A stretch of DNA of 53,687 nt from Clostridiaceae bacterium (GTDB lineage: Bacteria > Bacillota > Clostridia > Saccharofermentanales > DTU023), in assembly GCA_012518845.1 (NCBI GenBank), contig JAAYRJ010000047.1, positions 1 to 53,687 on the forward strand. The letters are read 5' to 3'. The notes under the pieces are model-generated. The model saw only the letters and a list, made by a program, of their open reading frames with translations, was not told the DNA's origin and ran no database searches. Shown here in pieces: positions 1 through 53,687 of the stretch (positions are counted from its first letter, which is position 1; each line of letters opens with the position of its first letter). The position numbers and the translations under genes were made by a program.

Positions 1-43
1 CTGTTGCACCTCCAGCAACCCCACCCACAACAATTATTCTCAT
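1..43 (-). CDS. N-terminal end only of an FAD/NAD(P)-binding pyridine nucleotide-disulfide oxidoreductase (NADH oxidase / CoA-disulfide reductase-like); the gene runs off the window
   Basis: Reverse complement of 1-43 reads MRIIVVGGVAGGAT, a GxGxxG Rossmann start. A GGAGG Shine-Dalgarno (plus-strand cctcc at 49-53) lies 5 nt upstream of the ATG at 43-41. Confidence 0.5.
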   Translation of the reverse strand, partial: MRIIVVGGVAGGAT

Positions 44-295
44 ATTTTCCTCCGTTTTAACAAGTTATTAAATAATCTAATATTCGCTTATAAAAACATT
101 ATAGTGCGATTATCAACAAATTCAATTATGAAAATAAAATACTTAGAATTGTTTTTGTTTGATAGTCCAAGTTAAAAAGTGCTATGATCAACTGAATATA
201 TTTTTTATAATTTTTTCTGCAAATTTCAGTGTATGAGAATTATATGGTCCAATATATTACAGGAGGTAGAAGACACTAGATAGTCTTAAAAATAT

Positions 296-1528
296 ATGTA
301 TAAATTCATTAAAGATATTTCACCAGCAGAGCTTGATGCTTTTGTGGAGCAACACCCAGCTTGTCATCTGCTACAATCATCTGCCTGGGGGCATGTTAAA
401 GAAAATTGGGAGCCCTATTATGCTGGTGTTGAAGAAAATGGCAAACTTGTCGCAACAGCAGTAATTTTATCTCGTCCAGTTATTTTTGGTAAAACTTTTT
501 GGTATATTCCCAGGGGCCCAATTTTAGATTATCATAATCAGGACTTGCTCAAATTTTTCTTAGAAGAAATTATAAAATGGAGTAAAGAAAAATCTTGTGC
601 TTTTTTACGAATTGACTCGGGCTATGAAAGAAGCATTCATTATATGGATGATGACGATCAAGAACCTTTATTTCCACTAAATGATGAAACAATTTTAGCC
701 ACATTCAAGGAGGCTAATTTTGAGCATCAAGGCTTTACGATGCAAATGGACGAAAGTATCCAGCCTCGCTTTACAGCCACGGTCTATGCCGAGGATGTAG
801 CTGATGGTTATCCCAGACGTATCCGTCGTTTTATCAAGGAGTCAGAAAAAAACTACGTTGAAATAACTAAAGAAGGGCCAGAAGCTTTGCCAGATTTTAT
901 GTTTGTACTATCGTGTACCGAAGAAGAGAAAGATATTAATTTAAGAGATCAATCTTATTTTGAAAGATTGTTCGAATTATACGGCGATAAAGTTCAGTTA
1001 TATATGGCTAGGTTACCCTTAAAGAAAGCTATTGAATCTGAAAAGATTAAACTCCAAGAATTAGAAGAAAATATGGCCAATTTGCCTGAATCTGCTCCTA
1101 AAAGAAAAATTCAATTGGAGGAGCAAATATCCTCCGTAAAGCGCTTTTCGAAATTTTTTGAAGACCAACATAAGATAGATGGCGATGAAGCAATTTTGGC
1201 AGGTGCTTTTTCAGTTCATTATGGTAACAATACAGAAATTCTATATGCAGGAATGAATCGTACTTATAGCAAAATCTCTGCTCAAGTACCAGTGTTTATA
1301 GAGACTATGGAGGAAGCATTTGAAGCAGGTGCAGAAAAAGCGAGCATGGGCGGAATTCCAGGCACAGAAGATGATGGCTTAACTCGTTTTAAAAGATTTT
1401 TTAGACCTAGAGTTGTTGAATATTTGGGTGAATTTGATTATGTTCATAACTCTTTAATCTATTGGGCATTTAATAATCTATTACCAATTTATACAAAAAT
1501 TCGTAAGAAATTAAGTGGAAACAATTAA
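296..1528 (+). CDS. FemAB-family aminoacyl-tRNA-dependent peptidoglycan interpeptide bridge transferase (FemX/MurM-like)
   Basis: 410 aa. N-terminus ...FVEQHPACHLLQSSAWGHVKENW...FWYIPRGP, a central coiled-coil insertion (KLQELEENMANLPESAPKRKIQLEEQISS) and a C-terminal ILYAGMN...FKRFF segment match the FemAB layout. Confidence 0.8.
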   Translation: MYKFIKDISPAELDAFVEQHPACHLLQSSAWGHVKENWEPYYAGVEENGKLVATAVILSRPVIFGKTFWYIPRGPILDYHNQDLLKFFLEEIIKWSKEKSCAFLRIDSGYERSIHYMDDDDQEPLFPLNDETILATFKEANFEHQGFTMQMDESIQPRFTATVYAEDVADGYPRRIRRFIKESEKNYVEITKEGPEALPDFMFVLSCTEEEKDINLRDQSYFERLFELYGDKVQLYMARLPLKKAIESEKIKLQELEENMANLPESAPKRKIQLEEQISSVKRFSKFFEDQHKIDGDEAILAGAFSVHYGNNTEILYAGMNRTYSKISAQVPVFIETMEEAFEAGAEKASMGGIPGTEDDGLTRFKRFFRPRVVEYLGEFDYVHNSLIYWAFNNLLPIYTKIRKKLSGNN

Positions 1529-1570
1529 GTCTGCTCACAAACAGCAAATTTTTTAATAAAGAAATTTACC

Positions 1571-1599
1571 TTGCTAATTAAGATTTTATTTGCTATATT
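1571..1599 (+). promoter_or_regulatory. Putative sigma-A promoter for the T-box leader/alaA
   Basis: TTGCTA (1571-1576), 17-nt spacer, TATATT (1594-1599). This places a transcription start about 255 nt upstream of the leader terminator. Confidence 0.45.
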
Positions 1600-1619
1600 T
1601 ATTCTAAATTTGAATATTA

Positions 1620-1862
1620 AGGCTATGAAGAGGATAAAGTTAATCAAATAACAATTAGTTGATTGACAGGCCACCTCGGAGCTGCGGATAGAACGGGAGT
1701 GCTCGATTGTACAACTAAGTAAGATTCGCTGTTAGTCCTGACAGTATAGGATAAGGTATTTATACCGTTGAGTGCGGTTAATTGTGAGGTTAATCGAATT
1801 TAGGTGGTAACACGGAATTTTAATTTCGCCCTAAGCAGGTTATTTGCTTAGGGTATTTTTTA
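1620..1862 (+). promoter_or_regulatory. T-box riboswitch leader (tRNA-sensing transcription attenuator) upstream of the aminotransferase gene
   Basis: The T-box sequence AATTTAGGTGGTAACACGG (1797-1815) matches consensus AAUUAGGGUGGUACCGCG. The antiterminator can form TTAGG (1799-1803) with CCTAA (1830-1834), leaving a UGGUAAC bulge. The competing terminator is CCCTAAGCA (1829-1837) / TGCTTAGGG (1845-1853) followed by TATTTTTT. An F-box-like CCGTTG lies at 1765-1770. GA-motif-like ATGAAGAGG (1625-1633) and CCTGACAG (1737-1744) could form the stem I base. Confidence 0.75.
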
Positions 1863-1883
1863 TGGAATAGAGGTATTGAAAAA

Positions 1884-3134
1884 ATGAGAACCTTTCAAAA
1901 ATCATCAAAATTGTTTAATGTTGCATATGATGTTAGAGGACCTGTGGTGGATGAAGCCATGCGGATGGAAAAAGAAGGGATTGAAATTTTAAAGTTGAAT
2001 ATCGGTAATCCTGCCCCTTTTGGTTTTGAAGCACCACAGGAAGTACTTAATGTAGTTGAACAGGAAATACCAAACTCACAAGGTTACACAGATTCTAAAG
2101 GGATCCTTGAAACAAGAGAAGCAATAGCAGCTTATCACAGGAGTCGAGGTATCGAAGGTGTAAGTGCGGACGATATCTACACAGGAAACGGTGTTTCTGA
2201 ATTAATACAAATTTGTATGATGGCATTGCTAGATCATGGAGATGAAATCTTAGTTCCAGCTCCAGATTATCCATTATGGACAGCCATGGCGACCTTGGCC
2301 GGCGGCAGTGTACGTCATTATTTATGCGATGAAAAATCTAATTGGAATCCAGATATTAATGATATTAAGAAAAAGATTACCCCAAAGACTAAGGCGATTG
2401 TAATCATTAATCCTAACAATCCAACTGGTGTAGTTTATAGTGAAGAAATCTTAAAAGAAATTGTAGATATAGCTCGCAAACATCGTTTGATTATTTTTAG
2501 TGATGAAATTTATGATCGTATTTGTATGGATGGTGTTAAACATACATCGATCGCTGCTTTAGCACCTGATTTATTTTGTATCACAATGAATGGTTTATCC
2601 AAGTCACATTTAATTGCTGGCTTTAGAATTGGTTGGATGTGCTTATCTGGACCCAAAGTTGCGGTTAGAGGTTATATTGAAGGTCTTAATATGATGTCTT
2701 CAATGCGTCTTTGTTCTAATGCGATTGCCCAACATGCAGTTCCCGTTGCTCTCAACTGTACAGAAGAAACAAAGGCATTGATTGCACCAGGTGGCAGAAT
2801 ATATGAACAAAGAGAAGCCATTTGTAAAGCTATGGATAAAATAGAAGGACTTAGTTATGTCAAGCCACAAGCAGCATTTTATGTTTTTCCAAAGTTGGAT
2901 ACGGAGCGGTTTGGGATCGTCAGTGATGAAAAATTTGTCTTTGATTTTTTAAAGAAAGAACATGTGTTGTTGGTACGTGGAGGGGGTTTCCATTGGCCAG
3001 AACCTGATCATTTTAGAATTGTTTATTTGCCTGAAATTCCAGTCTTAGAAAAGGCTATAGCAAAGCTAGGAAACTTTTTGCAGGATTATCGTCAAGATAA
3101 CAGTGACCGTCGATATCATTTTACACATAATTAA
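1884..3134 (+). CDS. alaA: Class I PLP-dependent aminotransferase, AlaA (glutamate-pyruvate / alanine aminotransferase) type
   Basis: 416 aa, colinear by recall with E. coli AlaA/YfbQ: SSKL.NV.YD.RGPV, LKLNIGNPAPFGF, YTGNGVSELI, LVPAPDYPLWTA, IVIINPNNPTG, PLP-lysine context NGLSKSHLIAGFR.GW, PGGR.YEQR. Confidence 0.8.
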   Translation: MRTFQKSSKLFNVAYDVRGPVVDEAMRMEKEGIEILKLNIGNPAPFGFEAPQEVLNVVEQEIPNSQGYTDSKGILETREAIAAYHRSRGIEGVSADDIYTGNGVSELIQICMMALLDHGDEILVPAPDYPLWTAMATLAGGSVRHYLCDEKSNWNPDINDIKKKITPKTKAIVIINPNNPTGVVYSEEILKEIVDIARKHRLIIFSDEIYDRICMDGVKHTSIAALAPDLFCITMNGLSKSHLIAGFRIGWMCLSGPKVAVRGYIEGLNMMSSMRLCSNAIAQHAVPVALNCTEETKALIAPGGRIYEQREAICKAMDKIEGLSYVKPQAAFYVFPKLDTERFGIVSDEKFVFDFLKKEHVLLVRGGGFHWPEPDHFRIVYLPEIPVLEKAIAKLGNFLQDYRQDNSDRRYHFTHN

Positions 3135-3163
3135 TTGATTAAGTGTTAAAATTTATACGATCT

Positions 3164-3195
3164 AAAACAGCCAGTTTAACTAGCTGGCTGTTTTT
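3164..3195 (+). terminator. Rho-independent terminator after alaA
   Basis: CAGCCAG (3168-3174) pairs with CTGGCTG (3184-3190), followed by TTTTT. Confidence 0.75.
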
Positions 3196-3304
3196 ACTTA
3201 CAAGATATTACCATTTTCTTTTTTTCATTGCATTTGACCATGTAAAGTGATAACCTCTTTTTTATAAATAAAAATACAAAAATAATGGTGGAAATTGATA
3301 ATCT

Positions 3305-4396
3305 ATGAAACAAACATTGCTTTATGAATCTCATCAGAAATTGAACGCAAAAATGGTTGATTTTGCTGGCTGGAATATGCCATTGCAATACACAGGTATC
3401 AAGGACGAAACATTAGCAGTAAGAAAAGATGTTGGAGTTTTTGATGTTTCACATATGGGTGAAATTTTTGTTTCAGGCAAAGATGCTGCTGAATTTCTTG
3501 ATTATATTTTGTCAAGAAAAATTAGTGATAAAAATCCTGCGCTAACAAATTACGCATTTCTTTGTTATGAAGATGGTGGCGTCGTAGATGATTTAATGGT
3601 TTATCAATTAAACCCAGAGTTATTTATGCTTGTAGTCAATGCTGCTAATACCGAGAAAGATTTTGCCTATATCCAAGAGGTCTTAGCTGATTTTCCAAAA
3701 AAATCAGGTGTTTTGGTTGAAGATAGATCGGATATTTATGGACTACTTGCTGTTCAAGGCAAAGACAGTCTGGAGCCAGTCCAAGATGCTTTAGCAAATG
3801 TTTTTCCAGACTTAGGCCTTGTGTCCAAATTAGAAGAACTAAAAAGATTTAGGCAAATGCATTTACCCTTAGAGGAAGCATTATTAATCATTTCAAGAAC
3901 TGGCTATACAGGCGAGGATGGTTATGAAATATATATACCACAAAAATACGTAGTTTCTTTATGGGACAGCATTTTAGAATCTGGCGTTAAACCTTGTGGT
4001 TTAGGTGCCAGAGATGCACTACGTTTAGAGGCAGGCTTGGTACTATACGGCAATGAGATTTCTGAACAAATAAATCCGATAGAAGCAGGCTTGACAAAGT
4101 TTGTTGATTTAAATCGTAATTTTGTTGGCTCCAAAATGTCAGAAACTTATCGTTATAAAATCATCGCAATCAAAGCGACAGATAGAAGCATACCAAGAGA
4201 AAACTATAAAGTTTTTTATCAGGGAGAACAGATTGGCAAAATAACATCAGGTAGTTTTTCACCTACTTTAAATAAAGGTATTGCTTTTGCCTTAGTCTCG
4301 CCAGAACTACCAGACGATGCAAAAACTGTTCAAATTGAAGTTAGAAGAAAACAAGCGGATTTTTTAATAACAGAAACACCATTTATACAATTTTAG
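3305..4396 (+). CDS. gcvT: Glycine cleavage system T protein (aminomethyltransferase)
   Basis: 363 aa. Shows ...LYESHQKLNAKMVDFAGWNMPLQY...GVFDVSHMGE...ISRTGYTGEDGYEI...GLGARDALRLEAG, typical GcvT motifs. It is first in a gcv gene order. Confidence 0.95.
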   Translation: MKQTLLYESHQKLNAKMVDFAGWNMPLQYTGIKDETLAVRKDVGVFDVSHMGEIFVSGKDAAEFLDYILSRKISDKNPALTNYAFLCYEDGGVVDDLMVYQLNPELFMLVVNAANTEKDFAYIQEVLADFPKKSGVLVEDRSDIYGLLAVQGKDSLEPVQDALANVFPDLGLVSKLEELKRFRQMHLPLEEALLIISRTGYTGEDGYEIYIPQKYVVSLWDSILESGVKPCGLGARDALRLEAGLVLYGNEISEQINPIEAGLTKFVDLNRNFVGSKMSETYRYKIIAIKATDRSIPRENYKVFYQGEQIGKITSGSFSPTLNKGIAFALVSPELPDDAKTVQIEVRRKQADFLITETPFIQF

Positions 4397-4405
4397 GAGG
4401 ATCTT

Positions 4406-4789
4406 ATGATAGAAATAAAAAATGATCGTTATTATGCAGAAACACATGAATGGATTTTATTTGAAGACGATATTGCTTATATTGGCATTACCGACTTTGC
4501 TCAATCAGAGTTAGGTGATATTGTTTATGTAGAGTCTGAGGAAGAAGGCGAGCTGTTTGAACAAGGTGAAATTTTTGGCAGTGTAGAATCAGTAAAAATG
4601 GCGTCTGACCTTTATATGCCAATAGACGGTGAAATTTTAGAGTTTAATGAAATCTTGGCCGATGAACCAGAATTAATCAATGAAGATGCTTATGAAAATT
4701 GGATTATCAAAGTTAAGGTCACAAATCCGGATCAGCAAAATGATCTACTTGGCGTCAAAGAATATCAAGCTGTTATAGATGAAGAATAA
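4406..4789 (+). CDS. gcvH: Glycine cleavage system H protein (lipoyl carrier)
   Basis: 127 aa. Shows YY.ETHEW......AYIGITDFAQSELGDIVYVE and lipoyl-lysine context VESVKMASDLYMP. GGAGG RBS at 4396-4400. Confidence 0.95.
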   Translation: MIEIKNDRYYAETHEWILFEDDIAYIGITDFAQSELGDIVYVESEEEGELFEQGEIFGSVESVKMASDLYMPIDGEILEFNEILADEPELINEDAYENWIIKVKVTNPDQQNDLLGVKEYQAVIDEE

Positions 4790-4814
4790 TTCAATTTAGT
4801 TTAATATTTTTTCT

Positions 4815-4852
4815 GCCGGATTGCTTTTTTTGAAGCAGTCCGGCTTTGTTTT
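4815..4852 (+). terminator. Strong intrinsic terminator/attenuator between gcvH and gcvPA
   Basis: GCCGGATTGC (4815-4824) pairs with GCAGTCCGGC (4835-4844): 10 bp including one G-U, followed by TTTGTTTT. Confidence 0.7.
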
Positions 4853-4897
4853 ATAATAATAGATATGTAACTAAAAAAGAGAACAAGGAGAAACTAA

Positions 4898-6253
4898 ATG
4901 AGTGGCTATATACCGATTAATCGTGAAAAACGTAGCGAACTTCTCGAATCAGTAGGAATTAAACTTGAAAATATTTTTGATTCAATTCCTGACGATATTA
5001 AATTAAAAAATATCGAAAACTTGAATCTGCCGATGGAAGGTATGAGTGAGTCTGAAATTGTTGAAGCCTTAAGTGAATTAGCGGAACGCAACAAACGAGT
5101 TGATCAATATGATTCATATTTAGGGGCAGGATTTTATGACCATTATATTCCTGCTGTAATAAACCATATCATAGGCAGGCAGGAGTTTTTGACTTCATAC
5201 ACACCTTATCAAGCAGAAATGTCACAAGGAACTTTGCAAGCAATTTTCGAATGGCAAAGTTATATTTGTCGGCTGACAGGTCTTGATGTTTCTAACTCCT
5301 CTATGTATGATGGCGCATCTGCAGCGGCAGAGGCATTATTACTTGCGTGTCGTCAAACACGTAAAGAAAAAGTTTGGGTTTCAGAGGGTTTGAATCCAGA
5401 ATATATCGAAACTATCAAAACTTATTTTGAATCTGGTGGACTAGAGGTAGAGATAGGCAAATTAAATGAACAAGGTACAAGTGCTGGTACATATCCAGAA
5501 GGTAATGATTATGCTGCATTTATGATTCAAAGTCCTAACTTTTTTGGAATAGTTGAAGACCAAGCAGAACTAGTAGAAACAGCGCATATGAACAAAGCAA
5601 TGGCAGTGGTTTCCGCTGATCCTATTAGTCTTGGTTTGTTAAAAAAACCTGGTGATTATGGAGTGGATATAGCTTGCGGAGAAGCACAACCTTTAGGTGT
5701 ACCTTTAAATTTCGGTGGCCCCGCTGTTGGTTATTTAGCAGCCAAAAATAGACTACTAAGAAAGATGCCAGGTAGAATTGCAGGACTTACAAAAGATAGT
5801 GAAGGCAAGCAAGCGATTGTATTAACTATACAGGCTAGAGAACAACATATTAGACGTGAAAAAGCCACATCTAATATTTGTACAAACCAAGCTTTATTAG
5901 CAACAGCAGCGACCATTTATCTTGCTCTTAATGGTAAAAGTGGCTTAAAAGAAGTTGCAGAACAATCAGCCGCCAAAGCAATTTATTTAGAACAAGCCTT
6001 ATTAGCTACTGGTTATTTTGAAAAAGTATATGATTCACCATTCTTTAGAGAATTTGCAATTCGCCTAAAAGATGAAATAAACCTAACAACTAATGATTTA
6101 AACAACAAATTGTTAGAAAAAGAGATTATTGGTGGTGTTGCACTTGATGATCGTATTTGGCTATTAGCTGTAACTGAAAAGAAAAGCAAAGAAAAAATGG
6201 ATCAATTTGTTGCCAATGTAGTTAATATAATTTTAGAAGAAGGGAGTAAATAA
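4898..6253 (+). CDS. gcvPA: Glycine dehydrogenase (decarboxylating) subunit 1 (P-protein alpha)
   Basis: 451 aa. Shows ...[44 protein letters not shown]..., the typical GcvPA N-terminal region. Its stop overlaps the next start (6253). Confidence 0.95.
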
Positions 6254-7704
6254 TGATTCAAGAAACTCCATTAATTTTTGATTTGCCGCAAAATGCTGAT
6301 AAACAAAATCGTTTGATCAAAGCATGTGATGTAAAAAAACCTGACTTTAAGGAATATTATCAAGAAGATTATGCAGAAACTCTACCAGATATTCCTGATC
6401 TGGCCGAAATTCAAGTAGTTAGACATTTTACAAATATGTCTTCCAAAAACTTTGGGGTGGAGAATGGGCCTTATATTCTTGGTTCATGTACGATGAAATA
6501 TAACCCTAAGATCAATGAAGACATGGCTGCTTTGCCTGGATTTAATAATACTCATCCACTACAACCAAGCGAAACTGTTCAAGGAAATTTAGAACTCTTA
6601 TATCGTTTAGAAATTCTACTAAATGAAATTTTTGGTATGGATGCCTTTACCTTCCAGCCTTCAGCCGGTGCTCATGGTGAATTGGTTGGGGTGATGATGA
6701 TCAAAGCCTACCATCAAGCACGTCAAGATACTAAAAGGAAAATCATGTTAATTCCTGATTCTGCTCACGGCACAAATCCCGCCTCAGCAGCGATGGCTGA
6801 ATTTGATATACGTGAAGTAAAATCTAATCAGCATGGGAGGGTGGATTTAGATGATTTAAAGAATAAATTAGATGATACTGTAGCTGGAATTATGCTTACA
6901 AATCCTAATACTTTAGGTATTTTTGAAGATGAAGTCAAAGAAATGACAGATCTAGTGCATGCGGCAGGAGGACTTTGCTATTATGACGGCGCTAACGCAA
7001 ATGCTATTTTAATGCAAACTAGACCAGGAGATATGGGTTTTGATGTAGTTCATCTTAATGTTCATAAAACCTTCTCGACTCCACATGGTGGTGGTGGACC
7101 CGGTGCTGGTCCAGTTGGAGTAAAAGATATCCTAAAGCCATTTTTACCTACCCCAGTAGTCGAAAAGAAAAACGATCAATTTGTTTTGGATCACGATCTT
7201 CCTCAAAGTATTGGCAAGGTTAGAGCCTTTACTGGTTCTTTTGGGATCTACATTCGTACTTATGCCTACATTTTGACCTACGGCGCTGAAGGTTTAAAAG
7301 AAGTTTCTGAAGCAGCAGTAGCAAACGCAAATTACTTATTGGAAAAGTTACGCAATCACTATGAATTACCTTTTGATGTACCGCCCATGCATGAATTTGT
7401 TATTACAGGTCAAAAACAAAAGAAAGAAAATGGTGTTAAAACTACTGATATTGCGAAACGTTTGATAGATTTAGGTTTCCATCCGCCAACAGTATATTTC
7501 CCTTTAATTGTGCCAGAAGCAATGATGATCGAACCAACCGAAACAGAAACAGAAGAAGGTCTAGAAGGTCTGGTCTCAGCGTTTATTCAAATTGCAAAAG
7601 AGGCTAAGTCAGATCCTGATCTGCTAAAAACCTCTCCACATCATATGCCAATTAGAAGACCAGATGAAACTTTAGCAGCAAGAAAACCTATCTTAAAAGC
7701 TTGA
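6253..7704 (+). CDS. gcvPB: Glycine dehydrogenase (decarboxylating) subunit 2 (P-protein beta)
   Basis: 483 aa. PLP-lysine motif [24 protein letters not shown] overlaps the gcvPA TAA (ATAATG). Confidence 0.95.
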
Positions 7705-7915
7705 TTTAAACGTTTACAATCAAAGACAAAATAACAATATATTTGTGGATAAGTGGCAACTTTTTAGTGAAATTGCCACTTTATAAAAAAATCAGTGTTA
7801 AAGATAAAAATTATTTGAAAATAAAGAGAAATTTTATTACTATTAAAGTGTTATAAAAACAATTAATTCAAGCGCGTTATTTTAGTAAAAACGCAAAGAA
7901 ATCGGGAGGATTTAA

Positions 7916-8995
<1,080 letters not shown>

Positions 8996-9021
8996 TCCAA
9001 AGCTAATACAATAATTAACAG

Positions 9022-9049
9022 GGCTGTCTAGATCTAGACAGCCTTTTTT
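9022..9049 (+). terminator. Rho-independent terminator after gap
   Basis: Perfect palindrome GGCTGTCTAGATCTAGACAGCC followed by TTTTTT. Confidence 0.85.
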
Positions 9050-9071
9050 CATGACAAATCTAGCCTAGATC

Positions 9072-9776
9072 GTGGAGGGGGAATTGGAATTTTTACAAAA
9101 TGTGATTCGAATTTTTATTGAGCGTAAAGAATTCTTTATAGAAATTTTGTTAGAGCATATTATGATTTGCTCGATAGCTATTGGACTTATTATCCTAATC
9201 GGTTTAACCGTAGGAATTTTAATGACAAAATCTAGAGTCCTAGCAAAAATTATGCTTTTTTTAACCAGCTTTCTTTACACAATTCCATCAATTGCTCTCT
9301 TTGGATTTTTTATCGCCTTCACAGGAATTGGTAACAAAACCGCTATTATTGTCTTAATCCTCTATGGTATTTTACCTATGGTGAGAAACACCTATATCGG
9401 AATAAAAGAAGTAGATGAGGAAGTTATTGAAGCAGCTGTTGCAATGGGTAGCAGTAGTTGGCAATTACTATATAAAATACAGCTACCGCTGGCTTTACCA
9501 GTTATTATGACAGGTATTAGAACAATGGTAATTATGGTAATTTCCTTAACGAGTATAGCTTCATTCATTGGAGCAGGAGGACTTGGAGTTGCTATTTATC
9601 GAGGTATAAATACTTACAACCTTGCCTTAACTTTTGCTGGTAGTTTATTAGTAGCTCTTTTAGCTCTCTTTACTGATTTTATAATAGGTCTTTTAAGCCG
9701 AAAATTAAATAAATATATTAGCAAAGATACAAAAGTAAGTAAGATTGGAGAAAAACAAAAGTATGAAAAAGTTTAA
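9072..9776 (+). CDS. ABC transporter permease, osmoprotectant (glycine betaine/choline/carnitine, OpuCB/OpuCD-like) family
   Basis: 234 aa, GTG start, multi-pass membrane protein. The EAA-loop-like segment EVDEEVIEAAVAMGSSSWQLLYKIQLPLALP is typical of the BPD-type permeases of OpuC/OpuB systems. Confidence 0.8.
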   Translation: MEGELEFLQNVIRIFIERKEFFIEILLEHIMICSIAIGLIILIGLTVGILMTKSRVLAKIMLFLTSFLYTIPSIALFGFFIAFTGIGNKTAIIVLILYGILPMVRNTYIGIKEVDEEVIEAAVAMGSSSWQLLYKIQLPLALPVIMTGIRTMVIMVISLTSIASFIGAGGLGVAIYRGINTYNLALTFAGSLLVALLALFTDFIIGLLSRKLNKYISKDTKVSKIGEKQKYEKV

Positions 9777-10797
9777 ATATCTAATAGCATTTTTATTGGT
9801 AGCGGTATTAATGTTAGGTGCGTGTAGCAACACAAACCAAGATAATTCAGATGAAGCTACAGAATCGGTTTCAGAAGCAGCTTTAAGCAATGATGACAAA
9901 GATGATGATGCAGAAGATGTAGAAGTAAAAGACGCAGAAGATGCAGAAATCGAAGATGCTGAAGAAGTTATTACTGACTCTGATAAAGAAATAGTAATCG
10001 GCTCAAAACCAATGCCTGAAGGTATTATTTTAGGAGAAATGTTGGCTCTACTTGTCGAGGAAAATACCGATATTGCCGTAGAGAGACAATTCGAACTAGG
10101 GGCTACACCTATATTACATGAAGCTATTTTAAACTCTGAAATTGATATTTATCCTGAATATACTGGTACAGGCTGGTTAAGTATTCTAAATCAAGAGCCA
10201 GTGCAAGATTCAACTGAATTATTTAATCAAGTTAAATCGGCTTATGAAGAAGAGTTCAACTTAACTTGGTCGCCAATGATTGGATTTAATAATACATATA
10301 CGATTATCGTTAATAATGCTACTGCTGAAGAATATAATTTGGAAACAATTAGTGATTTAGCAGAAGTTAGTGATCAGTTAATTTTTGGAGCAAATGGGGA
10401 TTTCTTTGAAAGAGCTGATGGCTTTCCATATGTAGAAGAAGAGTATGGCATGAATTTTAAAGAAACAACAGATATTGATATTGGTCTTAAATATCAAGCT
10501 TGTGTAGAAGATGAGATTCAAGCTACAACTGCCTTTACAACAGATGGTTATTTGAGCGAAAACAAAGTTAAATCTTTACAAGACGATAAACAAATATTTG
10601 CCATTTACGATGCGGCTTTTGTCTTGCGTCAAGAAATCTTAGATGAATATCCAGAACTAGTAGATGTATTAGAATTAACAAAGGATCTAATTAATGATCA
10701 AGAAATGCAAAAATTAAATTATGCAGCACAAGTCGAAGGCAAAGCTCATGAACAAATTGCTAAGGACTATTTGTTAGAAAAAGGATTAATCAATTAA
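9763..10797 (+). CDS. Osmoprotectant-binding lipoprotein of the ABC transporter (OpuCC/OpuBC-like substrate-binding protein)
   Basis: Lipoprotein signal peptide MKKFKYLIAFLLVAVLMLGAC with lipobox LGAC, then an acidic D/E-rich linker, then a substrate-binding domain (...PEYTGTGW...). The ORF track opens at TTG 9745. ATG 9763 gives the canonical signal peptide. Confidence 0.8.
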   Translation: MKKFKYLIAFLLVAVLMLGACSNTNQDNSDEATESVSEAALSNDDKDDDAEDVEVKDAEDAEIEDAEEVITDSDKEIVIGSKPMPEGIILGEMLALLVEENTDIAVERQFELGATPILHEAILNSEIDIYPEYTGTGWLSILNQEPVQDSTELFNQVKSAYEEEFNLTWSPMIGFNNTYTIIVNNATAEEYNLETISDLAEVSDQLIFGANGDFFERADGFPYVEEEYGMNFKETTDIDIGLKYQACVEDEIQATTAFTTDGYLSENKVKSLQDDKQIFAIYDAAFVLRQEILDEYPELVDVLELTKDLINDQEMQKLNYAAQVEGKAHEQIAKDYLLEKGLIN

Positions 10798-10844
10798 CTG
10801 CAGAAACAATGATGTTAGAATTGTTGTTTTTAGATTGAAAAAAT

Positions 10845-11639
10845 ATGAGTCAAAAAGAATTAATCAGATTTGAAAATGTTTCTAAAATATTTGATACTAA
10901 TTACGCACTCAAGGAAATTAATTTAACGATTAACCAAGGAGAATTTGTTGTTTTCCTTGGTGAATCTGGTAGCGGTAAAACGACTTTACTGAGGCTTATA
11001 AATCGTTTGATTGAGCCAGATGCGGGTACTATTAAAATTAAAGGTCAAAATTTACAAAATATTAATCCCATGCCACTGAGGCGAAAAATGGGATATGTAA
11101 TTCAGCAAACAGGTTTGTTTCCGCATTTGACTATTAGAGACAATATTACCTATGTTCTTTCTTTGGAAAAAAAATCAGAACAAGAAAAAAATCATATTGC
11201 AGAAGAATTAATTTCTTTAATCGGTCTCAATTCTAGCTATTTAGATCGTTATCCAAACGAGTTGAGTGGTGGAGAGGCGCAAAGAGTAGGCGTAGCCAGA
11301 GGTTTTGCTAATGATCCAGAAATTATTCTAATGGATGAACCCTTTGGAGCTGTCGATGACATTAATCGTCGCAAATTGCAGAAAGAATTAAAAACATTAA
11401 ATCAAACATTAAAGAAAACAATCGTATTCGTAACGCATGATATTCAAGAAGCTTTCTATTTAGGTGATCAAATTTGCATTCTTAGAGAAGGCAGATTAAT
11501 TCAAAAAGGCAATGTAACTCAACTAATTAATCAACCAGCAAATAAATACGTCTCAGATTTTATTGGCATCAATGGCTATATCTCACAGCTAGAACCAGAA
11601 CAAATTAAAGCTGCCTACAAAATTGCTCAAAATCAATAA
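10845..11639 (+). CDS. ABC transporter ATP-binding protein (OpuCA-like core, no C-terminal CBS pair)
   Basis: Walker A GESGSGKTT, Q-loop VIQQTGLFPH, signature LSGGEAQRV, Walker B IILMDEPFGAVD, H-loop VTHD. At 264 aa there is no room for tandem CBS domains. Confidence 0.9.
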   Translation: MSQKELIRFENVSKIFDTNYALKEINLTINQGEFVVFLGESGSGKTTLLRLINRLIEPDAGTIKIKGQNLQNINPMPLRRKMGYVIQQTGLFPHLTIRDNITYVLSLEKKSEQEKNHIAEELISLIGLNSSYLDRYPNELSGGEAQRVGVARGFANDPEIILMDEPFGAVDDINRRKLQKELKTLNQTLKKTIVFVTHDIQEAFYLGDQICILREGRLIQKGNVTQLINQPANKYVSDFIGINGYISQLEPEQIKAAYKIAQNQ

Positions 11640-11819
11640 TCCAAATATGCAACATCTAATTCTAAAACAACAATTAAGTTTATTTTAGGATTGACAATTT
11701 TGTTTTCCTTTCCATAGCAATAAATTCGAAAGTGCTAATTGTTACCAAATGACTTGTTAATTTAAGGTAAATTATTAATAAATAATAATCAGTATAATCT
11801 CTGCTAGAAAGGAAAGTCC

Positions 11820-12299
11820 ATGGAAAAGTCATTAAAAATATTTTTCACATTACCACATTATCTGCCAGTGACTGAAAAGGAACAATACATTCAGTTTTTA
11901 GTATTTGCTGAAGTAGCTAAAAATGCTGGCATAAATTTTGAGATGATTAGTTTTCAGGATTCTCCAGGTCGATTTTTAACAGAAACTGTTGTTTTTGAAG
12001 CGATGGAGAATACTGACGATTCAATTTTTCCCATCACAGTCTTGAATAATAAAATTATAAAAACAGAAGCACTCCCGACAATTGATGAATTTTCAAAATG
12101 GTTCGAGAGTCTTGATCAAATGTCTTTCGAGAAATTACTAGCAAAACAAAAGGATATTGATCCGCCAAAATTTTTGTCGGAAGAAGAATTTGCTAAACTT
12201 TGTTCCGAATCTGCTTGTGCAAGTTGCTTTACAACCTGTAGTTTTCGTGATTCAGATTTGAGAGAAATTGATTTTTCAGAGGGTTTAACATTTCTCTAA
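11820..12299 (+). CDS. Hypothetical protein with an ArsD-like (thioredoxin-fold) N-terminal domain that lacks the As(III)-binding cysteines, plus a Cys-rich C-terminal tail
   Basis: 159 aa. KSLKIFF...INFEMISFQDSPGRF......IFPITVLNNKIIKTEALPTIDEFSKWFES parallels ArsD MVFDPAMCC...IERFNLAQQP.F...LPLLLLDGETVMAGRYPKRAELARWFG by recall. No CC/C triad near the N-terminus. C-terminal CSESACASCFTTCSF. Confidence 0.35.
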   Translation: MEKSLKIFFTLPHYLPVTEKEQYIQFLVFAEVAKNAGINFEMISFQDSPGRFLTETVVFEAMENTDDSIFPITVLNNKIIKTEALPTIDEFSKWFESLDQMSFEKLLAKQKDIDPPKFLSEEEFAKLCSESACASCFTTCSFRDSDLREIDFSEGLTFL

Positions 12300-12493
12300 A
12301 TGTTATTCTAAATGATCTTGATTTTAGAGTGAATCAAAGCTTGAATTGTTAAAGTGTGCAAAAATTATGCTAATTATTCAAAAAATATTTAAAAATAAAC
12401 AGATTTTTATGTATAATACATATACAAACTAAAGATTAGTTAATTATAAAAACGTTTCTTTACAAAATAGAGAAACCCGAAGGGAGAAACGCA

Positions 12494-13033
12494 ATGAAAA
12501 TCGATATTCTTGGTAAAGGGATTAAAATCACCGACGATATTGTTGAAATGGTCGAGGATAAACTATCAAAGTTTGATCGTTATTTTGACGATAGTGCACA
12601 AGCAGAAGTTAAAATGACACCCTATCAAGATCAACTAAAATTAGAAATCACATTCGATATTGATCGTCATTTTTATCGAGCCGAAAGCGTTGCGCAAGAT
12701 GTTCGTTCTGCCTTGCAAGCAGCAGTCGATATTCTAGAAGGGCAATTTCGCAAACATAAGAGCAAGATCAAAAAACAGCGAAAACAATTTGGCTATATGA
12801 AACAATATTTAGCTGAAGAATTTTTAGAAGATTTCGAAGAAGAGTCACCATCTACAATTTCTAGACACAAAAAATTTCCGATCTTAGCAATGGATGAAGA
12901 GGAAGCAACGTTACAGATGGAAATGTTAGGACATGATTTCTTTGCCTTCTTAAATGGCCATACAGGTAAAGTTAATCTCGTCTACAAAAGACATGGTGAT
13001 AGTGACTATGGCTGGATTGAGCTAGACTATTAA
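12494..13033 (+). CDS. hpf: Ribosome hibernation promoting factor, long form
   Basis: 179 aa. The N-terminus MKIDILGKGIKITDDI.EMVEDKLSKFDRYF is the S30AE/YfiA fold. The C-terminal dimerisation domain is FPILAMDEEEATLQMEMLGHDFFAFLNGHTGKVNLVYKRHGDSDYGWIEL. GGGAG RBS. Confidence 0.9.
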   Translation: MKIDILGKGIKITDDIVEMVEDKLSKFDRYFDDSAQAEVKMTPYQDQLKLEITFDIDRHFYRAESVAQDVRSALQAAVDILEGQFRKHKSKIKKQRKQFGYMKQYLAEEFLEDFEEESPSTISRHKKFPILAMDEEEATLQMEMLGHDFFAFLNGHTGKVNLVYKRHGDSDYGWIELDY

Positions 13034-13086
13034 TACAATATAAATTTACATAATATCCCACCTAACTAAATTCATTTAATATAATC

Positions 13087-13114
13087 AAAATCGCTCCACC
13101 TTGGGGCGATTTTA
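13087..13114 (+). terminator. Rho-independent terminator after hpf
   Basis: ATCGCTCC (13090-13097) pairs with GGGGCGAT (13103-13110), followed by TTT. Confidence 0.6.
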
Positions 13115-13238
13115 ATTAGGTTATAAATATTAATTATTTTAAATTCAAGTTCATAGTCAAAGAGAAAAAAGATAGTATATGCTAAAATAGATTTTGAAAA
13201 AAACAAATAAACTAATAGAAACAATTTAAGAAAGTAAG

Positions 13239-15701
13239 ATGTTACAAGAAAATATACAAAACTTAATCAAAGATTTGAATCCACAACAACAAGAAGCGGT
13301 CCTCCATGAAGACGGTCCTTTGCTTATTTTAGCTGGGGCAGGTTCAGGTAAAACCCGAGTGATTACTTATCGGATAGCATATTTAATTGAAGCTCGCAAT
13401 GTTTGGCCAGGACAAATTATGGCAATTACCTTTACCAATAAAGCTGCCACTGAGATGCGCGAACGAACTGAACAATTAATTGGTTTTAAAGCTAGAGGTA
13501 TGTGGATAGGAACATTCCATAGCATGATGTTACGTATTTTAAGGCAGCATGCTGAACGAATTGGTTTTCAGCCAAACTTTACAATAATGGATACAGATGA
13601 CCAGCAAAGATTAATCAAAGAAATTCTCAAAGAGCTTAAGGTTGATGAAAATTTTATTAATGCAAAAACAGCTCATAATAAAATCAGCTCTGCCAAAAAC
13701 AAAAGAATTGATTGGCAAATGATGGAAAAATCAGCTGGTAATAATTATTTTCAAAAACAAATAGCTGAAATTTATAAACGTTATCAGGAGATGATGCTTC
13801 GAGCTAATAGCATGGACTTTGATGACATTTTACTATTTGCCGTCAAATTGTTGGAAGAAAATCTGGATGTTCGGGCTGCCTATCAAACACGCTTTAAACA
13901 TATTTTGGTTGATGAATATCAGGATACAAACCATGTACAATATTTGCTGGTTAAGTTACTTGGCCAAAAACATCGAAATATTTGTGTAGTTGGTGATGAC
14001 GATCAATCAATTTATAGTTTTCGTGGTGCTAATATTCAAAACATTCTTAATTTTGAAAAAGATTATAAAGAAAGTAAAGTCATTAAACTGGAACAAAATT
14101 ATCGCTCAAGTAAAAACATTCTTGGAGCAGCAAATGCAATTATCAAGGAAAATGAAGGTAGAACCGACAAACGACTTTGGACTAATCAGAACAACGGCGA
14201 GCCAATCCAATTTTATTTAGCAGAAAGCCATTATGACGAAGCCAGATATGTTGCTTCAGAAATAAAACGCTTAACAAATCGTAATAATAATCCCATAAAA
14301 GCAGGTGAAATAGGTATTTTATACCGAGTAAATGCTCTTTCTCGTAATTTAGAATTTGCTTTAAGAGAGCAGGGTATAAACTACAATATCTATGGTGGTT
14401 TGCGTTTTTATGATCGTAAAGAAATTCGAGACTTTTTGGCTTATATGCGTGTTGTTTTTTCAGAAAATGATGAATTAGCATTGATGCGGATTATTAATGT
14501 ACCAAAGCGGGGGATCGGCAACAAAACAGTTGAAACAATTAGTACACTCGCTGGCAAAGAAAATGTTTCGATGATGCAGATAGTTGTCAACGCAGATCAA
14601 TATCCGGAGCTTTCTAGAGCTTCAGCGAGGTTGACGGAATTTGCAAATCTTATCGCTGGTTTAAGGCAAATTCTAATAGATGACAAAATCACATTTCCTG
14701 ATTTTTCCAGAGAAATTTTAGCTCAAAGTGGTCTCTTAGCAGAATTACAAGAAAAAGAAAAAAAGGGCGAAGAAGACGCTTATACTAGGATAGAGAACCT
14801 GCAAGAAATTATCTCTGACACAATTGAATTTGAAGAAAAGATTAAACAAGAGATAGAACAAATCAAATCTATGGAGACAAATCTATTTGATCTAGATGTG
14901 CCCGATTTAAGTAAAGACGATCAGGATATTTATTCTGAAGATTTGTCTTTGACCAGTTTGACAAAAAACTTTTTAGAACAAACAGCCCTTTACTCTGATC
15001 TAGATCAAGAAGATGCAGAAAACACTGTTCGTTTGATGGCTGTCCATTCTGCTAAAGGTTTAGAATTTGATGCTGTATTTTTGATAGGTATGGAAGAAAG
15101 TATTTTTCCTAGCTATCGTTCCTTTGATGATCCAGAACAATTAGAAGAAGAACGACGCCTTGCCTACGTGGCAGTAACCAGAGCTAGAAAATATTTACAT
15201 ATAACTGCAGCTAACATGCGTTTGCTTTATGGACAAACTAAATATAATCCAATCTCACGTTTTCTTTCTGAAATTCCAGATGAATTTATTAGAGAAGTTG
15301 GCGGTAGTCGCTTAAGTCAGCAAAATAGGACAAATAGATTTGGCGGTAGAACATATGAGTCAACCCAGGCAAGCTCTAACTACGGTTCGAATCACAAGTT
15401 TCATCGAGCTAGCTCAATACCAAATTCTTCGTCATATTCTCAAAATTCACCAGGAAAAAAATCAAAAGTCCTAGGCTCATTTGGACTTAGTTCAAAACCA
15501 ACGAAATCATTGAAACAAGACAATGGTATTGTTGTTTCACAGTTAAGAGAAGGACAACAATTTAGTCATAAGAAGTTTGGTCTGGGGGTCTTAGAAAAAA
15601 TTGATTATGTTAGCAAAGATGCTATTTTAAGTATTAAGTTCGATAGTGGTCTCAAGCGAATGATGGCAAGTTCAGCTCCAATCAAAGCTGTAAAAGATTA
15701 G
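13239..15701 (+). CDS. pcrA: ATP-dependent DNA helicase PcrA (UvrD/Rep superfamily 1)
   Basis: 820 aa. Walker A AGAGSGKTRV, motif II LVDEYQDTN, VVGDDDQSIYSFRGA, LEQNYRS, VHSAKGLEFD, RRLAYVAVTRA and a C-terminal Tudor-like tail (HKKFGLGVLEKI). Confidence 0.9.
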   Translation: MLQENIQNLIKDLNPQQQEAVLHEDGPLLILAGAGSGKTRVITYRIAYLIEARNVWPGQIMAITFTNKAATEMRERTEQLIGFKARGMWIGTFHSMMLRILRQHAERIGFQPNFTIMDTDDQQRLIKEILKELKVDENFINAKTAHNKISSAKNKRIDWQMMEKSAGNNYFQKQIAEIYKRYQEMMLRANSMDFDDILLFAVKLLEENLDVRAAYQTRFKHILVDEYQDTNHVQYLLVKLLGQKHRNICVVGDDDQSIYSFRGANIQNILNFEKDYKESKVIKLEQNYRSSKNILGAANAIIKENEGRTDKRLWTNQNNGEPIQFYLAESHYDEARYVASEIKRLTNRNNNPIKAGEIGILYRVNALSRNLEFALREQGINYNIYGGLRFYDRKEIRDFLAYMRVVFSENDELALMRIINVPKRGIGNKTVETISTLAGKENVSMMQIVVNADQYPELSRASARLTEFANLIAGLRQILIDDKITFPDFSREILAQSGLLAELQEKEKKGEEDAYTRIENLQEIISDTIEFEEKIKQEIEQIKSMETNLFDLDVPDLSKDDQDIYSEDLSLTSLTKNFLEQTALYSDLDQEDAENTVRLMAVHSAKGLEFDAVFLIGMEESIFPSYRSFDDPEQLEEERRLAYVAVTRARKYLHITAANMRLLYGQTKYNPISRFLSEIPDEFIREVGGSRLSQQNRTNRFGGRTYESTQASSNYGSNHKFHRASSIPNSSSYSQNSPGKKSKVLGSFGLSSKPTKSLKQDNGIVVSQLREGQQFSHKKFGLGVLEKIDYVSKDAILSIKFDSGLKRMMASSAPIKAVKD

Positions 15702-15722
15702 ATTTTTTCGGGGAGAATCTAA

Positions 15723-16862
15723 ATGCAATTACCAAGAAAATTAAAGCAACAAAGAGAACTTGAACATTTGAGTCCCTTTGCTTGTCCTAGCATTAAAAGT
15801 CGTGGCAGAAAAAAAGAAGAAATAGATTGTAAAGTTAGAACACCCTATGAAAGAGATCACGGGAGGATTCTATACTCTGTTGATTTCCGCCGTCTTAGAC
15901 AAAAAACCCAAGTATTCTTTAATCCACGCAACGACCATATCTGTACAAGAATGGAGCATGTTTTATATGTAAAATATATTGCTAGTATAATTGGTAAAGC
16001 TTTAAATTTAAATGTGGATTTAATCGAAGCTATTGCTTTAGGACATGATATCGGTCATGCACCTTTTGGTCATACAGGCGAAAGAGAGCTTCAGGCGTGT
16101 TTAGACAAATATCAAGCAGGTTTTACCTTCCAACATGAACTACATAGTTTACGAGTTATTGATATTTTGACCCATCATAAAGAAAACAAATATGGTCTTA
16201 ATCTAACTTTTGAAGTTCGAGATGGAATTGTCTCTCATTGTGGTGAAAAATATAATGAGTTTCAACTAGCACCTAATCGAACCAAAAAAGAAGAAGATCT
16301 AATTCCAGATGCAGAAATCCATAAACCACCAGCAACCTTAGAAGGCTGTGTAGTTAGGATGGCTGACAAAATTGCATATGTAGGTCGTGACATTGAGGAT
16401 GCGGCTAGAGCTGGTTTGCTAGGTTTTGATCATTTGCCACTCAATCTAAAAACCGAATTAGGTAATTCCAATAGTGAAATTATTAACACTTTAGTTTTTG
16501 ATATTATTGAAAATAGTTATGATCAGGATTCTATAAATTTGTCGCATAGCAAAGGTCAAGCTATGGAAGAATTACTAAATAATAATCTACGTCAAATATA
16601 TCGCTCTGAGCGTATTCAACGATATGAGTTTACTGTACGCAATGTGATTCAAGGCTTGTTTGAAATTTTCATTGAATATGGCAACCAACGTGATCGTTTA
16701 GAGAATGAATCAAAGAACAATTTTGTTTTTAAGAATTTTTTAGAATACCTAAAAAAACATCCTGAAAGAAATAGTACAATTTATCGTAAAGTAGTAGATT
16801 ATATTGCAGGTATGACAGATCACTTTGCTCAAGAAGCTTTTAAGCAGATTTTTCAAGTATAA
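15723..16862 (+). CDS. dGTPase-like HD-domain deoxynucleoside triphosphate triphosphohydrolase
   Basis: 379 aa. Shows YERDHGRILYSVDFRRLRQKTQVF, TRMEHVLYV, the metal-binding motif ALGHDIGHAPFGHTGE and VRMADKIAYVGRDIEDA, matching the Dgt-like family. GGGGAG RBS. Confidence 0.85.
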   Translation: MQLPRKLKQQRELEHLSPFACPSIKSRGRKKEEIDCKVRTPYERDHGRILYSVDFRRLRQKTQVFFNPRNDHICTRMEHVLYVKYIASIIGKALNLNVDLIEAIALGHDIGHAPFGHTGERELQACLDKYQAGFTFQHELHSLRVIDILTHHKENKYGLNLTFEVRDGIVSHCGEKYNEFQLAPNRTKKEEDLIPDAEIHKPPATLEGCVVRMADKIAYVGRDIEDAARAGLLGFDHLPLNLKTELGNSNSEIINTLVFDIIENSYDQDSINLSHSKGQAMEELLNNNLRQIYRSERIQRYEFTVRNVIQGLFEIFIEYGNQRDRLENESKNNFVFKNFLEYLKKHPERNSTIYRKVVDYIAGMTDHFAQEAFKQIFQV

Positions 16863-16892
16863 ATGTTTGCGAATATAGTTGGAGATTAATTG

Positions 16893-17504
16893 ATGAAAGA
16901 CCATAAAAACACATTCTACGCGATGCTTGATCGGATGAAATATATTGAACGCTGGTCACTAATGAATAACATCAAAAAGGAAAATCTCAAAGAGCATACT
17001 TTTGATGTAATTGTTCTTGTTCATGCACTCATTATGATTCGTAAAGTCTATTTCCCTGAAAATAAACCTCAATTAAACCCCGGAGAGGCTGCTTTATACG
17101 CCCTTTACCATGATGCTAGCGAAATAATTACTGGAGATTTGCCAACCCCAATCAAGAATTTTAATAACTCACTCAAAGAACAATATCAAAAGGTAGAACT
17201 TTATGCTGAAAATGTTCTTTTGGAACATCTGCCAGTAGAGTTAAGATCTGAATATGAACAATATTTTAAACCTGATTTTTCAAATAAACTAACACAAACG
17301 ACTTTGCAATTTGTAAAATATGCGGATACCTTATCTGCTTATGTCAAATGTATCAACGAATTAAAATTAGGCAATCTTGAATTTAAGGATGCAGCTATTT
17401 CCACCAAAGAAAAATTAATCAGCTATAACTCAGATGAGGTCAATTTCTTTTTAGAGAATATTATTCCTGCTTATGAACTTAATTTGGATCAATTACAAAA
17501 ATAA
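16893..17504 (+). CDS. HD-domain 5'-deoxynucleotidase (YfbR-like)
   Basis: About 203 aa. Shows RWSLMNNIKKENLKEHTFDV..LVHAL and ALYHDASEIITGDLPTP (HD motif), similar to the YfbR family. The ORF track starts at TTG 16890; ATG 16893 sits 8 nt after GGAG. Confidence 0.7.
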   Translation: MKDHKNTFYAMLDRMKYIERWSLMNNIKKENLKEHTFDVIVLVHALIMIRKVYFPENKPQLNPGEAALYALYHDASEIITGDLPTPIKNFNNSLKEQYQKVELYAENVLLEHLPVELRSEYEQYFKPDFSNKLTQTTLQFVKYADTLSAYVKCINELKLGNLEFKDAAISTKEKLISYNSDEVNFFLENIIPAYELNLDQLQK

Positions 17505-17671
17505 ACGCTTCTAATAGTTATTACAACAATATTACTGGATATCGAGTTTATCTCATCATTATTACGAGCAGAATAAGTATTGTTAAAATACCTTGCTTCT
17601 TCTATTTCTCTTGATGTGCAAATGTTAAAATAACGGAACAAGAAAGAGAATTTTACATAGGACTATTCGAG

Positions 17672-19738
17672 ATGAGTGTAATCAAGAAAAGTAAAAACTT
17701 TAAAACATTGCTTGTTATTTTATTAATATTGAGTATTATTCCGCTTGTTTTATTTTTGGATAGAGAAACTCAGGCAGAAATGAACTTTCCGGTTGAAGCT
17801 GTTATTAATGCTTCCCCCAGACTTAATATTCGCAAAGAAGCCAATACTAAAATCAGTGCGATAGGTTCAATTAACTATGGAGAAGAAGTCCTCTTATTAG
17901 AGCAAGTTTCTGGTGAAATAATTAATGGCGATAATAGATGGTATCGAATTGATTACAATAATCAGGATGGCTATGTCTCAGCTCAATATGTGACAATTCA
18001 AAGTTGGCAGCCGGAATTGCCACCAACGCCACAGGATCAAGAATTTGAGAGATACCTTGAAGAACAGGGATTTCCAATTTCTTACAGGCACTATTTACAT
18101 CAACTACATAATAAATATCCCAAATGGCAATTCAAAGCCCTAAACATAAACTCTGATTTTGATTCCATGCTCAATAATCAATATAGACCAGAAGGATCAA
18201 TTAATTACGTTGCAACTAGCTATCCAGATGGTTTTAAATCAAAAGCTTCTAAAGATTTTGATAAGGAAACCAATACTTGGGTTCAATATGAACCGGGTTG
18301 GGTGGCTGCAAGTAAAGAGGGTATTGCCTACTACATGGATCCACGTAATTTTTTAGATGAGACTCATATATTTATGTTTGAAAGTCTAAGTTATAATCCA
18401 GAAATTCATACTCGGGAGGGAGCTTGGAACTTATTAAAAAATACCTTCATGGAATCAGAATACTATTTAAATGCGTATATGAAAGCAGCAGAAATTTCAG
18501 GCGTCTCACCTTATCATCTAATTTCTCGAACAAAAGTCGAAGTTGGTGCACAGGGTTCTGATGCTACTAGTGGGGAAGTACCTGGTTTAGAAGGATATTA
18601 CAATTTTTATAGTATTGGTGCTTTTGGTAGTTCGACCAACCCATTGATTAATGGGTTATATTATGCACGTGATGCACACAAAAGTAATCCAGCTAGACGT
18701 GAACGATTGATGTTACCTTGGGACTCCCCAGAAAAAGCTATAATAGGTGGCAGTATTTTCATAGGTGATGATTACATTAATAATTATCAAAATACTCCTT
18801 ATTTACAAAAATTTGACTTATTGCATAATCCCAATTATATACATCAATATATGACTGCAATTATGGCCCCTGCAACCGATGCAAAAAATATGTATTATGC
18901 GTATTACAATCAAGGGAATTTAGGTGAAGCCAAGGAATTTTTAATACCAGTTTTTACCTCGATTCCTGACACGGTTGCCCCCTATCCAGATAGTTCAGGC
19001 GGGACCCCCAATAATTGGTTGCGTTCAATATATATAGACGATGCTTTGTTACCGGGATTTGAAACTTCAACTTATCAATATCAATTTGATTTGAACGTTC
19101 CCAATAATCAAATTACAATCCAGGCAAATCCATATAATCCCTATGCCCAAGTCGATGGAGTAGGGACTTATTCACTTACTCCAGGTAAAAACGCCATTAA
19201 ATTGACAGTAACTGCAACTAATGGTGAACAAAGATTTTATGAATTGATTATCAATTATCAAGGACAAATTCAAAATGAAATAAAAAGAGTTCAAAGCGAT
19301 GTATATCAAATTCAGCCTAATGGTTATATCTATGGTTTAGATGAAAAACAAAACTTGAATTTGGCAGAAAATGCTTTAAAAAATATTAATACAATTGATG
19401 GTACAACTCTTTCTATCGTTTCTACTAATGGTCAACAAAAATCAAGTGGAAAATTAGCTACGGGAGATTTACTTCATCAAAAAAAAGGTGATGATATCGT
19501 TGGCACTTATACTTTTATTCGTTTAGGAGATGTTAATGGAGACGGGGATATTGATATTATCGATATCGATGTCTTGATGCGTTATTTATCAGATTATCTT
19601 GAACTAAATGAAGTTAGCCTTTCAGCTGCCAATGTTCTACAAGATGGTGAGCTGGATATCTTTGATGTTGATTTGATTCTAAGACATGCTGGTGGTCATT
19701 TAACAATCGATCAATTCCTTAAACCAATTTCTGATTAA
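17672..19738 (+). CDS. Secreted peptidoglycan hydrolase: SH3b + N-acetylglucosaminidase (LytD-type glucosaminidase) + cadherin-like beta-sandwich + C-terminal dockerin
   Basis: 688 aa. Signal peptide KTLLVILLILSIIPLVLFLDRETQA. SH3b-like RLNIRKEANT...NRWYRIDYNNQDGYVSAQYV. Glucosaminidase core YMKAAEISGVSPYHLISRTKVEVG...GYYNFYSIGAF. Cadherin-like domain NNWLRSIYIDDALLPGFETSTYQYQF...LTVTATNGEQRFYELII. Duplicated dockerin segments GDVNGDGDIDIIDIDVLMRYL and LQDGELDIFDVDLILRH. Confidence 0.8.
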   Translation: MSVIKKSKNFKTLLVILLILSIIPLVLFLDRETQAEMNFPVEAVINASPRLNIRKEANTKISAIGSINYGEEVLLLEQVSGEIINGDNRWYRIDYNNQDGYVSAQYVTIQSWQPELPPTPQDQEFERYLEEQGFPISYRHYLHQLHNKYPKWQFKALNINSDFDSMLNNQYRPEGSINYVATSYPDGFKSKASKDFDKETNTWVQYEPGWVAASKEGIAYYMDPRNFLDETHIFMFESLSYNPEIHTREGAWNLLKNTFMESEYYLNAYMKAAEISGVSPYHLISRTKVEVGAQGSDATSGEVPGLEGYYNFYSIGAFGSSTNPLINGLYYARDAHKSNPARRERLMLPWDSPEKAIIGGSIFIGDDYINNYQNTPYLQKFDLLHNPNYIHQYMTAIMAPATDAKNMYYAYYNQGNLGEAKEFLIPVFTSIPDTVAPYPDSSGGTPNNWLRSIYIDDALLPGFETSTYQYQFDLNVPNNQITIQANPYNPYAQVDGVGTYSLTPGKNAIKLTVTATNGEQRFYELIINYQGQIQNEIKRVQSDVYQIQPNGYIYGLDEKQNLNLAENALKNINTIDGTTLSIVSTNGQQKSSGKLATGDLLHQKKGDDIVGTYTFIRLGDVNGDGDIDIIDIDVLMRYLSDYLELNEVSLSAANVLQDGELDIFDVDLILRHAGGHLTIDQFLKPISD

Positions 19739-19750
19739 TGGGGAGTTAAC

Positions 19751-21142
19751 ATGAAGAAAAATCTAAATAAAATACTGTTAGTAATTGTTTGCATTAATTT
19801 AATTTTTGTGGTTACAGCAACCTTTACTTTTGCCACTGAACAGCAGCCAAATAATCAAACAAACACAACATCTAGTCAGGTGTATTTCACGGTTTCAAAA
19901 TCAGAAATTAATATAGGCGAAGAATTTTCAGTTTCAGTTATAAATAATTCAGGCAAACCAGTGACTTCAGCCTCAATTGGCCTTGACTTTGATCCGGAAC
20001 GTTTTGAAGTAGTTGATGCAAAAATTTTTGGTACAGATCCTGCCTATAAAAGCGTTAGTGAAGGTCAATATACTTTATTTAAAGTTCAAGATGCAGCGAC
20101 CCCGTATGCGGGAGAAGAAATTGCCCGTTTTGTTTTGATAGCAAAAGAAAACATTGCAGGCAATTCATCTTTACAATTGTCTACATCTAAAATAGGTTAT
20201 GGTAAAATTGGTGAGATGGTAATGGAACTACCGGTTGAGAATAAAGAAGTGACATTTACCCTAATTAATTCAAATCCAGAGGAAATACCGCTCGATACTG
20301 GTACTACAATTCCGGAACCTACAGATCAAGACGAACCTTTAATTCCGAGTGAACCAAGTCATAAAGAGCCTGAAATTACTACTTCACAGACTCTACCTTC
20401 AGAATCTGAGGAAGAAACCAAGGTAACAACCACACCTACAACTACACCAACCAGTAAAGCACAAGCAACTGAGTCAATTACCAAAGAAACTGTAGAGTCA
20501 GAGGAGCCAACAGAACCAAGCATTACAACTAATTCCACCACAGCACAACAACCAACAAAGCCAGATAATAAGCCTACATCTACAAATGAAGCCGAGTCAT
20601 CTCGAAATACACAAGATGATCAAAATAATGGCAAGGAAACTGAGCAAGAAACGATGAGAACATTTGTTATTGAAGTAAATGAAAACTCGGTGGATATTAT
20701 TGCAAATGAAGAGCAGACTGCACCAATTGCACAAGCAAATCACCCAACTCAGACTACTACAGAAACTAGAAACAATCTGCCTGCCAGCCACACCGAAAGT
20801 GAAACAAGTGACAAACCAACTGTACAAGTAGAACAAACTACTAATGAGAACAAAGAAGAAACTGAACAAAGTGAAGCCACATCTTTATCGACTGAATCAG
20901 AAGAGGAGACTGAAGCTAACAGTTCAGCCATAAAAATCGAACAAATATCTAGTCAAAATACCAAAACGAATGAGCTTGAAAACGAGGATGAGAAACAAGC
21001 TAAACAAGAAAAAGCCTTTGAATTGACAGAAGAAGAATCAGAATTGCATAATTACGTAATCATGGGCGGGTTAGCAATAATAGCTCTAGGTTCAATAGGT
21101 GCTCTTGGTTTTATGGTTTTCCATGGTAATAGGCCAAGATAG
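19751..21142 (+). CDS. Membrane-anchored cohesin-domain-like protein with a long Thr/Glu/Ser/Pro/Gln-rich stalk
   Basis: 463 aa. Signal peptide ILLVIVCINLIFVVTATFTFA. A ~140-aa beta-sandwich-like region has cohesin-type strands (VYFTVSKSEINIGEEFSVSVIN...ASIGLDFDPERFEVVDAKI...IARFVLIAKENIAGNSSLQL). A ~250-aa low-complexity spacer follows. Single C-terminal TM YVIMGGLAIIALGSIGALGFMVF with no LPXTG. Starts 12 nt after the dockerin protein. Confidence 0.55.
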   Translation: MKKNLNKILLVIVCINLIFVVTATFTFATEQQPNNQTNTTSSQVYFTVSKSEINIGEEFSVSVINNSGKPVTSASIGLDFDPERFEVVDAKIFGTDPAYKSVSEGQYTLFKVQDAATPYAGEEIARFVLIAKENIAGNSSLQLSTSKIGYGKIGEMVMELPVENKEVTFTLINSNPEEIPLDTGTTIPEPTDQDEPLIPSEPSHKEPEITTSQTLPSESEEETKVTTTPTTTPTSKAQATESITKETVESEEPTEPSITTNSTTAQQPTKPDNKPTSTNEAESSRNTQDDQNNGKETEQETMRTFVIEVNENSVDIIANEEQTAPIAQANHPTQTTTETRNNLPASHTESETSDKPTVQVEQTTNENKEETEQSEATSLSTESEEETEANSSAIKIEQISSQNTKTNELENEDEKQAKQEKAFELTEEESELHNYVIMGGLAIIALGSIGALGFMVFHGNRPR

Positions 21143-21155
21143 GAAGGCATGTGTT

Positions 21156-21644
21156 TTGACAAATAGGGATTCCGCAGAGAGTTTCAAGAAAAAAATAAAA
21201 TCTAAGGAATTTATTATTTATCTGATTGTAGGGGTAATTGTTACTCTTGTAAACTGGTTGACATATACACTCTTATTTACAATCTGGCAAAATAGCAATT
21301 GGCGTTTAGCAAATTTTATTGCTATTTTCACTTCGATCTTAGTTGCCTATTTTTTAAACAGAAATTATGTTTTTCAGTCTAAAGCTAATATTTTTCCAGA
21401 AATAATTTACTTCTTTGCTTCGAGATTAGTCATTTCAGCTATATTTGAACATGGAGTTATGGAATTAATGATTAATGTTTTAAACTTTAATCCAGTTCTT
21501 CATGTTTTCCAATTTGATTTTCCAATTATTAAAGTTATAGGCTCAGTTTTTGTAATCATTGGAAATTATATAGTAGGAAAGTTTTTAATCTTTTCTGAAG
21601 ACAAGTATTTTGTAAAAAGACAGAGCAAAATTTCACAAAAATAA
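21156..21644 (+). CDS. GtrA-family membrane protein (polyprenyl-linked sugar translocation family)
   Basis: Four predicted TM segments. EFIIYLIVGVIVTLVNWLTYTLLF...LANFIAIFTSILVAYFLNRNYVF matches the GtrA-like signature. The track ORF opens at 21099 inside the previous gene. TTG 21156 follows an AGGAAGG RBS (21141-21147). Confidence 0.7.
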   Translation: MTNRDSAESFKKKIKSKEFIIYLIVGVIVTLVNWLTYTLLFTIWQNSNWRLANFIAIFTSILVAYFLNRNYVFQSKANIFPEIIYFFASRLVISAIFEHGVMELMINVLNFNPVLHVFQFDFPIIKVIGSVFVIIGNYIVGKFLIFSEDKYFVKRQSKISQK

Positions 21645-21665
21645 TTTTTCACGATAGGTGTTAGA

Positions 21666-23159
21666 ATGACTAATTATGAACGAAAAATACATAATTCAAA
21701 ATCAAACGTAGATTGGTCTTTTGATCAGGCAATTGAGTTTTTAGCTTCTGCAAAACGACTTAGTAAAAGACCTGGTTTGCCACGACTAAAAGAATTATTG
21801 ACAAGATTAGGAAACCCTCATTTTGCTTGTCCTGTTATCCACGTTGCAGGCACAAATGGCAAAAGTACTGTTTGTTCAATGATTGCTTTTATTGCAGCAG
21901 AAGCTGGTAAAAAAGTAGGTCTTTTTACTTCGCCTTATTTAAAAAATATTACTGAAAAAATTCGCATGTTAGATGGTAAAAGTGGATTACAACAAGTTTT
22001 TGAAGATTCACGTGCTGTAGAAATTTCTGAGCAAAACTTTACTAATATTATGGCTGTTATTGCCTTTGAAATAGAAGTGATGAAGGCAAAGGGATATGGA
22101 ATTCCTTCCGAAGAAGAAATCCTAATAGCTGCTGCCTTTATCTATTACGCCGAAATGGAATGCGATTTACTTATTTTAGAAACTGGTATGGGTGGCATCA
22201 TGGATGCAACAAATATCACAACAAATAAAATTGCTACTATTATAACTGCTTTAAGTTATGACCATGTCGAACCAATGGGTAAAGACATTACAGAAATTGC
22301 AAAAGAAAAAACAGGAATTATCCAAAAAGATGTTCCAACTTTTCTATATGATCCTTTCGATACAGTTCTATCTGAGGAAGATGCTGCCAAAGTTACAGAT
22401 GTTTTTATCAAGGAAACTAACAAATTAAACTCACCCTTAAAAATTGTCAAACGATCTAATTTAGAGATTATTTCATCATATCTTTCTGGTCAGTCTTTTA
22501 AATATAAAGATTTAGGTCCATTTACAATTCAATTTGGTGGCGATTATCAAGCACAAAATGCGGCTCTAGCTATTGAGGGCTCAATGCTTTTTACAGATAC
22601 TCACACAATCGAGAATGGACTTGCTTTAGCCAGATGGCCAGGCAGATTAGAATCAGTGACCAAAGATCCCTATGTACTTATTGATGGTGCACACAATCAA
22701 CAAGGTGTATTAGGACTTAAAAAACATCTTGAAAAATTCTTTGCAGGTCAAAAGATTATCGTATTGATGGATGCTTTAAAAGGTAAAAATTTTCATGAAA
22801 TGATCGAAACCTTCCTCTCATCAAATCTCTATTCTGTATCTCAAATAATTTGCACAGAATCTGATTTTGAGAAAAAATTATCTGCTAAAAAATTTGCCAA
22901 AAAAGTTCAGAAGATCAAAGCAAAAGGGAAATCTAAAGAAAATCTAGAAATGCTACAAATAGACGAAAACTTATTGAAGTGTTGTGTAAAAATTAATGAC
23001 AAAATTATTTTATATTCAGACGATAGAAAATTAGCAACTAAATATGCTTATAAATTAGCCGTAGAAAACAATGTACCGTTAATTGTGTTTGGATCACAAT
23101 ATTTGATCGGCAATGTTAGATCAGGCTTGTATGATTTGTCGAAAGGTAAAGAAATTTGA
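21666..23159 (+). CDS. folC: Folylpolyglutamate synthase / dihydrofolate synthase
   Basis: 497 aa. Mur-ligase P-loop HVAGTNGKSTV, ILETGMGG, VLIDGAHN. It has a C-terminal extension relative to typical FolC. Confidence 0.85.
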   Translation: MTNYERKIHNSKSNVDWSFDQAIEFLASAKRLSKRPGLPRLKELLTRLGNPHFACPVIHVAGTNGKSTVCSMIAFIAAEAGKKVGLFTSPYLKNITEKIRMLDGKSGLQQVFEDSRAVEISEQNFTNIMAVIAFEIEVMKAKGYGIPSEEEILIAAAFIYYAEMECDLLILETGMGGIMDATNITTNKIATIITALSYDHVEPMGKDITEIAKEKTGIIQKDVPTFLYDPFDTVLSEEDAAKVTDVFIKETNKLNSPLKIVKRSNLEIISSYLSGQSFKYKDLGPFTIQFGGDYQAQNAALAIEGSMLFTDTHTIENGLALARWPGRLESVTKDPYVLIDGAHNQQGVLGLKKHLEKFFAGQKIIVLMDALKGKNFHEMIETFLSSNLYSVSQIICTESDFEKKLSAKKFAKKVQKIKAKGKSKENLEMLQIDENLLKCCVKINDKIILYSDDRKLATKYAYKLAVENNVPLIVFGSQYLIGNVRSGLYDLSKGKEI

Positions 23160-23941
23160 ATTGGCAAAGATACTATAAATTTTTTAATTATTTAAATATA
23201 GCAGAGGCCGATTATTTTGCAACGCCCGAAAAAGCAACCCAAGCTATTTCTACATATAATCGTGCCTTAAGAATGCTCAAAAATAACAAAGATCAAACGG
23301 AGGCAATCAAGCTAATCCAAACTATAGCTGATGACTATCCAATGTTTCCAGAACCTTCACATATATATGGAATTCATTTAGCTGAGCAAGGTGAATATAA
23401 GGAAGCATTAGAGTATCTTAAAAGAGTCTCATTACTTGATATTACGGATGAAATGGCCAATATGCTACAGGAACAATTTGTAGTGATTGAACGCGAACTA
23501 AAAGCCGAAAGAAGTAGTGCAAGAACTCAGACACAGAAAACTAAAGAAACTCCACAAAACAAAAAAGCCTCATTAGGATCTGTTTTGCAAAAAGCACCCA
23601 AACATCACAATAAGGAAAGTTTAAGCAAGTCAGAGATCAATGCTATTAATAAAAAGCTAGGTAACGAAGATCCTAGTGATTTAAGTGAAGAGATAGCAAG
23701 AGAAAATCGAGTTTCAGATCGCAGATTTTTGATTTCTGTATTTGTTGTTGCCGTTTTGGTAATTAGTATTTTTTATTTTGTGATTAGACCAGCAGTAGTA
23801 AATCGCCTAGATGGTGGACAAACAGTTAATCAATTGCAATGGTTAGAAAATGAAATTACTGATAGAGCTAAAGACGATCCAGAAATAAATAAATTACTTA
23901 ATGATTATTTGTCAGAATTTAGTGATGAATCTGATAAATAA
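23156..23941 (+). CDS. Hypothetical single-pass membrane protein with an N-terminal TPR-like region
   Basis: 261 aa, with a TTG start overlapping the folC TGA (TTGA). TPR-like AEQGEYKEALEYLKRV, a basic low-complexity middle and a TM segment FLISVFVVAVLVISIFYFVI. Confidence 0.45.
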   Translation: MNWQRYYKFFNYLNIAEADYFATPEKATQAISTYNRALRMLKNNKDQTEAIKLIQTIADDYPMFPEPSHIYGIHLAEQGEYKEALEYLKRVSLLDITDEMANMLQEQFVVIERELKAERSSARTQTQKTKETPQNKKASLGSVLQKAPKHHNKESLSKSEINAINKKLGNEDPSDLSEEIARENRVSDRRFLISVFVVAVLVISIFYFVIRPAVVNRLDGGQTVNQLQWLENEITDRAKDDPEINKLLNDYLSEFSDESDK

Positions 23942-23976
23942 TAACGACAATTTACCGACAACAGAAATGGTGAAAA

Positions 23977-25620
23977 ATGCAATATCAAACGACACGTAAT
24001 TCCAAAAAATTATATTCTTTCGAAGAAATGATCAGGACAAACATTCCAGTTTCAGATGGATATTTTGTACCAGAAAAAATGCCAGTTCTTTCGGATACAT
24101 TTATAAACGAATTAAGACCATTGAATTTTTTAGAAAGAGCAAAGAAAATATTTTCCGTTTTTGCTCCTGATCTAGACGAAAGCCTTATTTCAGATATTAT
24201 TGAATCGGCGTGGCGAGATGATTTTGAACTCGAAAAATTACCTGAGAGTAAATTGTTAAATCCTTATTTAGAAAACCCAGCATTTATCTTTATGTGTAAC
24301 GGAAAAACAGGATCCTACTTGGATTTTGTACATTCTTTTTTACTCTCGATCATTAAATATTTAAGCAAAAAAGATGAAAAATGGTTATTGATAACCAATG
24401 AAAAAAACACTGATATCAAAGCTATGTTGGGCTTAGATTTTGATCCTGAGCAATTTACTCCTGTTATCATTGTCAACAGTCGCAATACCAATAATTTTAC
24501 TTTGCGTGAAATGCAGTATATCTGGAATGAAAAGCATTTTTCTTATAACGACCAGGAAGTAAATAAAGAACAAGAAGAAATATTAACTTCTGATCAAAAT
24601 CGCGATACAACTAATTTAGAAGATCTAAGCAATAACAAAATTTTAGATTTTTCGGACGATTTTGTTGAAGCAAACAAACTGGATGTTTTTCGTGTCAAAG
24701 CAGATATTAGAGAATTTGAAAGAATAACGGAGACTTTATTTCAAAATCAAGAATTAAGAGCAAAGCTACAAGATAAAAATATACACCTATTCCATATGGG
24801 TAGTTTAAATTTTGCCTATTATATTGCTTTAGTCATGCTCTTAATTTCTGCATATCTAGATTTAATTGAGGCAGAAGTATTAGAAAATGATGAAAATTTT
24901 ATATTTGCTTTTCCTAACAACAATTTAGATTTTCTATATGCAGGTATATTACTCATAGAATTAGGTTTACCAATCTCTAAATTTTCTCTTACCACTAATA
25001 GGAACAAATCGATTATTGAGTTTTTGGACAAGGGCACTCTCAAGGAAAATCGTAAGTTTTTTAATACCAATACAGAAGGATTAGACCAAATCTATTTTCC
25101 AAATCTCGAATATTTTATCTTTGAAATAGTTAATCGTGATGTGGATAAAACAAAGCAAGCACTTGAAGATTTAAGTTCAAATCAAAATGAAACATTAATC
25201 AATATTTTAGAAGACTTTAGAAATGTTATTCAAACAGATAGTATTTCTAATAAAAAAATAAAGAAACAAATCAGTGATTGGTATTTGCGAACAGATTACC
25301 TTTTTGATCCATATACTGCTTTGGTATTTGAGCATTTAACTAAAACAGGAAAAATTGAATCCAGCCAAGAAAAAATAATAATCCCAGTAATTGAGCATCC
25401 TCTATTATCATCTCAATTGATGGCAGAAGCCATTTTTTCTAAAAAACAAACTAAAAGAAAACATTTTAATCAAATTATGGCAATGGTTAGTGAAGAAAGT
25501 GGTCTCACAGCTCCAGTTTCGGCTCTTTCAACCACAGCTTCACCCGAGGTTATCTACCTCGAAATAAAGGATTTGATATCAAAACTTGAGGAAGTGTTCT
25601 TAAATGAAGAAGTAGAGTAA
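23977..25620 (+). CDS. Threonine synthase-like protein with a degenerate active site (probable pseudoenzyme)
   Basis: 547 aa. The ThrC N-terminal signature is kept (YQTTRNSKKLYSFEEMIRTNIPVSDGYFVPEKMP), as is the C-terminal block FPNNNLDFLYAGILLIELGLPISKFSLTTNRNKSIIEFLDKG, which parallels E. coli ThrC PSGNFGDLTAGLLAKSLGLPVKRFIAATNVNDTVPRFLHDG. The PLP-lysine site TLAFKDFG is replaced by TGSYLDFV, and ATSGDTG by TNEKNTD. Confidence 0.65.
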   Translation: MQYQTTRNSKKLYSFEEMIRTNIPVSDGYFVPEKMPVLSDTFINELRPLNFLERAKKIFSVFAPDLDESLISDIIESAWRDDFELEKLPESKLLNPYLENPAFIFMCNGKTGSYLDFVHSFLLSIIKYLSKKDEKWLLITNEKNTDIKAMLGLDFDPEQFTPVIIVNSRNTNNFTLREMQYIWNEKHFSYNDQEVNKEQEEILTSDQNRDTTNLEDLSNNKILDFSDDFVEANKLDVFRVKADIREFERITETLFQNQELRAKLQDKNIHLFHMGSLNFAYYIALVMLLISAYLDLIEAEVLENDENFIFAFPNNNLDFLYAGILLIELGLPISKFSLTTNRNKSIIEFLDKGTLKENRKFFNTNTEGLDQIYFPNLEYFIFEIVNRDVDKTKQALEDLSSNQNETLINILEDFRNVIQTDSISNKKIKKQISDWYLRTDYLFDPYTALVFEHLTKTGKIESSQEKIIIPVIEHPLLSSQLMAEAIFSKKQTKRKHFNQIMAMVSEESGLTAPVSALSTTASPEVIYLEIKDLISKLEEVFLNEEVE

Positions 25621-25628
25621 GTAGGGTC

Positions 25629-25669
25629 AAAATGCAACTATTTAACTTTTATTAAATAGCTGCATTTTT
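25629..25669. terminator. Hairpin between convergent genes (bidirectional terminator candidate) overlapping the prfC stop
   Basis: AAAATGCAACTATTTA (25629-25644) pairs with TAAATAGCTGCATTTT (25653-25668). This is 16 bp with one mismatch and an 8-nt loop, with A/T runs on both sides. Confidence 0.55.
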
Positions 25670-27274
25670 AATAGATTGCAATGTCAGACCAGGATTTTGT
25701 TGCTCAACCCAAGAAGTAGACCATTTACTTTCAAACAAAATAACTGGATTATTTTGACTATCTTCTACTAAAAGATTATTAGAAGCAAGCACAATATCGG
25801 TATGACTTTTTGCTTGAGCCGGGTCTTCCCAAACTGCCCAGCGTGCAACCCGATAAGGTAGCCGTTGAATTGCGAGATCAACATTGTACTCATTTTTGAG
25901 ACGGTGTTCAAGAACATCAAATTGCAAAGTTCCTACAACACCAATAATATAAGTCTCTGTTCCTATATCGTATTGTTGATAGAGCTGGATTGCACCTTCT
26001 TCTGCAAGTTGATTTATACCTTTTTGAAATTGTTTGCGTTTCATTGAATCCTTAGCACTTACTCTGGCAAAATGTTCTGGTGGGAAAACAGGAATATCTT
26101 CAAAATTCAAAGTTTGATTTAACGTTAGTGTGTCACCAATTTTAAATTGACCTGTATCAAATAAACCAATAATATCACCAGCATAAGCATTTTCTACAAA
26201 AGTACGATCTTGGGCCATGAATTGCTGTGGTTGTGCAAGTTTGACCTTTTGACCAGATCTAACATTGTTTACAGTCATATCTTTTTCATATTTACCAGAA
26301 CAAATTCGCATAAAACTAATACGATCACGATGTTCAGGATTCATATTGGCTTGAATCTTAAAAACAAAAGCTGTAAAAGGATTTTCAATAGGATCAATAA
26401 TGCCAATATCTGACTTACGAGGTGCAGGCGAGGGCGACATTTCTAAAAATTCTTGTAAAAAGAATTCTACCCCAAAATTATTCAAGGCTGAGCCAAAGAA
26501 TAAGGGAGTTTGTTCGCCTATTGCAACTTTATCTAAATCTAAATCATCGCCAGCGATATCGAGTAATTCAATATCTTCGGATAATTTATCGTGATAATAA
26601 TCACCGATTTGATCAGCTAAATTTGGATCAGCTAAATCTGCAACTTTGACACTGACCATCTTTGCACCGTGATCCGCATTTTTGTCATCAAATAATTCTA
26701 TTTGATTTAGCTTACGATTATAAACACCTTGAAAATCTCCATCTGTACCAATCGGCCAATTGATTGGTACAGCAAAAATACCTAAAACTTTTTCTAGCTC
26801 ATCCATTAAGTCAAAAGGTGATTTAGCAGCACGATCCATCTTATTAATAAAAGTAAAAATCGGAATTCCGCGTAAACGGCAAACTTCAAATAACTTTATT
26901 GTTTGTTCTTCAACCCCGCGTCCACCATCAATCATCATGATAGCAGCGTCTGCCGCACAGAGCGTCCGATAAGTATCTTCAGAAAAATCCTGATGACCTG
27001 GAGTATCCAAAATATTAACGCAATAACCATCGTATTCAAATTGGAGCACAGATGAAGAAACAGAAATCCCCCTTTGTTTTTCTATTTCCATCCAATCAGA
27101 AGTAGCATGGCGAGCCGCTTTACGTCCCTTTACGGTTCCAGCTAGATGAATAGCACCACCATATAACAACAGCTTTTCAGTCATAGTTGTTTTACCAGCA
27201 TCAGGATGAGAAATAATAGCAAAGGTTCTCCTCCTTTTTATTTCTTTTTCTAAAACCTTATTTTCTTTACTCAC
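25652..27274 (-). CDS. prfC: Peptide chain release factor 3
   Basis: 540 aa. GTPase motifs AIISHPDAGKTT, DTPGHQDF and NKMD, and RF3-typical length and domain order. Confidence 0.95.
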   Translation of the reverse strand: MSKENKVLEKEIKRRRTFAIISHPDAGKTTMTEKLLLYGGAIHLAGTVKGRKAARHATSDWMEIEKQRGISVSSSVLQFEYDGYCVNILDTPGHQDFSEDTYRTLCAADAAIMMIDGGRGVEEQTIKLFEVCRLRGIPIFTFINKMDRAAKSPFDLMDELEKVLGIFAVPINWPIGTDGDFQGVYNRKLNQIELFDDKNADHGAKMVSVKVADLADPNLADQIGDYYHDKLSEDIELLDIAGDDLDLDKVAIGEQTPLFFGSALNNFGVEFFLQEFLEMSPSPAPRKSDIGIIDPIENPFTAFVFKIQANMNPEHRDRISFMRICSGKYEKDMTVNNVRSGQKVKLAQPQQFMAQDRTFVENAYAGDIIGLFDTGQFKIGDTLTLNQTLNFEDIPVFPPEHFARVSAKDSMKRKQFQKGINQLAEEGAIQLYQQYDIGTETYIIGVVGTLQFDVLEHRLKNEYNVDLAIQRLPYRVARWAVWEDPAQAKSHTDIVLASNNLLVEDSQNNPVILFESKWSTSWVEQQNPGLTLQSIKNAAI

Positions 27275-27451
27275 TTTGGCTAAATATTCTCCTTTAATTG
27301 GATATCTTTATTTATTACTATAAATATCTTATAGATTTATCTATATTATTCAAAACAAGCTGATTATATCAAAAACTAGATCTCAAAAAAAATCTATTGT
27401 ATAGTTACTAGATAAAAGTTTAGAATTTCAAAAAATATTAGTGGGATAAAC

Positions 27452-28888
27452 ATGAGCAAAACAACAAAACAAAAAACAACTTTCAGCTTAATAATCTTGT
27501 TATTAATAAGCTTTTTACTAATTAATTTGGGCAATGCCAAAACTCAAATAGTGCAAGCCAATATTTTTGGTTTTTTTAAAGATGAAGATAGCCAAGTAAC
27601 AGAGCTAGACAACCAGAATATTTCTATTCAGACAGATGACAGTTACTGGTTACTACCCGGAAATTTTTTAGAACAGGAAGAGCCACAACAAGATATTACT
27701 TATCCTGATTTTTCGGAAATTGAAGCAGCCCAATATATTGTTATGGATATGGAAAGTGGCGAAGTTTTACTTGAACAAGGCATGAATGAGATAGCATATC
27801 CAGCAAGCATGACAAAAATCTTAACTGCACTAACTGTTTTAGAATCTCCTGATTTTGATCTAGAAAAACCAATTGTTTTTTCAGAATATGCAGTTGAAAT
27901 GCCCTCACCAGTATCAGTAACCGCAGGTTTTTCTCCTGGCGAAGAATCAACAACTAAAAACGCTCTTGCCTTAATGTTAATTAAGTCAGCTAATGATTGT
28001 GCAAAAGCGTTAGCAGAAAATTATGGTGGTACAGAAGCAGATTTTGTAAACTTAATGAATGAAAAAGCAGAGGAAATTGGTTGTACAAATACTAATATGA
28101 CAGAAGCTGCTGGTTTTGGTTTGGAAGATCATTATTTCTCACCCCATGATCTTGCCTTGATCATTCAAAGAGCTATGCAAAATGAAGTTTTTAAAGAGAT
28201 CGTTTCAACCAAAACCTATTTTGCGGAGCCAACATCTTTTAGACCATCAACAGGTTGGGAAGTAATCAATAATAGTAACCTTTTATTGCTGCAAGGGGAC
28301 GATTTATTAAATTCTCCTTATCTTCACACATATGACGGTGTAAAAACTGGTACCACAGATCTTGCAGGTCATTGTCTATCTGCAACTGTTCATACTTATG
28401 ATGGTAGACATTTATGTGGAATTATTTTTAATGGCAATCTAGAATTAGGATCGGGTAGAACGCAAGTTGGTGTTTTGCTTAGAGGAATTTTAGAACAAGC
28501 TGCAATTAATGCTAATTGTCCAGCTGATGAAGCAGCATTAGAATTTTTAAAAGATCATACAGAAGTAGTTGCAAAAATTCAAGAAGTAAAAAATGAACAA
28601 ATAAATCAAATATTTGGTTTAAATGAGAAAGCAGAACAAGAGGCTCAAGTAACAGAGACAACTCCTCCTCAAACAATAAATGAAGAGACTTATACTGAAA
28701 CAATGCTAGAGGAGCGAGCTGATCAATTAGAACCTTCAGACCAGACAGAATCTTCGGAGCAAACAAATTTATTACAAAAAATTAAAGATCTACCTAATAC
28801 AGTAATCATGGGTCTTTTATTTCTTTTGTTTATATTACTAATATTTCTTTTTATTAAACTCCTCAAACCAAGAAAAAAGAAAAAATAA
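27452..28888 (+). CDS. Serine-type D-alanyl-D-alanine carboxypeptidase (PBP5/DacB-like low-molecular-weight PBP) with C-terminal membrane anchor
   Basis: 478 aa. Signal peptide, SxxK (PASMTKILT), SxN (KSANDCA), KTG (VKTGTT), an acidic linker and a C-terminal TM VIMGLLFLLFILLIFLFI followed by KPRKKKK. Confidence 0.85.
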   Translation: MSKTTKQKTTFSLIILLLISFLLINLGNAKTQIVQANIFGFFKDEDSQVTELDNQNISIQTDDSYWLLPGNFLEQEEPQQDITYPDFSEIEAAQYIVMDMESGEVLLEQGMNEIAYPASMTKILTALTVLESPDFDLEKPIVFSEYAVEMPSPVSVTAGFSPGEESTTKNALALMLIKSANDCAKALAENYGGTEADFVNLMNEKAEEIGCTNTNMTEAAGFGLEDHYFSPHDLALIIQRAMQNEVFKEIVSTKTYFAEPTSFRPSTGWEVINNSNLLLLQGDDLLNSPYLHTYDGVKTGTTDLAGHCLSATVHTYDGRHLCGIIFNGNLELGSGRTQVGVLLRGILEQAAINANCPADEAALEFLKDHTEVVAKIQEVKNEQINQIFGLNEKAEQEAQVTETTPPQTINEETYTETMLEERADQLEPSDQTESSEQTNLLQKIKDLPNTVIMGLLFLLFILLIFLFIKLLKPRKKKK

Positions 28889-28980
28889 AGCTATTAACAA
28901 AACTGCCTCAAGCGAAAAAGAAAGAAAAATAAAGATAACAAGTGAAAAATACAGATAGTTATATCTAAATCACAAAAAAC

Positions 28981-29009
28981 TTGACAAGTCAATATTGCTT
29001 TTGTATAGT
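28981..29009 (+). promoter_or_regulatory. Consensus-like sigma-A promoter for rplM-rpsI
   Basis: TTGACA (28981-28986), 17-nt spacer, TATAGT (29004-29009). Confidence 0.6.
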
Positions 29010-29068
29010 CATAAAGCATCAAATTTATAAAAAACAATGTATTAATAAAATTCTCAGGGGGAAAATTC

Positions 29069-29500
29069 ATGAAAACTTATGTAGCAAAACCTGCAGAAAT
29101 AGAGCGCAAATGGTATGTTGTCGATGTTGAGGACTTGGTTCTTGGTAGAGCAGCATCAGAAATTGCATCTATTTTACGTGGTAAGCATAAAGCAGAGTTT
29201 ACACCTTTTGTTGATACCGGTGATTTTGTTATAGTCATCAATGCAGAAAAGGTTAGATTAACAGGCAAAAAAGAAAATCAAAAATTATATCGTAGGCATA
29301 GCCAATATCCGGGTGGTTTAAAAGAAGTAACATATAAAGATATGCAAGCTAAATATCCTGAACGCATAATAAAATTGGCTGTAAAAGGCATGTTGCCTAA
29401 AAATTCTTTAGGTAAAAAAATGCTCAAAAAACTCAAGGTTTTTGCTGGTCCTGAACATACACATGAGGCACAACAACCAGAAGTATGGGAAATTAAGTAA
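29069..29500 (+). CDS. rplM: 50S ribosomal protein L13
   Basis: 143 aa. Shows [19 protein letters not shown]...LGR.AS.IA..LRGKHK..FTP, the canonical L13. Confidence 0.97.
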
Positions 29501-29511
29501 GGAGAACAGAT

Positions 29512-29910
29512 ATGGCAAACAAAGATTTTTATTATGGAACAGGTCGTCGTAAAAAAGCAATTGCCCGTGTTCGTTTATATCCTGGACAAGGCAAAATAAC
29601 AATAAATAACAAAGACTTTGATGATTATTTTAATCTTGCAACTTTGCGTTACATTGTTAGACAACCATTAGAGGAAACTGGTGCCTCTGACAAATTTGAC
29701 ATTATTGTAAATGTTCATGGTGGAGGTATTTCTGGTCAAGCAGGTGCAGTTCGTCATGGTATCTCCAGAGCTTTAGTCGAAGCAGATAGTGAAGCATATA
29801 AATCTACATTAAAGAAAGCTGGATTCTTGACTCGTGATTCAAGAGTTAAAGAACGTAAAAAATACGGACTCAGGAAAGCACGTAAAGCTGGTCAATACTC
29901 AAAACGTTAA
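29512..29910 (+). CDS. rpsI: 30S ribosomal protein S9
   Basis: 132 aa. Shows [37 protein letters not shown] and a C-terminal RKARKA.QYSKR. Confidence 0.97.
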
Positions 29911-29937
29911 TTTATTTTATCTTAAATGTTTTAAAAG

Positions 29938-29962
29938 GCCTCCGAGTGTGGAGGCTTTTTTT
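29938..29962 (+). terminator. Rho-independent terminator after rpsI
   Basis: GCCTCC (29938-29943) pairs with GGAGGC (29950-29955), followed by TTTTTTT. Confidence 0.85.
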
Positions 29963-29988
29963 AAGAAAAATTTAGTAGAGCTATATAA

Positions 29989-30489
29989 ATGGAAAACTCA
30001 ACTTTTCAAGAAAAAAAATATCTTCTTAACTCACTTGAACAAACTTATGCTTTTGGTGAAGCATTAGGTAAAATTCTAAAACCAAATGATGTATTAGCAT
30101 TAAAAGGTGATCTTGGAACAGGCAAAACGACTTTAACACATGGTATAGCTTTAGGTCTTGGAATTAATACTCCAATTTCAAGCCCTACCTTTACACTTTT
30201 GTTTGAACATACTTCAAGTGAGAGACAAATTCCTTTATACCATTTTGATGCTTATAGACTAGAAGATGAATACGAGTGGTATGATGCAGGCTTTATGGAT
30301 TATCTACATAATGATGGAGTTTCCATAATTGAATGGGCGGATCGGATTGAAGCCGCATTACCCAAAGAGACGATATGGCTTTCTCTGCGAACAAATATTG
30401 TTGAGCCTAACCACAGAAAAGTTGAACTAAAAATTCCCGACACAAGAAATTTTGCTTGGCAAAATTTGTTAGATTGGGAAATTAATTAA
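29989..30489 (+). CDS. tsaE: tRNA threonylcarbamoyladenosine (t6A) biosynthesis ATPase TsaE
   Basis: 166 aa. P-loop LKGDLGTGKTTL, SPTFTL, YHFDAYRL and IEW, typical of TsaE/YjeE. Confidence 0.85.
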   Translation: MENSTFQEKKYLLNSLEQTYAFGEALGKILKPNDVLALKGDLGTGKTTLTHGIALGLGINTPISSPTFTLLFEHTSSERQIPLYHFDAYRLEDEYEWYDAGFMDYLHNDGVSIIEWADRIEAALPKETIWLSLRTNIVEPNHRKVELKIPDTRNFAWQNLLDWEIN

Positions 30490-30509
30490 GAAAATAATTG
30501 GAGTCACTA

Positions 30510-31262
30510 ATGACAGATAAGGAATGCCCAATCACTCAAGATTTCTATATGTTAGCCTTTGATACTTCAGGCAAAAGCTTATCAATCGCTATCTTAAAAG
30601 AAGAAAAATTATTAGTAGAAAAATTTTTAAATATCAATCATCAGCATTCTATTAATTTTCTACCAGCATTAGAACAAGTGATGAAAATGGTAGAGCTTGA
30701 ATATAGTCAACTTTCTGCTATAGCTACAACCATTGGTCCAGGTTCGTTTACAGGTATTAGGATTGGCATTTCAACAGCGAATACAATGGCATTTGATCTA
30801 GACATACCAGTTATTGGTGTTTCTTCCTTAAGAGCGTTGGCTGAACCATTTATTAGTACAGAAAAATATTTATTACCTGCCTTTGATGCAAGAGGTGGTA
30901 GGGTCTATGCAGCCCTTTACAAAGATGGTAAAGAAATTATTGCAGATCGCCAATTTGTTGAAACTGATTTACCAAACACTTTGAGCAAAAGGGAATTGAA
31001 AGATAAGCCTTTGCTTCTAATTGGTGATGGTAGTGATACTTCCAAAACATTATTACAAGATGCTGGTTTTAATCAACTCAAGCAACTAAAAAATACTGAT
31101 AGAATCAATCAAATTTCTGCTGAGGCGGTAGCCAGAATTGCAATAGAAAAAATTAAAGCAAAACCAACAATCTTAGAAAATAAGTATCGACAACCGATAA
31201 CAGCAAATTACTGTGCCATTACACAAGCCGAAAGAAATTTAAAGAAATTAAAAGAAGTGTAG
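30510..31262 (+). CDS. tsaB: tRNA t6A biosynthesis protein TsaB
   Basis: Core MLAFDTSGKSLSIAIL..., GPGSFTGIRIG.S.A, a Kae1/TsaD-like fold without metal ligands. The track ORF opens at TTG 30498. ATG 30510 follows GGAG (30500-30503). Confidence 0.8.
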   Translation: MTDKECPITQDFYMLAFDTSGKSLSIAILKEEKLLVEKFLNINHQHSINFLPALEQVMKMVELEYSQLSAIATTIGPGSFTGIRIGISTANTMAFDLDIPVIGVSSLRALAEPFISTEKYLLPAFDARGGRVYAALYKDGKEIIADRQFVETDLPNTLSKRELKDKPLLLIGDGSDTSKTLLQDAGFNQLKQLKNTDRINQISAEAVARIAIEKIKAKPTILENKYRQPITANYCAITQAERNLKKLKEV

Positions 31263-31301
31263 TTTGTGTAGACAGTAACGGGATAAATATCAAAGCAAAA
31301 A

Positions 31302-31613
31302 TTATAAAACTGCTACTAGAATCGTTGCAACACCAATAATTGTTGTGATCATAAGTCCAATCATCCACCTTCTTGAGGTTATGAATTCTTGCTGCAACTG
31401 ATCAAAACGCTTGTCTTGTCGTGCTTCAAGTGCTTCAATTGCCTGATAAATTTTTTGATGCTCAGCGGTCATCATCTTTTTTAAATCCTCTAGAGCTTTC
31501 TCTAAACGTGTCATGCGAGCTTCTAAATCTTTTATAGCTTGATTGGCTTTAAAGTTTATTAAATCATTGTTCCTGATTACTTCGATCAGATTAATATTAT
31601 TTTCTTGAGTCAT
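31302..31613 (-). CDS. Small coiled-coil, C-terminally membrane-anchored protein (XhlA-like architecture)
   Basis: 103 aa. Heptad-rich DLEARMTRLEKALEDLKKMMTAEHQKIYQAIEALEARQDKRFDQLQQE, then a single TM WMIGLMITTIIGVATILVAVL at the extreme C-terminus. The function is not recognised with any certainty. Confidence 0.4.
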   Translation of the reverse strand: MTQENNINLIEVIRNNDLINFKANQAIKDLEARMTRLEKALEDLKKMMTAEHQKIYQAIEALEARQDKRFDQLQQEFITSRRWMIGLMITTIIGVATILVAVL

Positions 31614-31963
31614 ATTTCACCTCTTTAAGTTATTTTTTCGAAAACATGAGATGAAATAAGATAAAATTATTTTATGAATTTCTTTAAGTAATTATACACA
31701 ATTCATTGATTAATTTAAATATAAAGATCAAATTATTTTTAGTTACTTATCATGAAAAGCAAAACACTCTCTAAGAAAAATAATTTTTATAACTATGTTT
31801 TTCTTGTATAATTAGCAGTAATTTACCAGTTGGATTAATTATTGAAAAAACAAAGTAGTTGTTGTAGATGATTTTACAATTCTCTTACTATTTGTTGTAA
31901 TAGCTTTATTGATTTTAATATCTTTGAGAAACTATTATTTGATCAATAATGTAAGGTATACAG

Positions 31964-32851
31964 ATGAGCAAAACAAAGAAAACAAAAAATAAGAGGGCAC
32001 AAAGAATATTAATTTTCTTTGTTTTTTTAATAGGATTAGCTATATTTAGCTATCCACTATTTTCACGTTGGTATTACCAAATTGATGCAAATCAAGAAGT
32101 TTTAGATTTTAGAACCGAACAAAGCAAATTAGATGAAGTCGAGATCGAAGAACGTTTAGCTTTAGCACAAGCATATAATGATTCTTTAGTCAATTATGTG
32201 GCAGCAGATCCATATGAAAAAGAACGTCTGGATCAAGGTCTGGCCGAATACGCACGCATGCTAGAATTACATGAAAAAATAGGTATTGTGGAAATTCCCT
32301 CTATTAGTGTTAATCTCCCAGTTTATGCCGGCACATCTGAAATAGTTTTACAAAAAGGTGTGGGCCATCTTGAAGGAACTTCTTTACCAATAGGTGGCAA
32401 AAGTTCTCATACAGTTTTGACAGCTCATTCTGGTTTGCCTGAGGCCAAACTATTTAGTGAGTTAGAAAAAATGGAAATTGGTGACATTTTTTATATACAT
32501 AATTTAGGTATGACTTTAGCTTATGAAGTAGATAATATCTTAGTTATTGAACCATCAAATTTTGAAGACTTATTAATTGTTCAGAATCAGGATTATGCGA
32601 CTCTTCTAACTTGTACACCTATAATGATAAATTCACATCGTTTAATAGTCAGAGGACATCGAATAGCGTTTGATGCTGGTGTGCGTGATGATTTGATAGA
32701 TTCCAGCAAAAATGAATTACTAATACGTCGCTTACTAACAGTAGCTCTAATCTTAATTGTAATTTTCTTAATCTTAATATATCGTGAACGAAAAACACAT
32801 AAAAAATTAATCACTAAGCTAAATAAAATCAATAATAGTCGTGATATATAG
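31964..32851 (+). CDS. Class C (pilin-polymerising) sortase
   Basis: 295 aa. N-terminal TM, AQAYN, lid-like DPY, IPSISVNLPVYAGTS, catalytic His in VLTAHSGLP, Cys in ATLLTCTP, Arg in LIVRGHRI, and a C-terminal TM. Confidence 0.9.
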   Translation: MSKTKKTKNKRAQRILIFFVFLIGLAIFSYPLFSRWYYQIDANQEVLDFRTEQSKLDEVEIEERLALAQAYNDSLVNYVAADPYEKERLDQGLAEYARMLELHEKIGIVEIPSISVNLPVYAGTSEIVLQKGVGHLEGTSLPIGGKSSHTVLTAHSGLPEAKLFSELEKMEIGDIFYIHNLGMTLAYEVDNILVIEPSNFEDLLIVQNQDYATLLTCTPIMINSHRLIVRGHRIAFDAGVRDDLIDSSKNELLIRRLLTVALILIVIFLILIYRERKTHKKLITKLNKINNSRDI

Positions 32852-34184
32852 GTTAATTATGCAGCAGGAAGATACAACAAACATAAAAAAAGCCAAGCAT
32901 TATCGCGTCTTAAAAAGAATAGCCTTGATTTTGATAATGGTATTTTTGATGTCTCCATTATTTTTTCATTTAATGTATCGAGAGTATCAAGATGAACAAA
33001 TCAAAAACTTTGAAGTTGATGTTAACGCCATGCCGGATTATGAAACAGAAGAACGGATGCGTTTAGCGAGAGCATACAATGCCAATTTACCTGAACAGAA
33101 TGATCGTGGTTTTAGCTTAGTGGGCAATCTCTTTGGTATTTTAGAAATACCAGCTTTGGATTTAGTTTTACCCATTTATTTAGACGAACAAACGGCAGAA
33201 TTTACCTATGAACCACCATCTCTCATAGATACAGAAGATTGGATAAGTCAGCGCCCAACTAGAACTAATCCAACAATTGAAGCCAGTGAGGGCGAACAAA
33301 TAGATACTACTTTCAAAATTACACAATCCGTAGAAATTCCTACTACTAGTCAAGCAACAACAAGCCAAACAGAGACAACAGCTTCTAGTGAACAAACTGA
33401 GACAATAGCTCCTAGTGAACAAACAGAGACTGAACCGACCAGTACAGCATCTGAAACAACCCAAACTCAAGCAACAGAAAGTAGCACTATAGCAGAAACC
33501 GAAACAACAATTGAAGCAACGACAGAAAAATTGACTGAGACAGAAATAACTCAATCAGCAGAAGCAAAAGTTACCTCAGATATCTGGCAAGCTATCGATG
33601 ATTTTTTTTCTGGTGACAGATTAGCCACCAAATTTAGCACTTGGTATGAAAATCAAGCCCATCAGCTATTTTCAGATAAAGGTGTTTATCATCATAAGGG
33701 TAGTTTTGTTCCTGATGGCGGTGAGAATCAACCACTTGTCTTATTTGGTAATCAGGGCAATATTGTTATGCCAGAGCTATTTCGTTTAGAAAAGCTACCA
33801 AAAAACAGTAATATTTTACTACACACTTTTAACTCAACCATAAATTACCAAGTTAAAGCAATCAACAAAAATAAAGTTGACCAAACTGAATTAGTAATTA
33901 CTGATTCACCCCATGATTTACAAATTATTGCTCAATCCAAAACAACTAATACCATTGTAGAGGCTGCTAGGGTTGAGACTAGGGAGGCTAATATGAATGA
34001 AATATTAAGTAATCCGACAGTTTTCATTTTACTCTTGCCTGTTATCTTAGTATTAATTGGAATTTTCATCTATCAAAGGATAACCAACAAAAAATTAGAA
34101 AATCGAATTAAAGAAATTGAACGCAAGGTGCAAGAACAAGCTAAAGAAGACAATCGTTCTCAGGCAAATAGTGAAAAAAACTAA
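32841..34184 (+). CDS. Sortase C-like paralog lacking catalytic His and Cys, with a Thr/Glu/Ser/Gln-rich insertion (pseudo-sortase)
   Basis: 447 aa, colinear with the preceding sortase: N-terminal TM, ARAYNANL, ILEIPALDLVLPIY, KGVYHHKGSFVPDGG (versus KGVGHLEGTSLPIGG). TAHSG is replaced by FGNQG and LLTCTP by IIAQSK. A ~130-aa low-complexity insert (about aa 125-255) interrupts it. C-terminal TM VFILLLPVILVLIGIFIY. It overlaps the upstream sortase by 11 nt. An alternative ATG lies at 32859. Confidence 0.65.
   Translation: MIYRLIMQQEDTTNIKKAKHYRVLKRIALILIMVFLMSPLFFHLMYREYQDEQIKNFEVDVNAMPDYETEERMRLARAYNANLPEQNDRGFSLVGNLFGILEIPALDLVLPIYLDEQTAEFTYEPPSLIDTEDWISQRPTRTNPTIEASEGEQIDTTFKITQSVEIPTTSQATTSQTETTASSEQTETIAPSEQTETEPTSTASETTQTQATESSTIAETETTIEATTEKLTETEITQSAEAKVTSDIWQAIDDFFSGDRLATKFSTWYENQAHQLFSDKGVYHHKGSFVPDGGENQPLVLFGNQGNIVMPELFRLEKLPKNSNILLHTFNSTINYQVKAINKNKVDQTELVITDSPHDLQIIAQSKTTNTIVEAARVETREANMNEILSNPTVFILLLPVILVLIGIFIYQRITNKKLENRIKEIERKVQEQAKEDNRSQANSEKN
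33381..33434 (+). repeat. Imperfect 27-nt tandem duplication inside the low-complexity insert of the pseudo-sortase
   Basis: GCTTCTAGTGAACAAACTGAGACAATA followed by GCTCCTAGTGAACAAACAGAGACTGAA: 22 of 27 identical, encoding ASSEQTETI/APSEQTETE. Confidence 0.7.
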
Positions 34185-34285
34185 GCTCAAACTAGCAAAA
34201 TTTAAAGTTACAAATATTAAAGTTTTATTAGAAATTTGTTATAATGGACCACAGACGTATTATTTTTCTAAAGAGGAGGATATGT

Positions 34286-34750
34286 GTGCAATTAAATATT
34301 ACTACCGATTATGCAATTCGTTCTGTTTTGTTTTTAGCTTTGAGGGATGAAATTGTTAAGAGTCAAGAAATTGCAAATTATGCAAATTCATCACCTAATT
34401 ATATTTTTAAGATCCTAAGAAAGCTAGTCGATGCTGGCTATGTTAAAGAACATCGTGGTGTTAAAGGTGGATATAAATTGATAGTATCCCCAGCACAGCT
34501 AACACTCTGGGATATAATTGAACTTATGGAGCCAAAGACCCATATTAATCGTTGTGTAGAAGATTCAGAATTTTGTTTTAGATCGAAGTCAGAACGTTGT
34601 CGTGTTCATGCCATTTATCTTGATTTACAAAATAGAATAGAAAACTTTTTCAAGAGTTATTCGATCCAACGGATAATAGATGAACAAGCCCAAGTAAGCG
34701 TAGAATTTATAGAAGAGGTAACTAAAATAAGCGTCAAAGCTTGTTCTTGA
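34286..34750 (+). CDS. Rrf2-family transcriptional regulator with a three-cysteine (probable Fe-S) motif
   Basis: A GTG start at 34286, 6 nt after AGAGGAGGA, gives MQLNITTDYAIRSVLFLA, the typical Rrf2 N-terminus. The wHTH is SQEIANYANSSPNYIFKILRKLVDAGYV..HRGVKGGY. Cys cluster CVEDSEFCFRSKSERC. The track ORF opens upstream at 34244. Confidence 0.8.
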   Translation: MQLNITTDYAIRSVLFLALRDEIVKSQEIANYANSSPNYIFKILRKLVDAGYVKEHRGVKGGYKLIVSPAQLTLWDIIELMEPKTHINRCVEDSEFCFRSKSERCRVHAIYLDLQNRIENFFKSYSIQRIIDEQAQVSVEFIEEVTKISVKACS

Positions 34751-34844
34751 TAGACATTAAACAAAAAATCTTTAGCAAAGAATTTTCAAATAATAGGTTG
34801 AAAAAACTTTTCTAAAGGCTAGTTTGTCAAGAAGTTATAGATAG

Positions 34845-35507
34845 ATGTTAAAATTATGGTACGAAACGGCAATGGATACAGAACTCAATGTTGAGACAAT
34901 TCCGTTGCGTGAATGGCAAGATCAAGCCAAAAGAAAACATTATAATCGGACCGAATCTACACCTTATCAAGCAATTGATGAATTGTTTGAATATTATCAA
35001 ATGCCTCACAATGCCAATTTTGTTGACTTTGGCTGCGGGACTGGTAGAATAGCTTTTTATGTGCACAATCGTTTTAATGTTCCTGTTACGGGAGTCGAAT
35101 TGAATCCTCTAACATATAAAGACTTACAAAAAAATCTCAAGACATATAATAAGCGTGATCTTACATCTGATGACAGGTCAGATTACATAAACCCACAAAA
35201 TAAGATTGCACCCATTAACTTTTTTTTAGAATATGCAGAAGAGTTTCAGATACAAAAAGAGCACAATGTTTTTTATTTTTTTAATCCGTTTTCAACCCCT
35301 ATCTTTGAAGCTGTCATCAACAACATTAAAAAATCACTAAAAAAACATCCACGTCAAGTGGATATAATCTTATACTATCCTTTATACGAAGTTCAATCAT
35401 TATTAGAGAAACAAACAATTTTCAAACGTCTAGGTACATTATATTTAGATGAAATTTACGAAGATGAATTTGAAAAGTTTCTTGTTTACAGATACATGGT
35501 AGACTAA
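34845..35507 (+). CDS. Class I SAM-dependent methyltransferase, substrate unknown
   Basis: 220 aa. Motif I FVDFGCGTGRIAFYV, motif II-like TGVELN, post-I acidic residue. Confidence 0.65.
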   Translation: MLKLWYETAMDTELNVETIPLREWQDQAKRKHYNRTESTPYQAIDELFEYYQMPHNANFVDFGCGTGRIAFYVHNRFNVPVTGVELNPLTYKDLQKNLKTYNKRDLTSDDRSDYINPQNKIAPINFFLEYAEEFQIQKEHNVFYFFNPFSTPIFEAVINNIKKSLKKHPRQVDIILYYPLYEVQSLLEKQTIFKRLGTLYLDEIYEDEFEKFLVYRYMVD

Positions 35508-35574
35508 AACAAAGTCTTGAGTTACAATAGACTGATTCCAATAAATCACAAAAAATATATAGCTAACATCAATT

Positions 35575-35835
35575 ATGGATACAAATAATTTAAAAAAATT
35601 ATCACGTAAAGATTTGTTGGAGCTTTTGCTTGAACAAATGAAAGAAAATCAAGAACTTAAGCAACAATTAGAAGTCGCTCAAAATGAGCTCAAGAGACGA
35701 GAAATCATTGTTAGCAAAAAGGGTACATTGGCGGAAGCAGCCTTAGAAATTGTAGAAATTTTTGAAAAAGCGGATGAGGCAGCTCAAATTTATTTAGAAA
35801 ATGTTAAGCATAACGAATTTAATGATGATAACTAG
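35575..35835 (+). CDS. Small coiled-coil hypothetical protein
   Basis: 86 aa. LSRKDLLELLLEQMKENQELKQQLEVAQNELKRREI then GTLAEAALEIVEIFEKADEAAQIYLENV. No TM or signal peptide. It ends 11 nt before the signal peptidase gene. Confidence 0.4.
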   Translation: MDTNNLKKLSRKDLLELLLEQMKENQELKQQLEVAQNELKRREIIVSKKGTLAEAALEIVEIFEKADEAAQIYLENVKHNEFNDDN

Positions 35836-35846
35836 GAAGCGATAAT

Positions 35847-36437
35847 TTGGGATCTAAAGCTAGCACAAAGAATATAACGCCAGAAATCGATCAAGTTGAG
35901 CAAGAATTAGAAAAAGAAATAGAAAAAAAGAGATTTCGCAAAGCCTTAAGATCAACGATATTTTCATTAATTACAGTTGCGGCTATTGCAGTAATTATTT
36001 CTGTCTTTTTTCTACCGGTGTTACGTCTTTACGGGAGTTCAATGACCCCAGGTCTTAATGATGGTGATATTGTGATCGCTTTAAAAAAACAAGAATATGA
36101 GGCAGGCGAAGTAGTAGGACTTTACTATGGCAACAAGCTTTTAGTAAAAAGAATTATTGCAGGTCCAGGTGACAAAGTCGACATAGACGAAGTAGGCAAT
36201 GTCTATGTCAACAATGAATTATTAGTAGAAGATTATTTAGACGAAAAAAATTATGGCGAAGTCACAATAGATTTACCTTACCAAGTACCAGAAAATAGAT
36301 GGTTTGTGATGGGAGATCATCGATCAACTTCCATTGATTCAAGGAACAGGACGGTAGGAACCATTTCAAATGATCAGATTGTAGGCACTTTAATTTTTAG
36401 AATTTGGCCCTTGGATTCACTCGGTAAAATTGAATAA
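35847..36437 (+). CDS. Type I signal peptidase (LepB/SipS family), pilus-locus associated
   Basis: 196 aa, TTG start. N-terminal TM IFSLITVAAIAVIISVFFL, box B with Ser (YGSSMTPGL), box D with Lys (LLVKRIIAGPGD), box E (FVMGDHRSTSIDSR). Confidence 0.85.
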   Translation: MGSKASTKNITPEIDQVEQELEKEIEKKRFRKALRSTIFSLITVAAIAVIISVFFLPVLRLYGSSMTPGLNDGDIVIALKKQEYEAGEVVGLYYGNKLLVKRIIAGPGDKVDIDEVGNVYVNNELLVEDYLDEKNYGEVTIDLPYQVPENRWFVMGDHRSTSIDSRNRTVGTISNDQIVGTLIFRIWPLDSLGKIE

Positions 36438-36463
36438 GATAACTATTTTTACAAATTTTATAT

Positions 36464-39400
36464 ATGTTAAAAAAATTACTTGAAATTATAGAAGAAAAGA
36501 AAAATGATAGACGCTGGAGAAGAGTTTTTATCTCCTCTGTTTTTGTTGTGATTTTTTTAACAATTTATGCTCTAACTTTACCTGCCATTACTTTAGATAC
36601 TGAAAAGGCAGTAGATCAAAATATTGTGCCTGGCCAAATAGAAGACACTATTCAAGTATCTGAATCTGAAACTACAGAGGTAACGTCACCTGCTGAGTCG
36701 AAACCTCAACGAGAACAGATTATTGAGTTTGATCTGGCTGAACAAACAACCATTCAAGAATCGAAATCAAGCCCAAGTCAAGGTCCTGAACAAGTAACCT
36801 CAAAAACACAAGAAGTCACAGAGCCTCAAAAATCAAATGTAAAGCAAGATCTAAACTTTAAGGACGAATCAGGCAAAACAAAAACAGAAGTCAAAATCGA
36901 TAATAGTGAAGTAGCTGAGGATGCAGTCTTAAAGGTTGAAACATTAGCTGCAGATCAAGCTGATTTGCTGAGAAAAAAAGCACAAATTGAAGCAAAAATT
37001 GAAGGAGAAATAAAAGAAATCATCTTTTATGATATTTCCTTTTTTGAGCAGGCTGGCGACTATATTCAAATGGATGAAACAGCCGCAGTTTCCTTAGATA
37101 CTGAAGCAGAAAAATTAACAGTAGAAGCTATTGATGAAATAACGGTCTTTCATTTTGAAGATGATGGACCGACTGAACTAGCAACCGAAGTTTCTCTCAA
37201 TCAAGATCAAGAATTAGAAGAAGTTAATTTTGAAACAGATGGCTTTTCTGTCTTTGCTGTGGTCAAACATTCCACCTGGACAGAAGCAAGAATTGATTCT
37301 GACCCATATTATTTGAAAACAGACATTGATGCAAATAATTCTCAATATCTCTATTTTGATACAGATGACACATTAAAGCATCAGGCTGATTGGACTGATA
37401 CTGGGCTTCATTTACATCAAATAGCTGGCAATAATTACTATATATCTAACCTTGCTAGAAACAAATATTTAGCTATTAATAACAATAATATCTCAATAGT
37501 AAATTCAGAAGCCAATGCTACCAAATTTAAACTATACAATCATTCAACAGAACCGCATACAGGTAAAGTAATGATTCAAGTTGCCGATTCCAATGGGACG
37601 CCGCAGATATTTGCCTATAACAAAACATCAGAAGAATATGAAATAGTCAACTCCTATGAAAAAACAGAGCCATCTATTATTTATCATGAATTTATCCCTC
37701 ACGATCCAGAATATATAGATGACTTTACACAACCTGATCTGATTGATGCGATAATACCAGATGGAGCATATGAGATTAGAGATTCTTATGGCAATTATAA
37801 TTTAGCAAATACCTATTCAATATCAGGTGATCCGGATGCTGCTCATATATTATTTAGACAGACATTTAATTTCCAAAGGCAAGCCGATGGAAGGTATCTA
37901 ATTACTTCTACTTTTAATAATAATTATTATCTAAGAATTGGAAATAATAAGCCAGTTGGCGGATACTATGGGGTTGTTGTTTGCAGGGATTATCAGGGAT
38001 TAGATGCTGCGCAATTAGATGGTAAATATATAAGAATTGCTGCATTAAAAACTCATCCTGATCTTTTCTATATTTACAATGATTATGGATCTTTACAATG
38101 GTATAAATCAGGTATTTCTGTACATAAATTTGGCTCAAGGGCTCCTAGTATGGGAAATCCATTGAGAATTTACAAAAATGGACAAAGTTTTAATCATTTA
38201 GAAAGCCAACCAACAGAAATATTAGCAGATATTAGAGATGGAAATTATGTAATCGGCAAAGCAAATTATCCACCAGATTGGAATGATCCTAATAATACAG
38301 AGTCGCCAGAAAATCTAGCTAATCCAAGCAGGATGGATTTAAATGCTTTAAATTTTAATGGTAGCGCAATAGAAAATCAAGCTGGATATATTCATGTAAA
38401 TGAAAAAGCTACAAATGATAATAATGAATATCATACGATTGAGTCTATTGGAAATATTGACCCGACCCAGTGGACCTTCAGCCAAACAGATAGACCAGGC
38501 TATTACACAATCACAAGTGGTAATCAATATTTGAAGTTTGATGGAGTACAAGTAGAATTATCCACAAATCCTCAAGAAATAAGAATTAGTAAACCAAATG
38601 ATAGAGTGGACCAAATAATGTTGATACATGGCGGTAATCGCTTGAGATATGTTGGGACAGGTTGGTCAGCTGTACCAAATTCAATAGCTTTAACCGATGC
38701 CGATTATCACTATATTGGAAAATTAATCGACGATGATATCCATTTTGAACTGACAAATCCAGAATTGGAGAATGGCAATAATTGGCTCAATAATGTCAGG
38801 CTTATGAAGGCAATGAAATTAAGCGATTTAAAAGGAAGTCTTGAAGCAAATATTCCAAAAGGCAATGCCAATGCAAGAGGTCCAATTGGTAGAAAATATG
38901 CACTTCAAAATCAAGGGCAGTTAACAACGCCCTTTGACAATCTTTATCGAATGGCCTTAGCGGATCTTGAACAAGGGCAATCCAATCCACCAGATCATTT
39001 TAAAGAATTTGCTTTTTTGGGCTGGGAATATACACAAGATGGAACAGTCTATATTATCGATGGGGATGCAGACTTTACGGAGAATGCAACACAACAAGGA
39101 ATCACAATAGATAAGCAATATGTCAAAAAATCTGATGGGAGTCCGTCTGATGTCGATGTTTTCATTCCATATGGCAATAGCGAAAATCCACTCAAAACAA
39201 AATGGCGCGAGCTTTCGGCTCCATTGTATTTCTATTTTAATCATGGTTCCGGAATCATGGACTTGGAAAGAGCGATTAGTGTTGATGAGCTTCTTGAAAG
39301 AGAATCAAATGCCAATCATTTATCAGGCACAGTCGCTAGAGGAAGATTGTTTTATGGACAAGATATAAATGATGTTATCAATAATGCCACTACTTCTTCG

Positions 39401-41761
39401 ATTACTGCCAATGCTAACCTTCAAAATAGATTTAAATCAAGATTTAGTCTCAATCTTACTGCTGATAATCTTATAAATCTAGATGAGAAATATCTCAATC
39501 AAATATTTATAGAGACAAGCCCAGGAGATGTTACGGCAGGTCAAACAATCACCCAGAATAAATTAAAAGAAGACTCAATTAATTGGCTTAATACAGAAAA
39601 TAAAATTCTCTCCATTCTTAAAAAATCCATAGATGGGACAGAGGATATTTATTATAAAATCGCTCCTGCCAATGTAAAAATAGAAAATTACAATATTGAT
39701 TTTTTAAATTTAGACAATAAGGCGAATGGTGTTTTCTTGCAAGGTATCGCCTATGGGGAAATGATAAATTTATCAATAGACAAGCAATTTACCAATCTGA
39801 CATTGGAACAGGTCAATGCGATAAAAGATCTCCATTCCACTGGGATTCCTAATAGTGAACAAGAAAAATATACTATTACCATTGAAGACGATGATAATTC
39901 GGATACTTTATACAAATTGACCTTTGACAATCCACAAACCCAATCAGCCTATCCACAAGTGGGGGATTCACCTAAAACTTATGATGCAATTGAAAGAGTT
40001 AGCAATAACTTTAATCAAACTGATCTAAGCGTTCAATGGCAGGCCAGAGTTTTTAAAGATGAAAAATACAAATTAGTGGAAAGTGGCATGGGCATGGATA
40101 GTAGTCTAACAGATGGTAAGAAAATGAATTTCTATAGTAAAATTATCCCAGTTAGGACAGATGGGGTGAATGTTGAGCCACAATTAGATGTTTTTTCCTA
40201 TGCCACACCAAAAATGAAGACATTAGAGACAGATATTATAAATACTGGTGAAGTGGATCATGTTCTTTTCTATAATCTCTACTCTTCTGAAGGCATGGTC
40301 ATCTTAACAAAGACAGATCAAGATGGCATGTTACTAAAGGGGATTGAATTTGAATTATATAGAAAAGAAGGAGAGAATGAAACGCTTGTAGACAAACTGA
40401 TAACACGTCCCGATGGAACGCTGGTGTTTACAGATTTACCTGGTAAAAAACTCAATAGTACTGAGAAAGTAACATATGTATTAAAAGAAGTTGAAAATCA
40501 AGACTCTATTTATAAATCATTACCAGACTTTACCTTTTCAATAGAGGAAATTCATGGAGATAAAAGAAATGTACATTCAATTTATGATTTTACAAATAAT
40601 CAATATTACACAGCAAAAGCTGGTAATTTTAATGATGGCGATAGGGGATTTAATTTTATCGATGTAACAAATACCATAGATGACATCCCATTATTAATGA
40701 TTGAAAAACAATTTGAAGGAATAACTTTCGCTGAATTTGATGCAATTGCTTTAAGTGATGGAGCTGATACATTTTATATTGAATTAATAGCAAAGAATGA
40801 TGGTGTGCAATATACAGAGATATTAAATTATAATAATGCAAATTTTGTTGGAAGAGATAAAAGCATGAAATGGTATATCGAAACATTTGATGATGGAGCT
40901 GGTGGCACAATTCTATTTAATGAAATGGATGAAATAGTCGTCAATGAATACAATCCAGAAATAGAAAAATATCCAGTAATAAAAAGAAATGCAACAATCA
41001 ATGAAGTAGCTATCAATCCTTTGGATTATCCCTATATAATTAAAAATGATCAATTTGTAGGAGCAGGCCAAACAGCTTTCCATTTGACCAATACCTATAC
41101 CGATGTCTTTGACTTGGCACTTCAAATAGAAGGTCGTTCAAAAAACTTCAATGATTATATACCTTTAGAAGGTATAAAATTTAAATTATATGGCGATCTA
41201 GATGAAGGTGGCGACCCTAATAAACCAAAAGACATAAATGGTACAACACTTTATCAATTGGAAAAAGAACATCAAAATATAGCTGCCACAGGACATACAG
41301 GATATTATTCAACAAATAATCAAGGAATAGATATTATCTACAATCTATCCTTTTATCCTGACAATCAATATGCCCTTGATCAAATATATGATCCAAATAG
41401 CGGGAAAGATCAAACATATTATCCATTGGAAAATCCATTTATTGTTGAAATAGTAAATCAAGGCGGAAAATTAACACCTAGCTTGAAAATGAAAATCGGA
41501 GAAGAATATAAAGATCTAACCAAAGAAGAAGTCAAAACCGAGATGGGCGTTTTTAGAGCTACTTATCAAAATGAATTGATGATCTTAAGGCTCCAACTTG
41601 ACCGAACCAATTACCGCCTACCAGAAACAGGAGGCATAGGTAGAGAAGTTATTAACAAAGTAGCAGTTATCACAATTGTGGCAGCTTCAACTTTATTAAT
41701 ATATAGAAGAAAAAAACATTTAACTAAATTACAAAGGAGAGGAAAAAATGAAAAAATTTAG
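36464..41761 (+). CDS. Very large LPETG-anchored surface protein; candidate pilus tip adhesin with lectin-like (beta-trefoil-type) repeats and SpaA/CnaB-type Ig-like domains
   Basis: 1765 aa. N-terminal signal/anchor VFISSVFVVIFLTIYALTLPA and an acidic spacer. Repeats of the type QWTFSQTDRPGYYTITSGNQYLKF / FNFQRQADGRYLITSTFNNNYYLRIG / HQIAGNNYYISNLARNKYLAI. Prealbumin-like fold block MVILTKTDQDGMLLKGIEFELYRKEG...DGTLVFTDLPG and a second one, LEGIKFKLYGD. Sorting signal LPETG (41618-41632), then a TM and a basic tail. Confidence 0.75.
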   Translation: MLKKLLEIIEEKKNDRRWRRVFISSVFVVIFLTIYALTLPAITLDTEKAVDQNIVPGQIEDTIQVSESETTEVTSPAESKPQREQIIEFDLAEQTTIQESKSSPSQGPEQVTSKTQEVTEPQKSNVKQDLNFKDESGKTKTEVKIDNSEVAEDAVLKVETLAADQADLLRKKAQIEAKIEGEIKEIIFYDISFFEQAGDYIQMDETAAVSLDTEAEKLTVEAIDEITVFHFEDDGPTELATEVSLNQDQELEEVNFETDGFSVFAVVKHSTWTEARIDSDPYYLKTDIDANNSQYLYFDTDDTLKHQADWTDTGLHLHQIAGNNYYISNLARNKYLAINNNNISIVNSEANATKFKLYNHSTEPHTGKVMIQVADSNGTPQIFAYNKTSEEYEIVNSYEKTEPSIIYHEFIPHDPEYIDDFTQPDLIDAIIPDGAYEIRDSYGNYNLANTYSISGDPDAAHILFRQTFNFQRQADGRYLITSTFNNNYYLRIGNNKPVGGYYGVVVCRDYQGLDAAQLDGKYIRIAALKTHPDLFYIYNDYGSLQWYKSGISVHKFGSRAPSMGNPLRIYKNGQSFNHLESQPTEILADIRDGNYVIGKANYPPDWNDPNNTESPENLANPSRMDLNALNFNGSAIENQAGYIHVNEKATNDNNEYHTIESIGNIDPTQWTFSQTDRPGYYTITSGNQYLKFDGVQVELSTNPQEIRISKPNDRVDQIMLIHGGNRLRYVGTGWSAVPNSIALTDADYHYIGKLIDDDIHFELTNPELENGNNWLNNVRLMKAMKLSDLKGSLEANIPKGNANARGPIGRKYALQNQGQLTTPFDNLYRMALADLEQGQSNPPDHFKEFAFLGWEYTQDGTVYIIDGDADFTENATQQGITIDKQYVKKSDGSPSDVDVFIPYGNSENPLKTKWRELSAPLYFYFNHGSGIMDLERAISVDELLERESNANHLSGTVARGRLFYGQDINDVINNATTSSITANANLQNRFKSRFSLNLTADNLINLDEKYLNQIFIETSPGDVTAGQTITQNKLKEDSINWLNTENKILSILKKSIDGTEDIYYKIAPANVKIENYNIDFLNLDNKANGVFLQGIAYGEMINLSIDKQFTNLTLEQVNAIKDLHSTGIPNSEQEKYTITIEDDDNSDTLYKLTFDNPQTQSAYPQVGDSPKTYDAIERVSNNFNQTDLSVQWQARVFKDEKYKLVESGMGMDSSLTDGKKMNFYSKIIPVRTDGVNVEPQLDVFSYATPKMKTLETDIINTGEVDHVLFYNLYSSEGMVILTKTDQDGMLLKGIEFELYRKEGENETLVDKLITRPDGTLVFTDLPGKKLNSTEKVTYVLKEVENQDSIYKSLPDFTFSIEEIHGDKRNVHSIYDFTNNQYYTAKAGNFNDGDRGFNFIDVTNTIDDIPLLMIEKQFEGITFAEFDAIALSDGADTFYIELIAKNDGVQYTEILNYNNANFVGRDKSMKWYIETFDDGAGGTILFNEMDEIVVNEYNPEIEKYPVIKRNATINEVAINPLDYPYIIKNDQFVGAGQTAFHLTNTYTDVFDLALQIEGRSKNFNDYIPLEGIKFKLYGDLDEGGDPNKPKDINGTTLYQLEKEHQNIAATGHTGYYSTNNQGIDIIYNLSFYPDNQYALDQIYDPNSGKDQTYYPLENPFIVEIVNQGGKLTPSLKMKIGEEYKDLTKEEVKTEMGVFRATYQNELMILRLQLDRTNYRLPETGGIGREVINKVAVITIVAASTLLIYRRKKHLTKLQRRGKNEKI

Positions 41762-43382
41762 TAAAAACATCACAATGCTAATACTTGCCCTAGTCTTAAT
41801 CTTGGCAAGCATTAGCCCCCAAGCAGCAGAAGCACAGAATAATGGTAAGATAACCATTACCAATCCAACAGAAGGCGTAACATATGAAATCTATAGGGTG
41901 TTTGATTTGACCTATAGTTATGAAGGAACTGCTGATAATAAAACTAATGAAGCATATAACTATACAGCAGTATCAGCAGATTTGGAAACGGCACTTACAG
42001 GAACAGATTATGCTAGGATATTAACAGATAAAACGAATCAAGCAGGAAGAAAAATAGTTAATGATAAGATACTTTATCCTCTTGATGATGGCACAACAGG
42101 AACAGGCGATATAATTAATAAATACGACTTTTCCAATTGGTTATATAATAATGGCAAGCCAGCAGATTTGGGATTGGTAAAAGTTAATGATACAGGGACA
42201 ACTGGAACTGAAGGATTAGAGTTTTCTAATTTACCACTAGGCTATTATCTTATTAAATCAAGCCAAGGCTCAATCGTATCCCTTAATACAACAGACACAG
42301 AAGTAGAAGTGGTTGACAAAAACATTAAGCCAACATTGACAAAGCAGGTAAGATTACCAGTGGCGACAGGTGAACAAGAAAATGCATTTGCTGATTCAGT
42401 TTATGCTAATATTGGTGAAAATGTAAATTATCAAATAGAATTTACAGTTCCAGCACATGCCAATCATCCTTTTACATTAACAGATATTTTAGGTACTAGT
42501 CTTGATTATGTATCTGGATTAAAAATTGAAAGAGTGGATAGTACAAATGCTGCTACAGATATTACTGCTGGAACTGAAACAGGCTATACAATAACAAAAA
42601 CATCAACATTTTCAGGTGATACTCCCAGAGAATTAAAACTCACTTTCCCCGTAGAAACCATTAGAAATTTAAGAAATCAAACAGTAAGAATTACTTATAC
42701 AGCAAAATTAAATAATACTGCTAGTACGAGTAATCACTCTGGACTAGTTGATAATTTAAATAATACAACATTAGCTTTTGACCCTTCAACAGATGTAGAA
42801 GATTTAACTGCAAAAGCATCAGTAAGAACCACAGACTTTAATGTTAAGAAATATACGCTCGATGGCACTACAGAAAAACCATTAGCCAATGCAAAATTTA
42901 AGATCTTCACAGAAGCTACTGGCGGCACTGCATTAAAATTTACTAAAGATGCAACATCAGAAAAATATTATCATGATCCGACAGGAATCGTTGACGAAAT
43001 AACCACTACAACTGAAGGAACTGTAAATGCAACTTTCAATATCGTAGGTCTTAAACCAGGAACATACTACATCGAAGAAACAGCAGCACCTGATGGTTTT
43101 AATGCAATTCAAGGAAGAATTAAATTAGAGATTGCTGAGGAAACTGTAACACCACCAGCTACTAATCCAACAAAAATGACTTATAAAGCAACCATTGAAG
43201 AAACAGCATCAGATTTAACAGACAACACCGTAAAAATCAAAAACCAATCCGGTGGTGAGCTTCCATCCACAGGTGGTGTTGGACGTACGATGATTTATAC
43301 AGTTGGAGCTATTTTATTCATAGGTTCATTAGTATTGATTATTGCTAGAAAGAGATCAAAGAGTACAGAGAATAACAAATAA
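41748..43382 (+). CDS. Major (backbone) pilin, SpaA/RrgB-like, LPSTG sorting signal
   Basis: 544 aa. Signal peptide ITMLILALVLILASISPQAAEA and N-terminal domain GKITITNPTEGVTYEIYRVFDL. Pilin-motif-like lysine context EVEVVDKNIKPTLTKQV. E-box YYIEETAAPDGFNA. LPSTG (43260-43274), then a TM and a basic tail. AGGAGAGGA RBS. The start lies inside the last 14 nt of the tip adhesin gene. Confidence 0.85.
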   Translation: MKKFSKNITMLILALVLILASISPQAAEAQNNGKITITNPTEGVTYEIYRVFDLTYSYEGTADNKTNEAYNYTAVSADLETALTGTDYARILTDKTNQAGRKIVNDKILYPLDDGTTGTGDIINKYDFSNWLYNNGKPADLGLVKVNDTGTTGTEGLEFSNLPLGYYLIKSSQGSIVSLNTTDTEVEVVDKNIKPTLTKQVRLPVATGEQENAFADSVYANIGENVNYQIEFTVPAHANHPFTLTDILGTSLDYVSGLKIERVDSTNAATDITAGTETGYTITKTSTFSGDTPRELKLTFPVETIRNLRNQTVRITYTAKLNNTASTSNHSGLVDNLNNTTLAFDPSTDVEDLTAKASVRTTDFNVKKYTLDGTTEKPLANAKFKIFTEATGGTALKFTKDATSEKYYHDPTGIVDEITTTTEGTVNATFNIVGLKPGTYYIEETAAPDGFNAIQGRIKLEIAEETVTPPATNPTKMTYKATIEETASDLTDNTVKIKNQSGGELPSTGGVGRTMIYTVGAILFIGSLVLIIARKRSKSTENNK

Positions 43383-43406
43383 TGGTAGATCATCAAGGGT
43401 GATCAT

Positions 43407-44249
43407 GTGAAAAAAGATAAAGTTTCAATTATTTTAGCGATCTTTTTATTGATAGGGATCTCCCTTTTGCTCTACCCCTCGATTTCGGATTTCTGGAATG
43501 CTTCTAGATCAACTAGGGTTTCTAATGAATATGATGAGGAAGTAGCCAATCTTTCTCATAAGAAAATTCAAGACATCTTAGAAGATGCTAGAGCCTATAA
43601 TGACAGGCTGCTTAACAGATCATATCCGACCACTATGACGGAAGAGGAATTAGCAGATTACTATGAGCAGTTGAGTTTAGAGAATAGTCAGGTGATGGCA
43701 AATGTCGAAATTCCATCTGTTAATATCTCGTTACCAATTTATCATGGGACATCTGATAATATTCTGCAGTCGGCAGTGGGACATATTGAATGGACTTCCT
43801 TACCGGTTGGCGGTCTTGGTACCCATTCCACAATAACGGGCCATCGGGGTCTGCTTTCGGCTAGGCTTTTTACCGATATTGATCAAATGGTGGAGGGGGA
43901 TGTTTTTTACATATATGTTTTAGGTGAAAAACTAACTTATCTGGTTGATCAAATAAAAATTGTCTTACCACATGAAATCAATGAATTGTTGATTGACCCA
44001 AATGAGGATTATGTAACTTTATTAACATGCACGCCTTATGGTATTAATACACATCGGCTTTTAGTTAGAGGTCACCGGATTGAGAATGAGGAAGCTGAAC
44101 TTTATTTAATCTCGGAGGCAACGCCGGTTAAGCCAGTTTATGTGGCTTTAGTATTGATGGTACCTTTATCGATAGCTGTAATTATTTTGTTACTTTATTT
44201 TGATAAAAGAAGATTGAGGAAGGAACAAGCGAAGAGGGAAATCAAATAA
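43407..44249 (+). CDS. Class C (pilin-polymerising) sortase, second copy
   Basis: 280 aa, GTG start. N-terminal TM, ARAYNDRL, IPSVNISLPIYHGTS, His in TITGHRGLL, Cys in VTLLTCTPYG, Arg in LLVRGHRI, C-terminal TM. Confidence 0.9.
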   Translation: MKKDKVSIILAIFLLIGISLLLYPSISDFWNASRSTRVSNEYDEEVANLSHKKIQDILEDARAYNDRLLNRSYPTTMTEEELADYYEQLSLENSQVMANVEIPSVNISLPIYHGTSDNILQSAVGHIEWTSLPVGGLGTHSTITGHRGLLSARLFTDIDQMVEGDVFYIYVLGEKLTYLVDQIKIVLPHEINELLIDPNEDYVTLLTCTPYGINTHRLLVRGHRIENEEAELYLISEATPVKPVYVALVLMVPLSIAVIILLLYFDKRRLRKEQAKREIK

Positions 44250-45227
44250 GTGAGCAAAAAAAATATTATTTACATTTTAATATTTATACTCTTACTTTTC
44301 CAAATGCCTGTTATAGTAAATGGCCAGGTGGTAGTTGAGTTGCCAGATTCTAATTTAAATCCAGTTGGTAATGTGTATTATCTTGGATCTTTTTCTGGAA
44401 ATAATTTAGTTTTTTCTGAGGACTTTAAAGAATTAGAAAATAGAGGCCTTAAGATAACGCAATCAAACTACACTGATAAAAATATTCAGCAAAGTCTGGA
44501 GTTTTTTGTTGCGGAAAAAGGGATGAAGCCACTTGTTTCTTTAAAAACAGAAGCTAACCAATTAAATTTTGAACCTACTGAACCCGGCCTTTACGGAATC
44601 ATTTATGACAAGAAAAAAATTGGTAACAATGTATATCAATTTAGATCAAGTTTTTTTAATTTCAATAATCAAAACCTCTCCTTTGAAATTAAACCAGATA
44701 AAATTTCCGTAGAAGCAGCTGAGCAGATTTTGGTTCGGGTTAGATGGCTTAATATTCCTGCCAAAGATAGACCAGAATATATTTCTCTTTCTTTATTTAG
44801 TCTTGGGGAGCTATTGCGTACACAAACCTTAGATCAAAACAATTTATGGAGTTTTGCTTTTACCAACTTAAATCCAGAGCAACTTTATGGTCTGATGTTA
44901 GAATTACCAGCAGGATTCGCTTACCGAATTAGGTCTGTAGGCGCTGGGCAATATGTTTTGGAGATTTATAGAACAACAGCTTCTGATCCCAGTAAATTAG
45001 AAGACCCAAAATCAACTGGCAGCCAGGTTAAGACAGATTCTATTTATACAGGTAAAATAAGAGGAGATGCAGATGATCTGGGTCAAAAGCCAGATGATGA
45101 GCTAAAAGCCAGGGAAGAAAAACTTCCCTACACCGGGCAACTTTGGTGGCCTGTACCTCTTTTGATTTTTGCTGGACTTATCTTATTTTTGCTTAGTATT
45201 TTAGGTGAAGAAAATGAAGAAAACTAA
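44250..45227 (+). CDS. Minor pilin / pilus base subunit candidate with CnaB-like domain and LPYTG sorting motif
   Basis: 325 aa, with a GTG start directly abutting the sortase stop. Signal peptide IIYILIFILLLFQMPVIVNG. CnaB-like LVRVRWLNIPAKDRPEYISLSLFSLGELLRTQTLDQNNLWSFAFTNLNP. LPYTG (45123-45137) then a hydrophobic stretch, but the tail is acidic (GEENEEN). Confidence 0.65.
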   Translation: MSKKNIIYILIFILLLFQMPVIVNGQVVVELPDSNLNPVGNVYYLGSFSGNNLVFSEDFKELENRGLKITQSNYTDKNIQQSLEFFVAEKGMKPLVSLKTEANQLNFEPTEPGLYGIIYDKKKIGNNVYQFRSSFFNFNNQNLSFEIKPDKISVEAAEQILVRVRWLNIPAKDRPEYISLSLFSLGELLRTQTLDQNNLWSFAFTNLNPEQLYGLMLELPAGFAYRIRSVGAGQYVLEIYRTTASDPSKLEDPKSTGSQVKTDSIYTGKIRGDADDLGQKPDDELKAREEKLPYTGQLWWPVPLLIFAGLILFLLSILGEENEEN

Positions 45228-45846
45228 CAAAAAAATATTGCGTATCTCAGGTTTATTACTATTATTTTTAGCACTATTACTTGTCGTGCACAATATTATT
45301 CAGGACAAAAATGCAGAAAAAACATCCAAGCAAGTATTAGCAAAATTTGAAGAATCAAAAGAACAACTCCAAATAGCGACAAGGACAAAATCGGAAAATA
45401 CAAACACAATTACAAATACCTTAATTTTACCAGATGAGGAAGAAGAAATCCTTATAGTAGACGTAGATGGAGCCCCAATTGTTGGTGTCTTAGAAATTCC
45501 AAACATTGATTTAAAGCTACCGGTAACAGTAGATTGGCATGAAGATTTGATGTGGGGCTATGCCAATTTATATCATGGGGAAAATTATTCAGACTCGCTT
45601 GTTATTATGGCACATGGTAATAAATCACATTTTGCTGGCCTTAATTATTTAGTAGAAGGCGATCAAGTTATTTTTACAGATGTATTAGACAGGCAAAAAG
45701 TTTATGACTTTGCAGGCAAAGAAATTATTCATGAAAATAATGTAGAAGAAATGATCGAAACAAATTATCCCTTAACTCTTTTTACTTGTACATTAGACGG
45801 TAGATCCAGAGTGACAGTACGCTTAACCGAAGCAGAGCTGAATTAA
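45214..45846 (+). CDS. Small sortase-family transpeptidase (class not assignable by eye; not class C-like in length)
   Basis: About 210 aa. N-terminal TM ISGLLLLFLALLLVV, LEIPNIDLKLPV, His in LVIMAHGN, Cys in LTLFTCTLDG, Arg in RVTVRL. The track ORF opens at GTG 45205. ATG 45214 follows AGGTGA. It overlaps the end of the minor pilin gene. Confidence 0.8.
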   Translation: MKKTNKKILRISGLLLLFLALLLVVHNIIQDKNAEKTSKQVLAKFEESKEQLQIATRTKSENTNTITNTLILPDEEEEILIVDVDGAPIVGVLEIPNIDLKLPVTVDWHEDLMWGYANLYHGENYSDSLVIMAHGNKSHFAGLNYLVEGDQVIFTDVLDRQKVYDFAGKEIIHENNVEEMIETNYPLTLFTCTLDGRSRVTVRLTEAELN

Positions 45847-45889
45847 TAATTTTAGATTTTGTTTTTAATTGTTGAAATACGAGAAAAAA

Positions 45890-45917
45890 TTGACAATCAG
45901 ACTATTATTGCTATAAT
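45890..45917 (+). promoter_or_regulatory. Consensus sigma-A promoter for the tRNA gene
   Basis: TTGACA (45890-45895), 16-nt spacer, TATAAT (45912-45917), about 25 nt upstream of the tRNA 5' end. Confidence 0.65.
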
Positions 45918-45941
45918 TAACTTTGCTTTAACAAATAAATT

Positions 45942-46017
45942 GCCCATTTAGCTCAGTAGGTAGAGCGCATCCATGGTAAGGATGAGGTCGCCGGTTCAAT
46001 TCCGGCAATGGGCTCCA
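45942..46017 (+). tRNA. tRNA-Thr (anticodon GGU), CCA encoded
   Basis: Cloverleaf read by hand. Acceptor GCCCATT/AATGGGC. D arm GCTC-AGTAGGT-AGAGC. Anticodon stem CATCC/GGATG with loop ATGGTAA (U33, GGT, A37). Variable AGGTC. T arm GCCGG-TTCAATT-CCGGC. Discriminator T, then CCA. Confidence 0.9.
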
Positions 46018-46021
46018 TGAG

Positions 46022-46055
46022 AAAACCCTTGAAATGAAAGCGTTTCAAGGGTTTT
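46022..46055 (+). terminator. Rho-independent terminator after tRNA-Thr
   Basis: AAAACCCTTGAAA (46022-46034) pairs with TTTCAAGGGTTTT (46043-46055), with loop TGAAAGCG. Confidence 0.85.
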
Positions 46056-46156
46056 GTTATTGGCTTAAGCCAATAATAAAAAACGACCTGTCATATTTAG
46101 CATATCGTTATAGTTTCTGTAGTGGAAGTCACTTCCACTTTGTTATTATTCGGGGT

Positions 46157-46603
46157 CTAGATGTTATCAGGTGGCAATTTGTTCATGTTCATAACTGAAT
46201 TATTAAGCCACACATCGTCTTCGCGATTGATATTAAATTCATCACCTGTTTATTTTATTAACCCCAATTGAAAAAGTAAATTCCTGTTATTAGTTTTTGC
46301 AAGTGGGGATTTAATAATTTTATTAATTCTGAAATGTATTTGTTCTTGGTGAAATATCAATAGAGCTATTTCATCTTCACTGAGAAATATTTTCCGAGAC
46401 AATATTGAAATTATAGCCCACCTAAAGACAGGTGATCTTCGACAAATTCTTTTAGACTTTTTAATCCGGTTTATACTAATACTTCTTTCAAATTTCCATG
46501 ATGGTAGGTTTTCTTTTTCATATTTTATTTTTCTATAATCATTAGAGATAAGACTGTATGTGAAACAGGTAATGTCATTTGTTTGGACTCCTAAAGATAT
46601 CAA
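46157..46603 (-). pseudogene. Decayed ORF of unknown family, interrupted by an in-frame TAA
   Basis: The minus-strand frame is open for 117 codons (46603-46253) and hits TAA at 46252-46250. The same frame then stays open for 30 more codons (TGDEFNINREDDVWLNNSVMNMNKLPPDNI) to TAG at 46159-46157. There is no good RBS or ATG (TTG start). In AT-rich DNA such a long near-open frame suggests a relic gene. Confidence 0.3.
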
Positions 46604-46775
46604 ATATAATGTTGTGAATGAGAAAGGGAATTAAAAGATGGAGGTATAAATCAAGGGATATTGTTATAACTTCCAAAGTCTGTATACTAGTCACAATATC
46701 AATCTAAGGAAACATTCAAAAAATAAAACATGGTAATGTTATAATCCTTCTTATTAAACAAACATTTAAGAAAAG

Positions 46776-48179
46776 GTGAGATTTTTGGATATAGAATTTT
46801 TTTCTGAACTTTTTTCTGAACTTTCGCAGCATGGATTATTGTTAGTCTATTTGATTGTGATTAATTTAGTTGCTTTTGGGCTGTTTTTGCTTGATAAAAT
46901 CAAAGCAAAGAGAAAAAGCTGGCGCATTAGTGAGAAAACCTTACTAATTGTCTCCTTGTTAGGTGGTTCAATTGGGGCTTTTTTGGGTATGAAAATTTTT
47001 AGACATAAAACTCGGGACAAACTCTTCACAGTTGGAATTCCTTTAATGATAATAGTCCACGCCATACTTCTTTCTGCTTACACTCACAATCAAGTAACAA
47101 GAGAAACCACAAATAACCCTGATCAGCTAGATAATAGGTTAGTAAACACACTTGATAATAAAGATGAAAATATTGTTTTAGCCAAAAATCAGCAGGCTGA
47201 GGAGGAATTTAGGATGAAAGTTTTGAATCAAAATGAGCAGACAATTTATTTAGCTGGTGGTTGTTTTTGGGGTGTTGAGGGTTATTTTGCTAAACTAAAT
47301 GGCGTTTTAGATACAGAAGTTGGCTATGCTAATGGCAAAAGCGACGATACCAATTATGAGAAAGTTAGTCGCACTGATCATACAGAAACTCTAAAATTAA
47401 TCTATGATGAAAACACTATTTCACTTGAAGAAATTTTACTCCATTATTTTAGAATCATTGACCCAATTAGTGTTGATCAGCAAGGTAATGATATTGGTCG
47501 TCAATATCGAACAGGAATTTATTCACTTCAAGAACAAACGATTAGAAGGGTTCAAAACAGCTTGGATCAATTACAACAAAAGTTTGAGGAACCACTGGCA
47601 GTCGAAAATGAGCTATTAAGAAATTATGTTAAAGCCGAAGAATACCATCAAGATTATTTGAAGAAAAATCCTAGTGGTTATTGCCATATTAATCTCTCAC
47701 ATGCAGATATTCCCTTAAGTGAGGATGAGCGTTTGGCTATTCCTTCGAATGAGGAATTACGTCAAAGATTAAGCGCAGAGGAGTATGAGGTAACTCAAAA
47801 CTCAGGTACAGAGCGTCCCTTTAGTCATAAATATGATCAACAAGATGAGCCAGGAATCTATGTAGATATAGTTTCTGGACAAGCACTTTTTTCCTCACGT
47901 GATAAATATGATGCAGGCTGTGGTTGGCCAAGTTTTACCAAACCCATCGAACAAGCTGCAGTGCTCTACGAAATGGATTACTCGCATAATATGACCAGAG
48001 TTGAGGTAACAAGCCAATTTGCAGATTCTCATCTTGGCCATGTTTTTGAAGATGGACCACAAGCAGATGGTGGTTTGAGGTATTGTATCAACGGCTCTGC
48101 CCTTGAATTTATTCCTTTAGCAGAAATGAAAGATCGTGGTTACGCTGACTTTATTCCTTTTGTTAAAGATTATGATTAA
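46776..48179 (+). CDS. msrAB: Fusion protein: DUF1294 membrane domain + peptide methionine-S-sulfoxide reductase MsrA + methionine-R-sulfoxide reductase MsrB
   Basis: 467 aa. N-terminus [47 protein letters not shown] (DUF1294 signature, 3 TM). Msr[14 protein letters not shown]...YRTGIY...YHQDYL. Msr[30 protein letters not shown]. The start could be TTG 46785, 5 nt after GGTGA, rather than GTG 46776. Confidence 0.9.
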
Positions 48180-48344
48180 TCAGACATCCCAATAGATAGA
48201 TTAATAAGGCAGAAGTTTGAGCTAATAATTTGGAGTAACGCCAATCTCCTAGATAACTTCATTATAAATGATGTATACTAAACACCCATTACAATAATTT
48301 TATATTAATTTTTGATAAAAGTTGGGAGGAAAATTATTTTATTT

Positions 48345-49487
48345 ATGCGTCAAAAAGATAATCAAGTAAAGATTAAGAAATTACCTGATTTAGAAAATAA
48401 AATTACAGTGATTTATGGTTCAGATATTTTTGACATGACTTTGAAGATCTTAAATAACATCAATCTTAAGTCACATTTAGAGCCAAATTCATTCATTGGG
48501 CTTAAGCCCAATTTGGTGCTTAATAATCCTCCTTCTAATGGTGCAACAACTCATCTTGAAATAGCAGAAGCATTAGTTTGTTATCTGCAAGAGGCTGGTT
48601 TTGACAATATTATTATTTTAGAAGGTTCTTGGGTTGGTGATTCCACTAAGGCAGCTTATCGTGATCTTGGTTGGCAGGAAATGGCAGAACAACGCGGGGT
48701 TGAACTGCTGGATACCAAAACTGATGATTATGTAATATTAGAACATTCTGGACACAAGATGGCTGTTTCACGTACGGCAACACAACTAGATTATCTAATT
48801 AATATCCCAGTAATGAAAGGGCATTGTCAGACCAAAATGACAGGTGCGCTTAAAAATATGAAAGGTTTAATTTCTGATAGTGAAAAACGTGCTTTTCATC
48901 GTAAAGGGCTGCACATGCCAATTGCAGCTTTGAACGTAGCTTTACCTCAAAGTTTGATTATTACAGATGGGATTTGTGGTGATTTAGATTTTGAAGAAGG
49001 TGGTAATCCCGTACCCATGAATCGTTTGTTTTGTACAGCCGATCCTGTACTTAACGATAGCTATATGGCAAGTTGTATGGGCTATAAACCTGAGGAGATA
49101 GAACATTTGCGACTTGCTGCTGAACTTAATGTTGGCTCCACTAATTTAGCCGAAGCCACAATAACAGAACTAAATGAAGCAAGAGTTCCAATTCCGGCAG
49201 TAGTACCTGGTGCTAAAGTTAGCTATTTAGAACAGGCAGTTGATGAACAAGAAGCTTGTTCTGCTTGTTATGCTAATTTGATTCAAGCTCTAGCAAGATA
49301 TGATGAAAGATACAATCTAAGTGATTTTTTCCAGGATAAAATCAAAGTAGGTCAAGCTTTTAAAGGGGAAAAGGGATCTGGCTTTGGTTCAGGTATTTGT
49401 ACTGCTGGTTTTAGTACATTTGTCACTGGTTGCCCGCCCTCAACACCCGAGATCTTAGATGCACTGATTGATTATAAATCAAAATAA
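48345..49487 (+). CDS. DUF362-domain protein (putative Fe-S binding), function unknown
   Basis: About 380 aa. IGLKPNLV...ATTH.E...L...G...I.I.EG and KGHCQTKMTGALKNMKG resemble the DUF362 family. C-terminal Cys motif CSACYANL...GICTAG...GCPP. The start is uncertain (track TTG 48312, first ATG 48345). Confidence 0.6.
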   Translation: MRQKDNQVKIKKLPDLENKITVIYGSDIFDMTLKILNNINLKSHLEPNSFIGLKPNLVLNNPPSNGATTHLEIAEALVCYLQEAGFDNIIILEGSWVGDSTKAAYRDLGWQEMAEQRGVELLDTKTDDYVILEHSGHKMAVSRTATQLDYLINIPVMKGHCQTKMTGALKNMKGLISDSEKRAFHRKGLHMPIAALNVALPQSLIITDGICGDLDFEEGGNPVPMNRLFCTADPVLNDSYMASCMGYKPEEIEHLRLAAELNVGSTNLAEATITELNEARVPIPAVVPGAKVSYLEQAVDEQEACSACYANLIQALARYDERYNLSDFFQDKIKVGQAFKGEKGSGFGSGICTAGFSTFVTGCPPSTPEILDALIDYKSK

Positions 49488-49528
49488 GCAAAAACATTAA
49501 ATCAAGATAAATTGTAGAAAAAAATAGT

Positions 49529-49571
49529 AATGCCAGTGTCACTAACTATAAGCTAAGCACTGGCATTTTTT
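49529..49571. terminator. Bidirectional terminator between convergent genes
   Basis: AATGCCAGTG (49529-49538) pairs with CACTGGCATT (49558-49567). T-run follows on the plus strand (TTTTTTATT) and also on the minus strand. Confidence 0.7.
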
Positions 49572-49572
49572 A

Positions 49573-50565
49573 TTATTTTAGTATTTCTTCAATTTTTTCT
49601 AATTCAGACTCTGTCAAAGGTTCAGCCTCAACAATTTGAATATTTTCTAAGACTTGTTCTGGCCTACTTGCACCAATTAAGGCAGAAGTAACTACTTCAT
49701 CTCTTAATACCCAAGCAAGTGCTAATTGAGCAAGTGTTTGATTTCTAGCTGTAGCAATTTCTTGCAAAGCAGTTATTTTTTCTAAGTCATCATCTGAAAT
49801 GTCATCAGATGTTAGATAACGCGGGTCGGATCCAATGCGTGAGTCTTCAGGAATACCTTTTAGATATTTACCAGATAATACTCCGCCTTCCATAGGCGAA
49901 TAGCAAATACAGCCAACACCTTTTTCAGAAAGTACATCGGTAAGACCATTTTCTATCCTACGATCTAGCATGGAATAACGAGGTTGATGGATTAGGCAAG
50001 GTGTACCAAGGTCCTCTAAAATTTCAATGGCTTTTTTTGCTTCTTCTGGTTCGTAGTAATTGGAAATACCTGCATATAATGCTTTGCCGGAGCGAACTAT
50101 TTGATCTAGGGCTCCCATGGTTTCTTCCAAGGGTGTTTTAGGATCAGGGCGATGATGATAGAAAATATCTACATAATCAAGATTCATACGTTTGAGACTT
50201 TGATCAATACTAGCGATTAAATATTTGCGGCTACCAAAATCACCATAAGGACCTGGCCACATATCATAACCAGCTTTAGAAGAAATAATTAGCTCATCTC
50301 GATAAGGCTTCCAATCCCTAAGATAATGCACACCAAAATTTCGTTCAGCTTCACCATATGGAGGTCCATAATTATTAGCTAAATCAAAATGGGTAATGCC
50401 ATGATCAAACGCAGTGCGCAAAATTTCTTGTTGTGTTTTAAAAGGCGTAATATCTCCAAAGTTGTGCCATAAACCTAAAGAGATGATAGGTAGCTCAATT
50501 CCACTCCTACCAGAACGACGGTATTTCATTTTTTCATAGCGATCTTCCTTAGCAATGTATCTCAT
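49573..50565 (-). CDS. Aldo/keto reductase, YghZ/Gpr (L-glyceraldehyde-3-phosphate reductase, Kv-beta-like) subfamily
   Basis: 330 aa. Shows YRRSGRSGIELP.ISLGLWHNFG, THFDLANNYGPPYG (catalytic Tyr), SKAGY (Lys), YHHRPD (His) and a C-terminal ALIGASRPEQ. Confidence 0.85.
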   Translation of the reverse strand: MRYIAKEDRYEKMKYRRSGRSGIELPIISLGLWHNFGDITPFKTQQEILRTAFDHGITHFDLANNYGPPYGEAERNFGVHYLRDWKPYRDELIISSKAGYDMWPGPYGDFGSRKYLIASIDQSLKRMNLDYVDIFYHHRPDPKTPLEETMGALDQIVRSGKALYAGISNYYEPEEAKKAIEILEDLGTPCLIHQPRYSMLDRRIENGLTDVLSEKGVGCICYSPMEGGVLSGKYLKGIPEDSRIGSDPRYLTSDDISDDDLEKITALQEIATARNQTLAQLALAWVLRDEVVTSALIGASRPEQVLENIQIVEAEPLTESELEKIEEILK

Positions 50566-50642
50566 AATATCCTCCTAAAAATTCAAATTTGAAATTAAAA
50601 ATATTAATTTTTTCTAGAGAAAATTCTCAAATGTTTTTTTAG

Positions 50643-52097
50643 TTATTCTATTTCGGCTAATTTTTGTTTTCCGTGTTTGATAAATTCTTTTATAACTTTG
50701 ATTCTGGCGTGTTGCTTATCGTTACCTTCGATAATAATCCAAGGCGCATAATCTTTATTCGTTCGCACTAACATTTCATTCATCGCCTCAACATAATCGT
50801 CCCAACGATTTCGATTACGCCAATCTTCATTTGTAATTTTATATTGTTTATCTACGTCTTTTTCACGAGCTGCAAAACGCTCTAACTGAGTTTCTTTGTC
50901 GATCATCACAAAAAATTTCAAGACCAAACTATTGCAGTCAACCAGATGCTTTTCCATTTCTGTCATTTCGTCATAGGCACGTTCCCATTCATTTTCCGTA
51001 GCAAAACCTTCAATTCTTTCCACCATAACCCTGCCATACCATGAACGAGAAAAGATATCTAGATGGGGTCTCTGAGTAAAACGATTATAGAAACGCCACA
51101 GATAATTATGAGCAAGTTCTGTTTGATCAGGAGCTGAAATTGCATGTACTGTATATACTCTTGGATCCATCTTTTTAATTAAACGTTCAATAGCCCCATC
51201 TTTACCAGCTGCATCCATTCCTTCAAAGACTAGTGTAGTGTATATACCTTTATTTCTAAGTTTTAAAATAGTTTTATAAGCTTCTTCTTGCAGATCTTCT
51301 TTTAAAGCGTCGTATTTTTTGCGAGACAAAGTAGGTGAAAGATCTAAATTTTCGAGTGTATATTCCGTCTCCTGATAATCACGAAATAATCTAATACCAT
51401 CTTCACGTCTTATGGCAACACGTTCGATTGCCTTTTGAAAACCTTCAATTGTTCGACCTAATACCTCTCTTGCAGCATTTTTGACTTTAGAAGAATCAAT
51501 AATGTGCCAATTTAAATATGGGTATGATGTGCGTTCGAGGATATTATTCATATGCTTACGGTAATCATCATAGTTTTCGTTTTGATCCTGATCGAATGTA
51601 TCCACATAAAATGATTGATAATCTGTATCTGTAAAGGCGTGGATTCTTTCAGTTTGAGTTGCTTGATCAACATCAATAAAAAACTTTAAGATTAATAAAT
51701 GATCATTATATAAAGTTTGCTCAAATGATTTGATTGCAAATAGGCGCTCTTCAAGTAGCTTTTCATCAATTGTTAGATCATTAAACAGATCAAAATAATA
51801 AGAACGATTAAAAATTGTTAAGTCACCATAGGTTGGAATATTTTGCCAAAAACGGCCCATATAAGGATAAAAAGAACGATCACGATCAAAAACTTTAACT
51901 TTAAAATGTTTAGGATTTAATCCCTCCGTTAATTCTTTGATGATTGTTCCTCTACCAGAAGACTCCCAGCCGTCAATAATTATTATTGCACCAATTCCTT
52001 TTGCTTGCGCAATTCGCTGAAGTCTAGCTAATCTCTCTCCTAAATCGCTCAACTTAAAATCACGATACTGATATTTATTTTTGTAACTATTTAACAT
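50643..52097 (-). CDS. Two-domain polyphosphate kinase 2 family protein (PPK2 class II-like, polyphosphate:AMP/ADP phosphotransferase candidate)
   Basis: 484 aa. The C-terminal PPK2 domain has an intact Walker A (LVFEGMDAAGKDGAI), RSWYGRV and lid residues. The N-terminal PPK2-like domain has a degenerate P-loop (IIIDGWESSGRGTII, no Lys). Confidence 0.85.
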   Translation of the reverse strand: MLNSYKNKYQYRDFKLSDLGERLARLQRIAQAKGIGAIIIIDGWESSGRGTIIKELTEGLNPKHFKVKVFDRDRSFYPYMGRFWQNIPTYGDLTIFNRSYYFDLFNDLTIDEKLLEERLFAIKSFEQTLYNDHLLILKFFIDVDQATQTERIHAFTDTDYQSFYVDTFDQDQNENYDDYRKHMNNILERTSYPYLNWHIIDSSKVKNAAREVLGRTIEGFQKAIERVAIRREDGIRLFRDYQETEYTLENLDLSPTLSRKKYDALKEDLQEEAYKTILKLRNKGIYTTLVFEGMDAAGKDGAIERLIKKMDPRVYTVHAISAPDQTELAHNYLWRFYNRFTQRPHLDIFSRSWYGRVMVERIEGFATENEWERAYDEMTEMEKHLVDCNSLVLKFFVMIDKETQLERFAAREKDVDKQYKITNEDWRNRNRWDDYVEAMNEMLVRTNKDYAPWIIIEGNDKQHARIKVIKEFIKHGKQKLAEIE

Positions 52098-52408
52098 TTT
52101 TTCCCCTTAATCTTGATCGTAAATCTGCTAGCAAAAAGGCAATCCACCAACAGGTTTTTTAATATTTACATACAAAACCATCATACAATATAAGGCTAGG
52201 TAATTAAATATTATTCCAAAATTCAATTTACCTTACCCTTACATCCAGCTAAGGAAGAATTAACAATAAATCTCAAATTCTAAGGTAGAGTAATACTGAA
52301 TGTACTATTTATAATCACTGTTTTTGGATTGCTTAAATAACAAAAGAATTTTGCTATTCATTATTTACAAAAAAATATTTTAAAAAAGAAAGGCATAAAG
52401 TAAATTTT

Positions 52409-53209
52409 ATGAATAATGAACAATTGAAGAAGCCTTTAGTTTATCGTGTTTGGTTCAAGCTAGTTCTCATTGCATTAGTAATGTTACCAGCTATGAGTGA
52501 GATTCATTATGATCCTCAAGACACTTCGCTTGTAATCTTTCAAGTTTTGAGTTCACCCTATATTACTCAGTTTGAGTGGCTGATGCCAATTACAAAACTT
52601 ATTTTGGGTCTAGTAATTTTTTCTCAATTTTTCCTTAAAGAAGCAGGCAGTAAAGTGCTACTAGCATATTACGGCATAATTTTACTCATTATAGGCATTG
52701 GTCAAAATCTTGCAATGACCCAAGAATATGGCTGGGTTTTGATAACTGGCAATCTCCTGATTGAATATGCAGTTATAGCATTTGTCTTTTTTGATTTATT
52801 CAAAGGTCTAACAAAATACATGAAACATGATCTTGATCCCAAACGCCTTTGGGTTTTAATACCAATGCTCTTAGCCTTTGTTGAGCCTTATGTTATTAAA
52901 AATGAGCAAATTGTATTTGGCTTAAATAATATCTTAACAAATGATACTGGCGTCACATATTGTATGATCACCCCACTTGTGATTGGTATTCTTTTAATCT
53001 TTATTAAAGGTGTACACCTACCAACATTACATATTATTTCTTTTGTTGGTCTTTATTTTGGTATAGTCAACATGCTAACTTGGTTTGTTTTTAATCCTAT
53101 AAACTGGTGGATGGGTGTATTACATTTACCGCTACTTATTTTATCAATTTATGGTTTGATCGGATCTTCTTGGGAGAAACATAAAACTAGATTAGAAACT
53201 AATAGTTAA
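52409..53209 (+). CDS. Hypothetical polytopic membrane protein
   Basis: 266 aa with about 7-8 hydrophobic segments. No recognisable catalytic motif. Confidence 0.45.
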   Translation: MNNEQLKKPLVYRVWFKLVLIALVMLPAMSEIHYDPQDTSLVIFQVLSSPYITQFEWLMPITKLILGLVIFSQFFLKEAGSKVLLAYYGIILLIIGIGQNLAMTQEYGWVLITGNLLIEYAVIAFVFFDLFKGLTKYMKHDLDPKRLWVLIPMLLAFVEPYVIKNEQIVFGLNNILTNDTGVTYCMITPLVIGILLIFIKGVHLPTLHIISFVGLYFGIVNMLTWFVFNPINWWMGVLHLPLLILSIYGLIGSSWEKHKTRLETNS

Positions 53210-53499
53210 GAAATATCTAGGAATGGTAAAATTCATAGATCTTAGCTGTTTATATTCAATTGGAAAATTATATGTATATTTTCCTACTGTGAATAAATAA
53301 GTTAAATTAAATTTGGTTAGGAGATACTAAGTAAAGTCATGCTTACAACAGGTTGTAATCATTGAAATGAGGGTCGAAAAAACGGTCTTTCAACACTTTT
53401 TGTCTCGAAAAACAAAAAATATTAAAGAAAAGCAAGATTTAATCAAGATGTAATTAAACTTACAAATAAATGCTTGCTAATTTATTTGAATAAATATAC

Positions 53500-53577
53500 A
53501 CTTGCAAGTATAACATTTATTCAACGAGCGTATAAACAGTTTTAATTAAAAACAAACAAAAAGTAACTTGCAAGTTA
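53500..53577. repeat. Two copies of the palindrome ACTTGCAAGT in a non-coding region (candidate operator pair)
   Basis: ACTTGCAAGT occurs at 53500-53509 and again at 53566-53575. The second copy sits inside a perfect 14-bp palindrome TAACTTGCAAGTTA (53564-53577). Centres are 66 bp apart. Confidence 0.6.
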
Positions 53578-53610
53578 AACTGAAACGCAATTCCATACAA
53601 TGTTAGTTTC

Positions 53611-53639
53611 TTTTTCATCAGGCTGCAGCCTGATGAAAA
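53611..53639. repeat. Long perfect inverted repeat (hairpin/terminator candidate) near the window end
   Basis: TTTTCATCAGGCTGCAGCCTGATGAAAA is palindromic around a central PstI-like CTGCAG. The A/T arms can pair with each other, so a classical U-tail is ambiguous. Confidence 0.5.
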
Positions 53640-53687
53640 TTTTCTGCGCTTTGCCCATCCAAGATTTTTCTTGGATACTTGTTTATA

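Follow-up and report, generated by a model that had tools for sequence, protein, structure and literature searches.

A conserved cohesin-dockerin gene pair predicted to tether a GH73 peptidoglycan hydrolase to the membrane of its producer

Why should a peptidoglycan hydrolase carry a dockerin, and could the protein encoded by the next gene be its receptor? The question is raised by two adjacent genes of a 53.7-kb window (the whole stretch of DNA analysed, which is also the genome coverage). ORF1 (17672-19738, 688 aa) and ORF2 (19751-21142, 463 aa) are both on the + strand, like all the features described below, and are separated by 12 nt, exactly as recorded in the first-pass annotation. Pfam assigned no glycoside hydrolase for plant polymers in a scan of 33 of the 43 ORFs with 120 aa or more, and the neighbours of the pair are housekeeping and cell-envelope genes. 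The absence of plant-polymer hydrolases noticed earlier is thus borne out, and this setting is consistent with the non-cellulosomal role then proposed. We consider it probable that the two genes constitute a module that tethers a wall hydrolase to the membrane of the producing cell by means of a cohesin-dockerin contact.

Sequence comparisons support the prediction that ORF1 is a secreted GH73 peptidoglycan N-acetylglucosaminidase with a dockerin at its C-terminus. Pfam and PDB matches agree with the domain set first read from the translation, in the order SH3b, GH73 glucosaminidase core, cadherin-like domain and type I dockerin. The probable signal peptide, read from the sequence (aa 1-35; 17672-17776), has a basic n-region, a hydrophobic core and a TQA/E junction; alignment A3 shows conservation of both the core and the Ala-Glu junction, and this segment could be an uncleaved anchor instead. 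It is followed by a bacterial SH3b wall-binding domain (aa 50-107; 17819-17992; Pfam PF08239, SH3_3, E = 5.3e-11, 43 bits), which is also matched by the SH3b domains of wall hydrolases in the PDB. The glucosaminidase catalytic region, delimited by PDB matches, spans aa about 190-426 (core about 204-426; 18239-18949) and contains the catalytic Glu290 (18539-18541) and the HQYM motif (aa 391-394; 18842-18853). Both are intact, E290 and H391-M394 being invariant across 11 diverse homologues. The closest solved relatives of the core are SagB (6fxp/6u0o, 1.3e-11), the Atl glucosaminidase (Atl-GL, 6fxo) and AtlE (4pi7), so that the "LytD-type" label initially given to it holds only in the sense of GH73. 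The cadherin-like beta-sandwich (aa 460-525; 19049-19246) matches Pfam PF12733 with 25.6 bits (cut-off 24.2), and the match is higher in homologues, reaching 44.8 bits for the R. bicirculans-type protein. Between this domain and the dockerin there is a module of about 80 residues with no Pfam match (aa 533-612; 19268-19507), which is found in homologues of 680-720 aa and missing from the Ruminococcus-type proteins of 590-610 aa. An indexed search retrieved 5790 homologues of ORF1; among the best 120 listed, almost every one has the SH3_3, Cadherin-like and Dockerin_1 set.

The type I dockerin (aa 614-682; 19511-19717) is matched by Pfam PF00404, Dockerin_1, at aa 618-669 with 22.7 bits, just below the cut-off of 22.9. 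It also matches 2ccl_B in the PDB (E = 0.002), and the dockerin profile of the clade matches solved dockerins such as those of R. bromii Amy10 (2.8e-6) and XynY (1.3e-5). The description of this region as a textbook duplicated dockerin is correct for the domain and for its first repeat, DVNGDGDIDIID, whose calcium loop (19529-19564) is canonical. It does not fit the second repeat, NVLQDGELDIFD, which has Leu at calcium-ligand position 3. This loop (19631-19666) follows the variant N-x-L-Q-D-x-E-x-D-I-x-D, which is non-canonical and conserved among homologues. Since position 3 of loop 2 lacks a ligand, calcium dependence and binding mode may differ from those of classical dockerins.

The candidate receptor domain of ORF2 (aa 40-177; 19868-20281) was at first called cohesin-like from its strand pattern. 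No Pfam match was obtained for the whole of ORF2, and a single-sequence search of the PDB missed the domain; when isolated, it scored 21.6 bits against Pfam Cohesin (E = 2.7e-4, cut-off 24.1). Its homologues exceed that cut-off, and family profiles match solved cohesins with values of 5.7e-5 in one search and 7e-19 in another. An AlphaFold2 model of the domain (pLDDT 90.7, pTM 0.84) was compared with the PDB using Foldseek, and the top 50 matches were exclusively cohesins, the best being that of C. perfringens GH84C (2jh2); identity to the nearest structure is 22%. The match is therefore significant by profile and by structure alike, and the early call is upheld: judged by profiles and predicted fold, this domain is a real cohesin, though a divergent one.

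The remaining parts of ORF2 support the prediction of a type I membrane protein with the cohesin distal to the membrane. The layout described in the first-pass annotation was found again, namely a signal-like N-terminus, a beta domain of about 140 aa, a spacer rich in T/E/S/P/Q, a single C-terminal TM segment and no LPXTG. The probable signal peptide (aa 1-28; 19751-19834), located by hydropathy scan and reading of the sequence, starts with MKKNLNK and has a hydrophobic core and a TFA/T junction. Downstream of the cohesin, composition indicates a disordered acidic stalk rich in Thr, Glu, Ser and Pro (20282-20983); in the 256-aa spacer, T/E/S/P/Q/N account for 70% of the residues and the net charge is -43. 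A disordered, acidic spacer of this length would give reach and not the fixed distance above the membrane that had been suggested. Comparison of homologues by eye revealed two conserved elements in the stalk, a proline box, IPEPTDxDEPxxP (20309-20359), and a short hydrophobic island, ETMRTFVIEVNENSVDIIANEE (20648-20713). The stalk is followed by an extracellular juxtamembrane motif, (E)KQAKQExAFxLTx5LxN (aa 412-434; 20984-21052), in which A27, Q29, E30, F33, L35, T36 and N44 are invariant (alignment A8), whereas the cohesins there are only 30-50% identical; the short fragments P0127-P0129 match ORF2 in this motif only. According to the hydropathy scan, the protein has one TM segment (aa 435-457) and ends with the helix YVIMGGLAIIALGSIGALGFMVF, rich in small-xxx-small motifs, the basic tail HGNRPR and the stop codon (21053-21142). 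A sequence scan found no LPXTG-like motif in ORF2. Three sortases and one LPXTG pilin are encoded in the window, so the TM anchor of ORF2 is a distinct choice. Only about 10 full-length relatives of ORF2 are detectable among 1.84 billion representatives; its architecture is kept in syntenic neighbours.

Conservation of the pair, in related as well as distant genomes, is strong. A hydrolase profile retrieved 79 species-representative loci, 68 of them assessable, and in 58 of these the dockerin-bearing hydrolase has an adjacent cohesin ORF. The partner lies immediately downstream on the same strand in 45 loci and is divergent, 300-500 bp upstream, in 13 (the Ruminococcus group), so that the linkage spans two gene arrangements and also unrelated genomic contexts. 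In close relatives the two genes are 9-20 nt apart and the order is PcrA-HD-YfbR-[Doc-GH73]-[Coh-TM]-GtrA-FolC. Since 37 loci have none of the other flanking genes of the window, what is conserved as a unit is the pair alone. The background is low, with 6 cohesin matches and 1 other dockerin in 1826 other flanking ORFs. The cohesin HMM was trained on the surveyed loci; independent support is provided by Pfam Cohesin, matched by 58 of 64 syntenic neighbour domains. All 52 partner proteins that are not cut off by a contig end show a signal-like N-terminus and a TM segment after the cohesin, and no partner was flagged in a scan for LPXTG.

From these observations we infer that ORF1 and ORF2 bind each other and form a minimal non-cellulosomal cohesin-dockerin module. 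ORF2 would be exported and kept in the cytoplasmic membrane by its C-terminal helix (N-out, C-in), displaying its single cohesin at the tip of a flexible, highly acidic stalk of about 250 residues, long enough to span a Gram-positive wall. The secreted glucosaminidase would then plug its C-terminal dockerin into this cohesin, probably in a calcium-dependent manner, and so would stay on the producing cell, confined to the zone within reach of the tether, where its SH3b and beta-sandwich domains would engage peptidoglycan. The likely role is that of a tethered autolysin in housekeeping wall remodelling, such as glycan-strand trimming or cell separation. This type of anchor may also be a point of control or localisation, as suggested by its conserved juxtamembrane motif, by the GxxxA-type TM helix and, in other lineages, by long cytoplasmic tails.

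With respect to the target of the enzyme, it is unlikely that the tethered GH73 protein is a surface weapon or scavenger acting on the walls of neighbours or on free peptidoglycan fragments, and not on the wall of the producer. One clade keeps the pair stably beside PcrA, FolC, a D,D-carboxypeptidase and ribosomal proteins, many lineages have a single copy per locus, the nearest solved relatives of ORF1 are housekeeping glucosaminidases, and the neighbours in the window include neither immunity or toxin-type secretion genes nor a mobile element. However, the stalk could push the enzyme past the producer's wall, carriers inhabit dense gut and digester communities, and SH3b domains are common to bacteriolysins and autolysins alike, both of which are among the PDB matches of ORF1. 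Decidedly unlikely is a scheme in which the two proteins share a pathway with no docking, the cohesin fold being a carbohydrate- or wall-binding beta-sandwich and the dockerin a calcium-binding stabiliser or wall-association module. Such a scheme would accommodate the high divergence of the cohesin, which is below the Pfam cut-off, the non-canonical loop 2 and a "Bacilli/Tenericutes" MAG group whose partners have an N-terminal domain unrecognisable as a cohesin. Nevertheless, the 50 Foldseek matches are dockerin-binding cohesins and include no other beta-sandwich family, and if the two domains bind, a dockerin and a neighbouring cohesin should occur together across lineages, as they do. Similarly divergent non-cellulosomal cohesins, such as that of C. 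perfringens GH84C, bind dockerins. Finally, that the dockerin pairs with a cohesin elsewhere (e.g. on a sortase-anchored scaffoldin) and the ORF2 cohesin with other dockerins is very improbable. In favour of this reading, further cohesins could exist outside the 53.7 kb covered, many dockerins of Ruminococcus bind cohesins promiscuously (R. bromii microarray table, PMC4611034), and R. albus relatives retain the dockerin-GH73 protein with a zinc-ribbon repeat protein in place of the adjacent cohesin, so that those relatives must either have the partner at another place or lack it. Against it, adjacency at 58 of 68 loci in two orientations and unrelated contexts is hard to account for without a functional link, a six-frame search of the window with HMMs and motifs brought up no further cohesin or dockerin, the roughly 1800 flanking ORFs contain 1 other dockerin, and R. 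bicirculans is reported in the same source to possess exactly one cohesin and one dockerin.

Several known systems resemble parts of this module. The C. perfringens GH84C/NagJ cohesin (PDB 2jh2, 2o4e, 2ozn), which is the best profile and structural match to that of ORF2, provides a precedent for cohesin-dockerin pairs beyond plant-fibre degradation. The C. perfringens modules join secreted host-glycan-degrading enzymes to each other and, unlike ORF1 and ORF2, involve neither a membrane anchor nor a peptidoglycan hydrolase as cargo. Gram-positive autolysins are usually targeted by LysM, SH3b, choline-binding or GW-repeat domains, and other hydrolases are controlled by FtsEX. The aim is the same, to confine in space a wall hydrolase that could be lethal, and ORF1 retains an SH3b domain; however, the restriction proposed here is a plug-and-socket contact with a dedicated membrane protein instead of wall-polymer binding or ABC-transporter-like control. 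S. aureus SagB, the closest solved homologue of the ORF1 catalytic core, is a GH73 glucosaminidase that does not function unless a membrane-protein partner keeps it at the membrane and places its active site (bioRxiv 10.1101/2020.05.21.109470). A TM helix is part of SagB itself, and its contact with the polytopic, CAAX-protease-like SpdC is made inside the membrane, with no cohesin or dockerin. ORF1 matches the NCBIfam SagB model (E = 1.5e-16) with 60 bits against a cut-off of 425 bits and is therefore not a SagB orthologue; the likeness to SagB-SpdC would be a functional analogy only, and an unproven one.

The ruminococcal anchoring scaffoldins ScaE of R. flavefaciens and Sca2 of R. bromii, like ORF2, carry a lone N-terminal cohesin on a linker, and they hold dockerin proteins at the surface of Oscillospiraceae (PMC4611034, PMC4081043). 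Sortase links those anchors covalently to peptidoglycan through an LPXTG-type signal, whereas ORF2 has a C-terminal TM helix despite the sortases of the window. Their cargo consists of polysaccharide-degrading enzymes or more scaffoldins, and that proposed for ORF2 is one peptidoglycan hydrolase encoded by the neighbouring gene. The orthologous system is that of R. bicirculans, whose SH3b-GH73-cadherin-like-dockerin protein is 35% identical to ORF1. The R. bicirculans-type hydrolase adjoins a divergently transcribed cohesin-linker-TM gene, while the window pair is co-directional and has an extra pre-dockerin module, the variant calcium loop 2 and a clade-specific juxtamembrane motif. For the R. 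bicirculans genome, one cohesin and one dockerin were described as "associated with a GH73 enzyme" (Wegmann et al. 2014, as cited by Ze et al. 2015, PMC4611034). This one-line remark, with no functional or comparative analysis, is the only treatment found in the literature, and the novelty implied by the first-pass annotation was slightly overstated in this respect. Surface anchoring through cohesins and dockerins is already known; its wall-hydrolase version looks essentially unstudied and, since dozens of Clostridia from guts and digesters possess the pair, appears to be a widespread means of holding a wall hydrolase at the cell surface.

Two adjoining ORFs of the same orientation, ORF1 (17672-19738, + strand, 688 aa) and ORF2 (19751-21142, 463 aa), lie 12 nt apart, at the positions assigned to them in the first-pass annotation. 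The interpretation proposed there, namely the docking of a wall hydrolase (ORF1) onto a membrane-anchored cohesin protein (ORF2), is supported at the levels of sequence, structure and comparative genomics, and a two-component tether is the best-supported reading of the pair. The linkage of both genes across genomes is the main new result.

Pfam detects in ORF1 an SH3_3 domain (residues 50-107, E = 5e-11) and a Cadherin-like domain (residues 460-525, 25.6 bits, cut-off 24.2), with the GH73 glucosaminidase region situated between them. No match to Pfam PF01832 (Glucosaminidase) was reported in ORF1. The catalytic region is similar to characterised GH73 enzymes in the PDB, since residues 204-426 match by phmmer S. 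aureus SagB (6fxp/6u0o, 1.3e-11), the Atl glucosaminidase (6fxo, 2.8e-10) and AtlE (4pi7, 3.3e-10). The NCBIfam SagB model NF052642 also matches ORF1 (1.5e-16), with a score of 60.4 bits against an equivalog cut-off of 425 bits, so that ORF1 is not SagB itself and only the catalytic domain is homologous. No SpdC-like gene was seen beside ORF1. The glucosaminidase core and the SH3b-like and cadherin-like domains previously noticed by eye are thus borne out by the Pfam, PDB and NCBIfam matches.

Glu290 of ORF1 aligns with the Glu of the SagB LLETG motif, and the HQYMT motif of ORF1 with HQYAT of SagB. Neither Glu290 nor H391-Q-Y-M394 varies in an alignment of 11 diverse homologues that reaches down to 35% identity. 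In line with the GH73 family, we take Glu290 (the general acid) and the aromatic Y-x-T/M motif, towards the end of the domain, to be catalytic residues. ORF1 is a predicted GH73 hydrolase of the GlcNAc-beta-1,4-MurNAc linkages of peptidoglycan.

With a GC content of about 34%, the window is unremarkable chromosomal DNA from a low-GC member of the Clostridia, and the nearest named genome match to ORF1 is that of an uncultured Mageeibacillus sp. (Oscillospiraceae, 62% identity). Upstream, the gene order is FemAB, glycine-cleavage genes, GAPDH, OpuA transporter, HPF, PcrA and two HD hydrolases, followed by the pair. A GtrA-family membrane protein, FolC, RF3 and a D,D-carboxypeptidase are encoded downstream and, further on, a signal peptidase, three sortases and an LPXTG pilus cluster. 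The GtrA-family gene (21099-21644) follows ORF2. Read from the listed GTG codon, it shares 44 nt with ORF2, but the length of its orthologues (about 151-169 aa) points to a probable start further downstream. Of two genes found after FolC, one (23156-23941) codes for 261 aa with a weak TPR match and a hydrophobic stretch at the C-terminus, and the other (23977-25620) for a 547-aa protein whose sole domain match is Thr_synth_N; both are syntenic in the relatives L010 and L011. Other peptidoglycan-related products of the window are the FemAB-family interpeptide-bridge transferase (296-1528) and the Peptidase_S11 D,D-carboxypeptidase (27452-28888), the latter being syntenic with the pair in the Oscillospiraceae clade.

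The earlier remark that no glycoside hydrolase for plant polymers is nearby stands: among the window ORFs scanned, Pfam identified no plant- or starch-polymer hydrolase. No second cohesin or dockerin was found in the window. Since the window has a single cohesin, a single dockerin and, among its scanned ORFs, no enzyme that degrades polysaccharides, a part in a cellulosome or amylosome was rejected, and the pair is neither of these systems. A tethered GH73 enzyme could also be a surface-displayed weapon or scavenger. However, the housekeeping context and the absence of immunity or mobility genes make this use unlikely.

The C-terminus of ORF1 had been described as a textbook duplicated dockerin. 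The dockerin appears real and its first loop is canonical, but the second loop is not. In Pfam, residues 618-669 reach 22.7 bits with Dockerin_1 (PF00404), just below the cut-off of 22.9, whereas ORF1 orthologues clear it, for instance those of the R. bicirculans type at 48 bits. A profile of the C-termini of the clade also matches solved dockerins, such as those of R. bromii Amy10 (2.8e-6) and C. thermocellum XynY (1.3e-5). The type I dockerin pattern consists of two repeats of ~22 residues, each with a 12-residue EF-hand-like Ca loop followed by a helix, and the Ca ligands were taken to be at loop positions 1, 3, 5, 9 and 12. Loop 1, DVNGDGDIDIID (D-V-N-G-D-G-D-I-D-I-I-D), shows this pattern in full. 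In loop 2, NVLQDGELDIFD (N-V-L-Q-D-G-E-L-D-I-F-D), positions 3 (a Ca ligand) and 4 are occupied by Leu and Gln. The clade of the window keeps this variant (N-x-L-Q-D-x-E-x-D-I-x-D), and distant orthologues present the canonical ADMNGDGKVDVID in its place.

The cohesin signal of ORF2 emerged only through profiles, isolated domains and structure. The whole protein has no match in Pfam or NCBIfam, single-sequence phmmer found none in the PDB, and a word-indexed homologue search retrieved one fragment. An exhaustive HMMER search detected only 10 relatives among 1.84 billion representatives, with a common layout of N-terminal beta domain, proline box, low-complexity stalk and conserved C-terminal anchor. 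Against Cohesin (PF00963, cut-off 24.1 bits), the full-length homologues P0124, P0125 and P0126 score 33.7, 27.5 and 31.8 bits, but the isolated ORF2 domain stays under the cut-off (21.6 bits, E = 2.7e-4), so that Pfam recognises the cohesin in the homologues and narrowly misses it in ORF2. A profile of 8 sequences matches the C. perfringens NagJ cohesin in the PDB (5.7e-5), and one built from 64 syntenic partners matches dozens of PDB cohesins, down to 7e-19. A distant match, P0130 (545 aa), combines in one chain a pair of cohesin domains (44 bits in Pfam) with a dockerin-like region of two Ca loops at its C-terminus.

Single-sequence AlphaFold2 prediction of ORF2 aa 1-185 gave a pLDDT of 40, and an alignment of 12 sequences yielded a confident model of residues 36-181 (pLDDT 90.7, pTM 0.84). 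The predicted model is all-beta, with 10 strand elements according to DSSP, and its fold agrees with that of solved cohesins, a nine-stranded flattened beta-sandwich of jelly-roll topology. Run against the PDB, Foldseek places only cohesins among its top 50 (probability 1.00, TM 0.54-0.71); the best is 2jh2, the GH84C cohesin of C. perfringens, which is non-cellulosomal. Because the scores of the homologues, the near-passing isolated domain, the profiles and the fold converge, the ~140-aa region formerly called cohesin-like is considered a cohesin, even though whole ORF2 lacks a Pfam match. A domain of cohesin fold might nevertheless not bind dockerins, a reading kept in play by the divergence of both modules and by the variant Ca loop of the dockerin. 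Since the fold matches cohesins exclusively and dockerin and cohesin co-occur, we judge it quite improbable.

The rest of ORF2 agrees in composition and in motif scans with what had been read from the sequence: a spacer rich in Thr, Glu, Ser, Pro and Gln, a single C-terminal TM helix and no LPXTG. The stalk comprises 256 aa, of which 70% are T/E/S/P/Q/N, and has a net charge of -43. A proline box, IPEPTDxDEPxxP, is located directly after the cohesin (20309-20359), and a hydrophobic strand-like island, ETMRTFVIEVNENSVDIIANEE, is found inside the low-complexity stalk (20648-20713); both recur in the homologues P0122-P0125. The only TM segment (residues 435-457) is abundant in small-xxx-small motifs and is followed by a basic tail. 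On its extracellular side, the juxtamembrane motif (E)KQAKQExAFxLT...N is far better conserved than the cohesin.

The hydrophobic segment and basic tail of ORF2 recall a sortase-anchored surface protein, but this assignment was rejected because ORF2 has no LPXTG-like motif; nor was such a motif flagged by the scan in the partner proteins at any locus. The cohesin of ORF2 is thus TM-anchored although the organism has sortase machinery. A sortase-dependent pilus locus (31964-45846) indicates that sortase anchoring is used for other surface proteins. It contains three sortase genes (31964-32851, 43407-44249 and 45205-45846), the signal peptidase gene (35847-36437), a gene for a 1765-aa protein with a SpaA-type domain, the probable tip adhesin (36464-41761), that of the LPXTG backbone pilin (41748-43382) and two ORFs without Pfam match (32841-34184 and 44250-45227).

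The architecture of ORF1 is that of a very large family, with 5790 matches in an indexed search, many of them of the R. bicirculans type. Gene neighbourhoods were compared in the best 80 of 566 relatives (one genome per species); 79 of these loci have the hydrolase ORF and 68 could be assessed. The dockerin is present in all 68 assessable hydrolases and an adjacent cohesin ORF in 58 of them (45 immediately downstream and 13 divergent upstream), in comparison with a background of 6 cohesin matches among 1826 other ORFs. The dockerin-less relatives L086 and L088 were left out owing to too little upstream flank, which renders a table of dockerin and cohesin presence uninformative. Since the cohesin HMM was trained on these same loci, the partners were checked independently against Pfam, and 58 of 64 syntenic partner domains match Cohesin with E <= 0.01. 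At least 58 species-level genomes are carriers of the pair, labelled as Oscillospiraceae, Ruminococcus, Acutalibacteraceae, Lachnospiraceae and others. A TM helix follows the cohesin in each of the 52 partners not cut by a contig end, and the tail beyond it is either short (10-38 aa) or long (53-265 aa), the long ones being presumably cytoplasmic.

Close relatives share the gene order of the window, PcrA-HD-YfbR-[Doc-GH73]-[Coh-TM]-GtrA-FolC. L012, whose surroundings are unrelated, again has downstream a gene that codes for a signal peptide, a cohesin-like domain, a cadherin-like domain and a TM helix. In the R. bicirculans type, the partner lies about 400 bp upstream, is divergently transcribed and consists of signal peptide, cohesin, Thr-rich linker and C-terminal TM helix. 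Because 37 loci keep the pair without any other flanking gene of the window, the two genes constitute a conserved unit. GtrA and FolC were discarded as parts of it: they travel with the pair only in a sub-clade (about 12 of 79 loci), as passengers. The conservation of the gene pair in related genomes, which the first-pass annotation proposed to check, is thus found, and this adjacency gives indirect support to the putative binding of the cognate dockerin by the cohesin. That the adjacency is coincidental, the true partner of the dockerin being encoded elsewhere in the genome, is very improbable, given that the pairing is kept in two orientations and in many contexts.

Some loci depart from this arrangement. 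In genomes of the R. albus group, the dockerin is present, the adjacent cohesin is absent and a zinc-ribbon repeat protein follows (L035 8813-10366, L053 8812-10353, L038 5560-7071, L077 8862-9881 and L079 2216-3496). In these followers, CxxC...GKFCxxCG zinc-ribbon repeats occur in large number, with Pro/Ala/Val-rich linkers between them. In 'Bacilli/Tenericutes' MAGs (L030 8995-10281, L041 8928-10397, L045 7347-8684, L047 7901-9238 and L063 4898-6232), the partners retain a cadherin-like domain, a further domain and the TM helix, and neither Pfam nor the custom HMM detects a cohesin in their ~95-aa N-terminal beta domain. Here the receptor of a canonical dockerin may have diverged very far or been replaced. 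L050 and L087 have unrelated neighbours and no cohesin-like gene on either side. In L013, the closest relative, an assembly gap occupies the expected position of the partner gene, and several loci end at contig ends too near the hydrolase gene to be assessed.

The partners of Lachnospiraceae/Clostridiales type, encoded immediately downstream of the hydrolase (L025, L027, L046, L048, L051, L065, L071, L072 and L082), are structured rather than stalk-like and are composed of cohesin, cadherin-like domain, another domain and TM helix. Their tails, of 160-265 aa, often Lys/Glu-rich and presumably cytoplasmic, hint at intracellular interactions.

According to the two-component tether, ORF2 would be a type I membrane protein bearing the cohesin at the tip of a flexible, strongly acidic stalk, probably long enough to cross the Gram-positive wall. 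ORF1 would be secreted and its dockerin would plug into the cohesin of ORF2, an interaction that would probably be Ca-dependent. Docking would keep a potentially lethal glucosaminidase on the producer cell, inside the reach of the stalk, and the SH3b and beta-sandwich modules of ORF1 would then engage peptidoglycan, presumably that of the producer's own wall. The proposal that the enzyme is held at a fixed distance above the membrane is disfavoured because a disordered stalk sets a maximum reach. The juxtamembrane/TM segment or the cytoplasmic tails may have a regulatory role. In a broader and still doubtful version, the pair would be a widespread housekeeping module of Clostridia and a minimal, possibly ancestral use of cohesin and dockerin, in which the bitopic partner positions or gates the glucosaminidase with respect to where the wall is made or the cell divides through its juxtamembrane/TM segment or tail, cellulosomes and amylosomes being later elaborations. 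Such positioning or gating would be analogous to SagB-SpdC or to the control of hydrolases by FtsEX.

The GH73 enzyme of SagB-SpdC works only when its membrane partner positions it (bioRxiv 10.1101/2020.05.21.109470), and the pair may be functionally alike, which is an attractive analogy. The pair would work like ScaE and Sca2, anchors with a single cohesin; however, these are sortase-anchored, whereas ORF2 has a TM helix and its cargo would be a peptidoglycan hydrolase encoded next door. One sentence of PMC4611034 reports for R. bicirculans only one cohesin and one dockerin, in association with a GH73 enzyme, and dockerin-bearing GH73 enzymes of R. albus appear as a table entry in PMC4081043. 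No functional, structural or comparative study of dockerin/cohesin with GH73, autolysin or peptidoglycan hydrolase was found in the literature. The parts and the plug-and-socket principle are already known; the membrane anchoring of the partner, a peptidoglycan hydrolase as cargo, the wide conservation and the clade-specific variant Ca loop and juxtamembrane motif appear undescribed.

Cohesin-dockerin pairs are famous as builders of plant-fibre-degrading machines, and the role of many scattered non-cellulosomal pairs is a long-standing question. For one large family, a dockerin on a peptidoglycan glucosaminidase and a cohesin on a membrane protein provide a testable answer. This widely conserved hypothesis links the cohesin-dockerin field with cell-wall biology; the pair also bears on the evolution of cellulosome parts and represents a compact natural surface-display system. 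If the binding is real, an autolysin would be restrained in a new way, by a plug-and-socket membrane tether instead of wall-polymer binding, which would open a new approach to cell separation and to the turnover of the wall in gut anaerobes that are abundant but genetically difficult.

Follow-up and report, generated by a model that had tools for sequence, protein, structure and literature searches.

What is a gene that directly follows an active sortase gene, is colinear with it and encodes none of the residues by which a sortase works: a maintained protein or the remains of one? The prevailing view of sortases is that all of them are catalytic cysteine transpeptidases, and a full-text search of the literature returned no described pseudo-, inactive or degenerate sortase paralog. 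The question is raised by contig JAAYRJ010000047.1 of an uncultured Clostridiaceae bacterium (assembly GCA_012518845.1), the whole 53,687 nucleotides of which are referred to here as the window. A sequence-only reading of this DNA had proposed that the gene encodes a dead class C sortase paralog retained as a non-catalytic partner in a pilus locus. We have examined the gene's reading frame, homology, catalytic positions, occurrence and surroundings; all features described below lie on the forward strand unless stated otherwise.

Results

Directly upstream of this gene lies the one for SrtC1 (31964-32851), an active sortase of class C with 295 aa, which scores 270 bits against the NCBIfam class C sortase model NF033745 (cutoff, 160) and matches the Pfam Sortase family with an E value of 7e-23. 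The motifs of SrtC1 are intact in alignment: GYPSY, the DPY lid, TAHSG around the His, TLLTCTP around the Cys and SHRLIVRG around the Arg. The open reading frame that had been described for the second gene, 447 aa from a GTG at 32841 to position 34184, exists as described. However, the 11-nt overlap with the active sortase gene, and the co-translation suggested from it, both need this GTG, which is the less likely of two starts. Comparison of the upstream sequences gave no Shine-Dalgarno element before the GTG, whereas an AGGT element (32850-32853), overlapping the SrtC1 stop codon (TAG, 32849-32851), is separated by a 5-nt spacer from an ATG at 32859 and is much like the AAGGT element of SrtC1 itself. 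Gene callers chose the ATG on six contigs and the GTG on four. Translation is likely to begin at the ATG, which would give a coding sequence of 441 aa (32859-34184; this numbering is used below) and a 7-nt gap after the SrtC1 stop codon instead of an overlap. Such a gap is still tight linkage. A scan for promoters and terminators was not enriched over shuffled sequence and placed no such signal between the two genes.

Sequence comparison puts the homology of this protein, termed here the pseudo-sortase, to class C sortases beyond chance. BLASTP against SrtC1 returned two segments (residues 7-113, 26% identity, E 9e-10; residues 280-341, 35% identity, E 4e-6), so that the two proteins are colinear as claimed, and every motif pair quoted for them is present in the BLASTP and MAFFT alignments. 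The pseudo-sortase matches NF033745 (E 1.6e-12; 47.6 bits in native form against a cutoff of 160) and TIGR01076 (E 1.2e-7), and its best PDB match by phmmer is S. pneumoniae SrtC (3g66; E 9.8e-8). Against Pfam PF04203, a comparison that had been recommended, the outcome was divided: the native protein gave no match, but after removal of a large insert in silico it reached 31.9 bits (gathering threshold, 26.6) over profile positions 1-104 of 125, the match ending before the Cys region. The insert-deleted protein also scored 43 against TIGR01076 (cutoff, 39.35) and 70.7 bits against NF033745, still below the cutoff of 160. It scored best against SrtC1-type sortases (72 bits), with SrtC2 and a divergent 213-aa sortase, both encoded in the window, below threshold.

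The architecture is that of an N-terminal transmembrane helix, a predicted extracellular beta-barrel, a C-terminal transmembrane helix and a charged cytoplasmic tail. The N-terminal helix (approximately residues 21-40; 32919-32978) has Kyte-Doolittle windows above 1.6, and the C-terminal helix (approximately residues 387-405; 34017-34073) reaches values of up to 2.9; both are helices in the AlphaFold2 (AF2) model, the latter with a pLDDT of 91-95, in agreement with the earlier statement that both are kept. Between them lie ARAYNANL (33066-33089), aligned with the conserved class C sortase helix that precedes the lid; the beta1-beta2 hairpin of the sortase barrel (ILEIPALDLVLPIY; 33129-33182), both aligned and modelled (AF2 strands 91-97 and 102-108, pLDDT 87-91); and the C-terminal part of the barrel, beta3 to beta8 (residues 274-372; 33678-33974), seen in the TIGR01076 match to residues 279-360, the AF2 strands and Foldseek matches to SrtC crystal structures (target-normalised TM-score, 0.73-0.80). 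The charged tail (residues 406-441; 34074-34181), helical in the model, aligns with those of class C sortases. Mean pLDDT was 68.8 for the full protein and 75.1, with eight strands, for the insert-deleted form. The top Foldseek matches were class C sortases (E 2e-13; target-normalised TM-score, 0.77; rmsd, 3.2 Å over 186 columns), and target-normalised TM-scores against SrtC crystal structures ranged from 0.72 to 0.80. Because active sortases made up the alignment that steered the modelling, this agreement in fold is partly circular and is not independent evidence.

Beta2 is separated from the helix before beta3 by an insert of about 156 aa that is specific to the lineage (residues 108-263; 33180-33647), at a position that is a gap in all 64 aligned sortases. 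The earlier description of a Thr/Glu/Ser/Gln-rich insert splitting the fold was correct as to composition and effect, while its size of about 130 aa was too small. Residues 113-211 are rich in these four amino acids and predicted to be disordered (AF2 pLDDT below 50), the four making up 69% of residues 129-215, and residues 215-272 are predicted to form two helices arranged as a hairpin (AF2 pLDDT 61-75). A 27-nt tandem duplication had been placed at 33381-33434; the repeat is real and in frame, but it spans 33366-33430 in 2.4 copies encoding SEQTETxAx (Tandem Repeats Finder, 89% matches, score 109). No homolog of the insert was present in an exhaustive phmmer search of 1.84 billion representatives, and no donor sequence was found elsewhere in the window. 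An antisense open reading frame at 33180-33554 was rejected as a low-complexity artefact with negative codon scores. Similar Thr/Glu/Ser/Gln-rich linkers occur in the window at the C terminus of an S11 carboxypeptidase and the N terminus of the tip pilin.

The catalytic site has been lost in every part. The protein contains no Cys at all, which means that a catalytic Cys could not emerge from any alignment. The catalytic His position is occupied by Asn298 (33750-33752), with FGNQG for TAHSG in the BLASTP, phmmer-against-PDB and MAFFT alignments alike, and the Cys position by Gln359-Ser360 (33933-33938), with IIAQS(K) for LLTCTP in the MAFFT alignments, followed by a 4-residue deletion. Both substitutions had been proposed, and these alignments place neither Cys nor His at the catalytic positions. 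Asn364 (33948-33950) stands at the catalytic Arg position (KTTNTIV against NSHRLIV). The lid region is reduced to a remnant (residues 78-92; 33090-33134) that falls short of its counterpart in active SrtC proteins by about 18 residues and has no DP(W/F/Y) anchor in either MAFFT alignment (A1 and A2). The GYPSY motif in the N-terminal transmembrane region of class C sortases has the form G-x5-YP-x2-S-xn-Y (PMC4829219); the pseudo-sortase reads I-x5-SP-x2-F-x3-Y, in which only the Pro and the last Tyr remain. The loss of the Arg, the lid deletion and the degraded GYPSY motif go beyond what the sequence-only reading had listed. Among 150 fetched homologs, one of which (P0053) is annotated as the PI-1 SrtC-1 of S. 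pneumoniae, the TC motif is missing only from the pseudo-sortase and from one truncated fragment. A count of conserved columns failed its control as a measure of decay: the pseudo-sortase keeps 36 of 102 and the divergent, apparently active 213-aa sortase only 25.

The claim of a catalytically dead class C sortase paralog is thus upheld at the level of sequence, and the pseudo-sortase is predicted to be unable to catalyse sortase transpeptidation. It could still be an enzyme only if a non-canonical nucleophile, such as Ser360, had replaced the Cys, as might be imagined from alignment A2, which sets Ser360 in the Cys column. We regard this as highly improbable, as the occupant of that column shifts between Gln and Ser with the alignment, the TLxTC loop carries the 4-residue deletion, and Asn has replaced both the His that would act as general base and the Arg that would stabilise the oxyanion. 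Neither general knowledge nor our search of the literature points to a serine sortase.

The reading frame of the pseudo-sortase is intact on 10 contigs, and its codon usage is host-like throughout, with log-odds scores in bits per codon of +0.32 for the N-terminal part, +0.42 for the insert and +0.27 for the C-terminal part, compared to +0.29 for SrtC1; scores are positive in frame +1 only and negative in every other frame. From the GC content of 33.8%, the chance of an open frame of 441 codons is approximately 3e-15. We also simulated neutral drift, scoring the probability of no stop codon at a set identity to the ancestor and jointly with replacement of all three catalytic residues. A frame without stops was retained with a probability of 0.08 at 90% identity and in 0 of 500 runs at 70% identity, and the joint probability was at most 1e-4. 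The pseudo-sortase is not a neutrally decaying pseudogene, in keeping with the proposal that the gene is retained. We infer that selection keeps it translated, because 441 codons stay open at 34% GC with host-like codon usage.

Comparison of strains gave a similar picture. Three independent assemblies (L001, L002 and L088) are identical in DNA to the window, and two contigs of a second strain (L086 and L087) differ within the pseudo-sortase gene by one synonymous SNP, with no indel and no amino-acid change, the 27-nt repeat included. A single synonymous SNP between two strains is not significant as a signal of selection. In the variant strain, SrtC1 is frameshifted on two contigs while the pseudo-sortase frame is intact, and for this reason an obligate partnership with SrtC1 is unlikely; the SrtC1/pseudo-sortase pair may itself be dispensable.

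A search for orthologs in related genomes, as had been suggested, found none. An indexed search of 5.8 billion clusters with the full protein returned only itself and one ordinary sortase, and with the insert-deleted construct only the pseudo-sortase itself. The exhaustive phmmer search of the 1.84 billion representatives added 28 weak matches, which we rejected as orthologs: one of 5,043 aa (P0125) looks spurious, and the others appear to be ordinary sortases, each full-length one with the Cys motif. No ortholog was present in the GTDB genome set. The sole match in the JGI metagenomes (L085) was due to chance: the peptide INKNKVDQT recurs there in a membrane protein resembling O-antigen ligases. 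The pseudo-sortase is an orphan confined to one uncultured bacterial lineage, a curiosity and not a new protein family, because exhaustive searches gave no ortholog.

Downstream lies a signal peptidase I homolog (35847-36437; TIGR02227, 115 bits; Pfam Peptidase_S26), in which the Ser motif (GSSMTP) and the Lys motif (VKRIIAGPGD) are both intact and which sits directly upstream of the tip pilin gene. The pilus operon (36464-45846), with Rrf2, methyltransferase and small-protein genes between it and the pair, starts 2.3 kb downstream of the pseudo-sortase and comprises the genes for a tip pilin with LPETGG (36464-41761), a SpaH/EbpB-type major pilin with LPSTGG (41748-43382), an active SrtC2 (43407-44249), a 325-aa LPYTGQ protein (44250-45227) and the divergent 213-aa sortase (45205-45846). 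The tip pilin, major pilin and SrtC2 genes thus lie 2.3-10 kb from the pseudo-sortase on the same strand. A GC profile gave no island signature, an Rfam scan of the window detected only a tRNA, and no sortase lies near prfC in the closest PrfC-bearing genomes (Fastidiosipilaceae, Saccharofermentans and Firm_14; 66-67% identity).

These surroundings bear on a second form of the decay argument, in which a disabled tandem srtC copy is an evolutionary relic, open and perhaps translated but functionless, and forms with SrtC1 the leftover of a vanishing array. The frameshift in the adjoining SrtC1, a pilus operon that has its own SrtC2, the lack of orthologs and the loss of every catalytic feature would all suit such a relic, as would the low complexity of the insert and its recent tandem duplication, which are typical of unconstrained sequence. 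However, the relic would have to account for the open frame and the drift probabilities given above, for codon usage as good as that of bona fide genes, for the retention of both transmembrane helices, the tail and the barrel strands, and for strains that differ by no indel and no amino acid, not even within the repeat. We consider this explanation doubtful.

The survival of the frame beside a broken SrtC1 could also indicate that the protein has moved out of the pilus pathway altogether. After neofunctionalisation, the barrel would be a membrane-anchored scaffold from which the loop and the helical hairpin are exposed to the cell-wall zone, where they might, for instance, span the wall as a spacer, offer a target for glycosylation or act as a receptor. 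No other part of the protein is as large or as distinctive as the insert, which also has the highest codon score, and comparable linkers are present in the carboxypeptidase and the tip pilin. Yet the insert has no homolog and is mostly modelled at low confidence, and a role related to the pathway is favoured by how closely the gene is linked to srtC1 and by the nearby pilus operon. Such a scaffold, in any of these forms, seems to us quite unlikely.

Discussion

Our results suggest, on balance and with modest confidence, that the pseudo-sortase is a pseudoenzyme, restricted to its lineage, that descends from a pilus-assembling sortase of class C and is kept as a non-catalytic membrane accessory in the sortase/pilus pathway. 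It probably arose as a tandem srtC duplicate and would since have been retained as a translated gene by selection. Without a lid, the inert groove could be a binding site for LPXTG sorting signals; alternatively, the protein could attach to a sortase. The disordered Thr/Glu/Ser/Gln loop may project into the wall zone. The roles named in the sequence-only reading (a pilin-binding chaperone or scaffold, a substrate gate, a displayed decoy) are each hypothetical. A close link to the pilus is opposed by the separate position of the pilus operon, with its own SrtC2, from the SrtC1/pseudo-sortase pair.

A more specific version of the accessory role, which we put forward tentatively and hold to be rather unlikely, is that of a functional, inert, double-anchored barrel that binds LPXTG signals or a sortase and acts as a holdase, gate or scaffold in pilus assembly, in other words a sortase-fold counterpart of SipA. 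The disordered loop of about 100 residues and the helical hairpin would then be a new interaction surface. If this counterpart were true, it would be the first non-catalytic sortase with a biological role and a second type of pseudoenzyme, after SipA, in Gram-positive pilus biogenesis. More generally, if the gene is under selection, the sortase fold would be recruitable as a pure binding module. A natural groove that neither bears a lid nor cleaves could find use as a reagent that binds LPXTG. The weight of these points is reduced by the confinement of the protein, known from sequence, to one uncultured lineage. The pseudo-sortase also illustrates how Pfam annotation misses degenerate domains that are split by inserts.

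Several known systems can be set beside this locus. The degenerate LytM factors EnvC and NlpD, which activate amidases, are bacterial pseudoenzymes that regulate active relatives. The likeness is one of concept, in that a dead paralog continues to serve envelope biogenesis by binding or regulation; neither the fold nor the pathway is related, and a regulatory activity of the pseudo-sortase is only hypothetical.

SipA/LepA, named by the sequence-only reading as the nearest concept, is an apt comparison as a conceptual analogy only (PMC4049620). In both cases an inactive homolog of an envelope-processing enzyme is encoded in a sortase-pilus locus (PMC4049620) and has a membrane-anchored ectodomain in which a peptide-binding cleft could be kept. 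However, the fold of SipA is that of signal peptidase I without the Ser/Lys dyad, whereas a sortase fold is predicted for the pseudo-sortase, and the signal peptidase homolog of the present locus (35847-36437) still has both catalytic residues, Ser and Lys. SipA is also conserved among strains as well as species, and experiments have shown it to be essential, in contrast to an orphan known from sequence.

The closest relatives of SrtC1 are encoded in tandem arrays of three overlapping active srtC genes (Peptoniphilus sp. KCTC 25270, L003; Logan contig L004). The pseudo-sortase holds the second position of such an array, in the same orientation and with minimal spacing after an SrtC1-type gene, and its sequence is closest to SrtC1-type sortases. 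All copies in the arrays keep the catalytic triad and their genes overlap by about 20 nt, whereas in the present locus the series stops at the second copy, which is inactive and interrupted by an insert.

Compared with class C sortases of known structure (S. pneumoniae SrtC-1, 3G66 and 2W1J; S. agalactiae SrtC1, 3RBI), the pseudo-sortase is without the Cys, has Asn for His and for Arg, has a deleted DP(W/F/Y) lid and a degraded GYPSY motif, carries the 156-aa insert between beta2 and beta3, falls far under the NF033745 cutoff (47.6 against 160 bits) and, in its native form, is missed by Pfam. Nevertheless, it has in common with them homologous sequence, a predicted beta-barrel, the N-terminal transmembrane helix, the C-terminal transmembrane helix with its charged tail, the ARAYN helix, the xVEIPxIxxxLPIY and KGVxHxxGxxxPxGG motifs and a place in a pilus locus beside another srtC gene.

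Results

The window is AT-rich (33.8% GC), and the open reading frame that an earlier, sequence-only reading placed at 32841-34184 on the plus strand is real. Its product, here called the pseudo-sortase, has 441 residues from ATG 32859 (the numbering used below) or 447 from GTG 32841. Directly 5' lies the gene for an active class C sortase, SrtC1 (31964-32851; NF033745, 270 bits; Pfam Sortase, E = 7e-23), and the proposed colinearity of the two proteins was borne out by BLASTP, which returned two colinear segments containing the motif pairs originally quoted (residues 7-113, 26% identity, E = 9e-10; residues 280-341, 35% identity, E = 4e-6). The pseudo-sortase also matches the NCBIfam class_C_sortase model NF033745 in two stretches (E = 1.6e-12) and TIGR01076 (E = 1.2e-7), and among solved structures its best sequence match is to S. 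pneumoniae SrtC 3g66 (phmmer against PDB, E = 9.8e-8). The native protein has no match to Pfam PF04203 because an insert of ~156 residues (108-263) sits 15 residues into the domain. Removal of these residues in silico yields an insert-deleted construct that scores 31.9 bits against Pfam Sortase (gathering score, 26.6) over profile positions 1-104 of 125, stopping just short of the catalytic Cys segment; this construct passes TIGR01076 (43 bits; cutoff, 39.35) and falls under the NF033745 cutoff (70.7 against 160 bits). The pseudo-sortase is almost certainly a dead homolog of the sortases.

The complete lack of cysteine in the pseudo-sortase rules out any alignment with both Cys and His at the catalytic positions. 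Loss of both residues, as previously claimed, stands: BLASTP, phmmer against PDB and MAFFT concur that the His of TAHSG is Asn298 in FGNQG, and the TLLTCTP segment aligns with IIAQS, after which four residues are deleted. Asn364 aligns with the catalytic Arg (S/T-H-R-L). The lid segment, where class C sortases bear DP(W/F/Y), is ~18 residues shorter and without DP, and the GYPSY motif of pilin-specific sortases (G-x5-YP-x2-S-xn-Y; PMC4829219), whole in SrtC1, reads I-x5-SP-x2-F-x3-Y. Among 150 retrieved homologs, the Cys motif is missing only from the pseudo-sortase and one truncated fragment. The protein is incapable of cysteine transpeptidation and, having failed the catalytic-triad, lid and curated-cutoff tests, falls outside the class C sortases for all its likeness to them. 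A serine-based enzyme, with a serine in IIAQS and asparagine at both the His and Arg positions, is scarcely credible.

The remaining architecture is kept, with an N-terminal transmembrane helix (residues ~21-40), the ARAYN helix, the beta1-beta2 hairpin, beta3-beta8, and a C-terminal transmembrane helix (~387-405) followed by a charged tail; the pseudo-sortase is anchored in the membrane at two points and has its sortase-type domain outside the cell. AF2, given an alignment of the pseudo-sortase with 64 active sortases, returned a mean pLDDT of 68.8 and values of 70-92 for most of the barrel strands, with residues 113-211 predicted disordered (pLDDT < 50) and residues 215-272 as two helices (61-75); the insert-deleted construct reached 75.1 with eight strands. 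Foldseek matched the models almost exclusively to class C sortases in the PDB (best, 3g66_A; E = 2e-13, target-normalised TM-score 0.77, rmsd 3.2 Å, 186 columns), which, because the active-sortase alignment guides the models, shows fold compatibility and is not independent proof.

The sequence-only reading was right about a 27-nt repeat unit in the insert but placed it at 33381-33434, whereas Tandem Repeats Finder gives 2.4 copies at 33366-33430. The repeat suggests that the insert grew by local duplication; exhaustive phmmer against 1.84 billion representatives found no homologs of the insert, and no donor sequence was found elsewhere within the window. Similar Thr/Glu/Ser/Gln-rich low-complexity linkers are present at the C-terminus of an S11 D-Ala-D-Ala carboxypeptidase (28650-28800) and the N-terminus of the tip pilin (36600-36850), suggesting a lineage-wide style of wall-spanning spacers. 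By analogy with these linkers of other exported proteins, the loop of the pseudo-sortase probably lies in the wall zone. A 124-aa antisense ORF inside the insert (33180-33554, minus strand) was rejected as a gene; every minus-strand frame scores negatively for codon usage, making it an artefact of repetitive composition.

An 11-nt overlap with SrtC1, previously proposed, gives way to a likely 7-nt gap, since GTG 32841 is without a Shine-Dalgarno sequence whereas ATG 32859 is spaced 5 nt from an AGGT (32850-32853) that is like SrtC1's own AAGGT; tight linkage is kept. Gene callers picked the ATG on six contigs and the GTG on four. This Shine-Dalgarno sequence overlaps the SrtC1 stop codon. The next gene 3' encodes an Rrf2-family regulator (34244-34750), for which GTG 34286 with an AGGAGG Shine-Dalgarno is a more likely start than ATG 34244. 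An extended -10-like TGTTATAAT at ~34238-34248 is apparently the regulator's own and would give it a promoter apart from the sortase pair. With no convincing promoter or terminator between the two sortase genes in a signal scan, SrtC1 and the pseudo-sortase look like a bicistronic unit.

A gene that has lost its catalytic residues may be a non-functional relic. However, a 441-codon open frame has a chance of ~3e-15 in random sequence (arithmetic from base composition), and codon-usage log-odds, trained on 27 further ORFs in the window, are above zero solely in frame +1 (N-terminal part, +0.32 bits per codon; insert, +0.42; C-terminal part, +0.27; SrtC1, +0.29). When srtC1 or srtC2 (a second active class C sortase gene, 43407-44249) was mutated neutrally at the genome's base composition, the probability of a stop-free frame was 0.29 once identity to the ancestor had fallen to 95%, 0.08 at 90% and 0.02 at 85%; at 70%, none of 500 runs was stop-free. 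Replacement of all three catalytic residues with no stop has a joint probability of at most 1e-4 whatever the divergence, or at most ~1e-3 conditional on the first hit. The number of conserved columns (>= 90% among SrtC1-like sortases) kept by the pseudo-sortase, 36 of 102 against 46-71 in other active class C sortases, is unusable as evidence, as the count fails its control: a divergent yet apparently active 213-aa sortase keeps 25.

Strain variation bears on the same question. A second haplotype (contigs L086 and L087) shares 99.6% identity with the window across 7.9 kb; its pseudo-sortase differs by a single synonymous change (CCG to CCA at 33437), too little for a selection test, and shows no indel in the 27-nt repeat region. 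In L086 (Logan SRR30427510; 915-925), TG to A at window 32338-32339 shifts the reading frame straight into a TAG and splits SrtC1 into 130-aa and 163-aa ORFs; the truncated product is present on two contigs. The Cys-less ORF is intact in this strain despite the SrtC1 frameshift, so degradation has not gone further in the dead copy than in its neighbour. The frameshift also indicates that the pair may be dispensable and that an obligate partnership with SrtC1 is unlikely. We consider that the pseudo-sortase gene is probably maintained by selection, and that a relic is unlikely.

Other differences were noted between the strains. In L087 (552-575; window 31959-31964), 12 nt at the start of SrtC1 are duplicated in tandem, ATGAGCAAACAG followed by ATGAGCAAAACA, which adds an N-terminal MSKQ and gives a 299-aa product; all three other SrtC1 differences in the variant strain (32818, 32821 and 32830) are synonymous. 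Nine SNPs clustered in a 44-nt stretch (35396-35439) inside a methyltransferase-like gene, with three amino-acid changes, look like a small recombination patch and do not represent an inversion.

Discussion

The pseudo-sortase is an orphan. An indexed search of 5.8 billion clusters returned only itself and one ordinary sortase for the full protein, and itself only for the insert-deleted construct; exhaustive phmmer against 1.84 billion representatives gave only itself below E = 1e-10, plus 28 further matches (E = 3e-6 to 1e-3). Eight of these, viewed by eye, are ordinary sortases, seven with TCTP or TCHP and one a truncated fragment (P0136), the sole weak match without the Cys motif in a scan of all retrieved homologs. 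A 5,043-aa match (P0125) looks spurious and the remainder appear to be ordinary sortases. A GTDB genome scan found nothing, and one JGI metagenome match was judged to be chance. Assemblies from ENA, JGI and Logan contain the identical protein on 10 contigs, and three retrieved loci have the same DNA sequence as the window. The host belongs to an uncultured Bacillota lineage, with PrfC 66-67% identical to the closest genomes (Fastidiosipilaceae, Saccharofermentans and 'Firm_14').

The closest SrtC1 homologs (61-62% identical), on a Logan metagenome contig and in Peptoniphilus, are each the first gene of three overlapping active sortase genes, and the pseudo-sortase occupies the position of the second. 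The insert-deleted construct scores best against SrtC1-type sortases (72 bits for the sortase that comes first in the Peptoniphilus array; 53 bits for SrtC1 of the window) and is under threshold against SrtC2 and the 213-aa sortase. From these comparisons, the simplest origin would be a tandem duplicate that decayed or neofunctionalised.

A complete pilus operon lies 2.3 kb downstream. It encodes a signal peptidase I homolog, the tip pilin (LPETGG), a major pilin of the SpaH/EbpB kind (LPSTGG), SrtC2, a protein with LPYTGQ and the small 213-aa sortase. The tip-pilin candidate (36464-41761; 1765 aa) has no NCBIfam model match; in Pfam it has a single SpaA domain near the C-terminus and weak lectin-like matches, most of the adhesin being uncharacterised. 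The very divergent 213-aa sortase (45205-45846) ends the operon, reaching only 39 bits with the class C model and keeping His (MAHGN) and Cys (LFTCT). A tRNA-Thr(GGT) ~95 nt further on (45942-46017) could mark an island boundary; the GC profile across 31-46 kb shows no anomaly.

We infer that the pseudo-sortase may be a non-catalytic accessory of the sortase/pilus pathway, whose lid-less, inert groove could bind sorting signals or a sortase. With a complete pilus operon nearby, an accessory role specifically in the pilus pathway is a tentative possibility; a role in display or as a scaffold that has nothing to do with pili, with which a loop in the wall zone would be compatible, seems quite improbable. 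Full-text literature searching found no description of an inactive sortase paralog. The signal peptidase I homolog (35847-36437), directly upstream of the tip pilin gene, holds the position of SipA/LepA in streptococcal pilus loci and, unlike SipA, keeps its catalytic Ser (GSSMTP) and Lys (VKRIIAGPGD) motifs. [quoted passage not shown] However, its fold differs, and SipA/LepA is conserved and experimentally validated whereas the pseudo-sortase is neither, being a sortase-derived pseudoenzyme confined to one lineage.
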